Below are positions 1-64,000 of a stretch of DNA of 64,000 bases, piece after piece. Numbering within the stretch: position 1 is the stretch's first letter; every line of letters begins with the position of its first letter. The stretch comes from Pirellulales bacterium (GTDB lineage: Bacteria > Planctomycetota > Planctomycetia > Pirellulales > JAEUIK01), in contig JBFXAH010000007.1 of assembly GCA_050184475.1 (NCBI GenBank), positions 136,328-200,327 of the forward strand, in the 5' to 3' direction. The notes beneath the pieces are model-generated. The model did no database searches and was not told the origin of the DNA. It worked only from the letters and a program-made list of their open reading frames with translations. The position numbers were made by a program, and so were the translations under genes.

Positions 1-838
1 CAAAGTCGTCCAGCAGCTGCCGCTCGTCGATGTCGACCTCCCACTGCCCCGAGAAGCCAGCCGAACCGCCGACGGACATTAGGAGCCGATGCTCGCCAGA
101 GCCGGGTTGGTACGCTTGCCGGCGATTCAGCAGAATCCACTGCCTGGCAATCTCGGCAACGCCCGAGTAGGCCAAGTCGTCCAAATCCAACGCCTTGCGC
201 CTAGATCCAGAGCCCTTCGTGGTGTGATGGACGAGCACAGGTGTGACTCCAATCTCAAGACACGCCCGGCTGATATCACGCAGCAGCGGCCCCATGTCGT
301 AGAGGTTCTGGGCCTGCCGGTCATTTGCGCCTGCTAACAGGCAGAGGTACAGCGGGTCGATGAACGCGACCCCAACGCTCCGCGCTTGCAATTCCTCGAT
401 CAGCACATCGACATCTATCGGATTGCTCAGTTGCGGCAAGTCGAACGACCAGTAGACATGGGCCTCGTGTAAGCTCCTGCCCTTAGCCGCGCAAATTCGC
501 ATCGCGGTCTCCTGCAGGGTAGCTGGTCCTGACTCCCCGGACAGCAATGCTGTGGGGACGATGTTCGGCACCGCGAAATCGCCAAGGAAGTTTGATCCGA
601 GGCCCAAACTGAGCGCCATGTCGACCACAATCGACGTCTTCATCGACTTCTTGGGAGCTCCGAGTACCCCAATTTCATGTCGCAGCAGAACCTGGCGCAC
701 TAACCATTCGCGCGGATAGGTGGCTGATGCGAACTCCGCCGAATTGATAAATCCCGGTGTATACCTTTGGATCGTGTAAGCCTGTTGAGCGACCTGCGTC
801 GCGAATACCTCAGACAGGTGAGGGGGCACACTACTCAA
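1..838 (-). CDS. RepA/DnaB-like RecA-fold (AAA_25-type) replicative ATPase; C-terminal part lies left of the window
   Basis: Not in the ORF track because it runs off the edge. Hand translation of the minus strand from TTG 838 (GGAGG 7 nt upstream, 4 nt after the primase stop) gives ...REWLVRQVLLRHEIGVLGAPKKSMKTSIVVDMALSLGLGS...GVAFIDPLYLCLLAG...VTPVLVHHTTKGSGSRRKALD.... That is a P-loop-like GxPKxxxKTS, a Walker-B-like strand and an HHxxK segment. The frame stays open to position 1. Confidence 0.7.
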   Translation of the reverse strand, partial: MSSVPPHLSEVFATQVAQQAYTIQRYTPGFINSAEFASATYPREWLVRQVLLRHEIGVLGAPKKSMKTSIVVDMALSLGLGSNFLGDFAVPNIVPTALLSGESGPATLQETAMRICAAKGRSLHEAHVYWSFDLPQLSNPIDVDVLIEELQARSVGVAFIDPLYLCLLAGANDRQAQNLYDMGPLLRDISRACLEIGVTPVLVHHTTKGSGSRRKALDLDDLAYSGVAEIARQWILLNRRQAYQPGSGEHRLLMSVGGSAGFSGQWEVDIDERQLLDDF

Positions 839-842
839 GAGA

Positions 843-1808
843 TCACCTCCCTAGCCCAGGTTGTCGGACCACCCACTCGCGCAGGTCCTTTGCCCCGTCC
901 GGCGGCAAAGCCCAACTCACCTCGTTTCGCAACGCACCTCCGAGCCGTCGAGCCACCTCTTGGGCCCCCTCTCGGCCAGGCCACGTGCCATCGGACCTCG
1001 CATCGTGCTCGCCCATCACGTTGATGGTCCTATCGGCCGGCATCCAACTCAGCGACGCGACCAGCAGGTTGATGCCACCTCTGGCAGAAGGCCGTCCCAG
1101 TCCACATAGCCCAAGCTCTACTAGAGCAGCCGTGTCGCTAGCTCCCTCGACGATGTAGATCGGGCCGGGCCGCAAGTACCACTCAAATGGTAGGTAAAGC
1201 CCGCGGCGCCCTCCGCCGCAGAGTCGCTTTGCGCCGTCGCGCGAGCGTAGCAGGATGCCGATTTCGTGACCTTGTGCATCTCGCTCCGGGAATGCCCACT
1301 GCTTGGTGTGGGTGTCCCAGCCTACCGACAACGCGGTCAAGGACCCAACGGACAGACCGAGTTGAGTCGCCAACTCCGAGGCCAGTTCGGTCGTGAGTGC
1401 ATCCATATATTGTAGAGTGCGCTGTCGCCAGATCGGGTCGGGTGGTTCAGCGGCCGGTGCGCCTGGCAATGTCACTTGCAGCCGGCTGGCCTTTGTCCTC
1501 GCCACGGGGAAAAGATCCGCCATGCGGAGACCGAGCCGCGCGACGACGGTTTCCGGGGCGCAACCTGCATGACAGTGCAGCAACACTCGCCCGTCGGATG
1601 CCTGCGCTACGGTGAGGCTAGGGGCGTGATCGTCGTGTGCCGGGCAGCGCGCTAAAAAGCCGTCACCGCAGTGACTCGCAGCGGTTAGCCGACTAAGCAC
1701 TAAATCGAGTGGAGTCTTACGATCGATGTCAGATTCTGGGACCTGTGTCGATTGCCTGCAATCGCCGAGCGACTGCGATGGCATGGTTCCCTGCGGTGGG
1801 TAAGTCAT
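843..1808 (-). CDS. DNA primase-like protein (zinc-binding motif + Toprim)
   Basis: 321 aa. CPAHDDHAPS...LLHCHAGC is a zinc-finger-like motif. It is followed by Toprim-like IYIVEGASDTAAL and NVMGEHDARSDG. A GAGGAG RBS precedes ATG 1808. The gene abuts the helicase-like ATPase. Confidence 0.75.
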   Translation of the reverse strand: MTYPPQGTMPSQSLGDCRQSTQVPESDIDRKTPLDLVLSRLTAASHCGDGFLARCPAHDDHAPSLTVAQASDGRVLLHCHAGCAPETVVARLGLRMADLFPVARTKASRLQVTLPGAPAAEPPDPIWRQRTLQYMDALTTELASELATQLGLSVGSLTALSVGWDTHTKQWAFPERDAQGHEIGILLRSRDGAKRLCGGGRRGLYLPFEWYLRPGPIYIVEGASDTAALVELGLCGLGRPSARGGINLLVASLSWMPADRTINVMGEHDARSDGTWPGREGAQEVARRLGGALRNEVSWALPPDGAKDLREWVVRQPGLGR

Positions 1809-1853
1809 GTGTCTCCTCTTGTGGGTGATTTGGTTCTGTTTTTTTCAACAACT

Positions 1854-2114
1854 CTAGAAGTAGTTCCGCACGCCGACTGGCGTGCACTGACGTCTCGCAG
1901 GTTGCGGCTTTCGGGGCACGACGGCACGCCGCGACTCGAACTCAGCCAGGTCGCTGACATCGACGAGGTATCTTGGCCGGCCGCCGCGGCGAGTTGAGGC
2001 ATCGATCGCCGGCAACTCGCCGCTCCGGATCCAGGCCAGCACCTTGTCGGTACTGACTCCCCACCGCTTGGCGATTTGCGGTGGCGTTTGCTTTTGCAGA
2101 AGATTCTCACTCAT
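1854..2114 (-). CDS. excisionase / AlpA-type helix-turn-helix DNA-binding protein
   Basis: 86 aa. TPPQIAKRWGVSTDKVLAWIRSGELPAID is a typical excisionase-family HTH. It sits between the integrase and the primase. A GAGGTG RBS is present. Confidence 0.7.
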   Translation of the reverse strand: MSENLLQKQTPPQIAKRWGVSTDKVLAWIRSGELPAIDASTRRGGRPRYLVDVSDLAEFESRRAVVPRKPQPARRQCTPVGVRNYF

Positions 2115-2141
2115 GGTGCACCTCGCGATACAAGGTGCACC
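2115..2141. promoter_or_regulatory. two copies of the palindrome GGTGCACC (2115-2122, 2134-2141) at the excisionase start
   Basis: Read directly. An identical 8-nt self-complementary motif occurs twice, 19 bp start-to-start. The first copy touches the xis ATG (2112-2114). This is a candidate operator only. Confidence 0.35.
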
Positions 2142-2601
2142 TTGGACTAGACGGGTCTGCCCTTAGAGTTGGCGCAGACTGGCAGTTGTAGACGCGCGCA
2201 GCGGCGCATACAGAAAACTCAATGCTCATGTAATCGCTATTGTCGGGCTACAGATTGCCTAGCAACCTAAAGCCTCGAAAGCGCTCTACTGCGGCCAAAC
2301 CTTGGTCGCCCGAGCGTTTACTAACGGCTTTCTTACACCTGCGAGCACGCAGGTGCAAAAGCGTCTGTCATCATTGACAATAGCGATCTCTGGAGAGCAC
2401 CAGAGACGACACCGGGTTGCGTCCCGGAACGCCGAAATTCTTCTAGCGACATCTTTACGGGGGAGTCGCCATCCCCGAATGGACTTTCGAGGCTTGACTT
2501 TCCCTATTATTAGAATTAGCCCTGGCCCGTCAAGATCCGCCGTCCAAGTCGTGGTTGAGTTTGGCGACCGGTATTCCTAACAACAACGCGCGACTTGCGT
2601 C

Positions 2602-3747
2602 TCACAAACGAAACAGCCATCCTCGTACATGTTTTGTCACTGTTAGCAGCCGCTCATCGCTGATTCGCTCGCGGTAGACGCTGGCCATGTCGTCGCGGGC
2701 ATGGCCCATAATGTGGTCAACCGCGACCTGGTCCTTGGCTTCGCCAGCGACCGTCTCGAAGGTGTGGCGAAGCGCGTAGAAGTTCAGGCCTGGGCGGTGC
2801 AGTCTGAGGGACTTCAGGAGCTTCGTCATTTCCTTGGTCACGGGGTTGTCACAAGTAACCTTCGCCCAGGGTTGCCCGTATTTAGTGACGAACACCAACC
2901 GATCGTAGCCAAGGTCCTTCGGCTTTGGTCGTTTCTTAGCTACAACCTGCAGGGCGGCAACTGTCTCCGGCCATAACGGACAACGCCGCTGAACCCCAGT
3001 TTTGGGACGAGGATAGTCGATCCAACCATTGGTCAGGCTGAGAGCAGATCTGGGCAAATTCGCGACGTCACTGTTGCCGAACCCGCAGTTTATCCCCAGC
3101 AGGATCATTGCCTTCAGCTGTGTTCCGGCGCCCTCAAGCATGGCACGAATCTCTTTAGCCTCGAACAGCCGGGGGCCTTTCTCGTTGCGAACTTTGCGTA
3201 GGGTTTTCTTGCTCGGTCGCTTAAACGTCGGACCGAATCGGACCGGTCGATCGATCAGTTCCACGTCGTAGGCGAACTTGAACACACTGCGCACGCGTTG
3301 GATTTCATTGCCGAGCGCCACAGGGCCCCGCGTTTTAGCGAGCATGACACGCAGCCTGTCGAAGTCTTCCGCACGGAGGTCCGGTACTTGACGTGTCCGG
3401 CCAAATGCATCGACGATGCGAGTACAGACAGCTATGTAGTCAGCAAAGGTCCGCTCGGTGATTTCGCCGGTGTCAGCCAGGGTGCGTTTGGCGGTCAAGA
3501 ATCGGTTGCACAAGTCTCGAACGGTTGCACCATCGGGCGAGGTCCGCGGCTGTCGTCCCGCGTATAGGTCGTCTCGCTGGTCCAGGTACAATTGGAGAGC
3601 TGCGTCGGGTTCCGTCCAGGGGCCAAAGTAAACGAGCTTTCCGCGAATCTTCTTGGCCCACCTTCTGGTCGCATGTGGAAATAGAGGAAAACCTGGGTAT
3701 GGCTTTGTGGGTCTTTTGACGCTAGGCCGGCAAGTCAATTTAGGCAT
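2602..3747 (-). CDS. tyrosine-type site-specific integrase
   Basis: 381 aa. The C-terminal catalytic region has LRHTFETVAG...HIMGHARDDMASVYRE (R..HxxR..Y signature). The N-terminal part looks like a SAM-like core-binding region. The gene ends 105 nt from a tRNA gene. Confidence 0.9.
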   Translation of the reverse strand: MPKLTCRPSVKRPTKPYPGFPLFPHATRRWAKKIRGKLVYFGPWTEPDAALQLYLDQRDDLYAGRQPRTSPDGATVRDLCNRFLTAKRTLADTGEITERTFADYIAVCTRIVDAFGRTRQVPDLRAEDFDRLRVMLAKTRGPVALGNEIQRVRSVFKFAYDVELIDRPVRFGPTFKRPSKKTLRKVRNEKGPRLFEAKEIRAMLEGAGTQLKAMILLGINCGFGNSDVANLPRSALSLTNGWIDYPRPKTGVQRRCPLWPETVAALQVVAKKRPKPKDLGYDRLVFVTKYGQPWAKVTCDNPVTKEMTKLLKSLRLHRPGLNFYALRHTFETVAGEAKDQVAVDHIMGHARDDMASVYRERISDERLLTVTKHVRGWLFRL

Positions 3748-3851
3748 GAGGTGGCTCGGGTCCGGACCATTGCAGGTGTCAGAATGGGTGTCATCCCGAT
3801 ATACTTGCCCTTGGTGACATAGTCAACAAGGCACTATGCACAAATATCTTA

Positions 3852-3924
<73 letters not shown>

Positions 3925-4013
3925 CATTTCCAGCACAATCGCTGAGCGTGCCGTGACCGGTGTGTCGCAAGTGAGGGCCTCGATGACCCTTAGAGAAAAG
4001 CTTGTCCGAAGAG

Positions 4014-4095
4014 CGGAGGGCACGGGAGTCGAACCCGCAACCGGTTGCCCGGCATCTGATTTCGAGTCAGACCGCTAGCCATTCGCTTACCCTCC
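4014..4095 (-). tRNA. tRNA-Ser (anticodon CGA), class II with long variable arm; D-arm atypical
   Basis: The minus strand reads GGAGGGT-AA-GCGAATGGCTAGCGG-TCTGA-CTCGAAA-TCAGA-TGCCGGGCAACCGGTT-GCGGG-TTCGACT-CCCGT-GCCCTCC-G. The acceptor, anticodon, variable (CCGG-GCAA-CCGG) and T arms are all good. The two D-stem strands (GCG/GCG) are not complementary, and position 8 is A. Confidence 0.7.
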
Positions 4096-4578
4096 GAGGG
4101 AGCACCGTGGCGCCGCAAACCGAGGGCAGTTCTCCGGGCGGCCGTCACGGCTGGCACTCCCAGAATTTACTGGGCCAGGCAGACTCGGACAAGCGAGCCT
4201 GCCGGCCGGTCAAACCGCCGCGGCGGAGTTTTTCGGGCCATTCGCCGGGCGGATGGCATTGGTCCGACGGGGCTCGATCGGCGCCGTGGGTGCGGCCGGC
4301 ACAGTCGGCAAGACACGCGCAAGGCATCGCCGGTTCGGCAGCAGCCCGAAGGTCAACGGCCGCACGCCCCGCATATTCGCTTCGCGTGGCGGCGAGCGAC
4401 GAGCGACACGTGGGGCTCGTAACGAAGGTGAACGGCGACACGAACCTGCCGGTTCTGGCGCGGCTCCCTCTTGTGTCGGGGCCAACAAAACTCCGCGATG
4501 CCGCGGGGGGAGACCGCCGATACCCCTCAGGTTCAAAAATCCTCTTCTCCAGCATTCAGTTCTGGGAGTCCCACACCG

Positions 4579-4890
4579 ATGACCAAAGAGATCTTCCGCG
4601 TCGTCACCCGCGGCGCCGACGGCAAACTTCGCGTCAAGGACTACCCCAAGCAAGACGCCGTCCAGAAGGTCCATACCCAGATTGGCATCGACGACTGCAG
4701 CACCGACTTGAGCCTGCGCGGGCTGCCGGTGTTTCGCGGCCTGATCGGTCCGATGCCCGAGGGCTCGAACGTCATACGCTACGAGTCGCCCGACGTCTTC
4801 GAGTCGCTGACGAAAGACTGGGTGGCGTCGAAGTCGGGTCGCAAGTCGCGTGGGCAATCGCGTCGGCTCGATCCGCCCGAAACCGTCTAA
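4579..4890 (+). CDS. hypothetical protein (about 103 aa)
   Basis: This is the inner ATG of ORF 4471..4890, with GGGAG about 11 nt upstream. The composition is balanced and protein-like (MTKEIFRVVTRGADGKLRVKDYPKQDAVQK...). I recognise no motif. Confidence 0.45.
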   Translation: MTKEIFRVVTRGADGKLRVKDYPKQDAVQKVHTQIGIDDCSTDLSLRGLPVFRGLIGPMPEGSNVIRYESPDVFESLTKDWVASKSGRKSRGQSRRLDPPETV

Positions 4891-4933
4891 GCGCCGGCTG
4901 GCGATCGCTCTGCCGGATCCGAATCAGCGACCG

Positions 4934-5887
4934 CTATTGCTGCTGTTGTTGCTGCTGATGTTGCTCGTCGGCCAGCGTGCCGTGTCGCGGGCGGAGCATC
5001 GAAATCGTCGGCACGTCGAGCGGTTGCAAATGCTCGTGCCAGGCGAGCGAGGGTAGCCGGGGCAATTCGCGGGTGGCCACGCGGACGCAGATCTTTTCGT
5101 CGGCTTCACCGCGATGCGTGCCCCGATTCGGCGGCACGTCGGTGTAATCGCGACCAATCGCTACGCGCACGAACCAGTCGGTCGCCTCGCAGCAATTCGT
5201 CGGGTCGTAGCCGAGCCAGCCCACGTCGGGCAGCCAGACCTCGCACCAGGCGTGGCTTTGCGAGTCTTTGTCGGGACGGTGGATGTAGCCGCTGACGTAG
5301 CGCGCCGGCACACCGTAAGAACGCAGCACGGCGATCATCAAGTGCGCGAAGTCCTGGCAGACGCCCTTGCCGGTCTCGAGCAAATGATCGATGGTCGACG
5401 TGCTGTCGGTGACGCCGCGCTCGTACTCGAACCGGTCGCGGAAGAACCGACCGACTTGTTCGATCCAGTCCCCCACGCGGCAGCCTTCGGGGGGCGCCAG
5501 TTGTCCGCGGATGGTCTGCAGGCGAGGCGAGTCGTGGACAGGGCCGCGGTAGGGCAGGAAGTCGAGCACGTCGCAGGTGTTCGTGGCGTCGGTCAGCGGG
5601 AAGGTCGCCGTGCTATCGGCCAGGCGGCGTTGCGGCAGACCGGTTTCGACCACGCTGGCCGCCAACACGCGAATCTGTTGATGCGGCGCCAACAGATTGA
5701 AGTGATGCACGCGGTTGCCGAAACCGTCGAGGTACCAAAACACGTTCGTCGGCTGGCTGACAGCCAAATGAAACGAATGGCAGCTTTGCTGCTCGTCGGT
5801 AACGGGCTGCATCCGCAGCTCGGCCAACCATTCGGAGACGGTTTCGGAGTATTCGAGCCGCGTCTCGTGTTGAATCTCGATGATCAT
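4934..5887 (-). CDS. transglutaminase-family protein (Bact_transglu_N + transglutaminase core)
   Basis: 317 aa. GKGVCQDFAHLMIAVLRSYGVPARYVSGY...SHAWCEVWLPDVGWLGYDPTN carries the Cys-His-Asp core. It is the last gene of the ATP-grasp/alpha-E/TGase triad. Confidence 0.85.
   Translation of the reverse strand: MIIEIQHETRLEYSETVSEWLAELRMQPVTDEQQSCHSFHLAVSQPTNVFWYLDGFGNRVHHFNLLAPHQQIRVLAASVVETGLPQRRLADSTATFPLTDATNTCDVLDFLPYRGPVHDSPRLQTIRGQLAPPEGCRVGDWIEQVGRFFRDRFEYERGVTDSTSTIDHLLETGKGVCQDFAHLMIAVLRSYGVPARYVSGYIHRPDKDSQSHAWCEVWLPDVGWLGYDPTNCCEATDWFVRVAIGRDYTDVPPNRGTHRGEADEKICVRVATRELPRLPSLAWHEHLQPLDVPTISMLRPRHGTLADEQHQQQQQQQ
4937..4963 (-). repeat. (CAR)n glutamine-codon run at the 3' end of the transglutaminase gene
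   Basis: The + strand reads TTGCTGCTGTTGTTGCTGCTG-ATG-TTG. This encodes ...EQHQQQQQQQ-stop, with seven consecutive Gln codons directly before the stop. Confidence 0.9.
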
Positions 5888-5923
5888 GGGCAGTCGGCCA
5901 GTGGGTCGGCGGTCGAGTGGTCG

Positions 5924-6874
5924 CTAGACGAGTGAGTACTGTTCTTGCACTGCCACCGTCGCGCGTGCGCAGCGTTGACCGGTTGTTTCGAGGAACGAGT
6001 GCAAGGCGTCATCGAGTACCTCGTGCGGCTCGGCGTATTCGAGATCGACGATGGCCCGCCCGAGAATGCGGCCCGCGCGGCCCCCCGGTTGCCCGGGATC
6101 GTCGCCTCCGATGGCCGCCAAATTCTCGGCCGCAGCCTTCAGACAAAACCGCACCGAGTAGGGAAAGTCGGGATTGAAGAGCAAGAATTCCAACACCCGT
6201 TCGGGCTCGACGCGGCTGATGTAGAGCCGCTGATAGGGATGATAGGCCTGGCAACATTCCAATACGCTGGCCCAGTGAAGGTTGGCCAGCGAGAGCTCCA
6301 TGGTGTCGGCCAGCGCCCGCAGTTGCCGGTAGCGGGTGTTGAGGATTCGCAGCGTCTTGTCGGCGCGTTCGAGGTACTTGGCGAGCTGAATGAACCGCCA
6401 GCTCTCGTCGTGGATCATCGTGGCGTCGCAAACGCCTTGAAACATCTGGTTGCCGGTTTGGACCGACTGATAGAGCTCGTGCGGCGAATCTTGCGCGCGG
6501 CGGCGAAACTCCGGGTCGGTCAACTGCCAATACAGCTTGTTCAGCTCGCGCCACATATCGGAGCTGATCGACCCGCGAATGCTGCGCGCGTTGTTGCGCG
6601 CGCGGTTGATGCAGGTCATGATGCTGGTGGGGTTCGCGCTCGAGAAGGTGAGCGCTTCGCTGACGGCGGCCGACAGCGGACCATCGGCTTCGCCCGGCGC
6701 CGGTTGCTGCAAGATCGCCAGCACGGCGGCCCATTGTAATTCTTGCGCGCCGGCCACGACGCCGTGCAGATCGAGCTCAAGGTGAAAACTGACTTCCAGC
6801 AGCCGCGCGACGTGGTCGGCCCGCTCGACGTAGCGGCTCATCCAGAACATGGCGTCGGCTACGCGACTGAGCAT
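5924..6874 (-). CDS. alpha-E domain protein (DUF403 family)
   Basis: 316 aa. The N-terminus MLSRVADAMFWMSRYVERADHVARLLEV is the hallmark start of alpha-E proteins. The gene sits between the ATP-grasp and transglutaminase genes. Confidence 0.85.
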   Translation of the reverse strand: MLSRVADAMFWMSRYVERADHVARLLEVSFHLELDLHGVVAGAQELQWAAVLAILQQPAPGEADGPLSAAVSEALTFSSANPTSIMTCINRARNNARSIRGSISSDMWRELNKLYWQLTDPEFRRRAQDSPHELYQSVQTGNQMFQGVCDATMIHDESWRFIQLAKYLERADKTLRILNTRYRQLRALADTMELSLANLHWASVLECCQAYHPYQRLYISRVEPERVLEFLLFNPDFPYSVRFCLKAAAENLAAIGGDDPGQPGGRAGRILGRAIVDLEYAEPHEVLDDALHSFLETTGQRCARATVAVQEQYSLV

Positions 6875-6952
6875 CGTATTGCGTACGCTTGATAGTTGAG
6901 GAGTGGAAACATCGAAGGCCGCCGGCCGACTTGATCGGCCGGGAATCTGCCG

Positions 6953-8455
<1,503 letters not shown>

Positions 8456-8753
8456 GGCGATAAGGCCGCCGGGCGAAATGACAGCGAATTGTAGGGGCAC
8501 GCAAAAAAGTTGCACGCCCGATTTCCGGCTTAATGTACAGGCAAGCGATGCGTTGACCAAAGGCACCCACACCGGCGGCGTAGCGACGGCGCGCGGCCCG
8601 ACAACCGGGACAAGTTGCAGATCAACACCGCTAAGTTAGGCTGGCGTTTGAACTAACGGGCGTTTCGCGGCGGCTGATCCCTCTCAGGCGACGGGGTTTC
8701 ACGCAACTGGTGTGCCACGCCGTCGGCATGAAAGCATGGGCTGGCAGCCGCGT

Positions 8754-10820
8754 TCAACCACGCGCGCCCCTGCGAGGCGTCGCTTCGCCAACCGATCCCT
8801 CGTCGTCGGCCCGCTCGATCAGCCGCCGGCAGTCGGGGAGCGATTCGAGAAACGTGCGTCCATAGTGCTTGGTGCGCACGCGCGGGTCGAGGATCACCAC
8901 CATGCCGCGGTCGCGGCGCGTGCGGATCAACCGCCCGAAGCCTTGCTTGAGCTTGATGACCGACTCGGGGAGTTGATACTCGGCGAACGGATTGCCGCCG
9001 CGCGCCCGGATGGCTTCGAGCCGGGCTTCCAAGAGCGGGCGGTCGGGCACGCTGAACGGCAGCCGGGTGATGATCACGTTCACAAGCGCCTCGCCCGGCA
9101 CGTCGACGCCTTGCCAGAAGCTATCGGTTCCCAGGAGCACGCCGCGCGGCTCGGCCTTGAATTGTTCGAGCAGTTGATTGCGCGGCGTCCCTTCGGCCTG
9201 CGAATAGAGCTTCAAGCCGCGCTGGCTGAGCCAGCCGGCGAGATCCGCGGCCGCGCGACGCAACATGTCATAGCTGGTGAACAGCACAAAGGCGTGGCCG
9301 TCGGTCTGGGCGACGTAGCGGCGAATCAGCCTGAGCACGCAGCGCTCGTAGCCGGCGGCGTCGGCCGTCGGGTCGGGCATGCCGTCGAGCAAAACGAGCG
9401 TCGCTTGCTCGCGATAGTCGAACGGGCTACCGAGCTGAAGTTCGTCGGTCTCGTCGAGCCCCAGCCGCGATGTCAGAAAATCGAACGATCGCGAACGCCC
9501 GACGGCCAGCGTGGCGCTGGTCAGGATCACCGACGGAACCTGATCGAAGAGGTGTTCACGCAGAGCTGGCCCCACATCCAAGGGGGCTGCGGCCAGCACC
9601 GTGCGCGGGTTGCGGCCAGCGATCGTTTCGAGCCAATAGACCGATTCGTGCAAGCTGTGGTCGAGCCAGGCATTGAGCTGGCCGGCCAGCGCATCGAGCC
9701 GATCGGCGGCCGCGGTGAAGTCCTGCTTTTCCTCCGGGCGGAGGTTTCGGCCCACATGGCGGACACCCTCGGCCAGATCGACGAGCGCCGGTGATAGATC
9801 GTTTTGGACGATCTGCGGTTGCTCGATGCGGCCATTGCGCGGCGCGTACGATTGCGCCCAGTAACGCACGTCGGCGAAGAAATCATCGCAGAGATTCCGA
9901 CAACCGGCGACCTGGTTTTGCAAGTTGAGCAGATTGCCCGACGCCAGCAGTCCGCGACCGCGATCGTTGAACAATTTGTTGAGCAGGTAGTGCACCTGGC
10001 TCGAGGTGAGGTTTAATCCCAAGTGCTCGCTGGCCACGTGCTCGAGCGTGTGGGCTTCGTCGAAGACGACGATGTCGTAGTCGGGCAGCAGGTTCACGCC
10101 CAACCGGCGCAGTGCCAGGTCGCTGAAGAACAGGGCGTGATTGACGATCAGAATCTGGGCGTGCTGGCTGCGCGTCCGCGCCTGGTAATAAAAGCAGTCG
10201 CCATACGAAGGGCATTGCCGCCCCAGACAATTGCCGTGATCGCTGCGGACCTCGTCCCAGACTTCGCCGGGCGGACGGCGCGGCAGATCAGCCAGAGAGC
10301 CGTCGTGCGTTTTGTTGGCCCAGGCGGCCACTTGCCGCAACGCTTGCTGATCCTGGCGCTCGAACAAGCCTTGGCTGCGCTTCACGGCGTTGTCGAGCCG
10401 CCGCAAGCTGACGTAGTTGCCGCGCCCCTTGACCAGCACGGCCGAGAATTCCAGCGGGATCACCGCGTTGAGAAAAGGAATGTCCTTGGCGATCAACTGC
10501 TCCTGCAAGCTGATCGTGTGCGTCGACACGACGGCCCGCAGGGCTGGAGCATCATCGTCGCCGTCGTCGTCGCGCGGGCGTTGCCGGGCCGAGTTGGGGA
10601 CAAACCCGTCTTGCGCGGTGGCCAGAATCAGCGGCACCAGATAGGCGAAGCTCTTGCCGACGCCGGTCCCTGCTTCGACCACCAGGTGCCGGCCGGCGCG
10701 AATCGCCGCCGCGACGCCTTCGGCCATTGCGAGTTGCTGCGGCCGATGCTCGTAGTGCGGCAACCGGGCCGCGATGCGCCCCTGGGGGCCGAGGATGTCG
10801 CTGGCCGATAGCACGCTCAT
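8754..10820 (-). CDS. DinG/XPD-family ATP-dependent DNA helicase
   Basis: Motifs seen are [13 protein letters not shown] (motif I), [10 protein letters not shown] (DEAH) and the Cys cluster [19 protein letters not shown] (Fe-S). The start is either ATG 10820 ([12 protein letters not shown]...) or the upstream 10889. Confidence 0.85.
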
Positions 10821-10895
10821 CCTAGCCGCCGCGCAAAGCCGCTCCGATGCGGTTGGCTCGCCGGCCGCCCCCGGAGCGGTGGGCGGCAACAGACG

Positions 10896-12971
<2,076 letters not shown>

Positions 12972-13356
12972 GGTTCAGTCTCTTGTTCCGCCGGCGCAAC
13001 ACGATGGCGCTAACCGGCTAGGCTCCAGGTCTTGCTAGGGTGCTGGCGCTGGCTGCCGGCGTTGCGTGCCGGCGCGCCTCTTGTTCGTTGGAAAGCCCGC
13101 GGCGGTGAGATCCGCCGGGCCTGCCGACACGCCCCGGGGCTGGGGCGCCGCCTGTCTAGGTAGGACCGTACTGGCTATATCCTACTCAAATTCGTCCGCC
13201 GGCGAAGAGCAAATTCAGTCTACCCGACAGAAACGGTCGAATTCATGCCAGCTTCACGATCCCCCACTCTTAGCCAGGCAGGCCAGTTTCCATTCGCTCT
13301 CCTGTTAGAAGTTGCTTGTTGACGCTCGCTGGATCGCCCGATTAGCCTTGGGCGCC

Positions 13357-14271
13357 ATGCAGGCGGACCCAACCAATCCCGACCCCAACCGCAGCTCGCC
13401 GGCTGCCGGCGACAGCGACGCCGGCAGCGGTGCAAAACCGGGGCCGCCGGGCGACGCTGCCGGCGAAGGTTCGCTCCCCAAAGCGTCGGGCGAGGCTTCC
13501 ACACCGCTACGCACCTGGCTGGCCTTCTTGTTGCCGTTTGCGCTCTACATGGCGCTCAATTCGCTCGAGCCGGCCGCCACGGCGCCCGCCAATCCGCCAA
13601 CCGACGCCGCCACTGCCGCTGAAGGTCAAGACACGGCGGCCGCGAATTGGCTCGGGCTGGAGCGACGACATTACCCGCTAATCTACATCCTCAAGATTGG
13701 GCTGGTAACGGCCAGCCTGGCGCCGTTCTGGCCGGTCTATCGGCAGATCGGCGGCCGCATCAGTCCTTGGGCTTGGCTGGTCGGTGCGGTGGGAACGGCC
13801 ATTTGGGTGGGGGTCTGCAAGCTTGGACTCGAAGACCGGCTGCTCGGTCCTCTGGGGCTCGGCAAGCTGCTGGGGCTGGGTGCCCGCACGGCCTTCGATC
13901 CCCTTACCGAACTTGGCGCGAACGGGGCACTTGCGTACGGCTTCCTGGCGATTCGGTTCATCGGCCTGGCGTTGGTCGTACCGGTCATCGAGGAGCTATT
14001 CCTGCGCGGCTTCGTGATGCGTTATTTGACCGACCCCGATTGGTGGAAGGTATCGCTGGGGGCCGTCACCCCGACGGCCATCGCCATCACGACGGCACTG
14101 GCCATGGCGATGCACCCGGCCGAACTGTTCGCCGAGCTGATCTGGTTTTCGTCGGTGACCCTCTTGATGCTGCGCACGCGCAACCTATGGGACTGCGTCG
14201 TGGCCCACGGGGTGACCAACCTGCTGTTGGGCATTTACGTGGTGGCCACCGGCGAGTGGCACTTCTGGTAA
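13357..14271 (+). CDS. CPBP-family intramembrane glutamic endopeptidase (CAAX protease-like)
   Basis: PVIEELFLRGF (EExxxR) and VAHGVTNLLLG motifs are present, with multiple TM segments. The N-terminus is low-complexity. The start is either ATG 13357 or TTG 13312. Confidence 0.75.
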   Translation: MQADPTNPDPNRSSPAAGDSDAGSGAKPGPPGDAAGEGSLPKASGEASTPLRTWLAFLLPFALYMALNSLEPAATAPANPPTDAATAAEGQDTAAANWLGLERRHYPLIYILKIGLVTASLAPFWPVYRQIGGRISPWAWLVGAVGTAIWVGVCKLGLEDRLLGPLGLGKLLGLGARTAFDPLTELGANGALAYGFLAIRFIGLALVVPVIEELFLRGFVMRYLTDPDWWKVSLGAVTPTAIAITTALAMAMHPAELFAELIWFSSVTLLMLRTRNLWDCVVAHGVTNLLLGIYVVATGEWHFW

Positions 14272-14509
14272 GTAGCCGTGAAATCCGTAGTAAGCGGCCG
14301 CGGGCCCTCGCAGGTGATTTACGACCGCTCGTCTGCCGGATTACACTAAGCGGCCGTGGGACGGGGAAACGATTGTCTGCCAAACGGGGGGACAGGCGTG
14401 GGTCCGCCTGCTGGGGGTGGACGCGTTCGGGCGAATATCGGGCTCGATATTCGCCCCCCAAATCACAACCAGGCCCAAAACTACCAGGTAGTTTTCGAGG
14501 AGCATTCAG

Positions 14510-15679
14510 ATGCACGCACGAGCTGTCGCAGTCGCGCTGGTCGCGGCCCTGGTCGCGCTGGTTGCCGGCCCGACCGACGCCGCGGAAAAGAAGGCCTCGA
14601 AGATCACCTTCAAGAAGGTGCATCTCGACAACAAGTTCCGCAGCGAAGGTTGCTGCGTCGGCGACTTCAATAACGACGGCAAGCTTGATATCGCGGCCGG
14701 CAGCGTCTACTACGCGGCGCCCGATTGGAAGCCAAACTTGATCATCGACCCACCCGAGGAATTCGACCCCGCGGCGTATAGCCATTCGTTCTGCAACTTC
14801 GCGCAGGACCTCAACGGCGACGGCTGGACGGACCTGATCGTGGTCGATTTCCCCGGTCAGCAGACCTGGTGGTTCGAGAACCCGCAAACTTCTGGCGGTC
14901 CTTGGAAGCGGCACGAATGCGTGCCGGTGACCAATAACGAAAGCCCGACGTTCCTGGATGTCGACGGCGACGGCCGCCGGGAGTTGGTGTTCGCCGATGG
15001 CGAGCATCGCATGGCCTTGGCCCGCCCCGGCAAGCAGCCGGCCGACAAATGGAACATCCAGGCGATCTCGGTGCCCAAGGCGCCGGGGACCGACAAGTTT
15101 TCGCACGGGCTGGGGGTCGGCGACGTCAACGGCGATGGCCGCAACGACGTGATCAGCATTGGCGGCTGGTGGGAGCAGCCCGAGCAAGACGCCTCGGCCG
15201 GCGAATGGAAGTTCCATGCCGGCGAGTTGGGGCCGTTGTGCGCGAATATGTACGCGTACGATTTCGACGGCGACGGCGATAACGATATCGTCAGCAGCAG
15301 CGCGCACCAGTCGGGCATTTGGTGGCACGAGCAAACGTCCGACGGCTGGAAACTCCACGAGATCGACTCCAGCTTCTCGCAGACCCACAGCCTGTGCTTC
15401 GCCGACATCAACAGCGACGGGCTCCCCGACCTGGTGACCGGCAAGCGTTGGTGGGCCCACGGAGCGAAAGGAGACCCCGGCAGCGATCAGCCGGCGGTGA
15501 TGTACTGGTTCGAGTTCTCGCGCGCGGGGGGCAAGCCGACCTGGACGCCGCACGAGTTCGACCACGACAGCGGTGTCGGCACCCAGTTCGAGGTCGCCGA
15601 CATCAACGGCGACGGGCTGCTGGACGTGGCCACCGGGAACAAGAAGGGCGCCCACTATTTCGAACAGGTGCGCGAATAA
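14510..15679 (+). CDS. FG-GAP/VCBS repeat secreted protein
   Basis: A signal peptide (MHARAVAVALVAALVALVAGPTDA) is followed by seven DxNxDGxxD-type repeats, for example GDFNNDGKLDIAAG, DLNGDGWTDLIVV and ADINGDGLLDVATG. Confidence 0.85.
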   Translation: MHARAVAVALVAALVALVAGPTDAAEKKASKITFKKVHLDNKFRSEGCCVGDFNNDGKLDIAAGSVYYAAPDWKPNLIIDPPEEFDPAAYSHSFCNFAQDLNGDGWTDLIVVDFPGQQTWWFENPQTSGGPWKRHECVPVTNNESPTFLDVDGDGRRELVFADGEHRMALARPGKQPADKWNIQAISVPKAPGTDKFSHGLGVGDVNGDGRNDVISIGGWWEQPEQDASAGEWKFHAGELGPLCANMYAYDFDGDGDNDIVSSSAHQSGIWWHEQTSDGWKLHEIDSSFSQTHSLCFADINSDGLPDLVTGKRWWAHGAKGDPGSDQPAVMYWFEFSRAGGKPTWTPHEFDHDSGVGTQFEVADINGDGLLDVATGNKKGAHYFEQVRE

Positions 15680-15682
15680 TTG

Positions 15683-16999
15683 ATGTCAAGCTCGACGCTG
15701 TCGCGGCCGCCGCTAACCAAGTCCAACATTCATAAAGTCGCGATCTTGTTCGCCGGCGGACCGGCCCCGGCCGCCAACGCGGTGATCTCGACCGCCGCCT
15801 CGTCGTTTTTGCGCAACAACATCGAGGTGGTCGGCGCGCTGTATGGCTACTCGCAGTTGGTGAACTTCGGCCCCGATCGTCCGCTGCAGGAAGGGCGCGA
15901 CTTCATCAACATCACGCCGCGCACGCTCAAGCGGACCCGCAACACGCAGGGGATCTTGATCGGCACGGCGCGCACCAATCCCGGCAAGTTGGTAAGTCAG
16001 CGCGAGCACCTGGCCGATCCCGAGCGAACGGCCGAGCTGCGCGCCGTACACGCGGCGCTCTGCTCGATTAACGTCGACGCGCTCGTTTCGATCGGCGGCG
16101 ACGATACCTTGAAGACCGCCAACAAGTTTCGCGGCTTTCAGGACTATCTGCCCGAGGGCTCGAAGCGGATCCCCGTGGTCCATATCCCCAAGACGATCGA
16201 CAATGACTACATGGGGATCGATTTCACCTTCGGCTACTTCACGGCCGTGGAAACCCTGGCCAGCGAAATCCGCAATCTGCTGGCCGACGCCGAGTCGAAC
16301 CGCAGCTACTTCTTGACCGAGACCATGGGGCGCAGCGCCGGCTGGCTGGCCTATGGGGCCTCGATCGCCGGCGAAGCAAGCCTGGTGATCAGTGTCGAAG
16401 ACATCACCGGCAAGTACGTCACCGAAGAAACCTCGACCGATTCCGACACCGGCGAAACGGTGACCCGGCGGGTGATGGTCATCGAGCAAGTGGTCAAGCG
16501 GATCGTGGCCACGATGCGGGCCCGCGACGAGATGGAGGGAAAAGAATTCGGCGTGATCATTCTGGCCGAAGGCCTGGCCGAGTATCTCCCCGCAGAGTAT
16601 CTCAAGGGGGTGGGACGCGACGAGCATGGCCACATTTCGATCTCGAAAGTGAACCTCTGCAGAATCTTCTCGAAGCTCGTGGCCGACGAATATAAGCGAC
16701 AAACCGGTCGCACGCGCCGCGTGACCGGCTTGCAACTGGGCTATGAGTCAAGGTGTGCCCGGCCGCACGCCTTCGACGTAATGCTCGGTAGCCAGTTGGG
16801 GGTGGGGGCGTACCGGGCGCTGGTCGAGAAGCAGCTCGACGGCGTGATGGTCTCGGTGATGGGGCAGCTCGAACTGAACTACGTGAACTTCAGCGAGCTG
16901 ATTGATGGCGAAACGCTGGTAACACACGTGCGGTACGTGGTGCCGGGGAGCGATTTCCATCGCCTGGCGCGGTTCTTGGAAACGTACGTGAATGAATAG
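15683..16999 (+). CDS. pfp: pyrophosphate-dependent 6-phosphofructokinase
   Basis: GGDDT replaces GGDGS and PKTIDND replaces PGTIDND. These are the Asp/Lys signature of PPi-PFKs. An MGR motif is also present. The ATG lies 3 nt after the upstream stop. Confidence 0.85.
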   Translation: MSSSTLSRPPLTKSNIHKVAILFAGGPAPAANAVISTAASSFLRNNIEVVGALYGYSQLVNFGPDRPLQEGRDFINITPRTLKRTRNTQGILIGTARTNPGKLVSQREHLADPERTAELRAVHAALCSINVDALVSIGGDDTLKTANKFRGFQDYLPEGSKRIPVVHIPKTIDNDYMGIDFTFGYFTAVETLASEIRNLLADAESNRSYFLTETMGRSAGWLAYGASIAGEASLVISVEDITGKYVTEETSTDSDTGETVTRRVMVIEQVVKRIVATMRARDEMEGKEFGVIILAEGLAEYLPAEYLKGVGRDEHGHISISKVNLCRIFSKLVADEYKRQTGRTRRVTGLQLGYESRCARPHAFDVMLGSQLGVGAYRALVEKQLDGVMVSVMGQLELNYVNFSELIDGETLVTHVRYVVPGSDFHRLARFLETYVNE

Positions 17000-17120
17000 C
17001 GCCGGATTGTGTGGCCCGCTGCGCTGCGCGCACAAATGGGTCGCGTCTAAGCCCAGGGAAGCCGGCCAGCGACCTTGCTTGTGGCGAGTGCCGTATACGG
17101 GCTTCCGCTGGGCTTGGTCT

Positions 17121-17645
17121 CTAAGAAGCTATTGCGTGTCTCGCCAGCCGGGCACGGCGCACGAGCGCCCAAATGCAGATCGTGATTCCGCCGACGAAAC
17201 CCACGCCGTACGCGGCGTTGTGCGCCCACAAGTCGGCCAGAAACCGTACCTGCTTGTCGCGCGGCACTTCGCTGGCCAACGGTTCGACGAGCCAAACGTA
17301 CCCGGCTTCGGCGGCGAAGTATCCGGCGATGCCAGCGGCCAATGAGCCGACGGCCATCGCCGCCAAGAGCATCAAGACCGGCCGGCGCAGGTCGGCGGCC
17401 GAGAGCTTCGGCCAGCTTCCCACGCGCGAAGTGAGGACTGCCGGCACCGACAACATCGCGCCGACCCACCAGGTGGCGATGATCCCCCAGCCGAGGGCCA
17501 ACAGCGTCGGCGACTCTGTGTCGAAGATCGGCGGATGTCCGATCGTGAAATATTCGACCGAGACGCGCGCCGTCACCTGGTCGTGCGCGATGCCGTAGCA
17601 GATCGCCGCGCCGATGCACAGCGCCATGATCTTGAGCGATTGCAT
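17121..17645 (-). CDS. hypothetical polytopic membrane protein
   Basis: 174 aa with four or five hydrophobic segments. The gene lies 7 nt downstream of ispG on the same strand. I recognise no motif. Confidence 0.6.
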   Translation of the reverse strand: MQSLKIMALCIGAAICYGIAHDQVTARVSVEYFTIGHPPIFDTESPTLLALGWGIIATWWVGAMLSVPAVLTSRVGSWPKLSAADLRRPVLMLLAAMAVGSLAAGIAGYFAAEAGYVWLVEPLASEVPRDKQVRFLADLWAHNAAYGVGFVGGITICIWALVRRARLARHAIAS

Positions 17646-17652
17646 GGTAGCG

Positions 17653-18804
17653 CTACGGCGTAGCCAGTTGCCGGTCGGCGATCACGGCGTCGAGCTCTTG
17701 CTTCAATCGCGGCAAGATGGCGTCGTAGGGATACGCGCCGAGCTCTTCGCTGCCGCGCTTGAGGTTCACGAAGTTCGGCCCGCACCACAGCCCCAGGTCG
17801 GCATCGTCGGTTTCGCCCGGACCGTTCACGCGGCAACCCATCACGGCGATTGTGATCGCGAATTGCTCGGCGTAGCGCGTCATCTCCTTGACCTGCTGCG
17901 CCAGCTCGATGAAGGCCTCGTTCTCCACCCGCGAGCAGCTCGGGCAGCTGATGATGTTCATCGAGTTGCGGCCGAAGTCGACGACCGTGCGGACGCGACC
18001 GGCCGCGATGTCGGCCAGAATCTGCCGCCCGGCGTCGATCTCCTCGGGCTTGCGATTGTTGGGGACGGTGAGCGAAACGCGAATCGTGTCGCCGATGCCG
18101 CGGCTGATCAACTGCTCGAACGCGATTCGTGTTTTGATGACGCCATCGGGCGGCAAGCCTGCTTCGGTCACGCCCAGGTGCAGTGGCACGTCGGGCCGCT
18201 CGGCGGCGAAGCGGCGATTGACCTCGATCACTTTCTGCGGATCGGAATCCTTGAGCGAGACGCAGTAGCGCGTGTAGCCGAGGTTGTCCAACAATTCGCA
18301 GTGTTCCAGGGCGCTGGCCAGCATCGGGCCGATCGAATCGTCTTCGGCAAACCGCTCGGCGGCCGCGGGATCGACCGAGCCGCAATTGACGCCGACGCGC
18401 ATCGCGCAATCGTTGGCCACGGCCACCTCGGCCAGGAATTTTACTTTGTCTTGCCAGGGCTTTTGGCGCTCGTGGTGATAGAGATGCCCGGGGTTGTAAC
18501 GCACCTCGTCGACGTGCGGAGCTACCTGCACCGCCAGGCGATAATTTTCCTGCAGATCGACGGAGAGATTCGCCGTGGTTTGTTGGCGGATTTCGGCCAG
18601 AGCCTGGGCATCCTTGGCGCTGTCGACGGCAATTCGCACCAGATCGGCGCCGGCGGCAGCCAGGTCGTTCACCTGGGCGACCGTGGCGGCCACGTCCTGC
18701 GTGTGGGTGGCCGTCATACTTTGCACCGAAATCGGATGTTCGTGCCCGATCGAGTGGCTGCCGATGCGAACGCTGCGTGTGGGATTGCGAGGAAGGTCCA
18801 CCAA
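17653..18804 (-). CDS. ispG: 4-hydroxy-3-methylbut-2-en-1-yl diphosphate synthase
   Basis: 383 aa. The C-terminal Fe-S motifs ISCPSCSR and GCRVNGPGE are present, with a TIM-barrel N-terminal half (VRIAVDS...). Confidence 0.92.
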
Positions 18805-19172
18805 TCAGGCTCCCGAGTTCACTTGCTATTGCAAAGCCGCGCCGGCCGTCATTCTAGACGAGCCAGCGGTCGAAGGTGCCACCCCCGTGGCCGCGACTTG
18901 TCTTGATTCTTGCGGGGGGGCCACCCGTTTGGCAACCGCGAAAGTGGTCACCCGGGCAACGGCTTAGGGCCGCGACAGCAACCCGATGCCAGCGGTCCCG
19001 ATCGAGTGGGCCCGTCGGGCTGCCGTCGGCAAAGTTTGCCCAACCGCTCCGCGGGGAACGTTCGGCACGCTTGGCCTAGCCTACCGCACCTTAGTCTCAA
19101 TCAACAAATAAGTTACAGCCGACGCGTTCGTTACGCGATGAATGGAGGGACGCTTCCTATCGATTATTTGGA

Positions 19173-20438
19173 ATGTGCTCAATGCGCGCAAGCTGGCGAC
19201 GGAATCTGGCGACTGCGGGGCTGCTAGTCGGCTGCCTGGCGACGGTGGTGCCAGGCATGGCTGCGCCCCCCGTCAGTTGCGGCTGCCCCGACGCGGAGAT
19301 GTTGCCGCTGGTGGAGCGAGGACAACTCGACCCGGCGGTCGACGAATTGCCGCCGCTGAACCCGTTGGGCATCGACGGATGGGAAGAGCAGCCCGAGTAT
19401 CGCGGCCTGACCCCCATCGAATGTCAGTGCTTGGCCGTGATGCACTCGGCACTGGGCAACATGCTGTCGGGCGAGCGTCGCGCCATGCGCGAGAAGGCCG
19501 AAATCTGCCACCCCGACCGCGTGGCCGAGGTCAAGCGACGTGTGCTGGCCTACGCTTCGGCCGAGGCCCGCAATCAGTCGGGTGGCGTGGGAATGGAACT
19601 GTATTTCCGCCTGGCCGAGGCCGAGGCCAAGCGCGACATCCTCGAGGAGAGTCTGAGCGAGATCCTGGCGGGCGAGGAGCGCCTGGCGGCGACCGTCGAG
19701 CAAGGGATCGAAGCGGCCGAGGCCCGCGACCGGTTGTTTCCGCAGCGTACGCAGTCGGTCGACGCGATGGTGGCCGTCGATTTGGCGATCGATCAGCTCA
19801 ACGCCCAACTGCGACGACAGCTTGGCTTTCGACAGGATAGTTATCCGTTTCGATTCTGGCCGGTGGTCGAGTTGCGGGTGACGGCCGAGCCGCTCGACGT
19901 CGAGGCCCTGGTGGCCAACGGCCTGGCGATGCGTCCCGAGCTCAATGCGATCCGTGTGGTGGGGAGCAATCTCGATCGCAGCACGTTGCCGGCGGTGCGC
20001 GACTTTCTCAAGACCGTGAGCCCGCTGATGGGCAACGACGCGCCCGATGGGCCGTGCAAGATGTTGTCGAAGCTCTACGCGCTCTGTTCGGGAGCCATTG
20101 GGGATGAGCTTGCCGAGCGCCGAGCGCAAATCATGCGGCACCTGGCCGAGCGCGAGCAGGCCGTGGCCGAAGAGATCCGCCAGGCGGTGATCCTCGTTGA
20201 AGCCCGCCTGCGACAGGTAGCCCTGGCCAAGGAGAAGCTCGAGGAAGCGAGCGAAACGGTACGGCAAACTCGTTCGCAGCACGAACACGCCGAAGCGACG
20301 TACTTCGACGTGCTGCGCGCGGTGTTGGTCGAGCAACAGTCACGCGCCGACCTGATCAGCGCCGTGGTCGGTTGGGAAATTGCCATGGTCAAGGTGCGCG
20401 AAGCCCAAGGGCTTTTGGTCTACGAGTGCTGCAACTAG
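19173..20438 (+). CDS. hypothetical lipoprotein, coiled-coil, possibly TolC/NodT-like outer-membrane factor
   Basis: The signal peptide has a lipobox-like LLVGC. The rest is long Ala/Glu/Arg-rich helical sequence resembling outer-membrane efflux proteins. No MFP or RND partner lies adjacent. This is a weak call. Confidence 0.35.
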   Translation: MCSMRASWRRNLATAGLLVGCLATVVPGMAAPPVSCGCPDAEMLPLVERGQLDPAVDELPPLNPLGIDGWEEQPEYRGLTPIECQCLAVMHSALGNMLSGERRAMREKAEICHPDRVAEVKRRVLAYASAEARNQSGGVGMELYFRLAEAEAKRDILEESLSEILAGEERLAATVEQGIEAAEARDRLFPQRTQSVDAMVAVDLAIDQLNAQLRRQLGFRQDSYPFRFWPVVELRVTAEPLDVEALVANGLAMRPELNAIRVVGSNLDRSTLPAVRDFLKTVSPLMGNDAPDGPCKMLSKLYALCSGAIGDELAERRAQIMRHLAEREQAVAEEIRQAVILVEARLRQVALAKEKLEEASETVRQTRSQHEHAEATYFDVLRAVLVEQQSRADLISAVVGWEIAMVKVREAQGLLVYECCN

Positions 20439-20656
20439 ATCGGGGCTAGTTGTCCGCGGTTGATGTCCAGCGCGATCGACTGCGGCGTTTGGACGGTCTG
20501 CCTTTGTGTGTTTGCTGGCGATCGCCAGCGTTGCAATTCCGGCGAAAGTCACGGCCGACTTGCTTGAAGCGCGCAGCCGGCCGGGCGATAATTCGACCGT
20601 CTCGCACTCGATTCTCTTCCCTGTGGTCATTTCTTTCCGAAGGGGTGGTAGCTGTC

Positions 20657-21838
20657 ATGCGGCGAATTGCCTTGCACGCGGTGATTTACCTGGGGTATTG
20701 CACAGCGGCAAGCCTGGCCCGCGAGCCGCAGCCGCCGAAACCTCCTGGCGAGCCGGCGGCCGCCGAATATGGCGAGTTCGTCGACGAACTGACCAAGACG
20801 ATGAACGCCCGCGATCCGGCGTTCTTTCAGGAGGGCCTCAACGAAGAGGAAATGGTGGAGCGCGCGCTCAAGGGCCTGCCGCCGGAGCGCGAGATTTCCG
20901 AGGGTTTGCTGCTGGGAATCAGCCAACAGGGGAATCTTCCCGACGCGATCGTGCGCGCGCTGGGAGACAAGGGAAGCTACCTGCCGCTGTGGGTGCGCAC
21001 CGTAAATGGCAAAACGCGCGTCTTGATGCGCATGGTGACGAGCGAGGGGACGCTCAACTATCACGAGTTCTTGCTCCTCAAGAATGCGCTGGGGCGCATC
21101 GAGGCGGTCGATGTATACGTGTTCGTTACCGGTGAGTTGATGAGTCAGACGTTGCGTCGCGGCGCGTTGACCTTGATCGCCGAAAAGAAGAAATCGCTGG
21201 TAACACGGCTGCTCGAGGGGGATCAGAATTTTCTCAAGCACGTCGACACGATTACCGCGATCCATCAAGCGAATCAAGGCGGTCAGTATCAACGAGTGCT
21301 CGACCTGTATGCCAAGCTGCCCGCCAAGATGCAGGCCGACAAAGCGCTCATGATAGCTCGCATTCAAGCGGCGCTGCACGTCGGCGACGAAGCGTATCTG
21401 GCCGCCTTGGATGACTTCGCCAAGCAATTCCCCAACGATCCGGCCGGCGACCTGATGCTGCTCGACGCCACCTTTCTGCACAAGGACTACGATAAGTGCC
21501 TGGCGACCGTCGATTCGCTCGATAAGCGTCTGGGTGGTGACCCCTACCTGAATACGTTTCGCGCGAGCGTGGCGCTCGTGCAGGGAAAGACCGACGAAGC
21601 CAAGAAGTTCTTCGAGGCGGTCATTGCCGGCGCGCCCGGGGTCGTGCAGCCTTACTTCGCGTTGGTGGAGATCTCCCTCGCCCAGATGGACTTTGCCGAG
21701 ACGGCGCGCTTGATGACCGTCTTGGAGAACGAGCTGGGGATGCGCTTTCCCGACGACCTGTCGCAGGTCGAGATCTTTCAGCCCTTCGTCGAGTCACCCG
21801 AATACGGGGCCTGGCAGGCCAAACGCCGCCAGCCGTAG
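20657..21838 (+). CDS. hypothetical secreted protein with TPR-like C-terminal half
   Basis: This is the inner ATG of ORF 20450..21838. MRRIALHAVIYLGYCTAASLA is a signal peptide. The C-terminal half is helical-repeat-like. Confidence 0.6.
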   Translation: MRRIALHAVIYLGYCTAASLAREPQPPKPPGEPAAAEYGEFVDELTKTMNARDPAFFQEGLNEEEMVERALKGLPPEREISEGLLLGISQQGNLPDAIVRALGDKGSYLPLWVRTVNGKTRVLMRMVTSEGTLNYHEFLLLKNALGRIEAVDVYVFVTGELMSQTLRRGALTLIAEKKKSLVTRLLEGDQNFLKHVDTITAIHQANQGGQYQRVLDLYAKLPAKMQADKALMIARIQAALHVGDEAYLAALDDFAKQFPNDPAGDLMLLDATFLHKDYDKCLATVDSLDKRLGGDPYLNTFRASVALVQGKTDEAKKFFEAVIAGAPGVVQPYFALVEISLAQMDFAETARLMTVLENELGMRFPDDLSQVEIFQPFVESPEYGAWQAKRRQP

Positions 21839-21892
21839 GCGACTCGACGGCCGCTCAACGTCGGGCCAACTCGATCGTTCCGCTGCGGCTGG

Positions 21893-23362
21893 TTATTTCG
21901 CCGGGATCAATTCGAAACAGACCAGCCGATCTCGGCCGCGGACGTAGAGCAAGCCGTGCGACAAGACCGGCGCGGCCCAGGCCGGGTACTCGAGCAGCGG
22001 AACCGGTGCGAAGCCTGCTTCGACTGGTTCGCTGCGCACCGGGCGCACACGCGCGACCGGCTCGTAGGCGTCGGGCGTTGCTTTAAGCAAAATCAACTCC
22101 CCGTACTCGGTCAGGCAGACGAAGTGCCCGTCGACGTACAAGAGCGAGGATCGCGTCAGTTCGCCCTGGCTCCACATCACGCGGCCGGTGCGCAGTTCGA
22201 CGCATCGCAATTCGGCGTTCTCGGCATGGCGGCCGCTCGAAGCGTACAGGTAGCCCTCGTGATGGATGGCCGTGTTCCAATGTGTCTCGAGCGCCTTGTC
22301 GCGGCGACGCTCGGCGTCGGACCAGACAACCTCGCAGTCGCCGTCGGGCTGTATTCTCAGTAAGGCGCTCCCCGGTCCATACGTTTCGGAGATAAAGACC
22401 AGGTCGCCGACCACAACCGGGTTGCTGGCGTTAACGCTTTCGAGAACCGTCGCTCGCCAGGGGAAGTGAAAACCGACCTTGCCGGTTGCCGGGTCGAAGC
22501 CTAGCAGCCCGCCGCGGGCGAAGTGAAAGCACCAACGACGATCACCCACGGTCGCGGCGACGGGGCTGGCATAGCTGGCCAACTCGTCCCCCGTGCGATA
22601 GCGCGGCTGGCCGCTGAGTTTGTCGAACGCCACGACTCCCGAACCGTTGGCTTTCACTCGATCGAGCTGGCCTCGCGGTATCCGCTGCGCTTCGGGTGGA
22701 CTGCCTCCAACCGGCACGATCAGCAGGTCTCCCTCGATGAGTGGCGTGCTGCCGACTCCGAAGAAATTCTCGACAACGCCGTACTTCTGGTGTGTGTCGA
22801 GACGCCACAGGGGGCGTCCGTCGGCAACGTGCAGGCAGTGGAGCATTCCCTGGGCGCCGTAAATGTAGACGCGATCGTCGTCGACGACCGGCGAACAGCG
22901 CGGACCGTTGTCATAGCCATACATGTCTTCGAAGTCAGTTTGATAAGTGAACTCCCAGAGCTTGTGGCCCGTTTCGCTTTCCAGCGCGACCAGGCGTTCG
23001 CGATCGCCGATGCGATCGAATTGAAAGAGCCGCCCGGCGCTGATGGCCGGCGAACCATATCCTGTTCCCAGGCGGCGCTGCCAGACAATGGGCAGGCCCT
23101 CGGCAGGCCACTCGGTGAGAATGCCGCGCTCCGACGAATTACTGTCGTGCGTCGGTCCGAGGAAGCAGGGCCAGTCGACGCCAGGGCGCGTGGAAGGCGG
23201 GGCTGCCTTGGACGTCGCATCGCCCTCAGCGACGCTCGATGGTGTCGCATCGGGCGATGGTTCATCGGCCAGCGGTTCATCTGCCTGCAGAATTGCCTGC
23301 CACGTTAGAGAGATGCCAATCAATAGAGCAATCCTGGCGAATGAACTGCGCATATACGGCAT
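21893..23362 (-). CDS. PQQ-like beta-propeller repeat protein (BamB-like fold)
   Basis: I chose the inner ATG 23362 (MPYMRSSFARIALLIGISLTWQAILQA, a signal peptide). Propeller blades recur, for example DDRVYIYGAQGMLHCLHVADGRPLWR and GRVMWSQ. Confidence 0.75.
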   Translation of the reverse strand: MPYMRSSFARIALLIGISLTWQAILQADEPLADEPSPDATPSSVAEGDATSKAAPPSTRPGVDWPCFLGPTHDSNSSERGILTEWPAEGLPIVWQRRLGTGYGSPAISAGRLFQFDRIGDRERLVALESETGHKLWEFTYQTDFEDMYGYDNGPRCSPVVDDDRVYIYGAQGMLHCLHVADGRPLWRLDTHQKYGVVENFFGVGSTPLIEGDLLIVPVGGSPPEAQRIPRGQLDRVKANGSGVVAFDKLSGQPRYRTGDELASYASPVAATVGDRRWCFHFARGGLLGFDPATGKVGFHFPWRATVLESVNASNPVVVGDLVFISETYGPGSALLRIQPDGDCEVVWSDAERRRDKALETHWNTAIHHEGYLYASSGRHAENAELRCVELRTGRVMWSQGELTRSSLLYVDGHFVCLTEYGELILLKATPDAYEPVARVRPVRSEPVEAGFAPVPLLEYPAWAAPVLSHGLLYVRGRDRLVCFELIPAK

Positions 23363-23423
23363 GACGATTCCTCGAAGTTCTCGAAGGCGAGGGGAAGGCG
23401 CGCTTTGCGGATTAGCGGCAGGA

Positions 23424-25244
23424 CTATTCGTCGGCGTGCGATGGTTGCTCGATCGCTGGCGCGGGCTCCTCGGCGGCCCGGCGGCGACGCTCACGGAGTC
23501 GACGCCAGGTGTCGAGCAGCGGGCGGCGGGGGGCCGTTTCTGTAGTCGGCGCTTCAGTATCAGTCGCCGGCGCGTCGGCCGTCGCGGCATTCACATCCCC
23601 CGGCGCAGGCTCGGTATCACCCGCCGGCGTAGCGCTGGACTGTTGTCGCCTGGTGCGCCAGGCTTTTAACAGCTCTTCGACGATCGGCATTGCCACGGCC
23701 GCAGCGTCGCCAGCCACTTGGCCCGGCGAAGCGTCGGAGGTCGATGTGTCGTTGGCAACGGGTTCGTCCCCTGGCGCGGTGCTATCGCCGGGGGCCGCCG
23801 GAGCATCTTCAGCCGCGTCGCTATCAGTCGGCGTTGGAGCCGCTGGCTCGTCACCAGCGATCGCTTCGTTGGGATTGTGCAATTCCGGGAAGGCCGGGCC
23901 GCTCTCTCCCGTCAGGCGGTCGAGGAGGCCGCCGAACGCCTCATCGAGGATTCCCATGCCTGAGTGGGCCAAGGCCTGGCCGTCGACCTCGGGCTTAGCA
24001 AGCGTGCCATGCACGGGAATCTCGATCGTCTTGCCGCTGAGCGCACGCCGCAGCGGGCCAGTCGATTCGGCGAAGGTCGGTAGCGTGACTTCGGCCAGTA
24101 GATCGAGCGTGCGATCGAGCCCGACGCTGCCGCTGGTGTGGACCGGCAATCCACCGAGGCGAAAGCCGAGATCGCGGTGATGAACGCGGCGGTCTTGCAG
24201 CAGGAATTCGATCCCCGTGTCGCGGGCCATCAGCAGCTCGGCAGGCACGCCAACCAGCGACGCGATGTAAGTGACCATCGGTCCCGCCTCGACCACCAGC
24301 GAATGGATGACGAGATGCCCGCCGCAAACGGCCTGATCGGGATGCTCGAGCGGAATCCGCCATTCGGCCAGCTCGACCGAAAAATCGCCATCGACGTTGG
24401 CCGAGCCCGCCAGGATGGGAGCGACAAACTGCAGCCACTGGTTGGCGACGGCCCGGGTTATCTCGGCGTTCTCGATCAGCTTGCCTGGCTCGACGTAGGC
24501 TTCGAGACCTTCGCCGTCGGTAAGCGGACGAAGCCCGGCGACGACATGGATGCCTTGCGCTTCCCAGCGAGCGCCATCGTCGGCGCTTTCGGCGGCCGGA
24601 GCCGGTTGCGGTGTTGGGCCGGTCGACGCGAGCGTTATCCGGGGCGTCGCCGTCACGACAGGAGCGTTTTGAATTGCCTCAGCGACAGTCGCTCCGTTGC
24701 CGGCGACGCGTTCGACGATGACGCTGGCATTGGCGATTTCGATTTCGGCCCGCACTTGTGGAACACCGGTCCAAGGACGCTCGTGGACCGGTTCGTCCGG
24801 CTCGGGCTCATCCTTTTCCAACGGCGCGAAGACGCGGCGGAAGTTGCTGCCGGTGTCGTCGACGATCAAATGCGCGACCGGCCGCTCGCAAACGACGCGG
24901 CCGCAATCGGGCCAGCCGGAGATCAACTGCCAAAGCGAACGGTCCATTTCGATCTTGGCGATCGACAGCAGCGGTGGCCCACTCGGGGGCGCGATGGCGA
25001 TGTCGTAGAACGCGGGGGCCGAAAACCAGCCGAGCCTGGCCTGCCCGCAGGTGATCCGGCCATCGATTTTCGAGACCGCCAGTCGCAAGAGCAGATTGCG
25101 CACCGGCGAACTGGCCAAGATGTACGGGGCGGCGACGAACAGCAGCAAGACGACCGCCAGGCCCATGGCGACTCGGCGCGGCCAGCGACGGGGGCGGGGA
25201 CTGGCGTCCGTGGGGGGCGGGGGACCTGGCTTGTGTTGTGACAT
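23424..25244 (-). CDS. membrane-anchored protein, AsmA/TamB-like N-terminus, acidic Pro/Ala-rich C-terminus
   Basis: The N-terminal TM segment is MGLAVVLLLFVAAPYILA. It is followed by RITCGQARLGWFSAPAFYDIAI-type sequence and a long low-complexity tail. The family assignment is tentative. Confidence 0.4.
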   Translation of the reverse strand: MSQHKPGPPPPTDASPRPRRWPRRVAMGLAVVLLLFVAAPYILASSPVRNLLLRLAVSKIDGRITCGQARLGWFSAPAFYDIAIAPPSGPPLLSIAKIEMDRSLWQLISGWPDCGRVVCERPVAHLIVDDTGSNFRRVFAPLEKDEPEPDEPVHERPWTGVPQVRAEIEIANASVIVERVAGNGATVAEAIQNAPVVTATPRITLASTGPTPQPAPAAESADDGARWEAQGIHVVAGLRPLTDGEGLEAYVEPGKLIENAEITRAVANQWLQFVAPILAGSANVDGDFSVELAEWRIPLEHPDQAVCGGHLVIHSLVVEAGPMVTYIASLVGVPAELLMARDTGIEFLLQDRRVHHRDLGFRLGGLPVHTSGSVGLDRTLDLLAEVTLPTFAESTGPLRRALSGKTIEIPVHGTLAKPEVDGQALAHSGMGILDEAFGGLLDRLTGESGPAFPELHNPNEAIAGDEPAAPTPTDSDAAEDAPAAPGDSTAPGDEPVANDTSTSDASPGQVAGDAAAVAMPIVEELLKAWRTRRQQSSATPAGDTEPAPGDVNAATADAPATDTEAPTTETAPRRPLLDTWRRLRERRRRAAEEPAPAIEQPSHADE

Positions 25245-25773
25245 GCCCGGATGCCTCGCGAATGGGAGTTGCAACGGCCGGCTACCACACCGGGCAGTCT
25301 AGTTCAGTCGCCGGCGGACCGACAAGCAGGTAAAGCTTGCCGACTGGGCAATGCGCGACGCAGAAAACGCGGCCATTTCGCCTTTTCGCACCCGAAATCG
25401 ATCTCGAACGCCATTTGTCGCGGCCTGGCAATTCGCGTTGCCTTTAACACACCTGACGGCTGCCCGGAGGCGGTTCGACTTGGTTTTTCCAGAATGTTGG
25501 CCCCTGCTTTTCGACTCCGCCGGCCGAGGTCGATGATATCAGCAGGTCGCGGCGATCGGCGGCCGGGCACGCCGCAACGCAGTGCCGCCGATCGAGCGGC
25601 CCAGACTCGCAGCATTGGTAACAGTTTGGAGGTGAATCCGCCTAGCAAACAAGAACGCTCGCAGCCGCGGCTGCGTTCTGGCATCGTGTGCCGGACGAGC
25701 ATGCGGCCCTGCGCGCGGGGCGACCTACATCAAACCTTGATAGCAACTTGCCTGAAAGTTCTTGGGCCGTGCC

Positions 25774-26691
25774 ATGAGCGATCGCTTGCAACACCATCGC
25801 TTTCCCGACGAAAGTCGCGAATTCCCCGGTCAGTCGCGGGGGCGCAGCCGGATGGCGGCAGCGAAAGTGTCGCGCAAGACCGGCCGGACGTGCCGCCCAG
25901 TCGGCGACGAGCTTAGCCGTTCGCATGGCCTGCTGCGGTCGCAAGCTAGTGAAACACAGCGTACAATAGAGGAGACGAACGCGGAGCAATCCGCGTCGCC
26001 AGAAGACCCCTTGCGAGATGAATTCGTGCAGCACGAGTCGTCGCGGATCCACCTGCCGACGCTACGTAGCGTCGAGGAAGAGATTGCCAACACCCTGACG
26101 CACGGCGTGGGGCTGGGGTTGGCCGTCGCCGGCTGGTGCGTGCTGTTGGTCTTTGCGTCGCTGCAGGGGAGCGCCTGGAGCATCGTGGGCTGTGCGATCT
26201 ACGGCCTCACGCTGGTCATGCTCTATGCGGCTTCAACCTTCTATCACTCGGTGACCAGCCCGCGATGGAAGCCGACCCTGCGGTTGTGCGACCACGTCTG
26301 CATCTTTCTGTTGATCGCGGGGACTTATACCCCGTTCACGCTCACGACGTTGCGCGGCCCTTGGGGTTGGACGCTGTTGGCGCTAGTCTGGACGTGTGCG
26401 GCCGCCGGCATCTTGTTCAAGCTCTATGCGGCCGGGCGGTTTCGTTCGGTCTCGGCCGTGCCGTACCTGGGAATGGGCTGGTTGGCTCTGCTGGCCGTAA
26501 AGCCGATGTTGCAATTGATGCCGCTGGGCGGCATCGCCTGGCTCCTGGGCGGCGGGCTTTTCTACTCGGCCGGCACGCTCTTTTACCGCCGCGATCACAA
26601 TCGCTACTACCACGCCGTGTGGCACATCTTTGTGTTGCTGGGCAGCGTGTGCCATTTCTGCGCGGTGTTCTTTTACGCCATCAGCGCGTGA
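25774..26691 (+). CDS. hemolysin III / PAQR-family membrane protein
   Basis: EEIANTLTHGVG, STFYHS, DHVCIFLLIAGTYTPF and HAVWHIFVLLGSVCHF motifs are present with seven TM segments. The roughly 80-aa N-terminal extension makes the start uncertain (TTG 25762 or ATG 25774). Confidence 0.8.
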   Translation: MSDRLQHHRFPDESREFPGQSRGRSRMAAAKVSRKTGRTCRPVGDELSRSHGLLRSQASETQRTIEETNAEQSASPEDPLRDEFVQHESSRIHLPTLRSVEEEIANTLTHGVGLGLAVAGWCVLLVFASLQGSAWSIVGCAIYGLTLVMLYAASTFYHSVTSPRWKPTLRLCDHVCIFLLIAGTYTPFTLTTLRGPWGWTLLALVWTCAAAGILFKLYAAGRFRSVSAVPYLGMGWLALLAVKPMLQLMPLGGIAWLLGGGLFYSAGTLFYRRDHNRYYHAVWHIFVLLGSVCHFCAVFFYAISA

Positions 26692-26813
26692 ATCGGGATT
26701 GACCGGTGAGCCGGCACTTGTCGGCTCCTATCGTAGCCCGCAGACTGCATGAGCGGCCACCGACCTGCATCGCGCGGCGCCTGGGAACATTAGCGGCGTA
26801 CCCGGCTAACTCC

Positions 26814-27680
26814 ATGGATCTTTCAGTCGTCGATATCGGCAATGTGCTGACGCGCACCAGCGGCTATTTGCGGACGGTGTCGTCCCACTCGCTGCAACCC
26901 TACCGGGGATGCACGTTCGGCCGGGCGCTGTGCGGCGTCGGCTGCTATGTACGGCACAATGGTCATCTGACGCGCGGCCGGGAGTGGGGCACCTTTCTCG
27001 AAGTCCGCGAGAACGCCGCCGCTAGTTACCGGCAGCATGTGGCGGCCGAGCGACGTTGGGCCCGCGCCGCACGCGGTCGCTTTGCCATCTTTCTGTCGAG
27101 CGCGACCGAGCCGTTTCTGCCGCAAGAAGCGCGTTACGGCGTGACGCGGGCCGTGCTCGAAGCCATGCTCGACGAGCCCCCCGATCTGCTGATTCTGCAA
27201 ACGCATTCGCACCGCGTCGTCGACTACCTGCCCCTTTACGAGAAGCTATTGAGCGTCGCCGACTTGCGCGTACACGTGTCGATCGAGACCGATCGTGAGC
27301 AGATCGTCGGTTTGCCGCCGCACGCCTCGTCGATCGATGCTCGCTTCGCCGCGGCCCAAGCGCTCAAGCAGGCAGGCGTGCCGACGGTGATCACCGTCTC
27401 GCCGCTGTTGCCGATCCAAGATCCCGAGCGTTTTTTCGCGCGCATCGCCGCCGCGGCTGACGCGGTGGTGATCGATCACTTTATCGGCGGCGACGGTTCG
27501 GCCGATGGGCAGCGCACGCGACGCACGGAATTGCCGGCGGCCATGGCGCGAGTCGACGAACGTTCGCTGGGGATTGAGTATCGCGCGGCCATGATCGCAG
27601 TTGCCCAACGACATCTGCCCGACCGCCTGGGGGTGAACATCGATGGCTTTGCAGGACGCTGGTTGCCCGCCGATGCGTAG
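26814..27680 (+). CDS. putative radical-SAM-like / SplB (DNA photolyase-like) family protein
   Basis: The Cys cluster YRGCTFGRALCGVGCYV has C-x7-C-x3-C spacing. The length and TIM-barrel-like pattern (FLSSATEPFLP, HVSIETD, VITVSPLLP) resemble COG1533-type proteins. This rests on memory only. Confidence 0.4.
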   Translation: MDLSVVDIGNVLTRTSGYLRTVSSHSLQPYRGCTFGRALCGVGCYVRHNGHLTRGREWGTFLEVRENAAASYRQHVAAERRWARAARGRFAIFLSSATEPFLPQEARYGVTRAVLEAMLDEPPDLLILQTHSHRVVDYLPLYEKLLSVADLRVHVSIETDREQIVGLPPHASSIDARFAAAQALKQAGVPTVITVSPLLPIQDPERFFARIAAAADAVVIDHFIGGDGSADGQRTRRTELPAAMARVDERSLGIEYRAAMIAVAQRHLPDRLGVNIDGFAGRWLPADA

Positions 27681-27737
27681 CAGCCTGCCGCGGAGCCGAC
27701 GGCGAGCAATCGTTGAAATCCGCCAGGCGACCGATCG

Positions 27738-28157
27738 TCAGGCCGGCGAAAGACCAGCCGACGTGGCGGGCCGCGAGTTCGCCTTACTGGGCTGGCCGGC
27801 CGCGGCGGCATCGGCTACGACTTGCTCGAGTACGGCGATGTATTCGAGAAACCGCGCTCGTCCCTCGGTGGTGAGGCGACAGGTGGTCAGCGGGCGATTG
27901 CGGTCGTAGCCCTTGTGGATTTCGACCAGGCCCGCTTGCTCGAGCAACTGCAAGTGCCGGCTGAGATTGCCGTCGGTCAGCGCGCACAATTCCTTGAGAT
28001 CGTTGAAAGGCAAACCGCTTTGGTGCGTGGCCAGCGAGGTGAGGATTCCCAACCGCGCGCGTTCGTGCAGCACGCGATCGAGCCCGTCGTAGGCGAAGCG
28101 GCCGTTGCGCGCGGAGTCGTCGGCGGCGGTGGTTTCGGGTCGCGAGGCGTCGCTCAT
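27738..28157 (-). CDS. winged-helix transcriptional regulator
   Basis: This is the inner ATG of ORF 27738..28571. VLHERARLGILTSLATHQSGLPFNDLKELCALTDGNLSRHLQLLEQAGLVEIHKG is a clear wHTH. The ATGA overlaps the stop of the upstream membrane-protein gene. Confidence 0.8.
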   Translation of the reverse strand: MSDASRPETTAADDSARNGRFAYDGLDRVLHERARLGILTSLATHQSGLPFNDLKELCALTDGNLSRHLQLLEQAGLVEIHKGYDRNRPLTTCRLTTEGRARFLEYIAVLEQVVADAAAAGQPSKANSRPATSAGLSPA

Positions 28158-28825
28158 GGGTGGCGCTCCAGCGACACGTAGAGCACGACCGCGCTGAGCA
28201 GTTGGCCCGTCGCAAAGGGGACTGCCATCCGCCAGGGAGAAAGCAACGGCAGGTCTCCCAGCCCAGCCAGATTCGCCGCGCCGGCCAGCAAGTACACCAG
28301 CGCGATGGCATACGACGCGCGGGGCAACTGCCGAGAGATCGCGAACACGCCCAGGCTGAACAACACTTGCCAGATGCCGGGCAGCATCCATGCGGCGCTC
28401 GGCGCGGTCGCACGGATGGCCAGCGTCACCAGGGCGCCTGCCGCCAGACAGGGGAGAAACTGCTCGACCAGCAGCCAAGTCGCCTGACGCGCCAGCGGAG
28501 AGTCGTCTTCGCGTAAGCGGAGCCAGATACCGATGGCCGAGAGCGTGGCGTTGATGGCCGCGGCCGCGCACCAGATCGCCAGGTAGCGGCTCAATTCCGC
28601 CGTGGCACTACCGATCAACAGCGCCTGCAGCCCACCGGCGGCGATGGCGATCACGGCCGTACAGGCGACCGGGGCGGCGCGGACGCCGCGATAGATTTCG
28701 GCCCGGGCGAGCTGTCTGCGGATCAGGGCGATTTCTTGCAGGGCGTCGTCGAGTTGCATGGCGATGGCCCGCCGGAGTGATTGGCACAGAGTTCTTGGCA
28801 GTACAAAGTCTAGTCGCACCTTCAC
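28154..28825 (-). CDS. hypothetical polytopic membrane protein (co-translated with the wHTH regulator)
   Basis: 223 aa with about six hydrophobic segments. It has a 4-nt overlap with the downstream regulator gene. Confidence 0.65.
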   Translation of the reverse strand: MKVRLDFVLPRTLCQSLRRAIAMQLDDALQEIALIRRQLARAEIYRGVRAAPVACTAVIAIAAGGLQALLIGSATAELSRYLAIWCAAAAINATLSAIGIWLRLREDDSPLARQATWLLVEQFLPCLAAGALVTLAIRATAPSAAWMLPGIWQVLFSLGVFAISRQLPRASYAIALVYLLAGAANLAGLGDLPLLSPWRMAVPFATGQLLSAVVLYVSLERHP

Positions 28826-28866
28826 CGATTTGTCAAACGCAGGAAGGACTAGCGAAGGTGGGCCAG

Positions 28867-29700
28867 TTACTGCTCGCCGGCGAAAGTTGCCACCGACTCC
28901 GCGGCCAAGTCGGTTTCTGCGCCGCGCGGCATGGCGGTAATCAATCCCACGACATGCGAGACGTCGCCTGACGCGTCGACGACCGGAAACGCGCGAAGAT
29001 GCACCCCGAGCGGATCTGCATCCTTACGGACAGCGTGATACTCGCGCTGGGTTGGCTGGCGGGTGTGTGCCACCTGACGCAGCGCGGCCCGAAAATCTTC
29101 GGACTCATCTGCACGGACGATTTTCCCCCAATCCGTCAGATCGCGCGGCACCGGCGCGAAGTTTTCGCCGAGCAGGTTTGTCCAGGTTGCGGCAACTTCG
29201 AAGCGGTCGGTTTGGGGAGACCAGCAAAAGCCAGCTTGTACTTCGGTCGACAGGCGATCTTCGTACAGCCTGCGCCATTGCGCGGCGCGTTCGGCCAGAA
29301 GGCGCGCCCGCTCGTCGCTCTGGCAGAGCGATAGCCAGTTGCGCTGCGCGCTATCGGCTTCGCGCTCGGCCTGGATGCGGGCCGCGTGCAAGGCATTGAT
29401 GAAAACGCTGATGAAAATCCCCACCAGGGCGAACATCCCGCAGTTAAGCACATCCTTCGTCTCCGCGAGGACGTTCGGAATGAACAGGTAAGCGCCGAGC
29501 ATTGCTCCCAGCGCGGTCGCCAGCAGACCCGGACCTAAACCTCCCCACCAAGCGCTGACGATCACGGCGATATTGAAGAACACGTACGGTGCGCGATCTT
29601 CGAGGTACGGGGCGAACCAAGTCCGCAGCACCACCCCCATGGCGATGGCGATGACCGATACGGCGTATCGCGCAGGGAGTGTGCGAGTGGCTAACGCCAT
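28867..29700 (-). CDS. DUF4118-like membrane domain + PAS domain protein (no transmitter domain)
   Basis: The N-terminal four TM segments resemble the KdpD-type sensor membrane domain (VFFNIAVIVSAWWGGLGPGLLAT...). A coiled coil follows, then a PAS-like core (FCWSPQTDRFEVAATWTNLLG...EYHAVRKDADPLGVHLRAFPVVD). The ORF ends without an H-box. Confidence 0.6.
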   Translation of the reverse strand: MALATRTLPARYAVSVIAIAMGVVLRTWFAPYLEDRAPYVFFNIAVIVSAWWGGLGPGLLATALGAMLGAYLFIPNVLAETKDVLNCGMFALVGIFISVFINALHAARIQAEREADSAQRNWLSLCQSDERARLLAERAAQWRRLYEDRLSTEVQAGFCWSPQTDRFEVAATWTNLLGENFAPVPRDLTDWGKIVRADESEDFRAALRQVAHTRQPTQREYHAVRKDADPLGVHLRAFPVVDASGDVSHVVGLITAMPRGAETDLAAESVATFAGEQ

Positions 29701-29866
29701 GCGGAATCTCGTGATGCAACAGGCTGATCCGAGCGCGCCCCTCGGAGCACGCCGCGACGAGGCTCCATTCTATGCCAGAGACAGGTCCGCGCGCCAAGGA
29801 ACCGCCTGACGGGCTGGAATCCTCTTTTGGTGATTCGCGTGAGGAACGATCCAGTTGGCGAGTTGC

Positions 29867-32800
29867 TCAAAAGGCACGTTGGCGAGGCGCGGCCGCTTCA
29901 ACTCCCGCTGCCGGAGCCGCCGGTTCGACCGGCGGCGAGTCTTCTTCCCCTTTTTGGCCTGCGTCCAACAACAGGTAGCCGGCCCAAAAAAACGGATGCT
30001 CGGCGTGGGGTGGCTGCTTCTTGGGACTGATTTCCAGCCGCGGCTCAACCGCCGGATCGACTGGAGTCGAGATCGCCAACGTCACGGCGCGCTGCCAAGC
30101 GCCGGCGGCAGATTGGTGCGGCAGCTCTTGCACGAATTCGCGCACCAGGTCGTAGCTCGTTTGTCCGCCAGGTCGCCACAAAGTAATTAGCGTGGTGCGG
30201 ACGCCCGCGGCGGCCAAGGCGCAACTCGTCAGAAACAGCTCCTGACCGGCCCCCACGGGACCTTGTCGCTTGAGTGCTGCTTCGGCCGGCGTGTGAAAGC
30301 CGGGCAATACCAGTTGTTCGGGGCCGGGAAGCGACAAGTCGATCCAGGCCGCCAGCGAGGCATCCGCCGACCCGCGATCCAACAGCAAGGGACTCCAGCC
30401 GAAAGGACCTTTGTCCTGCTCGTTGATGTCGTTGAGTACGACGACGCGTTCGAAGAGCCGGCTATAGAGCGGGGCCGAGACCTGCACCCCGCCGTGGATC
30501 GCGACGGCTCCGGGGAGCGCCTCGGCCAGACGATTGAACTCACCCGTCGCGACTTCGTCGTCGTCGCGGGGGAGCAGGCGACCGAGCACCACCGCGGTTC
30601 GTCCGCCTTGACGTCGTGGACGATCGCCTTCGCAGGCCAGGCTCATCAAGGGCGCCTGTCGCAGACGCACGGCCGTGGCCAGCAGCTCGGTGCCGCTGCC
30701 GGCTTCCACGGGAATCGCGCCCCACGGCACGTACCACAGCGCCGCGTCGGGCACTATCACCAATTCGTTGATGTTGGAGCCGGCCGGAAAGCGGGTGCGG
30801 GCATTCTGTGTCAATCGCTTCCAGAGGTCGGCCGCGGTCTTCCGCCACTTGTCGTTCATCAGGGTGTCGTAACTGACCGGGCGATTCGCGTCGTTGAGCC
30901 CCAGGTCGCGCAACAGCACGGCGACCCGCTTGTGCAAGCCGGCCGCCGGCTCAATCGTCCACGAGTCGAGCCCCTGCGCTGTGACCAGAAACGCGTACGT
31001 CAGCCGTGACGTGGCAAAGAAGGCCAGCACCCCTTGGTCGGGCTTGATCGCCGCTTGTAGTTCGGCCGCTTTGCGCACCGGTGGAAAGCTCAAGCTGCCA
31101 GGACTGCGGCGCAGGCCCATTTCGCCGCGCACCGCTTCCAGCGCGTCAACCGTCTCGGCGAGCTGATTGAACGATACCACTTGATCGCGCCGCGCTTTGG
31201 GGTCTTCGGGCTGCAGCGGCTGGGCGGCCAGCGCAGCGAGTTGTTCGCGAGCCCGCGTCGAAAGCTGGCCGTACGTCGGATAGCGGCCGAGTAGATCTTG
31301 CCGCTCGAGTTGCGTGGGCTTGTCGAGCTCGTTGGCCGGCGTGTCCAAGGTCCAATGCAGACCCAACAATCGGCCGCCCAGCGGCAGCGTGCTCAAGAAT
31401 CGATGTCGGCGGGCAAGCTCGGCGATCTCTAGCGCTTGGGTCTTGTCCTTTTCATAGACCATTTCGAACCAGTGCTCGAAGGGGATCTCGTGCGACGTGC
31501 AGACAAAGGCCAGGGCTTCGAGCGGGTCGCGGGTCCAGTCGGCCGTATCGGGGTCGCGCAGCAATTGCTCGTAGAGTGGGAGCGCCACTCGCGAACTGAG
31601 CGACCCTTGCTGCGTCATCGTGTCGGTGGTGATCAATTGAAACAAACGGTGCGACGAGCCAGCCAGGTAGGGCATCAAGTTGCCCAGGGCCGTCGAGGCC
31701 GCTTGCCGCTGGCCGAGCTGGTAGAGCGTTAGCGTATTCAGGTAGTGCATCCGCGCACCGATGCGGCCGCGCAACATCTGGCGATTGCCGATCACGCCAC
31801 GGGCGTCGGCGAGTAACGACGCCGCGGCCTTGGCCTGGCCTTGCAGAGCGAGGTTCTCGACCGCCAGCAATTCGAGCGAGGCCTGCAGTTGCCGGTAGCC
31901 GCTCGCACGGGCCCAGGTGGTGGCCGGCGCCAACGGTGCCCAAGTTCCGTTGTTGCCCGCGGCCAGATACGAAACGAAGCCGTAACGAAAGGCTTCTTCA
32001 ATCACGCCGGGGTCTTCGTATTGCAGAGCAGCGATCGATGCTTCCCAGAAAAACCGGCTGGCCGCCGCGAAATCGCCTGTCGCGTAAGCCATGTGCCCCA
32101 GTTCAAGAAACACCGTGGAGGTCAACGGATGGTCGAACTCGCCGGCCACGAGCAGCGCCCGTTCGAGGACCGGCTTGGCTTGATCGGGCTTGCCGGCGGC
32201 ATAAAAGGCCAGCCCGAGTTGCACGTCGATAAACGTTTCGGACCAGTGGTTGGGCTGCGTCAAGCGCCGCATGCAGGCGGCCAGCACGTCCTTGGTGAGC
32301 GGATCGTGTTCGCCCAAGGGACCGAGCAATTCGCGGCGGCGGCGAATCGCCAAGCACGTGGTACGGAGAATCTCGCCGTAGCGCAGCGGGAATGCCTGGG
32401 CTTGTTCGACGATCCCACCTTGCTGAAAGGCCGGGTTGTTGTTGACCTGCCCTTGCTGCATCAGGAACGAATCGCGGAAAGCGCCGTAGCGTGCTTGGCG
32501 GGTTGGCTGACCCCAAGGGACGTTACGGATTTGATTTGCCACCAAGGGGGCCACGGCCGGGTCAAACTGGACGCGGATCATCCAGTCGGCGAAAGCGACG
32601 TAGAGCTGCAGTGCCGAGTTGTAGTGGCCCAGCGCCTTCTGAAGTTGGCCAACCTGGTAGTAGCACTCGCCGGCCATCGTGTGATAGCAGATCGAGTCGA
32701 TCCAGTTGCTCTGCGCGGTCTTGATACCGCCGCGCCCTTCGGCCAGAAAGTCGCTCAGCGCCCGGTCGTAGTCACCGTCGACGAACAGCGAGAACGAGGC

Positions 32801-32932
32801 GAAATAACTGTCGGTGGGGGCCGCTCGTTGGCCGACGATTCCGCGGTTGGTGATTTGCCCCACTGCCGGGAGCGCCAGGGCGCAAACCAACACCAGCGAG
32901 ACGAAGCAGTGAACAAAATGGCGATGCCACAT
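29867..32932 (-). CDS. large secreted TPR-repeat protein with CHAT-like C-terminal domain
   Basis: I chose the inner ATG 32932 (MWHRHFVHCFVSLVLVCALALPAVG, a signal peptide). There are many TPR-like helices. The C-terminus has ELVIVPDAALWYVPWGAIPV, AVAIHGG and AAAGVRTTLITLWRP segments reminiscent of CHAT domains. Confidence 0.65.
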   Translation of the reverse strand: MWHRHFVHCFVSLVLVCALALPAVGQITNRGIVGQRAAPTDSYFASFSLFVDGDYDRALSDFLAEGRGGIKTAQSNWIDSICYHTMAGECYYQVGQLQKALGHYNSALQLYVAFADWMIRVQFDPAVAPLVANQIRNVPWGQPTRQARYGAFRDSFLMQQGQVNNNPAFQQGGIVEQAQAFPLRYGEILRTTCLAIRRRRELLGPLGEHDPLTKDVLAACMRRLTQPNHWSETFIDVQLGLAFYAAGKPDQAKPVLERALLVAGEFDHPLTSTVFLELGHMAYATGDFAAASRFFWEASIAALQYEDPGVIEEAFRYGFVSYLAAGNNGTWAPLAPATTWARASGYRQLQASLELLAVENLALQGQAKAAASLLADARGVIGNRQMLRGRIGARMHYLNTLTLYQLGQRQAASTALGNLMPYLAGSSHRLFQLITTDTMTQQGSLSSRVALPLYEQLLRDPDTADWTRDPLEALAFVCTSHEIPFEHWFEMVYEKDKTQALEIAELARRHRFLSTLPLGGRLLGLHWTLDTPANELDKPTQLERQDLLGRYPTYGQLSTRAREQLAALAAQPLQPEDPKARRDQVVSFNQLAETVDALEAVRGEMGLRRSPGSLSFPPVRKAAELQAAIKPDQGVLAFFATSRLTYAFLVTAQGLDSWTIEPAAGLHKRVAVLLRDLGLNDANRPVSYDTLMNDKWRKTAADLWKRLTQNARTRFPAGSNINELVIVPDAALWYVPWGAIPVEAGSGTELLATAVRLRQAPLMSLACEGDRPRRQGGRTAVVLGRLLPRDDDEVATGEFNRLAEALPGAVAIHGGVQVSAPLYSRLFERVVVLNDINEQDKGPFGWSPLLLDRGSADASLAAWIDLSLPGPEQLVLPGFHTPAEAALKRQGPVGAGQELFLTSCALAAAGVRTTLITLWRPGGQTSYDLVREFVQELPHQSAAGAWQRAVTLAISTPVDPAVEPRLEISPKKQPPHAEHPFFWAGYLLLDAGQKGEEDSPPVEPAAPAAGVEAAAPRQRAF

Positions 32933-33210
32933 GGCGTGTTCCAGCGCCCTTGCAGGTGGGCGATCAGCGAAGACAAGTGTCGAACCGTGCAGCAATTCTG
33001 TGCCGCATCCAGCGCGCGCCCGCGAACTTGAACCGCCACGGGTGGACAGCTCAACTACCTAGAATAACTGGACTCCGGCGCTCTCCGGAAGTTTGCTCGC
33101 GTATCCGCAGATGCCCAAAATCAATCGCTTGTCCGGATAAACCGATTCTACCGGCCGGATGGCGCCGGCGACAAATCGGCGCCGGAATCGTCGGGCCACG
33201 CGGCGCCAAC

Positions 33211-34494
33211 CTAGGCGAACAACGAATCGATGACCCGCCCGCTGTTGGCGATTTTCATCGGTCGCCCATTCTTGCTGGTGAAGGTCTTGTCGAGCCCGAT
33301 GCCCAGCGCCTTGAGCACCGTGGCCATCAGGTCTTGCGCGGCGTAGCTTTCCCCGACGACTTCGGTGCCATCTTCATTGGTCTGGCCGACGGTGATCCCG
33401 CCGCGCAGGCCGCCACCTCCCAGCACCGCACTCCAACTGCGGGCCCAGTGATCGCGTCCCACGTTGGCGTTGATGCGAGGCGTGCGGCCGAACTCGCCCA
33501 TCCACAGCACCACGGTGTCGTCGAGCAGGCCGCGCTGGCCAAGATCCTCGACTAAAGCGCTCAGCCCTTGGTCGAGTTCTGGGAGCTTATTGGTTTCGAG
33601 CGTGCGGAAGACGTCGGAGTGATTGTCCCAGCCGCCGAAGTCGACCTCGACGCAGGCCACGCCCGCTTCGACCAGGCGGCGCGCCAGCAGGCAACTGCGG
33701 CCGAAATTCGAGGTGCCGTACCGGTCGCGCACCTCAGCCGGCTCGTCGTCGACCTTGAAGGCCCGCATCTGTTCGCTGGTCATCAGCTCCAGGGCTTTGC
33801 CGACGACATCCGAGTGTTCGCCGCTGGCCAACCCGCGACGTTCGGCGATAAAACTCCGCTCGATCTTGTCGAGCATCGCCATTCGACCGTTGAGCCGATC
33901 GGGCAGCGCCGGCTTGGAGTCGCGCACGTTGCCGTTAGCGCCCACGACCAGCGGGGCGTAAGCCAGCCCGAGAAAGCCCGGGCCCGCGCCGCTGCCCCCG
34001 ATGGTGACGAACGGCGGAATGGCGAGGTCGCCCAACTGCGGCGCCATTTCGTGGCCGATCACCGAGCCATAACTGGGATGCTCGATCTCGGGGATCGGCA
34101 CATAGCCGGTATGCAGGTAGTAACGCCCGCGATCGTGATCGGCCTCGCGAGTGCTCATCGAGCGCACGATCGACAAGCGGTCCATCACCTGGGCGACCTT
34201 CGGCAGATGTTCGCAAATCTGCATATCTCCCTTGGTGGCGATCGGCCGGAAGGGGCCGCCCGTGTTGGCGCCGGGCTTGAGGTCCCACAAGTCGATCGTG
34301 CTGGGACCGCCCCCCATCCAAAGAATGACGGCCGATTTATGGCGGCGACGGCCCTTGGCGACCTCGGCCGACAGCGCCGTCGTGAACGTCGAGGCGCTGG
34401 CCGCCAAAGCGGAACCGGCCGCCAGGTGAGACAGGAAATGCCGTCGCGACATACCGGCCGGCGCTGGCAGCAAGTGATTTGTCAACGCATTCAT
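33211..34494 (-). CDS. DUF1501 domain protein (sulfatase-fold), Tat signal
   Basis: SRRHFLSHLAAGSALAASA is a twin-arginine signal. WMGGGPSTIDLWDLKP and GEFGRTPRINANVGRDHW motifs are present. The gene lies 15 nt downstream of the DUF1549/1553 gene. Confidence 0.9.
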   Translation of the reverse strand: MNALTNHLLPAPAGMSRRHFLSHLAAGSALAASASTFTTALSAEVAKGRRRHKSAVILWMGGGPSTIDLWDLKPGANTGGPFRPIATKGDMQICEHLPKVAQVMDRLSIVRSMSTREADHDRGRYYLHTGYVPIPEIEHPSYGSVIGHEMAPQLGDLAIPPFVTIGGSGAGPGFLGLAYAPLVVGANGNVRDSKPALPDRLNGRMAMLDKIERSFIAERRGLASGEHSDVVGKALELMTSEQMRAFKVDDEPAEVRDRYGTSNFGRSCLLARRLVEAGVACVEVDFGGWDNHSDVFRTLETNKLPELDQGLSALVEDLGQRGLLDDTVVLWMGEFGRTPRINANVGRDHWARSWSAVLGGGGLRGGITVGQTNEDGTEVVGESYAAQDLMATVLKALGIGLDKTFTSKNGRPMKIANSGRVIDSLFA

Positions 34495-34509
34495 GGTTGC
34501 CGCCGTGGT

Positions 34510-36375
34510 TTAGTGATTCAGGATGAACTCGTTGCTGTTTAGCAGTGCCCACCACACGTCTTCGAGAGCCTTAGCGGTGTCGCCGCCGTGGGCGATCCAC
34601 AGCCGCTGCGCCGCGGACAATTCGTCGCCTCCCGGCGAGCGACCTACGGCTGCCAGATAGAGCGTGCGCACTTTATCGCGATCGGAGCTGGCCGAGGTCG
34701 CCACTTCGTAGAGGAAGGTGCCGGGGCGGGCCATGGTGGCCCGGCGGATCAAGTCGCCATTCATCATCATCAGCACCTGCGGGATGGTGCCGTCGAAAGT
34801 GCTGGCTTCGTCGTTCTCATCGGTGCCGAAAGAGACGGCGAACTGGGCCAGCCACTCGCGGCGGTCGCGCTGGCGTTTTTCGGCATCTTCGGCCGCGGCC
34901 TTGGTCGCCACGAGCAACGACTCGTACAGTTCCTCGGGGCGCATCTGTCGCAGGTAAAAGCGGCTGAATCGCGGCGGCTCGCCGAGCGAGGGATCATCGT
35001 CGGCGTTCTTTGGCCCACTGCGGCTCGACAGTGCATAGGGCTCGCTGAGCACGATCCAGCGGGCCAACTGCTTGAGGTCGAAACCAGCGGCAACGAATTC
35101 CTGCGACAAGCGGTCAAGCAGATCGGCGTTGGTGATCGGGTTGTGCGGCCCCATGTCGTCGATCGGCTTGGTGAATCCATAGCCGAGAAAGTGCGCCCAC
35201 GTGCGATTGACGATCGCCCGCGGCAACTCCGCCGATTTGCTGATCAGGCGGGCCAGTTCGTCGCGGCGATTGACGTCGTCGACGTAGCCCGCTGGCTCGA
35301 TCGTGGTGCCGTCGAGGAAGGTGGGGCGCAGGATGGCGACGGCCGTGTTGTCGCGTCGCTCGAAGTAAATCTCCGCAGTCTGCGGATCGCCCGACTCGCC
35401 GGCGTAATCCTCGTCTTCGAGTCGAGCACTAATCACCTGCGTGCCGTCGAACGTGCGCAAAGCTCGCGCCTGACGGAAGAACGCGTTGAGCCCCCAGAAC
35501 TGCTGCTGTTTCCAGTTGTTGAACGGATGGTTGTGACACTGCGTGCACTGTACTTGCACGCCGAGGAAGATGCGGGCGGTTTTCGCCGTGGCCGAGGTGG
35601 CGTTGTCTTGCAGATTGTCGAGCAGGAAGTTGACGGCGCCGTTGAAGCGTTCGCTCCCGGGTTGATTGGCACCGTTGGCGCTCACCAGTTCAACGACGAT
35701 GCGGTCGTACGGGCGGTTCTCGAGAAAAGCGGCATTGAGATATTGCTCGAGCCCTTCGCGACTCACCAGCCCCTGCCGATTGCGACCGGCCGCCGCACGG
35801 CCAATCAATAGGTTGGTCCAACGCGTGGCCGCAGCTTGCGCGTATTCGTTGGCGTACGAGGTCGAGAGCAGTTCGTCGACGAGCCGGGCTCGTTTATCGG
35901 GCCGCTTGTCGGCGAGGTAGCGCTCGGTCTCGGTCAAAGTCGGAATTCGACCGACAAGATCGAGAAACAACCGTCGGCACCACTCGCCATCGCTGGCGTG
36001 TTCCGACGGAACGATCCCATCGGCCTGCCAGGCCTGGCCAAGTTGGGCATCGATGTACGACACGAGCTCGGCGGTCTTGGAGTCGACCCCGGCCAATTGG
36101 TCGGCGGTCGATTTGACTGCGTTTTGGGGAGTCCGCCGGTTCCGTCGATTCGTGGTTTTGGTGGTCGGCGGTGTCTCAGGACGAGATTTGGTCGCGGTTT
36201 GAGATGCGCCGAGTTCCGATGTTTCTGCCCCCTTTCGGCCTGCCGGCACCGGTTCGGCCCCAACAGAATTGCTCAATCCTGCTAGCAGTAGAGCCGCCCA
36301 CGTGGTTACCGAACCGGCGAGGGCCCTGATGGTCCGGCCAGCGGACATTTTTAGCATTCGCGGGATCACGGCCAT
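34510..36375 (-). CDS. DUF1549 + DUF1553 domain protein (PSD1-like)
   Basis: CRRLFLDLVGRIPTLTETERYLADKRPDKRARLVDELL matches DUF1549. VQCTQCHNHPFNNWKQQQFWGLNAFF matches DUF1553. A signal peptide is present. Confidence 0.9.
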   Translation of the reverse strand: MAVIPRMLKMSAGRTIRALAGSVTTWAALLLAGLSNSVGAEPVPAGRKGAETSELGASQTATKSRPETPPTTKTTNRRNRRTPQNAVKSTADQLAGVDSKTAELVSYIDAQLGQAWQADGIVPSEHASDGEWCRRLFLDLVGRIPTLTETERYLADKRPDKRARLVDELLSTSYANEYAQAAATRWTNLLIGRAAAGRNRQGLVSREGLEQYLNAAFLENRPYDRIVVELVSANGANQPGSERFNGAVNFLLDNLQDNATSATAKTARIFLGVQVQCTQCHNHPFNNWKQQQFWGLNAFFRQARALRTFDGTQVISARLEDEDYAGESGDPQTAEIYFERRDNTAVAILRPTFLDGTTIEPAGYVDDVNRRDELARLISKSAELPRAIVNRTWAHFLGYGFTKPIDDMGPHNPITNADLLDRLSQEFVAAGFDLKQLARWIVLSEPYALSSRSGPKNADDDPSLGEPPRFSRFYLRQMRPEELYESLLVATKAAAEDAEKRQRDRREWLAQFAVSFGTDENDEASTFDGTIPQVLMMMNGDLIRRATMARPGTFLYEVATSASSDRDKVRTLYLAAVGRSPGGDELSAAQRLWIAHGGDTAKALEDVWWALLNSNEFILNH

Positions 36376-36458
36376 AACGCACGCCCGCTTTAAGCGATTG
36401 GTAAATCGAGATTTAAGCCGCTAGCCACGATTCTAGGAGGGTGGCTATGGCAATTCCA

Positions 36459-36505
36459 GAAAAAAAATGACCCCGCGACAACCGCTTTGGGTTTGTCGCA
36501 GGGTC
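36459..36505 (-). terminator. rho-independent terminator (minus strand)
   Basis: The minus-strand RNA reads GACCCUGCGACAA-ACCCAAAGCGG-UUGUCGCGGGGUC, followed by A-UUUUUUUU-C. That is a 13-bp stem (one G-U), an 11-nt loop and an 8-U tract. Confidence 0.85.
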
Positions 36506-36975
36506 GCACTGTTCAATTCTGCTGCAACTGTTCAATTTTGCTACAGCAGCGAGGCACAGTTGGGTTGCCGAGCTCCTCTTCTCTGTACGATTTAGCCTCT
36601 GCAACCGGGTCGGGCTAGCCGACCAATTTTCGCGGGATACCAACACCGGGCCGCGTGTTCCAAGCGCCTTCCGGTGTTTGATATGCTCGCGAGTTACCTA
36701 CTCTCCGCCGGCCCCAACAGCTTAGTTGCCTCTTCGCTGTTTCAGCCTTCTCTGTTCCGACCCCGCTATAGCAACACTGCAATCTAAATCACCTCGAACT
36801 AAATCGCTGCGATGTAAAGCTCAGTGCTGCCAGTGCCTCGTTCCGTTCCGCCTCTTCAGGTCCCTGTCCCAGTTTCGAACATCACCTTGCGGTGATCGTC
36901 TGCTCTGGTCCGGTTGCCTCTGCCTCTTTTCTGCCCGGCCCGCTTTCTGTTCCGCAGAAGCGTGCCTCGTCGGTC
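36460..36975 (-). ncRNA. candidate sigma-54-dependent non-coding transcript, or a long attenuator-type leader
   Basis: The interval is bounded by an exact -24/-12 promoter and an intrinsic terminator. All three minus-strand frames are broken by stops. It holds several hairpins, including ATCACC-GCAA-GGTGAT at 36881-36896, and internal repeats. I recognise no match to a known RNA family. Confidence 0.4.
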
Positions 36976-36985
36976 CCTAAGCGTT

Positions 36986-37001
36986 AGCAAACGCTGTGCC
37001 A
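36986..37001 (-). promoter_or_regulatory. sigma-54 (RpoN) -24/-12 promoter
   Basis: The minus strand from 37001 to 36986 reads TGGCAC-AGCGT-TTGCT. This matches the consensus core TGGCAC-N5-TTGCW exactly. It is the only such site I found on either strand of the window. Confidence 0.65.
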
Positions 37002-37085
37002 CGGCTTAGGCAACGATCGAGTGCGAGCGCGAAAGCTTGCGAACTGTTTGCATGCTAGGCAATCGCGCGACTGCTGTACGAGCGC

Positions 37086-37115
37086 GTGTGAGTGGCAGCC
37101 GGCCGCCGCTCACAC
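37086..37115. promoter_or_regulatory. 11-bp imperfect inverted repeat GTGTGAGTGGC-N8-GCCGCTCACAC
   Basis: Read directly. The outer 7 bp are perfect (GTGTGAG/CTCACAC). It lies 40 nt after the ABC-exporter stop and about 100 bp upstream of the sigma-54 -24 element. It is either a U-tract-less terminator hairpin or an activator (bEBP) binding site. Confidence 0.35.
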
Positions 37116-37154
37116 GATTGGCGACCTGTCCGACTCGTGAGCGAAGCTGGCCTC

Positions 37155-39107
37155 TCAAGCCGACTCCCGGAACTCCAGTTGATGAAGCCGTCCGTAGAAC
37201 TCCGATCGCGCGAGGAGCTCGTCGTGACTGCCTTGCTCGACGATCCGTCCGCGGTCCATCACCAATACGCGTTGCGCCAAGGCGAGCGTCGCCGGGCGAT
37301 GCGTGATGATGATCGTGGTGCGATTGCGGACAAACCGCTCGAGCACCCGCTGAATGAGGTGCTCGCTTTCGGTATCGATCTGGCTGGTCGCCTCGTCGAG
37401 GATCAAGATCGCCGGATCGCGGAGGATCGCCCGCGCCAGTGCGATTCGTTGCCGTTGCCCACCCGAGAGCCGGCCCCCCTTGGGGCCGACGACGGTGTCG
37501 TAGCCGTCGGCCAACTGCTCTTCGATGAAGCGGTGGGCGTGGGCCTGGCGGGCGGCCTCGATGATCTGGGCACGCGACGCATGGGGCGAACCGTAGCGGA
37601 TGTTGTTGGCCACGGTGTCGTCGAACAGCAACGTCTCCTGCGTCACCAGCCCGAGTTGGCAGCGGAGGTCTTGCTGGCGGATTTCGCGAAGATCGTGCCC
37701 ATCGAGGCGGATCGTCCCCGCGGTGGGATCGAAGAACCGCGGAACCAGGCTCGCCAGCGTGGTCTTGCCACAGCCGTTGGGGCCGACGATGGCCACGGTC
37801 TGGCCATACGGTATGCGCAGGTCGATCCGGTCGAGTGCCAACTGCGCCCCACCGTAGCTGAACGACACGTTCTCGAACGTGATGTCGCGATGGTGCCGAC
37901 CGATGCGTCGCGGCTGAGCCGGATCGCGCACCTCGGGCTCACGATCGAGCAGTCCATACACCCGGTCGGCCGCCGCCGACGCCCGCTGCAGGCGATTGAA
38001 GATATCGGAGAGCTTGCGGGCCGGATCGCTCGTGCCGGCCAGCATGGCGTAGAACATCATCATGCTGACCAGATCGAGCGGCTGATTTGTCATGCGGATG
38101 CCCAGCAGGTGCGTCCGCTGCCCGATCACCAGGTAGGCGCCGGCCAGCATCGCCAGAAAGATCGTCAGCATGCCCATGCTCTCGGTCAGGGGGTGAGTCA
38201 GGGCGTCGTACCACGCGATGCGCATGCTGCGGGCATAAAAGCTCTTGCTGGCCAGGTGGAAGCGGCGGCGTTCGTGACGCTCCATGGTGAAGGCTTTGAC
38301 GACTTTGATCCCCTGCAACGACTCGTCGAGGATGCCGTAGATTTGCGACATCTCTTCCATGGCTTTCCGGTTGGCACGCTTGAGGTGCTTGGCCAGCCGG
38401 CGGATTAGGATCGCGGCCACGGGGGCGATGATCAGCGAGAACAGCAGCAGCCGCCAGCAGATGAACGCCGCGCCCGCCAGGCAGACGATCATTTTCAGCG
38501 GCTCGCGGACCGCCTTGCCGAATAGTTGGCTCATGCCGGCCGCCAGGCTCTCGAGGTCGGCCGTAAAGCGGGCCGTCAAATCGCTGGTGCCTTCGCGGGT
38601 GAAGGTTGCCAGGTCCATCCGCAACGTGCGACGGAAGAACTCTTTCCGCAAATCGAGAATGGCCGTTTGCGTGATGCGATCGACGAGCACCGACTGCGCG
38701 ACGAAGAAGACATTCTTGATGACGAGCCCTGCCAGTGCGACGGCCAGAATCAACACCAGCGTCGCGAATGGTCCAGCCGGCGTATATCGCTTGAGATAGG
38801 GTTCAGCGGCCTGATAGCGGGCCAGTTTGCGTTCTTCGCGAGCGACGTTTTGAGCGACAACCTGGTGATTGGCTTCCGGCGCGGCGAGCGCGGCCTGGGC
38901 CTCGGCCAGGAGCTTTTGATTGGCGGCGATCTTCTCATCGATCCAGTCGTGCAGCGACTGGCCCTTGAGGACGACGTCGACGATCGGATAGACCGTGCCG
39001 ATGTTGCCGCCCCAGAGGATGCCGACCATCAGGGCGCAAAACATCGAAGCGGCCAACAGCCAACGGCGACGAACGGCCAGCCGCAGCGCTCGAGCGTAGT
39101 TGTTCAT
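37155..39107 (-). CDS. ABC exporter, fused permease/ATPase (MsbA-like)
   Basis: I chose the inner ATG 39107 (MNNYARALRLAVRRRWLL...). The long upstream extension in the ORF track is Arg/Gly-rich junk. Six TM helices are followed by GPNGCGKTTLASL, LSGGQRQRIALARA and ILILDEATS. Confidence 0.9.
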   Translation of the reverse strand: MNNYARALRLAVRRRWLLAASMFCALMVGILWGGNIGTVYPIVDVVLKGQSLHDWIDEKIAANQKLLAEAQAALAAPEANHQVVAQNVAREERKLARYQAAEPYLKRYTPAGPFATLVLILAVALAGLVIKNVFFVAQSVLVDRITQTAILDLRKEFFRRTLRMDLATFTREGTSDLTARFTADLESLAAGMSQLFGKAVREPLKMIVCLAGAAFICWRLLLFSLIIAPVAAILIRRLAKHLKRANRKAMEEMSQIYGILDESLQGIKVVKAFTMERHERRRFHLASKSFYARSMRIAWYDALTHPLTESMGMLTIFLAMLAGAYLVIGQRTHLLGIRMTNQPLDLVSMMMFYAMLAGTSDPARKLSDIFNRLQRASAAADRVYGLLDREPEVRDPAQPRRIGRHHRDITFENVSFSYGGAQLALDRIDLRIPYGQTVAIVGPNGCGKTTLASLVPRFFDPTAGTIRLDGHDLREIRQQDLRCQLGLVTQETLLFDDTVANNIRYGSPHASRAQIIEAARQAHAHRFIEEQLADGYDTVVGPKGGRLSGGQRQRIALARAILRDPAILILDEATSQIDTESEHLIQRVLERFVRNRTTIIITHRPATLALAQRVLVMDRGRIVEQGSHDELLARSEFYGRLHQLEFRESA

Positions 39108-39289
39108 CCGTGAACCCGCCTGGGGCGCAAGAGTGATTGGGCCCGCGAGCACTAGCGCATCGCGCGCCAGCGTCTGGACCTGTGCCGCGCGAACCCTCCT
39201 GGAACACCCGCGCCAGCGTGGGGAGAGTTTTAGCACACCGCGGCGCGATCGACCAAGGGCAGGACAAGCTAGCAGATGGAAAGCGACTG

Positions 39290-41155
39290 CTAGCTGATCG
39301 CCACGACCGGCACCGGACGAGACAGTTCCGCCAGCGCGCTCTCGAAATCGCGGAAGGCCGCCGATTCGGTCAGCTCCGCTCCACGACGCAGATCGACGAG
39401 CACCGGCCCGAGCAACTCTCGCTCCAGCCAGCCGGCCAGCCACTCGGCGCGCTCGCGGGCGTAATGTTCCTGCAGACGGGTGAACAACCGCGTGGCCGCG
39501 CGGCGCACACCGCTGGTCGTGGCATCGACGAGCGCTTCGCCGCCGGTCGTCACCCCGCCGGAGACCGCCGCCTCGGTCGCCAATTCCATGGCCGAATGCG
39601 TGGCCGCGTGCACGGCCGCCCCGTGCACCAGCCCGGCCGCCAACACCCACCCGCTAACGGCCAGCGAAACCGTGATCGCCGGCCGAGCGATCGCCGTCAC
39701 CTGGTCGATCGAACGCAGCGCGGCGATCGCCCTGGGGTTCTCGCGACCCCAGCGATCGAGCTCGCTGCGCAAGAAGTTGCGGTAATCATCGTCGACCGGC
39801 GCGAGCTGTGCATGACTGGCTTCGACGCGCGTCAGCAGACGTGCCCGCGCGTCGCCCTGCAACAACTCGACCAGGCGAGGGCGAAGCGTGTCGCTACCGA
39901 CCGCGGAGAGCCGCTTGAGCTCGTCGAGCAGCCGCTCGATGGCGGTCAGAATGGCGGCCCGCTCGCGCTGCCGGAAGGCATCGAGCGGATCGACGGCTGG
40001 CCCGTTGATCGCTTGCCAGGCAGTGCGGACCGGCCAGGTCACGCCGCGCCCCACCTGGCGATACACCGAATGAATCGATCGCGACCAGGGGCTGCGGTGA
40101 AGATTCCACCAGTCGCGAATCTCCTGCACGAGCAATTCGGCCGGCAAGCTGGGCCAATCGACGCGGGCCATGTCGGTGGCCGACAGTGCCGCGGCCGCTT
40201 CGTTGAACTGCCGCGAAGTGTCGCGAACCGCCGCCAGGTAGGTGGGCGCCCCACTACGAGGATCGGTCACGCGGGCCAACGCACCGCGGAGCGTGCGCAG
40301 CTTGATCCAGTCGAACTTGAGGTTTGCCAGGTCGTTGCGCAGCGAGGCGGCGGCACCCGGTTCGCCTGAGCCGTCGGGCCCGATCTCGTAAAACGGCAAG
40401 CGCCGCTCGCGCGAGGCGACGCGATCGTAAGGGACGATGTACACGAGTTCGGGGGCCGCTCCTGTTTCGTCGGCGAAGGTTGCCAGCCACTGCGGCCAAT
40501 ACTGGCGGTCTTCCGCCAGGTCGCATTGATTGAAGAGAACGACGACCGGCTTGTCGGCCTGCACCGCTTTGCGGAAAAACTGTTTCACGGCCGCGTCGTT
40601 GTACTTCTGCTGGGTGAGCACGGCGACCAGCACATCGGCCACGTGCCGCACGCCGTCGGCGCGGCGCCAGTTGACTTGGGCGTCGGAATCGATGTCCGGA
40701 GTGTCGAGCACCAAGAGGCGCTCGGGGACGTCGTGCCCCACGCGCCAGAAGAGCCAGTCGGTGTCGCTCTCGATCTGCGGATCGGTGGCGGCATGCCAGG
40801 CTCGGAGCGTGAAACCCTCGAACAGCCGGGTGAGCAGTTGCTCGTCGTCGAATCCCGGCGGCACGAGACAGACCGGGTGCTTGGTGCCGGCAGCCAACGG
40901 ACTGACACCGCTGGCTTCTTCGCCGACCAGGTGGTTGAAGACCACGGACTTGCCGATGTTGGTGCCGCCCACCACTGCGACAACCAGGTACGGCGTGCCT
41001 TCGATTTGCGGGCGCAGCTTGTGTTCGAGCAACTCATACCACTCGGCGCCGCTGGGGGGCGGAACCCCCACGGCGTCGGCCTGCGGGCGCAGCGCCGTCA
41101 GGGCTGCCTGCAATCGGGCGATGGCTGCGGCCCACTGGGCAAACTCGTTGGACAT
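39290..41155 (-). CDS. dynamin-like / MMR_HSR1-type GTPase with C-terminal hydrophobic hairpin
   Basis: I chose the inner ATG 41155 (MSNEFAQWAAAI...). G1 is VGGTNIGKS, G3 is LDTPDID and G4 is NQCD. The C-terminal half is long and helical, with AITVSLAVSGWVLAAGLVHGAAVHA. Confidence 0.7.
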   Translation of the reverse strand: MSNEFAQWAAAIARLQAALTALRPQADAVGVPPPSGAEWYELLEHKLRPQIEGTPYLVVAVVGGTNIGKSVVFNHLVGEEASGVSPLAAGTKHPVCLVPPGFDDEQLLTRLFEGFTLRAWHAATDPQIESDTDWLFWRVGHDVPERLLVLDTPDIDSDAQVNWRRADGVRHVADVLVAVLTQQKYNDAAVKQFFRKAVQADKPVVVLFNQCDLAEDRQYWPQWLATFADETGAAPELVYIVPYDRVASRERRLPFYEIGPDGSGEPGAAASLRNDLANLKFDWIKLRTLRGALARVTDPRSGAPTYLAAVRDTSRQFNEAAAALSATDMARVDWPSLPAELLVQEIRDWWNLHRSPWSRSIHSVYRQVGRGVTWPVRTAWQAINGPAVDPLDAFRQRERAAILTAIERLLDELKRLSAVGSDTLRPRLVELLQGDARARLLTRVEASHAQLAPVDDDYRNFLRSELDRWGRENPRAIAALRSIDQVTAIARPAITVSLAVSGWVLAAGLVHGAAVHAATHSAMELATEAAVSGGVTTGGEALVDATTSGVRRAATRLFTRLQEHYARERAEWLAGWLERELLGPVLVDLRRGAELTESAAFRDFESALAELSRPVPVVAIS

Positions 41156-41289
41156 CGGTGGCTTATCGGCGTTCTGATCGGTGAGTTGGGACGAGCGCCA
41201 GTCTAACACAGCGAGACAGTTTGCCCCGAGGCGGATCGTACGGCGCCGGGCGAACGTGCAGAACATTGGTGGCGGCGACCAGATCCCAC

Positions 41290-41318
41290 TTGACACTTCA
41301 CATCTGTACTAGTAATGT
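41290..41318 (+). promoter_or_regulatory. sigma-70-type promoter TTGACA-N17-TAATGT for the GntR/ABC operon
   Basis: Read directly. TTGACA lies at 41290-41295, followed by a 17-nt spacer and TAATGT at 41313-41318. It is about 44 nt upstream of the GntR GTG start. Confidence 0.6.
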
Positions 41319-41326
41319 TAGTACAG
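41304..41326. promoter_or_regulatory. operator-like inverted repeat CTGTACTA-N7-TAGTACAG overlapping the -10
   Basis: This is a perfect 8-bp inverted repeat with a GTAC core. It overlaps the -10 hexamer of the promoter above, the geometry expected for autorepression by the adjacent GntR/YtrA-type regulator. Confidence 0.55.
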
Positions 41327-41361
41327 TTGATAACGCAGGCTCGGCAGCGAGTGAGTTCGTC

Positions 41362-41766
41362 GTGGAATTTTCGATCAGCCCAGCGACCGGCACGCCGATC
41401 TACCAGCAACTGGTCGAGCAGGTGCGCGCGGCCGTGGCGCGCGGCCGGTTGCGTCCCGACGAGCGGTTGCCGTCGGTGCGCGAGCTATCGCAGTTGCTGG
41501 TCGTCAATCCGAATACGATCGCGCGGGCTTACACCGAGCTGGAGCGCGAGGGCGTGCTCTACACGCGGCCAGGGCTGGGAGTATTTGTCGCTGCCACGCC
41601 AACGCCCGTCGCCAAGCGCGTCCGCCGCGAACGGCTGTTGGAGCAACTAGACAGCGTGCTCGTCGAAGCGGTGCGACTGGGGTTTGCCGCCGAAGAGTTG
41701 CTCGAGCTCGTCGAAGAACGTGCCAAGCAGTTTCAATGGAATACCGCAGCGACACGAACCAATTGA
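41362..41766 (+). CDS. GntR-family transcriptional regulator, YtrA subfamily
   Basis: The GTG start gives (M)EFSISPATGTPIYQQLVEQVRAAVARGRLRPDERLPSVRELSQLLVVNPNTIARAYTELEREGVLYTRPGLGVFV, followed by a short two-helix C-terminus. At about 134 aa it is typical of YtrA-like regulators. Confidence 0.85.
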   Translation: MEFSISPATGTPIYQQLVEQVRAAVARGRLRPDERLPSVRELSQLLVVNPNTIARAYTELEREGVLYTRPGLGVFVAATPTPVAKRVRRERLLEQLDSVLVEAVRLGFAAEELLELVEERAKQFQWNTAATRTN

Positions 41767-41866
41767 GCCAGCCAAGAGAGGTTTTCGCATTCAGCCCTGC
41801 CGCCGGACTTCACGCGGCGACGGGGGACTACGGAACATCGAGAAGCGCACACGTTGAGAACGAATC

Positions 41867-42790
41867 ATGTCCGACCCCGTCGTGATCGAGCGATTGACCA
41901 AGCACTACGGACCTCGGCGCGTCGTCGATCAAGTGTCGTTGCGCGTGCCGGCCGGCTGTGTTTACGGCTGCCTGGGGCGCAACGGCGCCGGCAAGAGCAC
42001 GCTGATCAAAATGCTGATGGGGCTCGTGCAGCCCGATGCCGGCAGCGCCAAGCTGCTGGGAGACGACATCGCCGCCTTGCGGCCGGCGACGCGGGCCCGC
42101 ATTGCCTACCTGGCCGAGGGACACCCGCTCTATCGCGGCATGACGATCCAACAGGCGGCCCGCTTCACGCGGCGATTCTACCCCACCTGGCACGAGAACT
42201 TCATGCAGCAAGTGCTCGACCACTTCAAACTGTCACTGCGGCAAAAAATCTCGCGGCTGTCGAACGGGCAGCGGGCCCAGGTGTCGCTGGCATTGGCATT
42301 GGCTCCCGACCCCGAGTTGTTGATCCTCGACGACCCGACCTTGGGGCTCGATACCGTCGTGCGGCGCGACTTTCTCGAATCGATGATCCGACTGATTCAA
42401 GGCTCGGGGCGCACGATACTGCTGAGCTCGCACGTGCTGGGAGACATCGAACGGGTCGCCGATCGCATCGGCATCATGGTCGATGGCGTGCTGCGGGTTG
42501 ACGCCCCCACCGAGACGTTCAAGCAATCGCTGCGACGCGTGGTGCTCGAGTTCATCGGCAGCGTTCCGCCGATACCCTCACTGGCCGGGCTGGTCAATCA
42601 GCGGCAATTCGGCGGCAAGCTCGAACTGGTCGTGGTCGACTTCGGGGATGAGCAACGGGCGATTCTCGAAGGGCTGGGAGCCACGGCGATCGACGTGTTG
42701 GACATGAATCTCGAGGACGCCTTCATCGCCTACACGCGCGGCGAGTCGCGATCGTTGCCCAGCTTTGAACGGGAGTTGGCGGCATGCTGA
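41867..42790 (+). CDS. ABC transporter ATP-binding protein
   Basis: GRNGAGKSTLIKML, LSNGQRAQVSLALAL and LLILDDPTLGLD motifs are present. The stop overlaps the next gene's start (ATG 42784). Confidence 0.92.
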   Translation: MSDPVVIERLTKHYGPRRVVDQVSLRVPAGCVYGCLGRNGAGKSTLIKMLMGLVQPDAGSAKLLGDDIAALRPATRARIAYLAEGHPLYRGMTIQQAARFTRRFYPTWHENFMQQVLDHFKLSLRQKISRLSNGQRAQVSLALALAPDPELLILDDPTLGLDTVVRRDFLESMIRLIQGSGRTILLSSHVLGDIERVADRIGIMVDGVLRVDAPTETFKQSLRRVVLEFIGSVPPIPSLAGLVNQRQFGGKLELVVVDFGDEQRAILEGLGATAIDVLDMNLEDAFIAYTRGESRSLPSFERELAAC

Positions 42791-43440
42791 AAACCATGCT
42801 TTGGAAAGAAGCTCGCGACCTGCGAGGTTGGTTCGTCCTGGCGGTCGTGCTGCAGCTTTACCTGGCGGGCGTGGCGACGGGGCTCGAGTTCGGGCCGTTG
42901 CGCTCCGCCCGCGGCATTCCGTTCATGAACGATTTCGTGACGTACTACTTCTTCGTGATTGCTTTTTCGTTTGCCGTCGTGGCCGGCATGTGGCAAACCT
43001 TGATGGAGTCGCTCCGCGGCACGTATGCGTTCTTGCTGCACCGCCCGGCCCCGCGCAGCCAGTTGTTCGGCGTGAAGCTGCTGGTGGGCGGTGCGGCAAC
43101 CGTCTTCGTGACGGTGCTTCCGCTGCTGATCTATTCCCTCTGGGCGGCGACGCCCGGCACGCATGCCAGTCCGTTCTTCTGGTCGATGAGCTGGTGGGCC
43201 TGGAACCTGGCGGCGGCCATTCCGCTGGTCTACCTGGGGGCTTTCTTAAGCGGCCTGCGGCCGGCGCGCTGGTTTGGCAGCCTGTTGTTTCCGCTGGCGG
43301 GCACGGTGATGTTCGTGGTGCTCATGCAGGGGCTGTTGGCCACCTGGGTTTGGCCAATCAGCGTGCCGCTGAGCCTGCTGCTGGAGGCAGCCCTGGTGGT
43401 GGTGATTCTGTACGTGGCCGCGACGCGCGACTATTCGTGA
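42784..43440 (+). CDS. ABC-2-type permease-like membrane protein
   Basis: 218 aa with six hydrophobic segments and an ESLRGTYAFLLHRPAPRSQL motif resembling ABC-2 permeases. It is translationally coupled to the ATPase gene. Confidence 0.65.
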   Translation: MLKTMLWKEARDLRGWFVLAVVLQLYLAGVATGLEFGPLRSARGIPFMNDFVTYYFFVIAFSFAVVAGMWQTLMESLRGTYAFLLHRPAPRSQLFGVKLLVGGAATVFVTVLPLLIYSLWAATPGTHASPFFWSMSWWAWNLAAAIPLVYLGAFLSGLRPARWFGSLLFPLAGTVMFVVLMQGLLATWVWPISVPLSLLLEAALVVVILYVAATRDYS

Positions 43441-43465
43441 GCGATGATTTCGAGTTTCTGACCGA

Positions 43466-44926
43466 GTGCTTTGCGAGGCGAGGCCTGCTGTGAGCTCCCT
43501 ATCACGACGACGATTGTTCTCGTCCTTAGTGCTGGCCCTGGTGCTCGGCGCCGGAGCGTTGTTGACCTGGACCGTGGCCGCGATGTGGGTCGTCAGCCTG
43601 GTCGAAGAATGGGTTCGCGCCGGAAAACCCTATGTGTCGCTGGTGATCACGCGCGACGGGGAACCACTACTGTCGTGGAACGAATACAATTCGCTTTCGC
43701 GAACGACGTTCTACCGCACGCTCGATGGTCGCAACCTGCCAACCGACGGCAAGACCATTGCCATGGCTCAGTCGACTTACTTGCGGGTACCCGATGCAAA
43801 GCTCCAGATCCTTTCCTGGAGCGAGCGGATCAACGCCTTTCAAGCGGGCCCCGGAGAGCGCCGCGAACAATGGTTTCTGGTTCACGACGGTCGCCTGCCA
43901 GGACACGTCTACCTGGAGGGCTACGACGAAATCTCGAAGTCGGTCATCGGCTATCTGGACCGCGACGGCTACCGGCTCGACAAACCGCCGCTCGATGCGC
44001 AGTTCGTCGTCGATCGCCCACTGGGCTACCAGAACGGGCTGTACGCTGTCGCGCCGGGGATTCGATTGCAAAACCACATGCTGGCGTACCCCGCGGCGCT
44101 CGACTCCAACGCTACCGATTCGTTGCTGTACCTGATTGCCAACGACGGCCTGCATTCGATCAACCTGGACCAGCGCACGATCTCCGCCGTGGATCTGCCA
44201 GAACGTCCACTGTCGGTAGCCCATCTCGCGATTCCCGTCGTGGTCAAGGTTCCGCCGGAAGAGGGGCAAGAAGAACGTAGCATCGAGATCAACGAACCTC
44301 GCGTGGTCGTGCGGCTGACAGACAACGTGCTGATGCTGGATCGACAGGGCCGCACGCTGTTGACCACGCCGCTGCCGGCCGCAGCGCGCGACGAGTCGGT
44401 GACCTACCATTTGTGCGCGAACAATCGGGTCGTGATGGAGGTCAATCGGGCGGTCTTCGCGCGTAAGCCTGAGCTGTTCTGGTACGACGCCGAAGGGACG
44501 CAAACCGCCAGCCGCCAGGTGGAACTGCCTGACTTTTGGAGCGGCCGTCCCATGTTCTGGTTGATGGGGTTGATCTATCCCACCCCGGCGGTGGTGGCGT
44601 TCATCTATTATGTGGCTCCGCGCCAATACACGGCGGTCGAGCTGTGGCCGGCGATCGTGATTCTCCTGGTGTTCTCCATCGTGTCGGCCGTCGTCGTGTA
44701 TCGACATGCCAAACGCTATGCACAACCCGGTGCCGCGGCTTGGGCCGCGTTCGCCCTGGTGTTCGGACTGCCAGTGCTCGCTGGCTATTGGCTGCATCGC
44801 GCGTGGCCGCATCGCGAACACTGCCGGAGCTGCGGCGAGCTCGTGCCCCGCGATCGCCTGGCATGCGCAATTTGTAGCACCGATTTCGTACCCCCCGCGC
44901 GCACGGGGATCGAAGTCTTCGCTTGA
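43466..44926 (+). CDS. hypothetical membrane protein with large extracytoplasmic domain and C-terminal zinc-ribbon
   Basis: One N-terminal TM segment is followed by about 330 aa of soluble region, three C-terminal TM segments and CRSCGELVPRDRLACAICST (CxxC...CxxC). The start is either GTG 43466 or GTG 43490. Confidence 0.6.
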   Translation: MLCEARPAVSSLSRRRLFSSLVLALVLGAGALLTWTVAAMWVVSLVEEWVRAGKPYVSLVITRDGEPLLSWNEYNSLSRTTFYRTLDGRNLPTDGKTIAMAQSTYLRVPDAKLQILSWSERINAFQAGPGERREQWFLVHDGRLPGHVYLEGYDEISKSVIGYLDRDGYRLDKPPLDAQFVVDRPLGYQNGLYAVAPGIRLQNHMLAYPAALDSNATDSLLYLIANDGLHSINLDQRTISAVDLPERPLSVAHLAIPVVVKVPPEEGQEERSIEINEPRVVVRLTDNVLMLDRQGRTLLTTPLPAAARDESVTYHLCANNRVVMEVNRAVFARKPELFWYDAEGTQTASRQVELPDFWSGRPMFWLMGLIYPTPAVVAFIYYVAPRQYTAVELWPAIVILLVFSIVSAVVVYRHAKRYAQPGAAAWAAFALVFGLPVLAGYWLHRAWPHREHCRSCGELVPRDRLACAICSTDFVPPARTGIEVFA

Positions 44927-44987
44927 GAACAATGGCCCGCCGATTCGATCCGTACTCGGCCACGAACTAAGTCCGCGATACGCGCGG

Positions 44988-45989
44988 TTACTTCGCCGCC
45001 GGCCAGCGCAGCTCGGCCTCGACCGCCGAATGGTCGGACAGCGCGCCGACTTTCTCGTCGAGATAAGGATTGACGCGAATCGCCTTCAGCTCGAGCCCGC
45101 CGCCGGCCGCCGGATTCGACAAAAAGATCATGTCGATGCGGCTGCCGCGTTCGACGTCCTCCTGATTAGTCGTGCCGCCGTGGCTGTCGTGCAATTGCGG
45201 CCAGAGGTCGACGAACGGAGCGTCGGGCCGGGCATCGTCGAAGAGTTTCTTCATGCGGTGGTACGGGGCGTCGTCTTTCGCGCGGTCCTCGGCGTCGCCA
45301 TGCGTGTTGAAGTCTCCCATCACGATGGCCGGACAGGCGGGTGAGGCATGCTCGCGAATAAACTCAGCCAGCTCCGGATATTGCGTCTCGCGAATCTCGT
45401 CGGCACGGGCCTCGAGGTGCGTAATGAACAGATCGAGGCAACCGTCCGGCTCGCCGGCCGCGGCACGTTCGGCCGCTTGCGCATCACGGGCGATGCGGGC
45501 GTGCAGCGCCCCTTTGGCCGCAAAGCCATCGGCCAGCACGCCGTATTTCTTCGGGCTGCTCCCCTGGCTGTAGGTCAGCGTGTGGGTTTCGACCAGCGGG
45601 CGCCGCGTGGCGATGGCCAGACCACCGTTGAAGCGTCCGTCGGTCGGCTGCGGGCTAATGCAATCGTGAAACGCGTCGCCCCAGGCTTTGCGCAGTCCAT
45701 CGAGGAGCGTTTCGCGCGGGCGGCGCTCGAAAACTTCGTTCAAGCCGACGGCGTCGAACACCGCCAGCTTCTCGCCGATCATTTTGGCCCGATAGAGCGG
45801 CTCGTTGCGCTTGTTGGCCAGCGCCGCGATGCCCGGCAGGAACTGCACGTTGTAGGTAATGATACGCAACGTCTCGGGAGTTGACTCGGCGGGCGAGCTG
45901 TCAGCTTCGTCCGCCCAAGTCGGCCGCACCGCCAGCGTGAGAGCCGCGAACGACGCGAGGATGATACCGACCGTTTTGTTTAGTCGCAT
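44988..45989 (-). CDS. endonuclease/exonuclease/phosphatase (EEP) family protein, secreted
   Basis: A signal peptide is present, with IITYNVQFLPG, GLNEVF, VMGDFNTHGD and SDHSAVEAEL motifs. Confidence 0.85.
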   Translation of the reverse strand: MRLNKTVGIILASFAALTLAVRPTWADEADSSPAESTPETLRIITYNVQFLPGIAALANKRNEPLYRAKMIGEKLAVFDAVGLNEVFERRPRETLLDGLRKAWGDAFHDCISPQPTDGRFNGGLAIATRRPLVETHTLTYSQGSSPKKYGVLADGFAAKGALHARIARDAQAAERAAAGEPDGCLDLFITHLEARADEIRETQYPELAEFIREHASPACPAIVMGDFNTHGDAEDRAKDDAPYHRMKKLFDDARPDAPFVDLWPQLHDSHGGTTNQEDVERGSRIDMIFLSNPAAGGGLELKAIRVNPYLDEKVGALSDHSAVEAELRWPAAK

Positions 45990-46028
45990 GTTCGCTTCTC
46001 CCCCCAGACTTGACCGTTAGAACGCCGC

Positions 46029-47039
46029 TCACTCGATTTCGACCACGGCTTCGCGGGCCCGACGCGTTGATGCTCCCCGCCACACGGCCATGTCGACTTC
46101 GTTGCGCGCGAAGCGCACCGAGCCATCGGCAAACAGCACGTTGACTCCGCCCGGATGCCGGCTGCGCGCCGCGCGCCATCCGTACGGTGTGTAGACCACT
46201 TCGGGGCCGCCGCTGAGCCGGACTCCGATACAGTCGAAGTCGGCATGATTCGGTGGATAGTAATGATTGTAAAGCGCGCAGCGCAGCTCGCCGCTGGCCC
46301 AGGCAAAGCCCCGTCGATTAGTCACATTCCAGCGCCGGGCGTTGGCGCACATGGCGTCGGTCACCGGGGCCACGGTCGAGAACTTATACGCCGTTTCGAC
46401 GTTGACCAGCGTGGGGTCGGCGGTGCTCTCGGGGCCATCACCCAGGGTGCTCTCCGACATCATCGCCGTATGCGAGGTGCCATCGACGATGTCCGCGGTG
46501 CGCGTCTCGGAGTTGACGTAGAAAATGCCGTCGGCGTCCAGCGGCGAACCGCCACCGCTGCCGCTGCCAGTGCAGGCCGCGTAGTTGGTCGGCCCGAATC
46601 CCTCGCCGACCACTTCGCCACGATCACTGGGGCACAGAAACAGCGGGATCACCAGCGCCACGCCCGTGGCGTTTTCGGGCGTGACCAGCAGGTTCGGACC
46701 GTAGAGCGGCAGTTCCAGCCGCAGGGCATTGTGCGCGGCAGTCTGTTCCAGAAAGGGGGTCAAGTGCGCCAGTGCCGACCAGCGGTAGAACGTATGCGGG
46801 TTGCCTGGCACGGCGGAGAACTGCCGAGACTCCGCCCCCGTGGGAAAGTGACCGCGGTCGCTGTAGAAATTCTGCGCGGCCGTGCCGAGCTGCCGCAGAT
46901 GACTGGCACACGACAACCTCCGGCCGGTCTCGCGCGCCATCTGAATGGCGGGCATCAACAACGCCACCAAAATGGCAATGATGGCGATGACCACCAAGAG
47001 TTCGACGATGGTAAAGCCGCGTCGGGGCATGCGGTGCAA
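46029..47039 (-). CDS. DUF1559 protein with prepilin-type N-terminal methylation motif (H-X9-DG family)
   Basis: RRGFTIVELLVVIAIIAILVALLMPAIQ is a type IV pilin-like leader. The C-terminal HPGGVNVLFADGSV is the H-X9-DG motif. Confidence 0.9.
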   Translation of the reverse strand: MHRMPRRGFTIVELLVVIAIIAILVALLMPAIQMARETGRRLSCASHLRQLGTAAQNFYSDRGHFPTGAESRQFSAVPGNPHTFYRWSALAHLTPFLEQTAAHNALRLELPLYGPNLLVTPENATGVALVIPLFLCPSDRGEVVGEGFGPTNYAACTGSGSGGGSPLDADGIFYVNSETRTADIVDGTSHTAMMSESTLGDGPESTADPTLVNVETAYKFSTVAPVTDAMCANARRWNVTNRRGFAWASGELRCALYNHYYPPNHADFDCIGVRLSGGPEVVYTPYGWRAARSRHPGGVNVLFADGSVRFARNEVDMAVWRGASTRRAREAVVEIE

Positions 47040-47066
47040 TCCATCACTCGAGTGGCCAGGACAATT

Positions 47067-48296
47067 TCAGCAACGCGTGGCGATGCGCCGACGACGCACG
47101 GCGATACCCAGGCCGCAGACGATCGCCACGGCTGCCAGCGTTCCAGTGGCGGGCTCCGGCACCGGCAGTGCGGCCGAGGCCAGCGCCGTCATCGTCGTGT
47201 AATGGTCGGCCCACACGATGTAGTCCAGTCCATCGACCTTCATGTCCGAATTGAAATCGCCGACGGCCGGTCCGAGCCGGACGGTTTGATTGTAGTGGTC
47301 GGCCCACGCGATGTAATCGAGACCGTTCGCCAGTCGGTCACCATTGGCATCACCGAGTTCCGGCAGCCAGGTGAACTGCCCTGGTTGCAGGGCGCCGCTG
47401 GTGATTTGCGTTGTGGTCAACTTGTGCGTGATGGGGTCTTCGTGATAGCGGAAGACGCCGCCACCGGTCAGTTGCGAAACCAGCAGGTCGCCGTTGTAGT
47501 CGAACTGCACGTCGGACGGAAAATCGATATTGAGAGTCCCCGGCACATACGGTGACAAGCCGGAGTTTGCCGAGCCATTGTCGCGCAAGATCGGCCCTGT
47601 CAACAAACTAGCGACGTAGAGTCGGTTGCTCGAGTCGAAGGCCAAACCGGCCGGAAAGCCCAACGCCGTGCCAGAAGCATAAACGCCGACGTACGATCCG
47701 CTCGACGTGAACTCGAGCACCTGGTCGCTCGCGGTCGCGCTCACGAAGAGATGTCCGTTCTTGCCGAATTCGATGAACGTCGGCCCGAACAACGGTACCG
47801 AACCCGAGGCCGAGGCAAACGTGCCGACATAGCGCGAAGCCGGACTCGACGCCCAGGGGTCGTAAACCTCGATACTCGTCCCGGCGAAGTTATCGAAGTT
47901 GGAAACGTACAAGTTGCCATCGGGGCCGACTTGAATATCCGATGGTCCCTGCAAGGCCCCGCCCGAGGCGAAGACGTCCTTGAAATTCCCGTTCCGATCA
48001 TAGCGGAGAATCTCGTTCTTGTTGCTGCTGGCGACGTACAGAAAACCGTCGGGACCGAACGTCACGCCAATCGGACCGTCGGGCATGGTGCCGCCGCCGA
48101 CGATGAACGAACCGAGCGGCGTGCCCGTGTTGCTGTACCGCAGCACGTCGTTGGTCAATTTGTCCGAAACCAGGATATCGGCGCGCGCGACCGCGCCCGC
48201 GGATAGCCACGCTACCAACACCGCGGCAAGCGCGGGTCGGCAAATCCGCGCGATCCGATCGCGACCGGAGCGCTGGGTCGAATGGGTTGGCGACAT
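47067..48296 (-). CDS. NHL-repeat beta-propeller protein with dockerin-like repeats and PEP-CTERM anchor
   Basis: I chose the inner ATG 48296. There are six NHL-like blades (LYVASSNKNEILRYDRNGN and similar). Two DxNxDxxVDGLDYIxWADHY repeats follow. The C-terminus is LPVPEPATGTLAAVAIVCGLGIAVRRRR. Confidence 0.75.
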   Translation of the reverse strand: MSPTHSTQRSGRDRIARICRPALAAVLVAWLSAGAVARADILVSDKLTNDVLRYSNTGTPLGSFIVGGGTMPDGPIGVTFGPDGFLYVASSNKNEILRYDRNGNFKDVFASGGALQGPSDIQVGPDGNLYVSNFDNFAGTSIEVYDPWASSPASRYVGTFASASGSVPLFGPTFIEFGKNGHLFVSATASDQVLEFTSSGSYVGVYASGTALGFPAGLAFDSSNRLYVASLLTGPILRDNGSANSGLSPYVPGTLNIDFPSDVQFDYNGDLLVSQLTGGGVFRYHEDPITHKLTTTQITSGALQPGQFTWLPELGDANGDRLANGLDYIAWADHYNQTVRLGPAVGDFNSDMKVDGLDYIVWADHYTTMTALASAALPVPEPATGTLAAVAIVCGLGIAVRRRRIATRC

Positions 48297-48636
48297 GCGG
48301 GTCGAGCCTCTGCGGGTCTCTCTGTTCCGTGGGGCGGTCGCGACGTTACGCGACGCCACCGATCGCAGGCGGGGGGGCTGGCGGCTTCGCCCGACTAGCG
48401 CATCGCGCGATGCGCCAATCGAGTCCGCTGGCGGGCGAATCGGAGTCTCACGTAGCCTAGCCAGGCGCACAGGGGGTCGCAAGCTGCGGTTGGGGGGGCG
48501 CGTACCGAGAAGCGTGACCTAGGATTGAGCTACCCAACGGGCCGCGGCCTGAGCCGCCCTGGCTGCCACGGGATTGACGATCCCTGGGCCATTTCTTAAC
48601 GTAACAGGTTCAGCCGCTTTAACCTGCCGCCGACAC

Positions 48637-48710
48637 GCCAGCGTAGCTTCAATTGGCAGAGCACCGCATTCGTAATGCGGGGGTTGTGGGTTCGACTCCC
48701 ACCGCTGGCT
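48637..48710 (+). tRNA. tRNA-Thr (anticodon CGT)
   Basis: Folded by hand. Acceptor GCCAGCG/CGCTGGC. D arm GCTT-CAATTGGC-AGAGC. Anticodon stem CCGCA/TGCGG with loop TTCGTAA. T arm GTGGG-TTCGACT-CCCAC. Discriminator T. Confidence 0.9.
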
Positions 48711-48925
48711 CTGATTTCAGCACCGCTTGGCCCTGGCGTGTGCCGCGGTGAAGGGGGTTGTTCGCCGCTTCGACTTTCCGCCAACTCGTCGGCTGGTGAC
48801 AACCGATGCGACTTTGGCCGTCTAGGCGGCTCCCAACGTCGCACAAAGGTGTTTGTTGCCAGGCACGAGAGCGGCATCGCCGATTCACGATCGCATACTA
48901 ATCCGTGTTGGAGGGAGAACTCTAG

Positions 48926-50254
48926 ATGTCCACAATGGCCAACGAGGTTGACCTGCGCGAACTCGTCCTGTCGAACGCGCCGTTTGGACCGCAAACGATC
49001 AGTCAGATCAGCGACACGCTGGCCACGGGTACAAATAGCTTTCGCGCTTTGCGCGACGCCGTGCAGGAATTGGAGCTCAAGCCGGATCATTCGCCGGCTA
49101 GTCGCCTGCGCCTGGGCGTCTGCTTGTACTTGTTGGGGCGATACCAGAAAGCCATGGAGAACTTGAACGAGTCGGACGGTGGTCCGCTTGCCCAGTTCTA
49201 TAAGGCCAAATGCTTGATGGGTCGCCAGATGTATGCCGAGGCGATCAAGGCTTTCGAGGCCGCGGCCACGGCCGGCTACCCGGCCGATGAGTGCGCCTTG
49301 GGGCGCGTCGATGCCCTGCGCTGCGGTGGGGACGCACAAGGGGCGCTGGCCGTGCTCGACAAGCTCTCGGGCGCCGTCGAACAATCGGCGGAATACCTGT
49401 ACCAGCGCGGCGCGACGATCGCCGCCCTGGGGGGCAACCCCACGGAAGTCTGCGCGTTGTACGAGCGCGCGGTGGAGCGAGATCCTCAGCATCCGGGCGC
49501 GCTGTTTGGTGCGGCACTTGAAAACGATCGTCGCGGCAACGACGACCTGGCGATCGAATACTACGAACGCAGCGTGGGGCGATTTCCGCCGCACCTCGGC
49601 TCGCTGATGAACCTGGGCATCCTCTATGAAGATCGCAATCAGTTCGATCGCGCCATGGCCTGCTTTCAACGCGTGCTCGAGGTCTTTCCCGATCACTGGC
49701 GCGCGCGCCTCTTCGCCAAGGACGTAAACGTCACCGGCGATGTCATCTTTGACGAGGACGCCCAGCGCCGTCGCGACAAAGTCAGCCAGATGCTCAATGT
49801 TCCGGTGACCGACTTCGAACTCTCGGTGCGCAGCCGCAACTGCCTGCAGAAGATGGGCATCATGACCTTGGGCGACCTGACGATCGTCACCGAAATGGAG
49901 CTGTTGAACAGCAAGAATTTCGGCGAGACGTCGCTCGTCGAAATCAAGGAGATGATGGCCTCCAAAGGTCTCTCCCTGGGCCAATTCGCCAGCGAGAAGG
50001 CCCGCCCCGAAGTGACCTACGAACCCGAGGCCATGTCGCCCGACGAACAGGCGCTGCTGGGCCGGCCCATCTCCGACTTGAACCTCTCGGTGCGGGCGCG
50101 CAAATGCATGATCCGCCTCGGGCTGTCGACAATCGGCGAATTGGTGCGGCATACCGGCGATGAGCTGCTGGAGTGCAAGAACTTCGGCGTCACGAGCCTC
50201 AACGAAGTGCGCGAGAAGCTGACGACACACGGATTGCGGTTGCGCGGCGACTGA
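48926..50254 (+). CDS. TPR-repeat protein with two C-terminal RNA polymerase alpha-subunit CTD-like domains
   Basis: 442 aa. The N-terminal ~280 aa are TPR-like. Two segments then closely resemble the RpoA alpha-CTD: DFELSVRSRNCLQKMGIMTLGDLTIVTEMELLNSKNFGETSLVEIKEMMASKGLSLG and DLNLSVRARKCMIRLGLSTIGELVRHTGDELLECKNFGVTSLNEVREKLTTHGLRL. Confidence 0.85.
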   Translation: MSTMANEVDLRELVLSNAPFGPQTISQISDTLATGTNSFRALRDAVQELELKPDHSPASRLRLGVCLYLLGRYQKAMENLNESDGGPLAQFYKAKCLMGRQMYAEAIKAFEAAATAGYPADECALGRVDALRCGGDAQGALAVLDKLSGAVEQSAEYLYQRGATIAALGGNPTEVCALYERAVERDPQHPGALFGAALENDRRGNDDLAIEYYERSVGRFPPHLGSLMNLGILYEDRNQFDRAMACFQRVLEVFPDHWRARLFAKDVNVTGDVIFDEDAQRRRDKVSQMLNVPVTDFELSVRSRNCLQKMGIMTLGDLTIVTEMELLNSKNFGETSLVEIKEMMASKGLSLGQFASEKARPEVTYEPEAMSPDEQALLGRPISDLNLSVRARKCMIRLGLSTIGELVRHTGDELLECKNFGVTSLNEVREKLTTHGLRLRGD

Positions 50255-50335
50255 GGTTTCGCTCAGTTCGGATTGCAGACCGAGCATTTCCAGTGGTGCG
50301 CAACTTGTGTTCTGCGCCGCCAAGCGGGGTGTCCC

Positions 50336-51496
50336 ATGACGCGACAAAGCTGGACCCTGTGCGATACCTCGCGCGATGTCTACACGGCTGAATTGAATCT
50401 GGCCGGCAAAGACCTGGCGTCGCTGGCACCCGGTTGCTCGGTTCATCAGCGCACGCTGCGCGGCGGCCTGCGCGACGGCGTCGAAGTCGTCGAGATCGAC
50501 AACGGCGCCTTTCGTTGCACCGTGCTGCCAACGCGCGGCATGGGTTTGTGGCGCGCGGCCTTGGGCCAATTCCAGTTGGGTTGGCGCGCACCCGTGCCTG
50601 GCCCCGTCAATCCTCGTAACGTGCCCCTCTGGGAGCCGAGCGGGCTGGGCTGGCTGCGGGGTTTCGACGAACTGTTGTGCCGCTGTGGTTTGGAGTCGAA
50701 TGGCGGCCCCGTGTTCGACCCGCAGGGCAGATTGCGCTATCCGCTGCATGGCCGCATCGCTAACACCCCCGCCTGGAAGCTCGAGCTGACCATCGACGAC
50801 GAAGAGATCAGCCTGACGGGAGTCGTCGACGAGGCCTGCTTGTATCACAGCAAGTTGCGGCTGACATCGACTGTCCGCACCCGCGCCGGCGAGCCGGGAT
50901 TGCGCATCGAAGACACGGTGCAGAATCTGTCGGCCGAGCCTGGCCAGATGGAACTGCTGTACCACACAAACTTCGGCCAGCCGTTGCTCGAGCCGGGGGC
51001 CGAAATCGTAGCGCCGGCGAGAACTGTCGTGCCCTGGACGGCGCGGGCGGCCGAAGGGGTCGATCACTGGAACACTTACGGGCCCGAGGAGCCAGGCTTC
51101 ACCGAGCAGGTTTATTTTCTTGACCTGGCGGCGGGTGCCGGCGACCAGACCGAAGTGCTGTTGCGCAACGCCCGAGCCAATCGCGGCGTGAGCCTGCATT
51201 TCTCGAAGCGCGAGTTCCCGTACTTCACCTTATGGAAGAGCACGCAGGCCGCGGCCGACGGCTACGTGACCGGCCTGGAGCCGGGCGTCAACTTGCCGAA
51301 CGAACGTCCATTCGAAGAAGAGCAGCGGCGCGTGGTCGAACTGGCCGGCGGCGAATCGCGCACTTTTCATCTGCGGCTGGAAGCGCACGGCGAGGCGACG
51401 GGCGTCGCAGCGGCTGCTTCACGCATCGCGACACTCGTGAGCGGCGCCGCGCCGCGCGTGCTGACGCAGCCCGAGCCCCCCTGGGCACCGGCCTGA
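50336..51496 (+). CDS. aldose-1-epimerase-like (DUF4432-type) protein
   Basis: I chose the inner ATG 50336 (MTRQSWTLCD...). YPLHGRIANTPAWKLE and a beta-sandwich-like pattern are present. The family name is from memory. Confidence 0.55.
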   Translation: MTRQSWTLCDTSRDVYTAELNLAGKDLASLAPGCSVHQRTLRGGLRDGVEVVEIDNGAFRCTVLPTRGMGLWRAALGQFQLGWRAPVPGPVNPRNVPLWEPSGLGWLRGFDELLCRCGLESNGGPVFDPQGRLRYPLHGRIANTPAWKLELTIDDEEISLTGVVDEACLYHSKLRLTSTVRTRAGEPGLRIEDTVQNLSAEPGQMELLYHTNFGQPLLEPGAEIVAPARTVVPWTARAAEGVDHWNTYGPEEPGFTEQVYFLDLAAGAGDQTEVLLRNARANRGVSLHFSKREFPYFTLWKSTQAAADGYVTGLEPGVNLPNERPFEEEQRRVVELAGGESRTFHLRLEAHGEATGVAAAASRIATLVSGAAPRVLTQPEPPWAPA

Positions 51497-51539
51497 AGCA
51501 CGGTCCAGTCTCCGTGGAACCGTGTGACCATATGGCGAA

Positions 51540-51650
51540 TTAGCCGTGCCACTTGCTCGAACGTTCCGCCGGGCGCAGCTTGACGAGCAGGATCAGCGCC
51601 ACGATCGGGATGACGCCGAGCACGAGTTCGATGCCTGGAAGCGACAACAC
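51540..51650 (-). CDS. possible 36-codon single-TM mini-protein
   Basis: It is below the ORF-track size cut-off. GTG 51650 is preceded by AAGGGAG, whose last base lies 7 nt upstream. Hand translation gives (M)LSLPGIELVLGVIPIVALILLVKLRPAERSSKWHG-stop. This is speculative. Confidence 0.25.
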   Translation of the reverse strand: MLSLPGIELVLGVIPIVALILLVKLRPAERSSKWHG

Positions 51651-51878
51651 GAGACGCTCCCTTCGCTTTCATGAGTGTCGATCGTTCGACGACGGGTCTA
51701 CGAAGGCCCACAAGCCCGTCGTCCCGTCCATAACATTGCATCGACTAGCAACGCGCCACGATTCAGCAGTCGTGACGTCGCTCGTTAAAGTCTGCCAACA
51801 AGATGGCAAATCACTTTGCTGGTTGTGCCGCGTGCCGAAAGATTGCGGGCGGCCGGTGGCCCAGACGCCCGCTGTTGT

Positions 51879-52265
51879 TTACCACGGCCCGCGGACGTAG
51901 TAGACGCCGAACTGATCGGTATCACTCGGCCAGCGCGGCGTGCCGCGGAACGGCGCGCCGGTGTATTCGACCGGTCCGGGATAGCCGCGCGAGAACTGGT
52001 GGTAAATCGGCGTCACGCGCGTTCCCCCCACGCCCCAGTGATAATCGGTTTGCAGCGCCGCGGTCGGCGGGACGACGAGCGCAACGGGGCGACCCCAAGC
52101 GACGTGGTAATAGTCGCCGTGCCAGGTGTAGATGTTGGCTGCCTCGGCCGCGCGGTAGCGCCAGCGACGGGCGGCTTTCGTCTCGAAACCGTGCGCGGCG
52201 TCGAGCGAAACGCAGGTTACCAACAGCAAAATGGCCAATTGCAATGGTCGCGCGATCATGGGCAA
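51879..52265 (-). CDS. small secreted hypothetical protein (128 aa)
   Basis: The signal peptide is MPMIARPLQLAILLLVTCVSLDAA. The protein is rich in Tyr, Trp and Pro. It shares a VPP...Y.P..H.F core with the upstream gene product. Confidence 0.6.
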   Translation of the reverse strand: MPMIARPLQLAILLLVTCVSLDAAHGFETKAARRWRYRAAEAANIYTWHGDYYHVAWGRPVALVVPPTAALQTDYHWGVGGTRVTPIYHQFSRGYPGPVEYTGAPFRGTPRWPSDTDQFGVYYVRGPW

Positions 52266-52339
52266 GTTCCCTCTTGCTCAGGCGGCTCGAAAGTCGGCCG
52301 CCCGAGGTTGGTCGTCAAAAAGCGGTGCGGTCCGCCCGC

Positions 52340-52837
52340 TTACCATTTGCGGCAATTGACTCCCGGAAAACCGGGGAGTTCGTCCAGGCAATTGTGCCCC
52401 CACCGCACGCGCGTGATCGTCGTGCCAGGGGCGGGCTTGCAACAGCACGGCTTCTTGCAGCAGGTGCGGCAGCACGATCCACATCCCGGCCCACAGCAGC
52501 CGTGGCCCGATTCGAGCGGGCCGAGCTCGTCGTCGGACGTGCCATAGTGCCGGTAATACTTGCGGTGATGCGTATACAAGAACTCGTGCGGCATCAGCGG
52601 CTGATAGGTGATCCAGGTGTGCCCGACGTGCGGCGGCACGGGGCGCGGCGACAAGTACATCTGGGCCGGCACGCCACCGTAGGCTGGCGAAGGCCCGACG
52701 TAGTAGTTGTAAAACAGGTCGGGCGTTGTCGCGCCGGGCCGGTAACCCTGGGCAGCGGCCGGACGAGCCGCTCCCACGGTCACGACCACGGCCATGAACA
52801 GGGAGGGCAGCAGCACACGCATGAACTTTCGAGACAT
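52340..52837 (-). CDS. small secreted protein with Cys-dense C-terminal segment (165 aa)
   Basis: I chose the inner ATG 52837 with a GAGGAG RBS. The signal peptide is MSRKFMRVLLPSLFMAVVVTVGAARPAAA. The sequence GHGCCGPGCGSCCRTCCKKPCCCKPAPG has 10 Cys within 20 residues (aa 114-133). Confidence 0.6.
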   Translation of the reverse strand: MSRKFMRVLLPSLFMAVVVTVGAARPAAAQGYRPGATTPDLFYNYYVGPSPAYGGVPAQMYLSPRPVPPHVGHTWITYQPLMPHEFLYTHHRKYYRHYGTSDDELGPLESGHGCCGPGCGSCCRTCCKKPCCCKPAPGTTITRVRWGHNCLDELPGFPGVNCRKW

Positions 52838-53299
52838 CGGCGAGCTCCTCTGGGTCGGAGAAGAACTTCTGCGAGCGGTTCGAATAGCGACATTGGGGAC
52901 CTCCAGCGAGCCGGTGGCAGGCGGAGCCACCGATCGCCGGCGGGTCGCGCGGCGCCGATTCGCGATCGGGCAGCCGACCTTCGAACGGCCGACGGGAGTC
53001 TCGCATCGCCAGATGCGCGTCGCCGTCGGCGTCCAGAAACTATCTCGGCGCTGGCCGGTCGCAGGGATGAATCTTTGTGCGCCGCGCGTGTCAGAAGAGC
53101 TTGCCGCATCAAGTTTAACGACGATCAGACTTGGGGGCAGGACCGCATACCCGCTATAATCGACACGACCCGCACGACGGGCTGAACCCGGGTTCCAGAT
53201 CGCAGCGGCGGCACTGCTTGAGGGAGCATCCGCGGTCAGAAAGGACTCGATACGGTCACGGGAGGACCGACCGACTGGTCTCATCTCGCCTGGGCGTCA

Positions 53300-55675
53300 T
53301 TGGGTATCTGGCCACGGAGGCCAGCCTTCGCAGGTCGAACCGCTCGGGATGCGTCGCTCCCCGGGGTGTCAAAATTGCAACCTGTTTTCTTGACGTTGGG
53401 GAGTTCTCGCTTGGCAGTCTCGAAAAGTCGCAAACTCTCGGCAGAGCAGGCGAAAACCGCGCACAGCAACGGCCACGCAGCCAATGGCGCGGTCGTCAAA
53501 CGCGGCGCGAAATCGGATAACGGGTCCGCGACTGACAGCACCGATGTCGGTGACGAGGGCGCCGAGAACGCCGATGAAGCAGGCGCCGACGACCGCGCGC
53601 ATGCCGAATCCAACGGCGCGGGTCGCAAGTCGCGCCGTCGCGCCACCGCCCAGTCGATGGCCGCCAGCCAGCGCGATATCTCGGTCAGCGAATTCTTCGC
53701 CAAGAATCGCCACTTGTTGGGCTTCGACAATCCGCGCAAGGCGCTACTGACCACGGTCAAGGAAGCAGTCGACAACGCGCTCGACGCTTGCGAAGAGGCC
53801 GGCATTCTTCCCGAAGTCTGGGTCCATATTCGCCAGACCGGCGACACTCGTTATCAGGTCGGCGTGCAAGACAACGGGCCAGGCATTCTCAAGCAGCAGA
53901 TTCCCAACGTCTTCGGCAAGCTGCTCTACGGGTCAAAGTTTCACCGTCTGCGAATGAGCCGCGGTCAGCAAGGGATCGGCATCAGCGCCGCCGGCATGTA
54001 CGGCCTGCTGACCACGGGCAAACCGGTCAAGATCATGTCGAAGGTTTCGCCCAAGAAGCCGGCGCACTACTACGAAATCGCGATTAACACGAAGGTCAAC
54101 CGCCCCGAGATTCTCAACGGCAAAGGAGACGGGGTCGACGTGCCGCCGGGAGCAGCCGGCCAGGCAGCGATGGAAAAGCACGCCATCGAATGGGTCGAAA
54201 CCGATCACGGCACGCGCGTCACCATCGAGCTCGAAGCTCGCTACCAGCGCGGCCGCGGCAGCGTCGACGATTATCTGGCGCAAACCTGCATCGCCAACCC
54301 GCACATCAAGCTGCACTACATCGATCCGGAAGGGACCACCACCGAGTTCGAGCGTTCGACCGAGGAACTGCCCCCCGAAGCCAAAGAGATCATGCCGCAC
54401 CCGTACGGCATCGAGCTCGGGCAATTGGTGACGATGCTCAAAGACTCGAAGCCGATGTCGCTGTCGCAGTTCTTGAGCGGTTCGTTCTCGCGCGTCAGCT
54501 CAAGCACCGCCAAGCGCATCTGTGAGACAGCCAAGCTCAGCACGCGGGCGAACGTTCACCGCGTCGGTCGCCACGAAGCCGAATCTCTCTACAAAGCCCT
54601 GCAAGAGACGCGCATCCCGCCGCCGTCGACCGATTGCGTGGTGCCGATCGGTGAGCAGCGGCTGCTCAAGGGGCTGCATCACGTGGTGCCGGGCGACTTC
54701 TACGTGGCGGTAACTCGCCCGCCGGCCGTGTATCGCGGCAATCCGTTCGTGATCGAGGCGGCCTTGGCCTATGGCGGGGCGCCTTCGGCCGCCCGCGTGT
54801 CACTCGAGCAACTGACCGACTTTCTGCAAGAGAGCGACGCCCGCACGTTGCGGCAGTTTCTGGCCACGACGTTCCAGGGAGTGGGCATGGAGGGGGCCAA
54901 CAAGATTGTCAAAGAGTCGGGCCTCGGCACCCGGCAGACCCCCAGCAAGCTCAAGCCCAAGGAAATCCTGAAACTGCACGAGGCCCTGCAAAGCGTCAAT
55001 CTCGACGAAGGGCAAACGATGAACGTGCTGCGATACGCCAACCGCGTGCCGCTGCAGTTTCAACAGGGGGCTTGCGCCATCACGCAAACCGTGGTGGGCA
55101 CGAGTTGGCGCGCCTACGGGTTGACGCAGTCGCGCAATTCGTTGCCCAGTGGGCCGGTCACCATCATGGTACACATGGCCAGCGTGTGGGTGCCGTTCAC
55201 CAGCGAATCGAAGGAAGCGATCGCCGGCTATCCCGAAATCCAGCGCGAGCTGCGGCTGGCGTTGCAGGCGATCGGTCGCAAGCTCGGGCTGTACATGCGT
55301 CGCAAATTGAAAGTGCGCGACGCCGGCGCCCGCCGCAACACGTTCCTCAAATACCTGAACGAGATCGCCGAGGCGGTGACCGTTATCAAGGACTATCCCG
55401 AAAGCCGCACCAAGCAGCTCTACGAAAAGCTGTGCGCGGTGGCCAAAGTCAAGACGCTGCACGCCGATCTGCGGGTCGACGAGAAAGGCAACTTCGTCGA
55501 AGAAAGCGGTGACGAGGCTCAGGACTTTGGCGACAACGTGCTGATCGTCGATCGGGACGCGACCGACAGCGCGTCGGCTGCTCCCGAAGGTGCCGATCAA
55601 GAGACTGCCGCGACCGCGCCGCGAGGGTCGAAATCCAAAGCCAAACGGTCGACGGCCAAACGCCGCGGCAAGTAA
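53300..55675 (+). CDS. top6B: DNA topoisomerase VI subunit B (GHKL ATPase)
   Basis: ISVSEFFAKNRHLLGFDNPRKALLTTVKEAVDNALDACEE (N-box), VQDNGPGI (G1) and SRGQQGIGISAA (G2) are present, followed by an H2TH region. The transducer has VYRGNPFVIEAALAYGG...LRYANRVPLQFQQGACAIT. The start is ambiguous: 53300, TTG 53411 (GGGGAG RBS) or ATG 53657. Confidence 0.88.
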   Translation: MGIWPRRPAFAGRTARDASLPGVSKLQPVFLTLGSSRLAVSKSRKLSAEQAKTAHSNGHAANGAVVKRGAKSDNGSATDSTDVGDEGAENADEAGADDRAHAESNGAGRKSRRRATAQSMAASQRDISVSEFFAKNRHLLGFDNPRKALLTTVKEAVDNALDACEEAGILPEVWVHIRQTGDTRYQVGVQDNGPGILKQQIPNVFGKLLYGSKFHRLRMSRGQQGIGISAAGMYGLLTTGKPVKIMSKVSPKKPAHYYEIAINTKVNRPEILNGKGDGVDVPPGAAGQAAMEKHAIEWVETDHGTRVTIELEARYQRGRGSVDDYLAQTCIANPHIKLHYIDPEGTTTEFERSTEELPPEAKEIMPHPYGIELGQLVTMLKDSKPMSLSQFLSGSFSRVSSSTAKRICETAKLSTRANVHRVGRHEAESLYKALQETRIPPPSTDCVVPIGEQRLLKGLHHVVPGDFYVAVTRPPAVYRGNPFVIEAALAYGGAPSAARVSLEQLTDFLQESDARTLRQFLATTFQGVGMEGANKIVKESGLGTRQTPSKLKPKEILKLHEALQSVNLDEGQTMNVLRYANRVPLQFQQGACAITQTVVGTSWRAYGLTQSRNSLPSGPVTIMVHMASVWVPFTSESKEAIAGYPEIQRELRLALQAIGRKLGLYMRRKLKVRDAGARRNTFLKYLNEIAEAVTVIKDYPESRTKQLYEKLCAVAKVKTLHADLRVDEKGNFVEESGDEAQDFGDNVLIVDRDATDSASAAPEGADQETAATAPRGSKSKAKRSTAKRRGK

Positions 55676-55779
55676 CAGGCGATCGACGCCTGGGTGCCAC
55701 TGCTGGCTTGTCCAGCAGTGCCTATGGGGCGACTGTCCCCGTCAACTGGATGCTGTTTTCACTAACACTTGGTTACCAC

Positions 55780-56943
55780 ATGGCCAAAAAAGCCCGCGGC
55801 AAATCGACTTCGAGCAGCTCCGGCACCGCGACCGCGCGCCCCAAGCTCAACGAACGCGACAAGAAAACCATGGGGGAGCTGCACGGCCTGGCCGGCGGCG
55901 TGGAAACGGCCGCCGACAAGAAACGCGACCCCTACCTCGATATCCCCAGCCGCACCTTGTCGAACGTCCGGTTCAACAAGGCCAAGCGGTTCATCGAGAT
56001 GGGCAAGAACACCACGCGCCGGCAGCTCTTCAATCTCTCGCAGGCCAAGAGCTACATGCAAACGCTGCTTGTCGCCAAAGGCTCGAAGCAGCTCATCACC
56101 GAAGGCAAGACCACCAGCTTGCGAGGTTTGTTCTACTTGCTCAAGCACACGATCGAGGGGACCAAGGAAGACACCTTCGAAGAGCAGACCGAGTGCGACT
56201 CGATCATCGAGGATGTCGAGGTGACGCTCAACGCCCTGCGAGAAGAACTGCACTTGTTCGCCAAGGAAGCTGGCAGCATCGTCGGGCCAATCACGCTGGT
56301 CGACACCGGCGACGAAATCGATTGCTCGCGGATGGGCTCGGGCGGCTATAGCATCCCGTCGATCGTCGAGCCCGACGTAATCCAGTTCAAGAACAACCGC
56401 GCCAAGTTCGTGCTGCACGTCGAAAAGGGGACGGTCTGGCGGCGGTTCAACGAAGACAAATTCTGGCAGAAGCACAACTGCATTCTCACCCACGGCGGCG
56501 GGCAGCCCCCGCGCGGCGTGCGGCGGCTGTTGCATCGCTTTCATTACGAGCTCGACTTGCCGGTCTACTGCCTGTTGGATAACGACCCCTGGGGATACTA
56601 CATCTACAGCGTGATCAAACAGGGCTCGATCAACCTGGCCTTCGAGTCGAAGCGGATGGCCGTGCCAGGGGCCAAGTACTTGGGGCTGCGGTCGATCGAC
56701 TTCGCCCGTTGCGAGCTGTCGCCGGCGGTGCAAATCCGGCTGAACGACACCGACATCAAGCGGGCCAAACAGATCGCCGCCTACCCCTGGTTCGCCGACA
56801 AGAAGCCGTGGCAGCGAGAGATCGAGCAGATGCTCAAGAACGCCTTCAAGCTCGAGGTCGAGTCGCTGATCTCCAAGAACATCAGCTACGTGACCGAGAC
56901 GTACGTGCCCGAGCGGCTCAAGCAGCAAGACTGGCTCGACTAG
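55780..56943 (+). CDS. top6A: DNA topoisomerase VI subunit A (Spo11-like)
   Basis: I chose the inner ATG 55780 (MAKKARGKS...). SLRGLFYLLKH carries the catalytic-Tyr motif. The Toprim Glu is in FVLHVEKGTVW and the DxD is in YCLLDNDPWGYYIY. The protein is about 387 aa. Confidence 0.88.
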   Translation: MAKKARGKSTSSSSGTATARPKLNERDKKTMGELHGLAGGVETAADKKRDPYLDIPSRTLSNVRFNKAKRFIEMGKNTTRRQLFNLSQAKSYMQTLLVAKGSKQLITEGKTTSLRGLFYLLKHTIEGTKEDTFEEQTECDSIIEDVEVTLNALREELHLFAKEAGSIVGPITLVDTGDEIDCSRMGSGGYSIPSIVEPDVIQFKNNRAKFVLHVEKGTVWRRFNEDKFWQKHNCILTHGGGQPPRGVRRLLHRFHYELDLPVYCLLDNDPWGYYIYSVIKQGSINLAFESKRMAVPGAKYLGLRSIDFARCELSPAVQIRLNDTDIKRAKQIAAYPWFADKKPWQREIEQMLKNAFKLEVESLISKNISYVTETYVPERLKQQDWLD

Positions 56944-57217
56944 GGGCCCCCGCAGGCTGCCACTTCGGCGCGCACGGGTACGACAGCCGGGCGCCCCGCG
57001 ATTTCAGCGCGATAGTCGCTCTTCTAGTGGCACGTGCCGTCTGTATCGAAAATTACGACGGTAGCTTGGTTGCCGCCGAACAACCGGTCTCTCGACGGCG
57101 GAACTCGCCGCTAGTGGACAGTCGAGCCGGGCATCCACGGCGTTGTCGCGATTCTAAAGTTGTAGGGCCATCGTGTTCTACATCTTCGACAACTCGAATT
57201 GCACTGCGACAAGTCCT

Positions 57218-58399
57218 ATGCCCCTGGCTATCGAATCTCAGCAAGGCACCGAACTTGAAACACCGACGCTGCCAAAGTCGTCCCTGGTGGCGCACGCGAA
57301 GATCATGGTGGTGGATGACGAGCCGCTCAACATTCGCACGGTCTGCCACCACCTATCGATCGCCGGATACCAACACTTCATTCCTGTAAGCGACTCCACG
57401 CAGGTGCTGGGGGCGCTCGCGATGGAAGAGCCGGATGTTGTCCTGCTCGATATCGTGATGCCGGAGCCGGGCGGATTGGAGCTCCTCTCGCAAATCCGCG
57501 CCCTGGAGGGATGGGAGCAACTCCCGGTCGTGATCCTCACGGCGATCGACGATTGCAGCGTGAAGGCGAGGGCGTTGGACCTGGGGGCTACCGACTTCCT
57601 CACGAAGCCGGTGGATTCGAGCGAGCTGATCCCACGCGTGCGAAATGCCCTGTTGCTCAAGGCATATCACGACCATCTGCGAACGTATGCGCAACGGCTC
57701 GAAGCACAGGTCCGCGCGCGCACCGACGAACTCGAACAGTCCCGGATGGCCATTATTCAATCGTTGGCGCGCGCGGCGGAGTACCGCGATAACGAGACAG
57801 GCCGCCATGCGTTGCGCGTCGGAAAATACGCCGGCCTGATTGCGCGGGCGCTTGGCTTGTCCGAGGAGTCGTCGGAGCTGATCGAGTTGGCAGCGCCACT
57901 TCACGACGTGGGCAAGATCGCGATCTCGGACTCCATCCTGCTGAAGCCCGACAAGCTCACGCCCGAGGAAATGGAGGTAATGCAATCGCACTGTGGGCAC
58001 GGCAAACGCATTTTCGAGCCTATTTGCGGCGACGAGGTCGTGGCCTATCGCGCCCATACCCGACTTGGTCAAGAAATGGTTGGGACCTGCCGCGCGCCGG
58101 TCCTCGATATGGCGGCATCGATCGCGCTCACCCACCATGAGCGTTGGGACGGCAATGGTTATCCACTCGGTCTGGCTGGCGAGGATATTCCCATCGAAGG
58201 TCGCGTCACCGCGGTTGCTGACGCGTTCGACGCACTGAGTTCCAAACGCAGCTACAAGCGACCTTTTCCCCTCGATAGGTGCTTCGCCATCCTCGAGGAG
58301 GGGCGGGCGACGCAGTTCGACCCCGCGGTGCTCGATGCCTTCTTCGCTTGCCGTAGAGAGATCGTCCGCGTCCAGTTGTTGCTGGCGGAAGTGCAATAG
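57218..58399 (+). CDS. response regulator with HD-GYP domain (RpfG-like c-di-GMP phosphodiesterase)
   Basis: The REC domain has IMVVDDEPLN...DVVLLDIVMPEPGG...VVILTA. The HD-GYP domain has PLHDVGKIAI...THHERWDGNGYPLGL. The start is either ATG 57218 or GTG 57173. Confidence 0.88.
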   Translation: MPLAIESQQGTELETPTLPKSSLVAHAKIMVVDDEPLNIRTVCHHLSIAGYQHFIPVSDSTQVLGALAMEEPDVVLLDIVMPEPGGLELLSQIRALEGWEQLPVVILTAIDDCSVKARALDLGATDFLTKPVDSSELIPRVRNALLLKAYHDHLRTYAQRLEAQVRARTDELEQSRMAIIQSLARAAEYRDNETGRHALRVGKYAGLIARALGLSEESSELIELAAPLHDVGKIAISDSILLKPDKLTPEEMEVMQSHCGHGKRIFEPICGDEVVAYRAHTRLGQEMVGTCRAPVLDMAASIALTHHERWDGNGYPLGLAGEDIPIEGRVTAVADAFDALSSKRSYKRPFPLDRCFAILEEGRATQFDPAVLDAFFACRREIVRVQLLLAEVQ

Positions 58400-58977
58400 T
58401 GATTCCGCATAAAGTCGTCGCGTTGCTGGTCGGTTGGGTGCTGGCAATTTCCGCCGGCGGGTACGCGATGCTGCGCTACGAGCTAACAGGGCGACAACCT
58501 GCTGCACGCTCCGGCCATTGGCCTTATTCGACCAAGCTGACTCGCGAACAGCAGCGCGCGACACTGGTCATGTTCTTGCATCCGCAATGTCCGTGTTCCC
58601 GCGCGAGCGTGGCCGAATTGACGACGCTGCTGACCCACTGCCGCGACCAGGTCGACGTTACCGTGGTTTTCGTGCGCCCCGAGGTATTTCCCCCCGGCTG
58701 GGAGGTAGCCTCGCTCTGGCGCGCTGTCGAGGCGCTTCCAGTGGCTATGGTCGTCGATCCAGGTGGCCGCGAAGCAAGGGAATTCGGCGCACACACATCG
58801 GGAGAAGTATTCCTGTACGACGCTCAGGGGGCGCTGGTGTTTCAGGGAGGTATTACCGCCGGTCGAGGCCATCAAGGCGATAATCCGGGACGTTGGGCGA
58901 TCACGGCATTTCTTCAGCACGGAACGACGAATTGCCCCCAGACCACCGTATATGGATGCCCACTTTTCAACTCTTAA
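58399..58977 (+). CDS. membrane-anchored thioredoxin-fold protein (CPC motif)
   Basis: The GTG start overlaps the upstream TAG by 1 nt. An N-terminal TM segment is followed by LVMFLHPQCPCSRASV (Cys-Pro-Cys where Trx-fold proteins carry CxxC). A second Cys pair occurs in NCPQTTVYGCP. Confidence 0.6.
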   Translation: MIPHKVVALLVGWVLAISAGGYAMLRYELTGRQPAARSGHWPYSTKLTREQQRATLVMFLHPQCPCSRASVAELTTLLTHCRDQVDVTVVFVRPEVFPPGWEVASLWRAVEALPVAMVVDPGGREAREFGAHTSGEVFLYDAQGALVFQGGITAGRGHQGDNPGRWAITAFLQHGTTNCPQTTVYGCPLFNS

Positions 58978-59000
58978 ACGGTCCAGCGCAAGAGGGCGGC

Positions 59001-61568
59001 ATGATGACATCGTCGTTGGATGTCGGCGACAAACAGGTGGGAGCCGAGGCGGAGTTGATGTTTCGGCAACTGCGACAGCGCCTGTACGCGCGCACTGATC
59101 GCATGTTTGCCGTGCTGATGGCTTATCAATGGCTGGCCGCGGTGGTCGCGGCGCTGTGGATTTCGCCCCGCACCTGGCATGGCAGCGCCAGCCAGACGCA
59201 TCTACATGTCATCATGGCGGAGTTATTAGGGGGAGTTCTTGCCAGCGTCCCGATTGTGCTGGCGATGCGCTACCCCGGCCAGGCTTTCACCCGACATACG
59301 ATCGCGATCGCTCAGGTCCTCTTCTCTACGTTGCTCATTCACTTAACAGGCGGCCGGATCGAAACTCACTTTCACGTCTTTGGCTCTCTGGCGTTCTTGG
59401 CGTTTTACGGTGATTGGGCATTGCTGATCGCGCCCACGCTGATCGTGGCTGCGGATCACTTTCTGCGGGGGCTCTACTTTCCTCAGTCGGTTTACGGAGT
59501 TCTCGTGGTGAGCCCCTGGCGTTGGCTTGAGCACGCCGGCTGGGTGCTGTTCGAGGATCTGTTCTTGATCTTGTCTTGTCGCCGTAACGTGGCCGAGCTA
59601 CGGCTGGTTGCCAGACGCACCGCGGAACTGAGTGAACGCACGACCGAGCTCGAATCAGCCCTGCAATCCAATCGCGCGATCGTGGATGCAGCGCTCGACG
59701 CGGTGGTCGGATTCGACGGCGCGGGACGCATCGTTGACTGGAATCCGCAAGCGGAACAACTTTTCGGGCTGACGCGCGAAGAGGCGCTTGGACGTTGGTT
59801 GACCGACGAGGGCATTCCACCCGCGTTTTGCGAATTGCACGCTCAAGGAATGGCCGAGTACCGTCGCACGGGACCGACGCGCGTTTTGAACCAGCGCGTC
59901 GAAGTCGTGGCACATAATGCCCATCGCGGCCCGTTTCCCGTGGAAGTCGCCGTGGTCCCTATCCGCCATGGCGACGATGTCAGTTTCTCGGTCTTTATCC
60001 GGGACATTACCGAGCGGCAACGCGCCGAGCAGTCGATGCTGGCGGCCAAGGAGGCGGCCATCGCCGCTGACAAGGCCAAGAGTGCGTTCTTGGCAAACAT
60101 GAGCCATGAAATCCGCACGCCCTTGAACGGGATCCTCGGTTTCACGAAGCTCCTGTTGCAATCGGGCCCGGAGCTGCCAGGGAACGAGCGGGACGACTAT
60201 CTCCAAACCGTCCACGGCAGCGCCACGAATCTTCTGGCGCTGATCAACGACGTGCTCGATCTTTCAAAGATCGAGGCCGGACACCTAGACGTCGAGATCA
60301 TGGACTGCAACCCCGGGCAGATCATTGCCGAAGTTGCATCGCTGTTGCGGGCCAGGGCACAGGAAAAAGGGCTCCGCCTCGAAGCCCGCTGCGCAGGCGG
60401 CACGACCACGACCATTCGCACCGACCCGACTCGCCTGCGGCAACTGTTGCTCAACCTGGTCGGCAACGCCGTGAAATTCACCGACCAAGGCCAGATAGAG
60501 ATCAACGCCTATTTCGTGCCGACGGCCGATCGCATTCGGTACTGCATCGATGTCACGGATACTGGCATCGGCATAGCCGAGGACCGCATTCAGCACATTT
60601 TTGATCCCTTCGTCCAAGGAGACAATTCGGTCACACGGCGGTACGGCGGCACGGGGTTGGGGCTGGCCATTTGTTGCCGCCTGGCGACGGCCCTTGGAGG
60701 CGAGCTGAGGGTGCGCAGCGTGCCCGGCCAAGGTACAACGTTTTCGGCAGAGATCGATCCCGGTCCTGTGTCGCCCGACATCAAGTTGCCGCTGGTGCCC
60801 ATTGAGGTTTTTCGCCCACAGGCGTCTATCGCTTCCGCGCAGGTCGGGCAGCTTAATGGACGCGTGCTGGTCGTAGAAGATGGCGACACAAACCGCAAAC
60901 TGGTCAGCCTCGTCTTACGGCGTGCTGGAGTGGAGGTGGTTGAAGCTGAGAACGGTCAGGTCGGCGTCGAGAAAGCCTCTGCCGAGCGGTTTGACCTGAT
61001 CTTGATGGACATGCAAATGCCGGTGCTCGATGGCTACAACGCGACGCGACAGTTGCGGCAGCACGGCATCGACATTCCAATCATTGCCCTGACGGCCCAC
61101 GCGATGAAAGGAGACGAAGAAGAGTGCATCGCTGCCGGCTGTTCGGGGTATCTCGCCAAACCGATTGATACGGATCTGCTCTTGCGCACCGTGGCCGGAA
61201 TCCTGACTCGTGCCAAGCGCCGTCCAGACGTCGAGCAACCCTTGGTGTCGACGCTGCCCTTGGATGATCCAGAGTTTCAGGCCATCGTGGCAAGTTTTAG
61301 AGAGCGTTTGCTGGAGCAACTTGTCGCCATGCGGATTGCCGCCGCGGAGCAAGACCTGTCTCGGCTGCGAGAGTTGGCACACTGGCTCAAAGGGGCGGGC
61401 GGAACCGTCGGCTTCAACATCCTCAGCGTTGAAGCCGTCAAGCTCATGCAGTGCATCGACCGACAAAGCAGCACAGAGATCGGCTCGATTCTCGATGAAC
61501 TAGAATCGACGGCGGCGCGAATTGCCATTCCAGACGCTGAGCCCAGCCGTAATCCATCGCTACGCTGA
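59001..61568 (+). CDS. hybrid sensor histidine kinase (polytopic N-domain, PAS, HisKA, HATPase, REC, HPt)
   Basis: I chose the inner ATG 59001 (AGAGGG RBS). The H-box is SHEIRTPLNGILGF and the N-box is LLNLVGNAVKFT. G-boxes are DTGIGI and GGTGLGLAI. REC has VLVVEDGDTN...LILMDMQMPVLDG...IALTAHA. HPt has LAHWLKGAGGTVG. Confidence 0.9.
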   Translation: MMTSSLDVGDKQVGAEAELMFRQLRQRLYARTDRMFAVLMAYQWLAAVVAALWISPRTWHGSASQTHLHVIMAELLGGVLASVPIVLAMRYPGQAFTRHTIAIAQVLFSTLLIHLTGGRIETHFHVFGSLAFLAFYGDWALLIAPTLIVAADHFLRGLYFPQSVYGVLVVSPWRWLEHAGWVLFEDLFLILSCRRNVAELRLVARRTAELSERTTELESALQSNRAIVDAALDAVVGFDGAGRIVDWNPQAEQLFGLTREEALGRWLTDEGIPPAFCELHAQGMAEYRRTGPTRVLNQRVEVVAHNAHRGPFPVEVAVVPIRHGDDVSFSVFIRDITERQRAEQSMLAAKEAAIAADKAKSAFLANMSHEIRTPLNGILGFTKLLLQSGPELPGNERDDYLQTVHGSATNLLALINDVLDLSKIEAGHLDVEIMDCNPGQIIAEVASLLRARAQEKGLRLEARCAGGTTTTIRTDPTRLRQLLLNLVGNAVKFTDQGQIEINAYFVPTADRIRYCIDVTDTGIGIAEDRIQHIFDPFVQGDNSVTRRYGGTGLGLAICCRLATALGGELRVRSVPGQGTTFSAEIDPGPVSPDIKLPLVPIEVFRPQASIASAQVGQLNGRVLVVEDGDTNRKLVSLVLRRAGVEVVEAENGQVGVEKASAERFDLILMDMQMPVLDGYNATRQLRQHGIDIPIIALTAHAMKGDEEECIAAGCSGYLAKPIDTDLLLRTVAGILTRAKRRPDVEQPLVSTLPLDDPEFQAIVASFRERLLEQLVAMRIAAAEQDLSRLRELAHWLKGAGGTVGFNILSVEAVKLMQCIDRQSSTEIGSILDELESTAARIAIPDAEPSRNPSLR

Positions 61569-61792
61569 GAATGAATCGTCCGACCAGCGGACACACCTCC
61601 TAAAGGTTTGCGCAAGGCAGGGTAACGATCGCGCAGCTACCGACCATTGCCGGCCTGACAATTCCGCCCTCTTCGGCTTGCTAGCACGCGCCGCGCCGAC
61701 AAAGACGAAAGAAGACGAAGGAACCGCCAGCGTCCGCTACACGACGTCGGGGATCGTGTACGGCGAGCGGTATTCGCGCCGTAAAGCTGGCC

Positions 61793-64000
61793 TCACCGAG
61801 GCCGGCTGATGGTCTCTCGTGCCTCGCGGCGGGCGACGAGCTCGGCCGGCGTGGCGATGCGCCCCTGCCGGTAGCAGGCCAGGCGATCCTCGGCCTCGCT
61901 GCGCACGAGCTCGTTGGGGGCGAAGTCGCGCACCAGCTCTTGCCAGAAGCAGGCGGCCTTGAAGTTGCCACCGGCCGCATACGCGGCGGCCAGGGCGCTG
62001 AGGACCTCATCGCGTTTGTATTTGCAGTGCACGCACGCTTCGCGGGCAGCAGTCATGGCCTGCCTGGCGTCGCGACGTTCCTCGTCCGGACAGCGAGCCA
62101 AAAACTCAGCCTTGGCGATCAAGGCGTCGTCAGATCTTGGAGACAGCTTGACAGCCGTTTCGTAGTCGGTGCGTGCCGCGTCGTAGTTGCCAAGTCTCAG
62201 GTTAGCGGCGCTTCGTAGAGAGCGCAGCTTAGCCTCGGTGCGTTGCACGGATTGCGATTTCGAAACGATCGGGATATCAAACCGAAGTGAGTTCACGTCT
62301 TCGTTCCAAGTTGGCGTTGATTTCTTGGTCACCTTCGCGGGCTCGTGGAGAGTAGCTAGGGTTTGATTGAGCTCGATGAGCGCATCTGCAACTCGGTGAA
62401 GCTTTATCAAGCATGCTGCCTGGCAAAGGCGTGCGCTTGAACAATTCGGTTGCAGCTCGATCGCTCTTGCATACGCGACTAGTGCTGCGTTCACGTTTCC
62501 AATCAACGAATGCAAATTGCCAAGGTTCTCGTATTGCTCCGCCGAAGCGGCCGGCGATTTGGCAAGCGAGATCGCTTGTTGGTAGTCAATCTCGGCTGCC
62601 GCAAATCGATGGCACCAGGCTCGGATCGCTCCCCGGAAGGCATACGCCGAAGCGTGATCGGGTTCGATTTCCAGATACGTTGTCATATCTTGTTCCGCAG
62701 CGGTCCAGTGCCCCTTTGACCCAATGAGCGCTGCGCGGAAGCATCGAAGTACAGGCACCGCCTTCACGGCTGCGTCGTCAACGAATTCAAGTTGCTTGAG
62801 CGCCTCTTGCTCTTGTCCCGTGCCCAACGCCACACTCAGGCGCGAGAAGATGAGCCATCCGCGCAGCTCGTCGTCCATGTCGGCTGTTTCGAGATCGCAC
62901 AAGGGGCGACCGGTGGCCGCGTAAATCTGCATCTGCAGAATTCGGAAGAAATGATCCTTTGGTCTCCTGGAGATCCCAAGCCGGACATCCTCCAGTGCGC
63001 CCTCCATGTCCGCTTGTGCAATCCGGTACGTCGCGCGAAGCTTCAGCGATTCGATGGTGGGCGCCAATTCGACGGCTCGATCGATGTCGCGGATCGCGTT
63101 TGCTGGATCGCGCTTTTCAAGGAGATACAGCGCGCCGCGCGCGGTATACGCTTCGGCACGATCCGCTGGGCTGCCAGATGTGACTTCAATCGCTCGGCCG
63201 TAGTCTAATAGGGCCTCGTCACAGCGCTCAATTACTACGTTGATGTGCCCCTTAATTAGGTGGCCGTGGGAACTGGCAGGGTCAAGTTGTAATCCCTTGT
63301 CCACGTCCGCGAGCGCCGCTTCGCATTGTCGCGATTCGTACTGCAATTCAGCTCGCAACACGTAATAGCTGGCAGTTTCCGGAGACGTTTCGATCGCTGC
63401 GGTGACATCCCGAATCGCGTCGGCGTCACGGCGCTGTGCTCGTCGGCACAAGGCCCGCAACGCATACCAGTTCGCCGTCTCCTGAGGTTGTTTTGCCGCC
63501 ACGATCTGCATCGTGTAATATAGCGGAGCATCAGCGAACGCGATCACGTCCGCGCGACGAATCCAGCCATATGCGTGACCATTCTCCGGCTCGTCGATCC
63601 ACAGCCAGTCTCCCTTGATCTGGCGGACCCGGACTGGCCAGAGAATGTCCGCTGCGGTGGCGACCGTCTTCACCGCCGGGGCCCGAGGAGTCGATCGACA
63701 GCCGCGAGAGCCTCGCGCTTTGCCCCCATCGCTACGCGATGAATCGTCCGCCGACTTGGCACGGTATTTCACAGCCACCGTCCGATCGCGCGGCATGATC
63801 GCATCGCCCACCGCGATCGGACCCGTGGGCATGGCGATCTCTGCTGGGCCGACGGCTGCGGGCGTCTTGGACTTCGAATCGCCCCCACTCGAATCGTCGC
63901 CTTCGGCGTAAGCTAACAGTGGCGAGGGGGGAGTAAGCCACTCGCTCGTCGTCGCCGACGACGTGCTGCTTTCGGGCGAAACGTTCCAACTCGGTTTCTT
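61793..64000 (-). CDS. TPR-repeat protein; reading frame stays open to the right window edge
   Basis: ORF track 61793..63832 contains many TPR-like repeats. My hand translation upstream of ATG 63832 finds no in-frame stop up to 64000 (...SEWLTPPSPLLAYAEGDDSSGGDSKSKTPAAVGPAEIAMPTG...). The true start may therefore lie outside the window. Confidence 0.7.
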   Translation of the reverse strand, partial: KKPSWNVSPESSTSSATTSEWLTPPSPLLAYAEGDDSSGGDSKSKTPAAVGPAEIAMPTGPIAVGDAIMPRDRTVAVKYRAKSADDSSRSDGGKARGSRGCRSTPRAPAVKTVATAADILWPVRVRQIKGDWLWIDEPENGHAYGWIRRADVIAFADAPLYYTMQIVAAKQPQETANWYALRALCRRAQRRDADAIRDVTAAIETSPETASYYVLRAELQYESRQCEAALADVDKGLQLDPASSHGHLIKGHINVVIERCDEALLDYGRAIEVTSGSPADRAEAYTARGALYLLEKRDPANAIRDIDRAVELAPTIESLKLRATYRIAQADMEGALEDVRLGISRRPKDHFFRILQMQIYAATGRPLCDLETADMDDELRGWLIFSRLSVALGTGQEQEALKQLEFVDDAAVKAVPVLRCFRAALIGSKGHWTAAEQDMTTYLEIEPDHASAYAFRGAIRAWCHRFAAAEIDYQQAISLAKSPAASAEQYENLGNLHSLIGNVNAALVAYARAIELQPNCSSARLCQAACLIKLHRVADALIELNQTLATLHEPAKVTKKSTPTWNEDVNSLRFDIPIVSKSQSVQRTEAKLRSLRSAANLRLGNYDAARTDYETAVKLSPRSDDALIAKAEFLARCPDEERRDARQAMTAAREACVHCKYKRDEVLSALAAAYAAGGNFKAACFWQELVRDFAPNELVRSEAEDRLACYRQGRIATPAELVARREARETISRPR

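Follow-up and report, generated by a model that had tools for sequence, protein, structure and literature searches.

What is encoded, if anything, between an ABC exporter with its stop at 37155 and a DUF1549/DUF1553 gene starting at 36375 in a 64-kb stretch of Pirellulales DNA (the window)? The initial annotation, made from the letters of this stretch alone, had drawn the gap between these limits, named both flanking genes and described the gap as more AT-rich than its surroundings and purine-rich on the minus strand. All of this was borne out: both genes were confirmed by Pfam, the GC content is 0.54–0.57 in the gap versus 0.62–0.67 in the flanks, and the minus strand is rich in G and A. The interval is predicted to encode a non-coding RNA gene equipped with a conserved sigma-54 promoter, a terminator and conserved helices, the transcription of which is inferred. 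Its product is probably a stand-alone, sigma-54-inducible sponge (anti-sRNA) with multiple sites for a planctomycete small RNA (sRNA), both its expression and its sponge activity being inferred. The main features of the gene are as follows.

37001..36986, minus strand: sigma-54 -24/-12 core TGGCAC-AGCGT-TTGCT, exact consensus, conserved
36975..36460, minus strand: predicted non-coding RNA of ~515 nt, beginning at the sigma-54 start and ending with the U-tract
36693..36627, minus strand: closed central domain with the outer helix UCGCG..AUAUC / GGUAU..CGCGA, present in the minimum-free-energy fold
36505..36460, minus strand: intrinsic terminator, 13-bp GC-rich stem and U8, dG -20.9 kcal/mol

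Positions 37001..36986 of the minus strand read TGGCACAGCGTTTGCT, with the GG/GC spacing of 10 nt, and match TGGCAC-N5-TTGCW exactly, as initially annotated. The further claim that no other such site occurs in the 64 kb is true of exact matches, a sigma-54-type site with one mismatch (TGGCACACCAGTTGCG) being present at 8717..8702 on the minus strand. Since an exact core is expected by chance 0.12 times per window, and at least one match was found in 12 of 100 shuffles, the site alone is only mildly unlikely and draws its weight from conservation. In the closest relative, locus L001, GGCAC-N5-TTGCT is kept and the flanks have diverged. The pattern TGGC[A/G/C][C/T]-N5-TTGC, with its GG-N10-GC core, stands at the same position in 40/40 near-full-length members of the RNA family described below, and the core was also found in the metagenome members L092, L127, L156, L166 and L193. 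The start of transcription near 36975 is inferred from the usual 12-nt distance, without a measured 5' end. No conserved motif was found upstream of the promoter, the family profile beginning ~10 nt before the GG, and an inverted repeat around the promoter (36970-36989 / 36997-37016) was disregarded since it is not kept in L001. Pfam scans detected no rpoN among the 37 ORFs of the window and no enhancer-binding protein (Sigma54_activat) in the 64 kb; Rhodopirellula baltica does have rpoN, RB6491 (PMC2754498).

At the other end of the gene, the textbook terminator initially placed at 36505 to 36459 proved real. It consists of a hairpin GACCCUGCGACAA...UUGUCGCGGGGUC at 36505..36469 and U8 at 36467..36460, and is kept in L001, where changes in the loop and the inner stem preserve pairing. 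A strong terminator precedes the DUF1549 gene in both loci, with 85 nt between its end and the ATG in the window. Two further elements flank it.

36541..36509, minus strand: block D, two direct repeats GCA(A/G)AAUUGAACAG found by repeat analysis, nearly identical in L001
36459..36430, minus strand: candidate promoter of sigma-70 type for the DUF1549 operon, CTGGAATT, 16-nt spacer, TAGAATCG

Both boxes of the latter are identical in the window and L001, the 16-nt spacer having diverged, and in L003, L010 and L069 TAGAATCG again stands a short way before the gene; the assignment of these boxes as the promoter of the operon remains a candidate by inference only. The counterparts of block D in the family resemble TGT-N11-ACA units. 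A role as RNA hairpins was rejected, as perfect 7-bp hairpins occur in some members, most carry mismatches, and RNAalifold gave no consensus RNA fold for the block. The repeats may instead be DNA sites for the activator, making block D an unproven candidate for a downstream-placed enhancer.

The transcript from 36978 to 36455 folds with -214.7 kcal/mol versus -173.4 +/- 6.5 for shuffles (z = -6.3). Its central domain encloses one of the clean hairpins pointed out initially, 36678..36642, with the loop CUUGGAACACGCG; the other, 36896..36881, also exists and is not conserved in L001. In that relative the inner part of the outer helix of the domain has changed from AUAUC/GGUAU to GUUGAU/AUCAAC around an identical loop, as compared by eye in two sequences. 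No protein-coding alternative was supported. Two short ORFs had been noted and are indeed present, one of 55 aa with a TTG start (36782..36615) and one of 77 aa (36646..36413), for which the ORF tool gives a GTG rather than the TTG start first assigned; Pfam gave no match for either. A small protein was ruled out in a comparison of 42 loci, in which peptide similarity appeared in all six frames and switched between them; the indels between the window and L001 are not multiples of 3, in agreement with the initial view of an ORF-less interval. A search against Rfam 15, the check proposed by the initial annotation, identified no known family at the gathering score or at E up to 10, the window, the mainstream long-RNA members, locus L128 and the sRNA loci giving just tRNAs and chance sub-threshold matches. 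CsrB, RsmY/Z and CrcZ likewise had no Rfam match to the window even at E up to 10.

Related loci show that the RNA belongs to a family. With nhmmer, a non-coding element was found beside the DUF1549/DUF1553–DUF1501 operon in 57/81 Pirellulales loci, among them Blastopirellula marina DSM 3645 (L052) and Anatilimnocola sp. NA78 (L051), which has it at about 815-825 kb of NZ_CP187419.1, and a covariance model, R1, composed of the helices P1 and P2 and a hairpin C, located it in about 41 loci. An ABC exporter lies upstream in only 32/80 loci, so it is the DUF1549 operon to which the RNA element is linked. The long RNAs of the family measure 0.3-0.6 kb, and a T-rich tract comes after hairpin C in about half of 40 relatives; where the hairpin is terminator-like, block D sits downstream of it. 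In the covariation analysis, 84% of cells were paired versus 68% in shuffles and at most 48% with slid partners, with double-sided changes in 29/36 pairs (9/10 in P1, 11/16 in hairpin C); P1 and hairpin C covary, G-U wobble pairs included. The alignment used was fitted to the model's own structure. Window positions 36767..36509 match the family profile (nhmmer E = 1.3e-3), and P1 is homologous to the outer helix of the central domain in the window. R1 misses both the window and L001 because neither has hairpin C. As judged from the nhmmer match, the shared promoter, the B1 and B2 sites described below, the central domain and block D, the predicted window RNA is a divergent, expanded family member. 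The proposal of a novel sigma-54-dependent RNA, made from a single locus, is thus supported by a family, a conserved promoter, covariation and the lack of an Rfam match.

The purine-rich character of the minus strand acquires a possible meaning from a second RNA. A conserved region in a ~70-nt sRNA is the reverse complement of a purine-rich motif, GGGGYCGGAACAGAGAAGAGGC, that is repeated in the long RNA. The single-stranded motifs match this region as near-perfect complements, a relation that, like the existence of a family, lay outside the initial annotation. Five sites complementary to the sRNA were located in the window RNA.

36942..36921, minus strand: S1, CGGGCCGGGCAGAAAAGAGGCA, -36.5 kcal/mol with the 23-nt sRNA region
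36873..36849, minus strand: S2, ACUGGGACAGGGACCUGAAGAGGCG, a medium-strength site, -28.9 kcal/mol (23-nt region) and -28.3 kcal/mol (19-nt accessible region)
36765..36743, minus strand: S3, the family B1 motif, CGGGGUCGGAACAGAGAAGGCUG, -39.7 kcal/mol
36716..36695, minus strand: S4, the family B2 motif, UGGGGCCGGCGGAGAGUAGGUA, -33.0 kcal/mol
36598..36574, minus strand: S5, ..ACAGAGAAGAGGA, -25.4 and -23.0 kcal/mol, in the loop of the hairpin 36606..36563

S1 belongs to an extra 5' module that only the window and L001 possess. More than 30 related loci carry the 19-nt B1 motif, and when up to 3 mismatches to the 21-mer pattern are allowed, S3 is the one match found in the window, versus 0 expected. 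S4 is bipartite with a central internal loop, B2 reading YGGGGCCGG-N5-AGAAGAGGC across the family, and S5 is identical in L001, where its enclosing stem GGUUGC/GCAACC is kept. The best three window sites reach -39.7, -36.5 and -33.0 kcal/mol versus a best value of -30.9 in 60 dinucleotide shuffles. With the accessible 19 nt alone, three window sites lie at or below -24 kcal/mol, a count seen in 0/200 shuffles, and the best site (-28.3) is inside the shuffle range (-29.3); the window sites are more degenerate than those of the family. Complementarity extends up to 18-23 nt. Strong sites average 2.7 per long RNA versus 0.17 in coding controls, with at least two in 41/42 RNAs and a range of 2-6 per molecule; the window has 3-5 and L001 has 6. 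On these figures the predicted complementarity to the targeting region of the sRNA goes beyond chance. Variants of the B sites in the family read GGGGCCGAAAC.. and GGGGCCGGUAC...

The partner was recognised from a scan with an 18-mer, which matched at least 120 metagenome contigs. In ~100 of them, on the opposite strand, a promoter and a short 5' region precede the complementary sequence, which is followed by a terminator hairpin and a U-run; the sRNA gene was found in at least 98 distinct contigs, several clearly planctomycetal. A sigma-70-like TTGACA-N17-TAnnnT precedes many of these genes, and the terminator stem covaries, with the U-run after it. The sRNA is CU-rich and its conserved single-stranded region is GGCCUCUUCUCUGUUCCGG(CCCC); 18 of the 23 conserved nucleotides were fixed by the search pattern, leaving only the flanking GGCCU as independent evidence of conservation. 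By its promoter, terminator and conservation the partner meets what is expected of a genuine sRNA gene, a prediction for which there are no expression data. The gene was found neither in the window nor in the 80 Pirellulales loci (L001-L080). Its contigs carry planctomycete marker genes, and one of them, L128, encodes a Topo VI-B protein 67% identical to that of the window and is a fairly close relative; that both RNAs occur in one cell is inferred from this relative and from evidence at the level of the phylum. Locus L089 was rejected as a case of sRNA and sponge together, since its two motif copies are the sRNA gene duplicated in inverted orientation at the ends of the contig. The signature of the sRNA gene is CTTCTCTGTTCCGRCCCC followed by a hairpin and a T-run.

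In the mechanism proposed for such a sponge, an unknown activator would switch on the strictly activator-dependent sigma-54 promoter of the long RNA, each molecule of which would base-pair with several sRNA molecules. The pairing would sequester or destabilise the sRNA, and the sRNA's own targets, purine-rich ribosome-binding regions, would be relieved. Complementarity by itself is silent on the direction of regulation, and both the assignment of which RNA regulates which and the physiological signal are inferred. The tight linkage to the DUF1549 operon is left unexplained by a sponge acting purely in trans.

In another reading, the RNA would serve the DUF1549–DUF1501 operon as a long 5' leader or attenuator: transcripts from the sigma-54 promoter would enter the operon only if the terminator were overcome, and binding of the sRNA would control read-through or mRNA stability. 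Nearly all carriers have the element on the same strand as the operon and immediately before it, the operon is its conserved neighbour and the ABC exporter is not, and only 85 nt separate the terminator of the window from the ATG. However, a leader would always be expected on the same strand and immediately ahead of the gene that it regulates; the RNA gene of L073 lies on the strand opposite to the DUF1549 gene and points away from it. Furthermore, neither inspection by eye nor the consensus folds revealed an alternative antiterminator pairing, and the sites stand 200-570 nt ahead of the ATG, with a very stable terminator in between. That terminator is itself followed by conserved promoter-like boxes. 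The DUF1549 start region was also considered as an sRNA target and rejected as unsupported, its initiation region being a weak one with energies like those of coding controls (-17.4 vs -16.7 kcal/mol, p = 0.04). Both a stand-alone RNA and a long attenuator leader had been left possible by the initial annotation; the former is now favoured, and a pure leader role is disfavoured by the terminator before the gene, the promoter-like signal after it and the inverted RNA gene in L073, and appears unlikely. The roles of the two RNAs could also be reversed, the sRNA being the regulator and the long RNA the effector, with a P1/P2/hairpin-C core that has a function of its own, such as protein binding. 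The complementarity is symmetrical as to who regulates whom, the sRNA promoter is of the sigma-70 type and looks constitutive, and a structured, covarying core is conserved besides the sRNA sites. Yet the window and L001 do without hairpin C and have kept, even multiplied, their sRNA sites (4 and 6), which suggests that the sites are the selected feature, and titration accounts better than on/off control of one RNA for the presence of several sites on each molecule; we regard this reversal as improbable.

Titration of a protein instead of an sRNA, in the manner of CrcZ or CsrB, with the purine-rich motifs binding Hfq or CsrA, say, would suit a repeat-bearing RNA of 0.3-0.6 kb under a sigma-54 promoter. 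The window RNA contains GAGGC 7 times versus 1.5 expected (0/2000 shuffles reach 7), and csrA has been reported as sigma-54-linked in a Pirellula species (PMC12316311). A motif for a protein of the CsrA, Hfq or TRAP type was nonetheless set aside as the purine-rich repeat is the complement of the sRNA: a protein site has no need of 18-23 nt complementary to a specific sRNA, GGA is not conserved in B2 and is absent in many members, and there is no protein evidence, so that such a sponge seems very unlikely. Hardly credible is the idea that the locus acts only as DNA, its repeats binding the activator or another transcription factor and its RNA being incidental. In its favour, block D resembles TGT-N11-ACA inverted repeats and lacks a consensus RNA fold, and the region upstream of the promoter has no conserved motif. 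Against it, the P1 and C helices show covariation that includes G-U wobbles, the B motifs differ between the strands and correspond to an RNA encoded on the complementary one, and promoter and terminator are correctly placed and conserved.

The sponge reading has partial precedents. Anti-sRNAs and sponges known from other bacteria include the chbBC intercistronic decoy of ChiX, 3'ETS-leuZ and AgvB. SroC, which acts against GcvB, and an antagonist of PinT are documented as well (PMC4474525, PMC12721325). As in SroC, the PinT antagonist and similar RNAs, complementarity to the targeting region of the sRNA is conserved and expression would be conditional. Unlike the SroC-type sponges, to which it has no homology, the window RNA would be a primary transcript from its own sigma-54 promoter and not a by-product of an mRNA or tRNA; its family, of planctomycete origin, has 2-6 sites per molecule and a covarying structured core, its sponge activity being untested. 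CrcZ and CrcY of Pseudomonas are sigma-54/CbrB-dependent RNAs of ~400 nt that sequester Hfq/Crc. The window RNA shares with them and with CsrB/RsmZ a length of several hundred nucleotides, repeated single-stranded motifs, an intrinsic terminator and the logic of titration, together with the sigma-54 promoter; CrcZ and CsrB/RsmZ titrate proteins through short A-rich or GGA motifs, whereas the motif in the window is a long sRNA complement, and there is no homology. Sigma-54-dependent sRNAs include Qrr1-5 and GlmY. NrsZ is a further one (PMC4253122). Like these, the predicted RNA gene of the window is non-coding and has a -24/-12 promoter that depends on an enhancer-binding protein, but they are ~100-230 nt long and act on mRNAs (GlmY as a protein decoy), whereas the window RNA belongs to a family of 0.3-0.6 kb and apparently acts on an sRNA. 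In eukaryotes, competing-endogenous and circular RNA sponges carry many microRNA sites. The arrangement of one long RNA with several sites for one small RNA, some with a central mismatch (B2), is the same, and the likeness is one of logic only, origin and machinery being unrelated.

In the literature searched, no base-pairing sRNA and no sRNA sponge has been characterised from Planctomycetota. Should the sponge interpretation hold, a signal received by an enhancer-binding protein would be converted into a post-transcriptional response through sRNA titration, by a multi-site design nearer to eukaryotic microRNA sponges than to the known bacterial sponges with one or two sites. Two RNA families, neither of them in Rfam 15, would join the catalogue, and one of the many DUF1549/DUF1553–DUF1501 operons of unknown function would gain its first regulatory handle.

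A more speculative extension, quite unlikely in our estimate, is that the sRNA silences head genes of phages or prophages throughout the phylum and that the sigma-54 RNA is an inducible switch of the host or prophage lifting this silencing. Were it true, Planctomycetota would possess an RNA-only circuit leading from an enhancer-binding-protein signal to the translation of late phage or prophage genes. Exact 18-nt sites were found in two ribosome-binding regions, one belonging to a phage capsid gene (L095) and the other to a head-decoration gene (L171), and a scan of viral contigs, in which no additional phage target sites were detected, returned four copies of the sRNA gene.

In the gap between the ABC-exporter gene and the gene of the DUF1549/DUF1553 protein, the initial annotation had reported an exact sigma-54 core followed by a terminator, in sequence more AT-rich than its surroundings and with a purine-rich minus strand, and this sequence-level observation was confirmed.

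Features of the locus (window coordinates)
39650..37155, minus strand: ABC exporter, upstream border of the gap
37001..36986, minus strand: exact sigma-54 core, TGGCACAGCGTTTGCT
36505..36460: terminator, 13-bp GC-rich hairpin followed by U8, dG about -21 kcal/mol
36375..34510, minus strand: DUF1549/DUF1553 protein, downstream border of the gap
34494..33211: DUF1501 protein, next after DUF1549/DUF1553

The core is indeed the sole exact TGGCAC-N5-TTGCW match within the 64-kb window, where 0.12 would be expected by chance. The GC content of the gap is 0.54–0.57 versus 0.62–0.67 in its flanks, no Rfam family matches the gap even at E up to 10, and the transcript 36978..36455 folds with z = -6.3 relative to dinucleotide shuffles. 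A near-consensus site with one mismatch, TGGCACACCAGTTGCG, lies at 8717..8702 (minus strand), intergenic and correctly oriented about 130 nt upstream of ORF 8570..6777, which encodes 597 aa without a Pfam match. A perfect 16-bp GC-rich palindromic hairpin without a U-tract (37085-37116), 40 nt past the ABC-exporter stop, may be the 3' end structure of that gene. There is a 360-nt overlap between the longest ORF of the exporter (start 39650) and that of the GTPase-like gene upstream of it (stop 39290). In the exporter the first Pfam domain starts only at residue 289, and the true start of the protein is probably downstream of 39650.

Scanning the DUF1549 protein against one genome per species yielded 80 loci, mostly from Pirellulales MAGs. 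The closest, L001 (77% protein identity), aligns with most of the gap, keeps the GGCAC-N5-TTGCT core and is near-identical to the window over the 3' 170 nt including the terminator; indels between the two are not multiples of three. A 19-nt window motif is repeated, with its relative position unchanged, in over 30 other loci. Iterated nhmmer, started from locus L043, showed that 57 of 81 loci contain an element of 300-400 nt, all 40 near-full-length copies of which begin with TGGC[A/G/C][C/T]-N5-TTGC. The element contains no conserved ORF. Of the 80 loci, 74 have DUF1501 downstream but just 32 have the ABC exporter upstream, so it is the DUF1549-DUF1501 operon that the element accompanies.

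In the family alignment (A2) the sigma-54 promoter and a variable 5' hairpin are followed, in this order, by:

B1: purine-rich block, CGGGGCCGGAACAGAGAAGAG
B2: purine-rich block, YGGGGCCGG-N5-AGAAGAGGC
P1: helix GCGGAAAC/GUUUCCGC, closing a domain around P2
P2: helix inside P1, its loop bearing GGAACAGCGAGGC
Hairpin C: GGCGAG...CUCGCC, very stable (-21 to -39 kcal/mol)
Block D: repeats such as UUGCAAAAYGAUACAC

About half of the members have a T-rich tract after hairpin C, which is terminator-like there, while the window, L001 and L012 have a canonical terminator instead, 34-39 nt past block D. The window and L001 diverge from the other members. Both are without hairpin C and have, on the 5' side, an additional module (about 190 nt) in which more B-like motifs occur; block D is retained, as are the central loop and a helix resembling P1. 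A covariance model built on P1, P2 and C matches about 41 loci. In the resulting alignment, which is fitted to the model's own structure, the share of pairing cells is 84%, compared with 68% for shuffles and no more than 48% once partners are slid, and double-sided changes occur in 29 of 36 pairs (P1, 9/10; C, 11/16; P2 weak). An independent, earlier MAFFT/RNAalifold run had identified 13 compensatory pairs, most of them in C. The block D repeats (GCAAAAYGAUACAC / GCARAAUUGAACAG; window 36509-36541, minus strand) are conserved, with counterparts among L002-L079, often form TGT-N11-ACA units with A/T-rich centres and gave no consensus RNA fold. Where hairpin C is terminator-like, block D lies downstream of it, and is possibly an enhancer for the activator, situated beyond the end of a short gene.

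Metagenome contigs were scanned with the exact pattern GGGGYCGGAACAGAGAAG, which matches at least 120 of them. Only a handful of the matches listed are the sigma-54 element (L092, L127, L156, L166, L193); about 100 of the listed contigs bear, on the strand opposite to the pattern, another layout. This comprises, 5' to 3', often a TTGACA-N17-TAnnnT promoter, 10-20 variable nt, GGCCUCUUCUCUGUUCCGGCCCC, a GC-rich hairpin with CCCC at the start of its 5' arm, and U5-9; judged from sequence, such an arrangement is typical of a base-pairing sRNA, here about 70 nt long, that has the targeting region close to its 5' end. At least 98 distinct sequences were found (L081-L200; for example L128:5406-5481 and L081:4637-4711, both minus strand), without any Rfam family match (Rfam 15). 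The terminator stem covaries. Of the 23 conserved positions, 18 were dictated by the search pattern, which leaves the flanking GGCCU alone as independent support for conservation. Several of these contigs carry the planctomycete marker genes DUF1559, DUF1501 and DUF1549, and the topoisomerase VI B protein of L128 is 67% identical to that of the window. Four IMG/VR contigs (L201-L204, two identical) contain the sRNA gene itself, not a target site; they may represent host sequence beside proviruses, or else the gene could be a hotspot for integration.

The B motifs of the long RNA are complementary to the conserved region of this sRNA. Duplexes of the window RNA with the 23-nt region are predicted at the following sites:

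36765..36743, minus strand: -39.7 kcal/mol
36942..36921, minus strand: -36.5 kcal/mol
36716..36695, minus strand: -33.0 kcal/mol
Two weaker sites: -28.9 and -25.4 kcal/mol

The best site among 60 dinucleotide shuffles reached -30.9 kcal/mol. With only the accessible 19 nt outside the sRNA terminator stem, three window sites are at -24 or lower, a count found in none of 200 shuffles; the best single site is inside the shuffle range. Across 42 family RNAs, sites at -27 or better average 2.7 per RNA (window, 4; L001, 6), with at least two in 41, compared with 0.17 in coding controls of equal length. GAGGC occurs seven times in the window RNA for 1.5 expected, consistent with site enrichment. Two shorter variants (L193, L085) have the sigma-54 core and one perfect sRNA site ahead of other genes, a DUF1501 paralogue and a GMC oxidoreductase, respectively; the sRNA-site module may thus serve in several contexts. 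Two phage head genes, possibly natural targets, also have an exact 18-nt complementary site in their 5' regions: a capsid gene (L095:3965-5140, minus strand; Phage_capsid_4, E = 6e-13), about 26 nt upstream of the ATG, and a head-decoration gene (L171:2473-3261, plus strand; HDPD / PHROG head decoration), overlapping the Shine-Dalgarno sequence.

The finding is computational, yet well supported. Probably, the activator-dependent sigma-54 promoter makes a multi-site long RNA, its transcription being inferred, which would base-pair with the sRNA and so titrate it. The initial annotation had left open a stand-alone RNA or an attenuator leader. A leader of the operon would suit the constant neighbourhood, which remains unexplained, but is considered unlikely: the stand-alone RNA is favoured because a strong terminator precedes the DUF1549 gene, a promoter-like signature follows it, the element is inverted in L073, and the DUF1549 start region is unconvincing as an sRNA target. 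The signature consists of the boxes CTGGAATT and TAGAATCG, common to the window (36430-36459, minus strand) and L001 around a diverged 16-nt spacer; TAGAATCG recurs upstream of the DUF1549 genes of L003, L010 and L069, and the operon has a candidate sigma-70-type promoter in CTGGAATT-N16-TAGAATCG. In L073 (3196-3480, minus strand) the element as a whole, from promoter and sites to hairpin C and block D, is directed away from the DUF1549 gene, to which it is still adjacent, its promoter about 400 bp from the ATG. An effector RNA under control of the sRNA is likewise thought improbable, a sponge for a protein very improbable, and a feature acting only as DNA can hardly be entertained. A GAGTAC(TTTT) motif, unexplained, recurs between element and DUF1549 start codon, about 100-150 nt upstream of the ATG (L007, L015, L017, L021, L025, L027, L035, L041, L042, L051, L052, L069, L074, L076, L077).

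Sigma-54 control of the proposed titrating RNA is reminiscent of CrcZ, GlmY and Qrr. In its logic this RNA would resemble bacterial sRNA sponges such as SroC-GcvB (PMC4474525) and the PinT antagonist (PMC12721325); unlike these systems, it is a predicted primary sigma-54 transcript from planctomycetes, with 2-6 sites whose length reaches 18-23 nt and a conserved structured core. No planctomycete sRNA or sponge was found in the literature searched.

Elsewhere in the window, 53300-56943 (plus strand) encodes topoisomerase VI, an enzyme unusual in bacteria, with both of its subunits: B (Topo-VIb_trans and HATPase_c) and A (TP6A_N and Toprim). At 2602-4095, a phage-type integrase gene (2602..3747, minus strand) adjoins two tRNA genes (3852-3924, plus strand; 4014-4095, minus strand, weak at 34 bits), and may mark the edge of an integrated element.

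Follow-up and report, generated by a model that had tools for sequence, protein, structure and literature searches.

An archaeal-type topoisomerase VI in a Pirellulales genome with a second H2TH domain in its ATPase subunit

Introduction

Topo VI has already been described in Pirellulaceae, Lacipirellulaceae and Thermoguttaceae, where it accompanies gyrase while Topo IV is absent (Allen & Maxwell 2024, PMC11302465), and the same study defines clusters of bacterial Topo VI that are derived from Archaea. In its model of the enzyme from Pirellula staleyi, a 'unique alpha-helical bundle' protrudes into the central cavity, which was not identified there as an H2TH domain (PMC11302465). In the Top6B subunit of M. 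mazei, the H2TH domain encompasses residues 235-311 as defined in PMC13040014. A related family, Topo VIII, combines B-like and A-like modules either in a single chain or in two chains divided inside the transducer (PMC7671362). In the searchable literature, we found no biochemical characterisation of any bacterial Topo VI. The presence of Topo VI in Pirellulales is thus published and routinely annotated, and its detection at the locus described here is real but ordinary; the fresh detail is a duplicated H2TH domain in the ATPase subunit Top6B.

Results

A gene pair encoding both subunits of Topo VI

The window, which is the whole analysed stretch of 64,000 nucleotides, contains two neighbouring genes that, judged from their sequence, constitute a complete archaeal-type Topo VI with B and A subunits. 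Their features are:

53398..53403, + strand: GGGGAG resembling a Shine-Dalgarno sequence, 8 nt before the top6B start, from reading of the sequence
53411..55675, + strand: top6B coding sequence, TTG start, 754 aa, stop codon included
53411..53632, + strand: N-terminal low-complexity extension of Top6B, aa 1-74, predicted to be disordered (AF2 pLDDT <50)
53633..54400, + strand: N-strap (RRRATAxSMAASQRDISVSEFF) and GHKL/Bergerat ATPase domain, aa 75-330, from alignment and motifs
54410..54625, + strand: canonical H2TH domain (H2TH-1), aa 334-405, from alignment to the M. mazei H2TH domain and AF2 helices
54782..55006, + strand: second H2TH domain (H2TH-2), aa 458-532, lying as a transducer insert after AYGG and before the YANRVPL strand, from BLASTP, hhalign and AF2
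55007..55480, + strand: remainder of the transducer and stalk helix, aa 533-690, with N544, WRAY 566-569, switch K601 and stalk R623
55508..55672, + strand: C-terminal tail of Top6B, aa 700-754, acidic and then Lys/Arg-rich, mostly predicted to be disordered
55676..55779, + strand: spacer of 104 nt between top6B and top6A, with a 9-bp hairpin CACTGCTGG/CCAGCAGTG
55780..56943, + strand: top6A coding sequence, ATG start, 387 aa, stop codon included
56050..56256, + strand: 5Y-CAP/winged-helix region of Top6A, aa 91-159, with R115 and catalytic Tyr119 (Pfam TP6A_N 3e-15)
56407..56919, + strand: Toprim domain of Top6A, aa 210-380, with E215, D267, D269 and E359 (PF21180 5.5e-57)

The start of top6B had originally been placed at 53300, about 37 codons too early, at what is merely the most upstream TTG of the open reading frame. 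The likely start is the TTG at 53411, as suggested by the preceding Shine-Dalgarno-like sequence, by a gene call of 754 aa on an identical contig and by the alignment to a homolog beginning with MAVSKARK. A start at Met120, giving a protein of 672 aa as in NCBI's P0003, was rejected because the upstream RRRATA motif is preserved in the protein sequence of homologs that are just 65-77% identical overall. For top6A, the ATG at 55780 rather than the TTG of the reading frame at 55708 defines the start, the resulting product of 387 aa being 100% identical to P0121, an annotated NCBI protein from a Pirellulales MAG, which also identifies the planctomycete-like host of the original prediction as a member of Pirellulales. 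The distance between the genes, estimated at about 100 nt, was measured as 104 nt. The hairpin in this spacer was rejected as a regulatory structure since its folding stability does not significantly exceed that of shuffled sequences (z -1.6), and scans for promoters and terminators between 52900 and 57400 returned matches at chance level, with no terminator-like sites above chance.

The assignment to Topo VI is manifested in profile matches of both subunits. Top6B scores above the equivalog cut-offs of NCBIfam NF003218 (665.9 bits vs 274) and TIGR01052 (495.1 bits vs 380.7) and matches the Pfam families Topo-VIb_trans (1.2e-50) and HATPase_c (1.9e-10). Top6A exceeds the cut-off of NF003333 (550.8 bits vs 465) and matches TOP6A-Spo11_Toprim (5.5e-57), TP6A_N (3e-15) and Topo_VI_alpha (4.8e-10). 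The closest relatives of known structure are M. mazei 2q2e_B for Top6B (6.6e-142) and S. shibatae 2zbk_A for Top6A (7.8e-73), latter in an end-to-end alignment, and an AF2 model of full-length Top6B, which is of moderate confidence (pLDDT 70), finds its best match in M. mazei Top6B 9o0g_B (E 1.2e-46). Together with the motif positions, the Pfam and NCBIfam matches confirm that the window encodes an intact and adjacent Top6B and Top6A on the + strand, and the HMM comparison places them in Topo VI and not among Topo VIII, MutL/Hsp90 or defence nucleases.

All motifs named in the original prediction were located, and alignment shows conservation of the catalytic Tyr, the switch Lys, the ATPase boxes and the acidic residues of Toprim. 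The GHKL domain of Top6B contains the N-box KEAVDNALDA (aa 117-126) with E118 and N122, the G1 box DNGPGI (154-159) and the G2 box SRGQQGIGISAA (183-194), in which the GxxGxG signature corresponds to G185-QQ-G188-I-G190. The transducer carries YANRVPL (542-548) with the anchoring N544, a WRAY sequence in place of WKxY (W566/R567/Y569), the switch K601 and the stalk R623 in a long helix that in the AF2 model spans residues 608-659. In Top6A, LRGLFY (114-119) harbours the 5Y-CAP Y119, whose codon occupies 56134-56136, and its partner R115, which align to Y106 and R102 of S. shibatae, with Y119 also aligning to Y106 of M. mazei; the Toprim residues E215 in HVEKG (213-217), D267 and D269 in LLDNDPWG (265-272) and E359 were placed by alignment to 2zbk_A, 1d3y_A and 2q2e_A. 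A meiotic Spo11/TopoVIB-like complex, defined by a B-like subunit without H2TH domain and with a degenerate GHKL domain (PMC11302465), was rejected, as Top6B has two H2TH copies and intact GHKL boxes.

Comparison with characterized enzymes

The described Topo VI of Pirellulales and the PVC group (Pirellula staleyi, Lacipirellula parvula, Thermogutta terrifontis) belongs to the same clade, from which our pair shows no substantive difference and to which it adds one more ortholog; relatives from genomes of Lacipirellula, Thermoguttaceae and Pirellulaceae show 61-71% identity and have a helical transducer insert of about 75 aa in common. Compared to Topo VI of M. mazei (2Q2E; cryo-EM 9O0G/9O8P), Top6B has an identity of 39-40% across some 590 aligned columns and shares the GHKL domain, H2TH domain, transducer and stalk, as does Top6A the WHD and Toprim domain. 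The catalytic residues E44 and K435 of the M. mazei B subunit correspond to E118 and K601, and Y106 and E342 of its A subunit to Y119 and E359. In contrast to M. mazei, the Top6B of the window lacks an Ig-like CTD and instead ends in a largely disordered charged tail, where pLDDT values are <50 at aa 699-702 and 717-754 and about 59-63 at aa 703-716, which include one short predicted strand and a helix. It further differs by the disordered N-terminal extension of 74 aa, the extra H2TH domain and the replacement of the KGRR loop by RGRG (aa 280-283). The B subunit of S. shibatae Topo VI (2ZBK, 1MX0) is likewise devoid of an Ig-like CTD (PMC11302465), is 26-27% identical in a structural alignment and contains a single H2TH domain.

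A second H2TH domain in the transducer

The insert of 75 aa comprising residues 458-532 is absent from M. mazei Top6B (364/364 junction, at the position of G363/N364). It resembles H2TH-1 of the same protein both in BLASTP (E 5e-9, 29% identity) and in hhalign (probability 98%, E 1.5e-13), and both copies match the Pfam profile NFACT_N at its positions 176-239. An AF2 model of the isolated insert has the H2TH domain of M. mazei Top6B as top match (TM 0.79, 1.1 Å), followed by S13 proteins, sIHF (6bek) and MutM (1ee8/3sas), whose matches (TMq 0.5-0.74, E 0.04-0.2) reflect a distant likeness at the level of a fold group that also includes Fpg/Nei glycosylases, and not family membership. We are thus highly confident that the insert is a second H2TH domain, which arose as a diverged copy of the protein's own H2TH in an ancient internal duplication, and it is probably the 'alpha-helical bundle' that was left unexplained in Pirellula by Allen & Maxwell 2024.

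The two copies differ in their presumed DNA contacts. H2TH-1 is a four-helix module (AF2 helices 336-345, 351-358, 364-373 and 387-399) that aligns to the M. mazei domain, and two of three basic residues contacting DNA in latter are retained as Arg (K268 as R361, K308 as R401) whereas R263 is replaced by S356. None of the three was found in H2TH-2, where the equivalent residues are A485, G490 and N530; this copy bears a helix-hairpin-helix-like hairpin (G490-V-G492-xxx-A496).

H2TH-2 is present in 81 of 81 loci examined and missing from relatives at ≤55% identity, the site in other lineages being occupied by no more than a short loop or an insert of low complexity. One of the nearest relatives without insert is a Planctomycetota MAG. 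A representative of 48% identity (P0252) contains an insert of about 75 aa at the same site with no significant match to either H2TH HMM. Three 'divergent' clusters with H2TH-2 (P0255, P0310 and P0364) appear from the alignment to be frameshifted assemblies and were thus not taken as evidence of a wider distribution. The loss of the KGRR loop shows no pattern with the gain of H2TH-2, as the loop varies in relatives with and without insert.

Conservation and genomic context

In a set of 52 homologs with overall identities of 63-88%, the N-strap of Top6B is 94%, the GHKL domain 80% and the transducer core 81-85% identical, and the C-terminal tail is 35% conserved; the N-terminal extension is found in most homologs, yet with a mean identity of only 19%. 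Such strong conservation reads as purifying selection on Top6B and, at 80% for the GHKL domain and 85% for the transducer core, lends support to the original proposal of a functional enzyme rather than a relic. Contrary to the statement that Bacteria possess Topo VI only sporadically, the enzyme is routine in Pirellulales, with a close relative encoded in at least 547 GTDB species genomes. The B-then-A arrangement is found in 43 related loci, and in 19 of 62 informative ones top6A is not adjacent to top6B, so linkage in an operon is not required.

Signs of horizontal transfer were sought in synteny and base composition. GC of the top6 genes matches that of their neighbours, as does GC3 (0.78 and 0.83 vs 0.72-0.86 for other likely genes of the window). 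The flanks are of housekeeping or planctomycete-typical character (EF-G, IspG, PFK, DUF1501/PSCyt2/PSD1, DUF1559), with no mobile-element genes within ±10 kb of the pair. Any transfer should thus be ancient, which supports top6B-top6A as native to the Pirellulales chromosome.

Discussion

Our analysis strongly favours a pair of functional Topo VI subunits, with B as ATPase and A as cleavage subunit, that are native to the Pirellulales chromosome and probably co-transcribed. By analogy to the family, an A2B2 tetramer would bind a G-segment across the Top6A dimer, and ATP binding would dimerise the GHKL domains of Top6B around a T-segment. The transducer would relay the ATP state to Top6A through the switch Lys601 and the stalk helix, upon which Tyr119 and the Mg2+ site formed by E215, D267 and D269 would cut both strands to let the T-segment pass, resulting in relaxation of supercoils and, preferentially, decatenation. 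Topo VI is described as a preferential decatenase (PMC8837201), and PVC bacteria with Topo VI have gyrase and no Topo IV (PMC11302465); by this analogy, Topo VI would most likely be the main decatenase of the cell. Both possibilities raised in the original prediction, a replacement of Topo IV and a horizontal acquisition, are thereby in line with the literature (PMC11302465). Two features do not fit easily, namely the reduction of the crossing-sensor loop KGRR to RGRG and the Ser found in H2TH-1 at the position of the M. mazei contact R263.

An intact enzyme might instead be redundant and supplement gyrase and Topo IV in a special task, such as supercoil relaxation at highly transcribed regions. 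We consider this improbable, since the seven families cited in its favour are all Pseudomonadota or Terrabacteria, PVC bacteria with Topo VI lack ParC/ParE (both PMC11302465) and the strong conservation across the clade fits an essential role.

Considerably less likely still is a recent acquisition on a mobile element, which would make the pair a type IIB enzyme of Topo VIII-like or plasmid kind rather than part of the core chromosome. Bacterial Topo VI was inferred to be of archaeal origin by HGT (PMC11302465), integrated elements of certain Planctomycetes, among them Fimbriiglobus, carry Topo VIII, and the window contains an integrase beside a tRNA-Arg (2602-3925), but latter is about 50 kb distant from the top6 genes, whose composition and flanks resemble native surroundings. 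Topo VIII has the same GHKL-H2TH-transducer and 5Y-CAP-Toprim repertoire and differs in that its modules are typically fused into one polypeptide encoded by plasmids or integrated elements, whereas we find two complete genes with a canonical B/A boundary and equivalog scores for Topo VI in a housekeeping chromosomal context. A plasmid search matched only haloarchaeal Top6B at 45-47% identity, and the presence of the gene in hundreds of species of the order indicates old vertical inheritance after any transfer.

That Top6A is a defence nuclease of the Wadjet JetD/MksG type with the B gene as associated ATPase, as might be suggested by a weak PADLOC match to JetD (E 2.5e-4, 18 bits) and by the nuclease role of Top6 homologs in MksBEFG/Wadjet mentioned in PMC13040014, is extremely improbable and was rejected on the PADLOC results, as this match is marginal compared to the 551-bit score for the Topo VI-A equivalog, Top6B has no PADLOC match and is complete with H2TH, transducer and switch Lys, and no JetABC/Mks genes are found among the neighbours.

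The Topo VI pair thus mostly confirms the published picture of Pirellulales routinely carrying an archaeal-derived Topo VI together with gyrase, apparently without Topo IV, and its value for topoisomerase enzymology lies in the conserved second H2TH domain of the Pirellulales form. In M. mazei, the H2TH domain couples bending of the G-segment to cleavage (PMC5922973), and its duplication thus amounts to a natural experiment in the sensing of DNA geometry by type IIB enzymes. We conjecture that H2TH-2 may add a non-specific contact to the DNA backbone, possibly towards the central cavity, its placement there relying on the published description of the P. staleyi model. A bolder and tentative proposal, which we regard as possible though rather doubtful, is that Pirellulales Topo VI might form a subtype of its own among type IIB enzymes, distinct in structure, in which H2TH-2 would contact transported or crossing DNA as a new DNA-sensing element. 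If true, this domain could tune the enzyme towards crossings and catenanes in bacteria without Topo IV, and it would also account for the bundle noted in P. staleyi and also in a dinoflagellate, Cladocopium goreaui. Finally, under the NCBI model Top6A receives the name 'DNA topoisomerase IV subunit A', and automated surveys of how Topo IV (ParC) is distributed can be misled by this label.

Identity of the topoisomerase VI genes

The two open reading frames found on the plus strand of the region (53300..55675 and 55708..56943) encode the subunits of a topoisomerase VI, an assignment on which Pfam signatures, NCBIfam equivalogs and solved relatives agree. The first ORF matches Topo-VIb_trans (1.2e-50) and HATPase_c, and the second matches TOP6A-Spo11_Toprim (5.5e-57), TP6A_N and Topo_VI_alpha. 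Both products score above the curated cut-offs of their NCBIfam equivalog models, with 666 bits for Top6B in NF003218 'DNA topoisomerase VI subunit B' (cut-off 274 bits) and 551 bits for Top6A in NF003333 (cut-off 465 bits), and among solved structures M. mazei Top6B (2q2e_B, 6.6e-142) and S. shibatae Top6A (2zbk_A, 7.8e-73) come closest to them. The original prediction of an intact Top6B and Top6A is thereby confirmed, with every motif that it named found at its place, and its interpretation as a functional Topo VI in a bacterial chromosome was right, although the case was already known (Allen & Maxwell 2024, PMC11302465) and the enzyme is already annotated. NF003333 bears the title 'DNA topoisomerase IV subunit A' though the model covers this Top6A subfamily (55780-56943), and P0121, a Top6A from a Pirellulales MAG at NCBI, is named 'MAG: DNA topoisomerase IV subunit A [Pirellulales bacterium]'. 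These names confuse IV with VI and would lead automated surveys to tally Top6A as ParC.

We define the two genes as follows:

53411..55675, plus strand: top6B, 754 aa
55780..56943, plus strand: top6A, 387 aa

As start of top6B we prefer TTG 53411, which is preceded by GGGGAG 8 nt upstream, and reject the first TTG of the ORF at 53300, where the pair had been predicted to begin. The resulting 754-aa protein agrees with the gene called on an identical 17-kb contig of NCBI assembly GCA_050174325.1, and a homolog sharing 87-88% identity begins with MAVSKARK, in agreement with this start. Initiation at Met120, corresponding to a protein of 672 aa in one NCBI relative, is unlikely since the upstream motif RRRATAxSM is conserved at the protein level, being kept in homologs that are only 65-77% identical overall. 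The top6A gene starts at ATG 55780 and its product is 100% identical to P0121; this Top6A is encoded on a contig of 302 kb as well. Both genes, which are separated by a spacer of 104 nt, are likely co-transcribed, because the stability of a hairpin in the spacer is not significant and a scan of the top6 region revealed no terminator signal above chance. Long ORFs that overlap the pair (53281-56928) in antisense or in a different reading frame (for example 55762-56928, 388 aa; 54800-55600, 266 aa) seem to be artefacts of the high G+C content, as none is among the ORFs passing a codon-position GC filter (GC3 > 0.72 and GC2 < 0.55).

Functional residues were mapped by alignment to the M. mazei and S. 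shibatae proteins, with roles taken from published studies (PMC5922973, PMC13040014). Top6B retains the catalytic E118 and N122, G1, G2 (GxxGxG), the anchoring N544, a WRAY sequence equivalent to WKxY, the switch K601 and the stalk R623, and Top6A retains R115, Y119, E215, D267/D269 and E359. In contrast, two DNA-sensing elements known from M. mazei Top6B are weakened here, with the KGRR loop changed to RGRG and R263 of the H2TH domain to Ser, whereas K268 and K308 of the same domain are both replaced by Arg. The AF2 model of the whole Top6B (pLDDT 70), which finds its best match in M. mazei Top6B (E 1.2e-46), lacks an Ig-like CTD and contains largely disordered N- and C-terminal tails.

A second H2TH domain in the transducer of Top6B

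What is new here is a duplication of the H2TH domain, a modest and testable addition to a known enzyme; in the literature searched, we found no paper identifying the transducer insert as such. Besides its canonical H2TH domain (H2TH-1, aa 334-405), Top6B contains an extra segment that is placed by alignment exactly at the transducer junction G363/N364 of the M. mazei protein:

54782-55006, plus strand: H2TH-2 insert, aa 458-532 of the 754-aa Top6B, missing from M. mazei

H2TH-2 is related to H2TH-1 of the same protein both in BLASTP (29% identity, E 5e-9) and in a profile-profile comparison (probability 98%, E 1.5e-13, 68 columns). Both domains match positions 176-239 of Pfam NFACT_N and share the same four-helix pattern in AF2 predictions, and H2TH-2 in addition weakly matches ribosomal S13, another H2TH fold. 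Modelled alone with AF2 (pLDDT 78), H2TH-2 is matched best in the PDB by the M. mazei Top6B H2TH domain (TM 0.79, rmsd 1.1 Å, 30% identity), followed by S. shibatae Top6B, S13 proteins, sIHF and the H2TH domains of MutM/Nei.

The insert is present in all 81 of the 81 loci examined, with a conservation close to that of H2TH-1 (63% versus 65% identity). Among 50%-identity representatives, it is confined to the cluster to which this protein belongs and to some sequences that are fragmentary or frameshifted, and full-length relatives at 55% identity or below carry a short loop or low-complexity insert at its site. The Top6B relative P0252 (48% identical) contains a different insert of about 75 aa in the same transducer loop (aa ~447-542, LPGFTRKKVAECLEKTGISPRTRVKSL), without significant match to the HMM of either H2TH-1 or H2TH-2, and the relatives P0241 and P0248 contain short low-complexity inserts, which together show that this loop tolerates insertions.

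H2TH-2 does not copy the known DNA interface of M. mazei, since the three DNA-contact positions are occupied by A485, G490 and N530. The consensus of helix-hairpin-helix motifs is GhGxxxA, which the hairpin G490-V-G492-M-E-G-A496, invariant among the homologs aligned, fits. Basic residues of the domain are either invariant (R481, R508) or near-invariant (R478, K515). As most economical, though tentative, hypothesis, H2TH-2 might contact the DNA backbone non-specifically in or near the central cavity; alternatively, its role could be purely structural or lie in protein-protein interactions.

Distribution and genomic setting

Metagenomic homologs number more than 8000 for each subunit, and when each GTDB species was represented by a single genome, relatives were confirmed in at least 547 genomes, the best 80 of which belong almost all to Pirellulales, Thermoguttaceae, Lacipirellula or Aeoliella. 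Pirellulaceae, Lacipirellulaceae and Thermoguttaceae are among the 17 bacterial families described to bear Topo VI, which was inferred to be of archaeal origin by HGT (Allen & Maxwell 2024, PMC11302465). Redundancy of the enzyme with Topo IV is unlikely in light of the published PVC pattern, Topo VI lineages outside Pseudomonadota and Terrabacteria containing gyrase and no Topo IV (PMC11302465). The B-A operon is common in this clade, with top6A directly following top6B in 43 related loci, but not universal, since among 62 informative related genomes 19 (loci L006, L008, L017, L032, L037, L044 and 13 others) have no top6A in the 2.5-6 kb that follow top6B.

The window is typical of a planctomycete chromosome (DUF1501/PSCyt2/PSD1, DUF1559, EF-G, IspG, PFK). 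The GC3 of top6B (0.78) and top6A (0.83) is within the range of its other likely genes (0.72-0.86), and there are no mobile-element genes among the immediate neighbours of the pair. Architecture, context and composition all argue against a Topo VIII or a mobile-element origin, which we reject, as we do the assignment of the Top6A-like protein as defence nuclease, against which stand PADLOC results and the neighbourhood. Other features of the window include:

2602-3747, minus strand: phage-integrase-family gene, adjoining two tRNA genes
3852-3925, plus strand: tRNA-Arg(CCT), beside the integrase gene
4013-4095, minus strand: tRNA-Ser(CGA), beside the integrase gene
4934-8635, minus strand: three-gene cluster of CP_ATPgrasp_2 (circularly permuted ATP-grasp, 1.6e-161), Alpha-E (2.9e-85) and transglutaminase-like proteins
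48926-50254, plus strand: 442-aa protein with N-terminal TPR repeats and RNA-polymerase alpha C-terminal-domain-like sequence
51879-52259, minus strand: small gene just upstream of top6B, no Pfam match, signal-peptide-like N-terminus
52340-52837, minus strand: small gene just upstream of top6B, no Pfam match, signal-peptide-like N-terminus, Cys-rich end GHGCCGPGCGSCCRTCCKKPCCCKP
57173-61568, plus strand, directly downstream of top6A: 408-aa response regulator whose HD domain is of the HD-GYP type, protein of 192 aa lacking Pfam matches, PAS-HisKA-HATPase-REC-Hpt hybrid histidine kinase

The signalling genes at 57173-61568 have no evident tie to the topoisomerase. The integrase/tRNA stretch (2602-4095), at which the GC content is the lowest of the window (0.563 at 2001-4000), could mark the border of an integrated element. 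The ATP-grasp, Alpha-E and transglutaminase-like genes recur together as a conserved triad, whose function in peptide modification is uncertain. The 442-aa protein, finally, pairs TPR repeats with RNA_pol_A_CTD, an unusual domain combination, and by eye its RNA_pol_A_CTD-like part comprises two tandem copies, FELSVRSRNCLQKMG and LNLSVRARKCMIRLG.

Follow-up and report, generated by a model that had tools for sequence, protein, structure and literature searches.

The locus described here raises the question of what an extra segment lodged within the transducer domain of a planctomycete topoisomerase VI B subunit (Top6B) is, where it came from, and what it might do for the enzyme. Topoisomerase VI is the model enzyme for both the Spo11 machinery and the type IIB mechanism. 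Recent work has shown that its single H2TH domain holds on to the bent G-segment and links closure of the ATPase with cleavage. The gene lies in a stretch of 64,000 nucleotides, which as a whole is referred to as the window. An earlier note on this DNA had read the extra segment as a second H2TH-like module, and in this study its boundary, fold, ancestry, distribution and possible roles were investigated.

The host protein and the site of insertion

Judged from its sequence, the host protein is a genuine, complete bacterial Top6B from a Pirellulales planctomycete. With the NCBIfam equivalog NF003218, whose cut-off is 274, it reached 665.9 bits, phmmer matched it to the PDB chain 2q2e_B of M. 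mazei (E 6.6e-142), and Pfam recognised HATPase_c (E 1.9e-10) and Topo-VIb_trans (PF09239, E 1.2e-50, aa 569-674). The N, G1 and G2 boxes of the ATPase (EAVDNALDA, DNGPGI and SRGQQGIGIS) are present and align with those of M. mazei, and the GHKL domain also harbors a lineage-specific insertion of 19 aa at about aa 283-305. The second part of the transducer holds RYANRVPL, WRAY at the WKxY position, and the switch lysine K638 in SESKEA, a residue kept by 215 of the 216 sequences in the core alignment. In the full Top6B model, which as a whole matched Top6B structures in Foldseek with TMq values of 0.63-0.70, the pLDDT is mostly 77-93 in the GHKL domain and 82-94 in the canonical H2TH domain (H2TH1), which forms four helices (model residues 258-321), and the stalk helix spans model residues 530-582.

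The true start of top6B is likely the TTG at 53411, which has GGGGAG ahead of it and would give a product of 754 aa, because the homologue P0001 starts MAVSK. The neighbouring gene, top6A, encodes a protein that scored 550.8 bits against NCBIfam NF003333 (cut-off 465) and matched TOP6A-Spo11_Toprim (5.5e-57) and TP6A_N (3e-15) in Pfam; the predicted activity of the A2B2 enzyme is ATP-dependent strand passage. Scans of the neighbourhood for promoters or terminators, Rfam families and tRNAs revealed nothing relevant. The layout of the two genes and of the Top6B domains is given in Table 1.

Table 1. Genes and Top6B domains at the locus, in window positions; amino acids are counted along the 791-aa open reading frame unless stated otherwise, and the H2TH limits used for M. 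mazei Top6B are those of PMC13040014.
Feature	Position	Strand	Remarks
top6B (topoisomerase VI subunit B)	53300..55675	+	open reading frame of 791 aa, counted from the first in-frame start
GHKL (Bergerat-fold) ATPase domain	53645..54391	+	aa 116-364, equal to M. mazei Top6B residues 5-234
Canonical H2TH domain (H2TH1)	54392..54622	+	aa 365-441, gap-free on M. mazei residues 235-311
Transducer domain, part 1	54623..54781	+	aa 442-494; final strand ...NPFVIEAALAYGGA, which is strand E366-376 of the model
Inserted H2TH domain (H2TH2)	54782..54997	+	aa 495-566; aa 458-529 if numbered from the likely TTG start
Transducer domain, part 2, and long stalk helix	54998..55414	+	aa 567-705, equal to M. mazei residues 364-500
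top6A (topoisomerase VI subunit A)	55708..56943	+	likely start ATG 55780; next to top6B, downstream

The phmmer match to the solved structures is split within the transducer. The stretch aa 116-494 falls on residues 5-364 of 2q2e_B and aa 567-701 on residues 364-500, while the match to S. shibatae Top6B breaks likewise, from 494 to 571. This split defines an insertion of 72 aa that both solved proteins lack (Table 1). It is nested in the tip of a transducer beta-hairpin and is hereafter called H2TH2. The earlier note had placed an insertion of about 80 aa in the Top6B transducer; the insertion is real and at the place named, with coordinates and both quoted peptides exact, and is slightly shorter than was stated. 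The same note had stated that characterised Top6B structures have a single H2TH domain, and this holds for the solved structures from M. mazei and S. shibatae.

The same hairpin is occupied elsewhere by low-complexity loops of 12-29 aa, by inteins of about 515 aa, or by another domain; inteins sit at exactly this site in some archaeal Top6Bs, and Hint-type domains were found there in P0142 and P0160. The hairpin is thus a permissive site, so that tolerance alone could account for an insertion here.

Fold and ancestry of the inserted module

Modelled alone with AlphaFold2, the insert reached a pLDDT of 84.2, with helices at residues 8-17, 23-30, 35-46 and 59-71, and inside the full Top6B model its pLDDT was 74-88. 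Its best Foldseek match was the H2TH domain of M. mazei Top6B (TMq 0.89-0.90, rmsd 1.0 Å); Top6B H2TH matches overall ranged over TMq 0.83-0.90 and rmsd 1.0-1.5 Å, and the next matches were uS13, sIHF, MutM and NEMF (TMq 0.54-0.80). In these predicted models the insert is an ordered, compact four-helix H2TH fold, superposable on known H2TH domains.

The resemblance of the two copies can also be followed in their sequences. By Smith-Waterman, H2TH2 aligned with H2TH1 without gaps over about 70 residues with a score of 84 (z about 13.6), a value attained by 0 of 5000 shuffles (mean 23.7, sd 4.4), and in the core of the insert (aa 515-566), where the earlier note had aligned the two by eye, 16 of 52 residues are identical. 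Comparison of profiles with hhalign gave a probability of 98.6% (E 6.2e-16, 69 ungapped columns) for H2TH2 against H2TH1 and of 98.7% against the H2TH1 profile of Myxococcota, and H2TH2 lies gap-free on M. mazei residues 236-309 with 22 of 74 identities (z 12.3). Both copies match identical positions (176-239) of Pfam NFACT_N, the Pfam matches of H2TH2 to NFACT_N (E 2.6e-5) and to Ribosomal_S13 being weak and under the family thresholds. BLASTP of H2TH1 against H2TH2 returned no alignment at E <= 100, and the relation was detected by Smith-Waterman and profile methods alone. The use of composition-based statistics with short queries may have caused this miss, which was not taken as proof of dissimilarity, since the Smith-Waterman shuffles and the profile-profile comparison are clear. 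At the computational level, these comparisons show that H2TH2 descends from a Top6B-type H2TH domain; the likeness that had been seen by eye is thus borne out, and the transducer contains a folded module of H2TH type whose ancestry lies in Top6B.

Like the canonical Top6B H2TH domains (2q2e, 9o0g, 1mx0), H2TH2 has the four-helix fold and aligns with them ungapped at 30% identity, but it is located within the transducer beta-hairpin, whereas the canonical domain is located between GHKL and transducer. The H2TH modules of Fpg/MutM/Nei, uS13, sIHF and NFACT/NEMF share with it the fold class and a G-x-G hairpin; none of them, however, comes near the Top6B H2TH in similarity to H2TH2.

Within the gene, the two copies share about 30% amino acid and 44% nucleotide identity, and the GC3 of H2TH2 (0.83) is close to that of the whole gene (0.82); computed from the sequences, the duplication is shown as an ancient one. 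H2TH2 is 25-37% identical to the H2TH1 of every Top6B lineage and equidistant from them in HMM scores and mean identities, and the window's own H2TH1 (WIN_H1) ranks 33rd of 81 as its relative, so that the donor copy cannot be singled out from this equidistance. Duplication of the resident H2TH1 would be the parsimonious source. With respect to the internal duplication proposed in the earlier note, the ancestry from a Top6B H2TH therefore stood, while the protein's own H2TH1 proved no closer to the insert than the H2TH1 of other lineages.

Distribution of the module and a parallel insertion in Myxococcota

H2TH2 was observed intact and in frame in all 120 closest homologues, and every Pirellulales-type homologue examined carries the insert. 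The named carriers belong to Pirellulales or Planctomycetes, together with two MAGs labelled Acidobacteriota, and over 100 assemblies independent of one another contain the 72-aa module. The solved Top6Bs of archaea lack it, and among the 110 Top6B cluster representatives in which the site could be measured, 89 are without any insertion there. Neither of the findings that the earlier note had named as refuting its reading, an insertion present in ordinary archaeal Top6B or a disordered segment, was obtained. The Pirellulales-type insert clade was monophyletic in 100 of 100 bootstraps of a neighbour-joining tree of Top6B, and our computation shows that H2TH2 was gained once in this clade.

The earlier note had supposed that such an architecture, if confirmed, would be undescribed, a view weakened by the literature. 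Allen & Maxwell 2024 reported a 'unique alpha-helical bundle' in the Top6B of Pirellula staleyi and Cladocopium goreaui, a feature seen in an AlphaFold model, which lies beside the transducer domain or inside it and which the other topoisomerase VI enzymes modelled there lack (PMC11302465). Equated by description, this bundle is almost certainly the same feature as H2TH2. Their account of the bundle comes without an identification as H2TH, a link to a duplication, or a map of its distribution, and our literature search found no paper that recognised the extra helices of Pirellulales-type Top6B as an H2TH copy. The extra helices were thus previously noted in 2024, and their H2TH identity, the link to a duplication and the distribution are added here.

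A clade of Myxococcota Top6B (P0130, P0275-P0303 and others) harbors a uS13-like H2TH domain at the same hairpin. This insert is like H2TH2 in its position between AYGG and R[LY]ANRVPL, in its length of 61-82 aa and in being of H2TH class, but it is unlike H2TH2 in origin, which is of uS13 type and not a Top6B H2TH. It scored 41.1 bits against Pfam Ribosomal_S13, above the curated cut-off of 31, and gave z values of 11-15 with residues 1-65 of E. coli S13, against 1-5 with its own Top6B H2TH and about 1 with the Pirellulales H2TH2. By hhalign, the probability was 75% between the Myxococcota and Pirellulales inserts and 96% between the Myxococcota insert and its own H2TH1, and the two insert-bearing clades were exclusively monophyletic in 0 of 100 neighbour-joining bootstraps. 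A single origin of the Pirellulales and Myxococcota inserts was rejected on the bootstraps, the hhalign values and the uS13 signal taken together. The presence of an independent uS13-like H2TH at the same hairpin argues that an H2TH domain in this place is selected for.

A lineage-specific accessory domain in a type II topoisomerase subunit has also been described from E. coli GyrB, whose 170-aa insertion in the TOPRIM region reportedly has a novel fold and is critical for gyrase function (PMC2995079). The analogy holds at the level of principle only; the GyrB insertion differs from H2TH2 in belonging to a type IIA enzyme, in its host domain, in the novelty of its fold and in not being a duplicate of a resident domain.

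Possible roles of the module and their meaning

We consider it rather probable that H2TH2 is a second H2TH derived from Top6B, seated in the transducer hairpin and likely acting as an accessory contact element. According to a single published sentence on the AlphaFold model of a relative, the bundle sits in the central DNA cavity (PMC11302465). The earlier note had put it next to the ATP-sensing transducer loop, a placement weakened by this model and by the switch lysine (aa 638), which follows the insert at a distance of about 70 residues. On the evidence of that model, H2TH2 would project into the central cavity that holds the transported (T) DNA segment, the reasoning on cavity and T-segment following PMC11302465 and PMC13040014, and would there most likely make contact with either the T-segment or the other B subunit. 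Such a contact would tune the recognition of DNA crossings or strand passage and not catalysis, and any contact with DNA would be made by the G-x-G hairpin together with R515, R518, R545 and K552, which are near-invariant, and not by a surface of the R263/K268/K308 type. No compensatory loss of DNA-binding elements was detected in the insert-bearing clades at the columns of the K268 and K308 equivalents and of the switch lysine. As the usual catalytic and DNA-binding motifs are all kept, H2TH2 is an addition and not a replacement. Our literature search found no characterised bacterial topoisomerase VI with this insert.

It is possible, though on the whole unlikely, that H2TH2 is a true H2TH duplicate which has given up nucleic-acid binding for a structural or protein-protein role, such as a contact with the partner Top6B on the other side of the cavity, support for the transducer, or a docking site for an accessory protein. 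The basic residues by which the M. mazei H2TH contacts DNA, R263, K268 and K308 (PMC5922973, PMC13040014), are all three gone from the insert, where they correspond to A522, G527 and N567, and the commonest residues at these positions over 118 sequences are the non-basic I, G and N. The mean net charge is also near neutral, at +0.8 (about +1) against +4.9 (about +5) in H2TH1. With the contact residues lost and the charge so low, DNA binding by H2TH2 stays conjectural, and the DNA-contact module of the earlier note has to be qualified in this respect. The domain nevertheless keeps about 9.6 K+R, among them the four near-invariant residues named above, and possesses a conserved G-x-G hairpin, typical of the H2TH motifs of Fpg, S13 and NFACT, which has been regained or kept in H2TH2 whereas the H2TH1 of the same protein is without it. 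An S-D-A-R motif (aa 512-515), invariant in H2TH2 and with no counterpart in H2TH1, could be an interface, and the closed-state dimer interface of the B subunits is extensive and takes in H2TH and transducer regions (PMC13040014); against a purely protein-contacting role, members of the H2TH fold family nearly always bind nucleic acids, as the Foldseek neighbours of the insert indicate, and the independent Myxococcota insert is a uS13 domain of RNA-binding type with a conserved TRKK cluster.

An accessory contact element would also have to be distinguished from a neutral passenger, that is, a duplicated fragment in a permissive surface loop which persists because it is harmless; we regard this as improbable. 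The hairpin does accommodate loops, inteins and another domain, and no domain of the protein is less conserved than H2TH2, which has 49-54% identity where overall identity is about 70%. Even so, the module is still about half identical at that distance and its conservation lies far above that of the C-terminal stretch and level with that of the functional H2TH1 (mean major-residue frequency 0.73 vs 0.76), which shows computationally that the two copies are under about equal constraint. None of the 120 close homologues has lost or disrupted it, it was reportedly kept after transfer into a dinoflagellate (PMC11302465), its fold is confidently predicted, and an H2TH was gained convergently in Myxococcota.

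A reading of the insert as an artefact or as the remnant of a mobile element (an assembly chimera, a degenerate intein or a recent tandem duplication) is scarcely credible despite the archaeal inteins at exactly this site, and it was rejected on the lack of any Pfam Hint, intein or LAGLIDADG signal in the window's Top6B or in the insert alone, the number of independent assemblies, the nucleotide divergence of the copies, the GC3 matching the gene, and the clear H2TH fold.

With a second H2TH that reportedly lies in the T-segment cavity, this enzyme offers a natural test case for the capabilities of such a module at that place. Its identification as H2TH explains the 'helical bundle' of Pirellula staleyi and Cladocopium goreaui and provides an annotation marker for a bacterial Top6B clade, and the case illustrates the duplication and re-insertion of a domain within one polypeptide, at a hot-spot loop that takes inteins, loops and domains. 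That a uS13-type H2TH arrived independently in this loop in Myxococcota suggests that the site matters for function and was not hit by accident. As a tentative extension, H2TH domains may have been captured at least twice independently, a Top6B H2TH in the Pirellulales-type clade and the N-terminal domain of uS13 in Myxococcota, giving a new T-segment contact in the cavity that alters substrate preference or coupling. If this is true, it would represent a convergent, modular re-tuning of a type IIB topoisomerase following its transfer from archaea to bacteria.

The topoisomerase VI operon and an insertion in the Top6B transducer domain

The window carries a topoisomerase VI operon of two genes, top6B-top6A, whose parts and surroundings are collected in the table. 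The nearest relatives of the window Top6B share 66-94% identity with it, those with a source name being Pirellulales or Planctomycetes, and the protein belongs to Top6B by every criterion that could be checked. Residue numbers are those of the 791-aa ORF from its first in-frame start; because of the comparison with the closest homologue and an upstream GGGGAG motif, the true start of top6B is likely TTG 53411, giving 754 aa and a numbering shift of -37, and top6A likely starts at ATG 55780. The operon seems to stand alone as a unit of two genes.

Features of the topoisomerase VI operon and its surroundings, in positions of the window
Feature	Position	Strand	Description
DUF4432 protein	50273-51496	+	Flanks the operon; functionally unrelated
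Neighbouring ORF	51879-52265	-	Small, apparently secreted protein; no Pfam match; Tyr/Pro/His-rich region apparently shared (by eye) with the next ORF
Neighbouring ORF	52340-53284	-	Small, apparently secreted protein; no Pfam match; cysteine-rich stretch at end, CCGPGCGSCCRTCCKKPCCCKP
Top6B	53300-55675	+	NCBIfam equivalog NF003218, 665.9 bits (cut-off 274); Pfam HATPase_c and Topo-VIb_trans
N-terminal extension of Top6B	within 53300-53644	+	Low-complexity, ~80-115 aa
Insertion in GHKL ATPase domain	54146-54214	+	ORF aa ~283-305, NGKGDGVDVPPGAAGQAAMEKHA; second lineage-specific insertion, ~19 aa, relative to M. mazei Top6B; predicted short strand and helix, pLDDT 77-86
Transducer insert (H2TH2)	54782-54997	+	aa 495-566, 72 residues
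C-terminal region of Top6B	within 55415-55675	+	Stands where M. mazei has an Ig-like C-terminal domain; lysine/arginine-rich tail KSKAKRSTAKRRGK at end
Top6A	55708-56943	+	NF003333, 550.8 bits (cut-off 465); Pfam Toprim and TP6A_N
Response regulator	57173-58399	+	HD-GYP-type HD domain; flanks the operon; functionally unrelated

In a phmmer search of all PDB chains, the window Top6B matched M. mazei Top6B (2q2e_B) in two pieces (E 6.6e-142), with query aa 116-494 corresponding to residues 5-364 and query aa 567-701 to residues 364-500, and the same break point was observed with S. shibatae Top6B; therefore, the residues between the two pieces have no counterpart in the solved Top6Bs. This insert, H2TH2, splits a transducer-domain beta-hairpin, with ...FVIEAALAYGG on one side and ...VLRYANRVPL on the other, and the Pfam transducer model is also broken into two stretches. 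An earlier note had proposed a second H2TH-like module of about 80 aa at 54782-55024; its coordinates and quoted peptides were exact on checking, and the insertion is present, with its size corrected to 72 aa.

The internal similarity claimed in that note between the insert and the canonical H2TH domain (H2TH1, aa 365-441) is real, as Smith-Waterman alignment with shuffles and hhalign agree. The two regions align ungapped over ~70 residues with a score of 84, which was reached by 0 of 5000 shuffles (23.7 +/- 4.4), and the core segment first noticed shows 16 identities in 52 positions. Profiles built from 118 homologues align with an hhalign probability of 98.6% (E 6.2e-16, 69 ungapped columns), and both regions, scanned singly, match positions 176-239 of NFACT_N, a Pfam family that includes an H2TH. 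BLASTP reported nothing between the insert and the canonical H2TH, a miss which we tentatively ascribe to the method and not to biology.

The core protein, modelled by AlphaFold2 with the 118-sequence alignment, gave a mean pLDDT of 78.7, and the insert (model residues 380-451) formed helices with block pLDDT of 74-88 in the pattern of the canonical H2TH (model residues 258-321). Modelled on its own, it yielded four helices (pLDDT 84.2, pTM 0.71), for which the top Foldseek match in the PDB was M. mazei Top6B (TMq 0.89-0.90, rmsd 1.0 A, 72-73 columns, 30% identity), followed by S. shibatae Top6B (TMq 0.83-0.86) and then the classical H2TH proteins uS13, sIHF and MutM/Fpg (TMq about 0.8), and NEMF. 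Since the solved Top6Bs are without the insert, and the insert aligns ungapped to M. mazei residues 236-309 (22/74 identity, z 12.3), the matched part is their H2TH domain. Neither observation that the earlier note had named as contrary to its reading was made, namely an insert in ordinary archaeal Top6B or disorder without an H2TH fold. By predicted structure and profile homology, the insert is placed in the H2TH fold class.

Distribution, age and source of the module

A domain-sized insert was found at the hairpin site in 120 of the 120 closest homologues. HMMER was run exhaustively over 1.84 billion cluster representatives, and among its best 150 matches the site could be measured in 110, of which 89 had no insertion, 8 a short loop, 8 a domain-sized insert and 5 an insert of ~515 aa. 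The two ~515-aa inserts that were scanned (P0142 and P0160, the latter from a Nanohaloarchaea MAG) are inteins with Intein_splicing and LAGLIDADG endonuclease domains; those of P0168, P0198 and P0246 match them in size. Insertions of widely differing kinds make the transducer hairpin loop a hot spot.

A scan of GTDB species genomes was ranked around the nearest insert-free Top6B lineage, which, among the matches listed, comprised Nitrospira, Rokubacteria/Methylomirabilota, Binatia and Burkholderiales MAGs (L001-L033). Its occurrence in several unrelated phyla of bacteria suggests that topo VI has been transferred horizontally. These loci and several from Phycisphaerae display, at the site, a low-complexity loop of 19-22 aa in which a PLAEGE motif is conserved, and other Planctomycetota (Phycisphaerae, Isosphaeraceae, Planctomycetaceae) have mostly no insertion or short loops there, among the matches listed. 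The Pirellulales-type module was also detected in at least two Acidobacteriota-labelled MAGs, L074 (Terriglobia MAG) and L079 (Ca. Sulfopaludibacter sp. SbA3), with about 70% identity to the window Top6B in the catalytic domains, reflecting either horizontal transfer or a binning error.

Across 118 sequences, H2TH2 shows a mean major-residue frequency of 0.73 (entropy 1.11 bits), compared with 0.76 (0.95 bits) for H2TH1, 0.87-0.89 for the GHKL and transducer parts and 0.66 for the C-terminal stretch, and module identity is still 49-54% where overall identity is ~70%. H2TH1 and H2TH2 share 44% nucleotide identity, with GC3 equal to the rest of the gene, so that the event is old, and neither an artefact of assembly nor a tandem duplication of recent date. 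The source of H2TH2 is a Top6B-type H2TH, the resident copy being one candidate: its identity to the H2TH1 of the same protein (25-33%) does not exceed that to the H2TH of any other Top6B lineage (up to 37%).

Another Top6B clade (Myxococcota where named; P0130, P0275-P0303, P0305, P0307, P0311, P0317, P0375) harbors an insert of 61-82 aa at the identical hairpin (window aa 494/567). It is unlike the Pirellulales module (hhalign probability 75%); against the H2TH1 profile of its own proteins the probability is 96%, with weak single-sequence Smith-Waterman scores (z 1-5). It resembles instead the N-terminal H2TH domain of ribosomal protein uS13, matching Pfam PF00416 at 41.1 bits when scanned alone (curated cut-off 31, E 2.9e-10). 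By Smith-Waterman, four of eight inserts scored 76-94 (z 11-15) against residues 1-65 of E. coli S13, and the other four gave z 1.3-6; the Pfam result serves as the independent check. A neighbour-joining tree was built from the core protein after removal of the insert; of its 100 bootstraps, all recovered the Pirellulales-type clade as monophyletic, 85 did so for the Myxococcota clade, and none joined the two in an exclusive group. The Myxococcota insert seems to have been gained independently and from another donor; read most simply, one permissive hairpin has twice captured an H2TH-class module in separate events.

Possible role and significance

In M. mazei topo VI, R263, K268 and K308 of the H2TH hold the arms of the bent G-segment, and the domain couples bending and cleavage to closure of the ATPase gate (PMC5922973, PMC13040014). 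The window H2TH1 has S, R and R at these positions (basic at two of three), and the switch lysine and WKxY-type loop are present, so that the enzyme, judged from its sequence, looks fully functional and H2TH2 would be an add-on. H2TH2 itself fails the test for Top6B DNA-contact residues, with A522, G527 and N567 at the three positions, and its mean net charge is +0.8 against +4.9 for H2TH1. By contrast, R515, R518, R545 and K552 of H2TH2 are near-invariant, as is its G-x-G hairpin, which resembles the motifs of Fpg, S13 and NFACT. In the AlphaFold model of P. staleyi, the corresponding helical bundle juts into the central cavity (Allen & Maxwell 2024, PMC11302465).

As our best inference, H2TH2 may make accessory contacts inside the T-segment cavity, with the transported duplex or the partner subunit, and could tune crossing recognition or strand passage. 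The main rival is that it is a purely structural or protein-contact element, and a neutral passenger is unlikely because of its conservation and the convergent gain.

The extra helices are already in print as an 'alpha-helical bundle' described for P. staleyi and C. goreaui alone, the latter a dinoflagellate that obtained it from Pirellulales through horizontal transfer; the nature of the bundle was not named, and Myxococcota are not among the structural models of that study (PMC11302465). The architecture can therefore not be called undescribed, as first suggested, though our full-text literature searches returned no paper that calls the bundle an H2TH or a duplication, or that ascribes a second H2TH to Top6B. 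H2TH2 is no surprise that alters the understanding of topo VI; it is a neat case of domain evolution with a mechanistic angle open to test.
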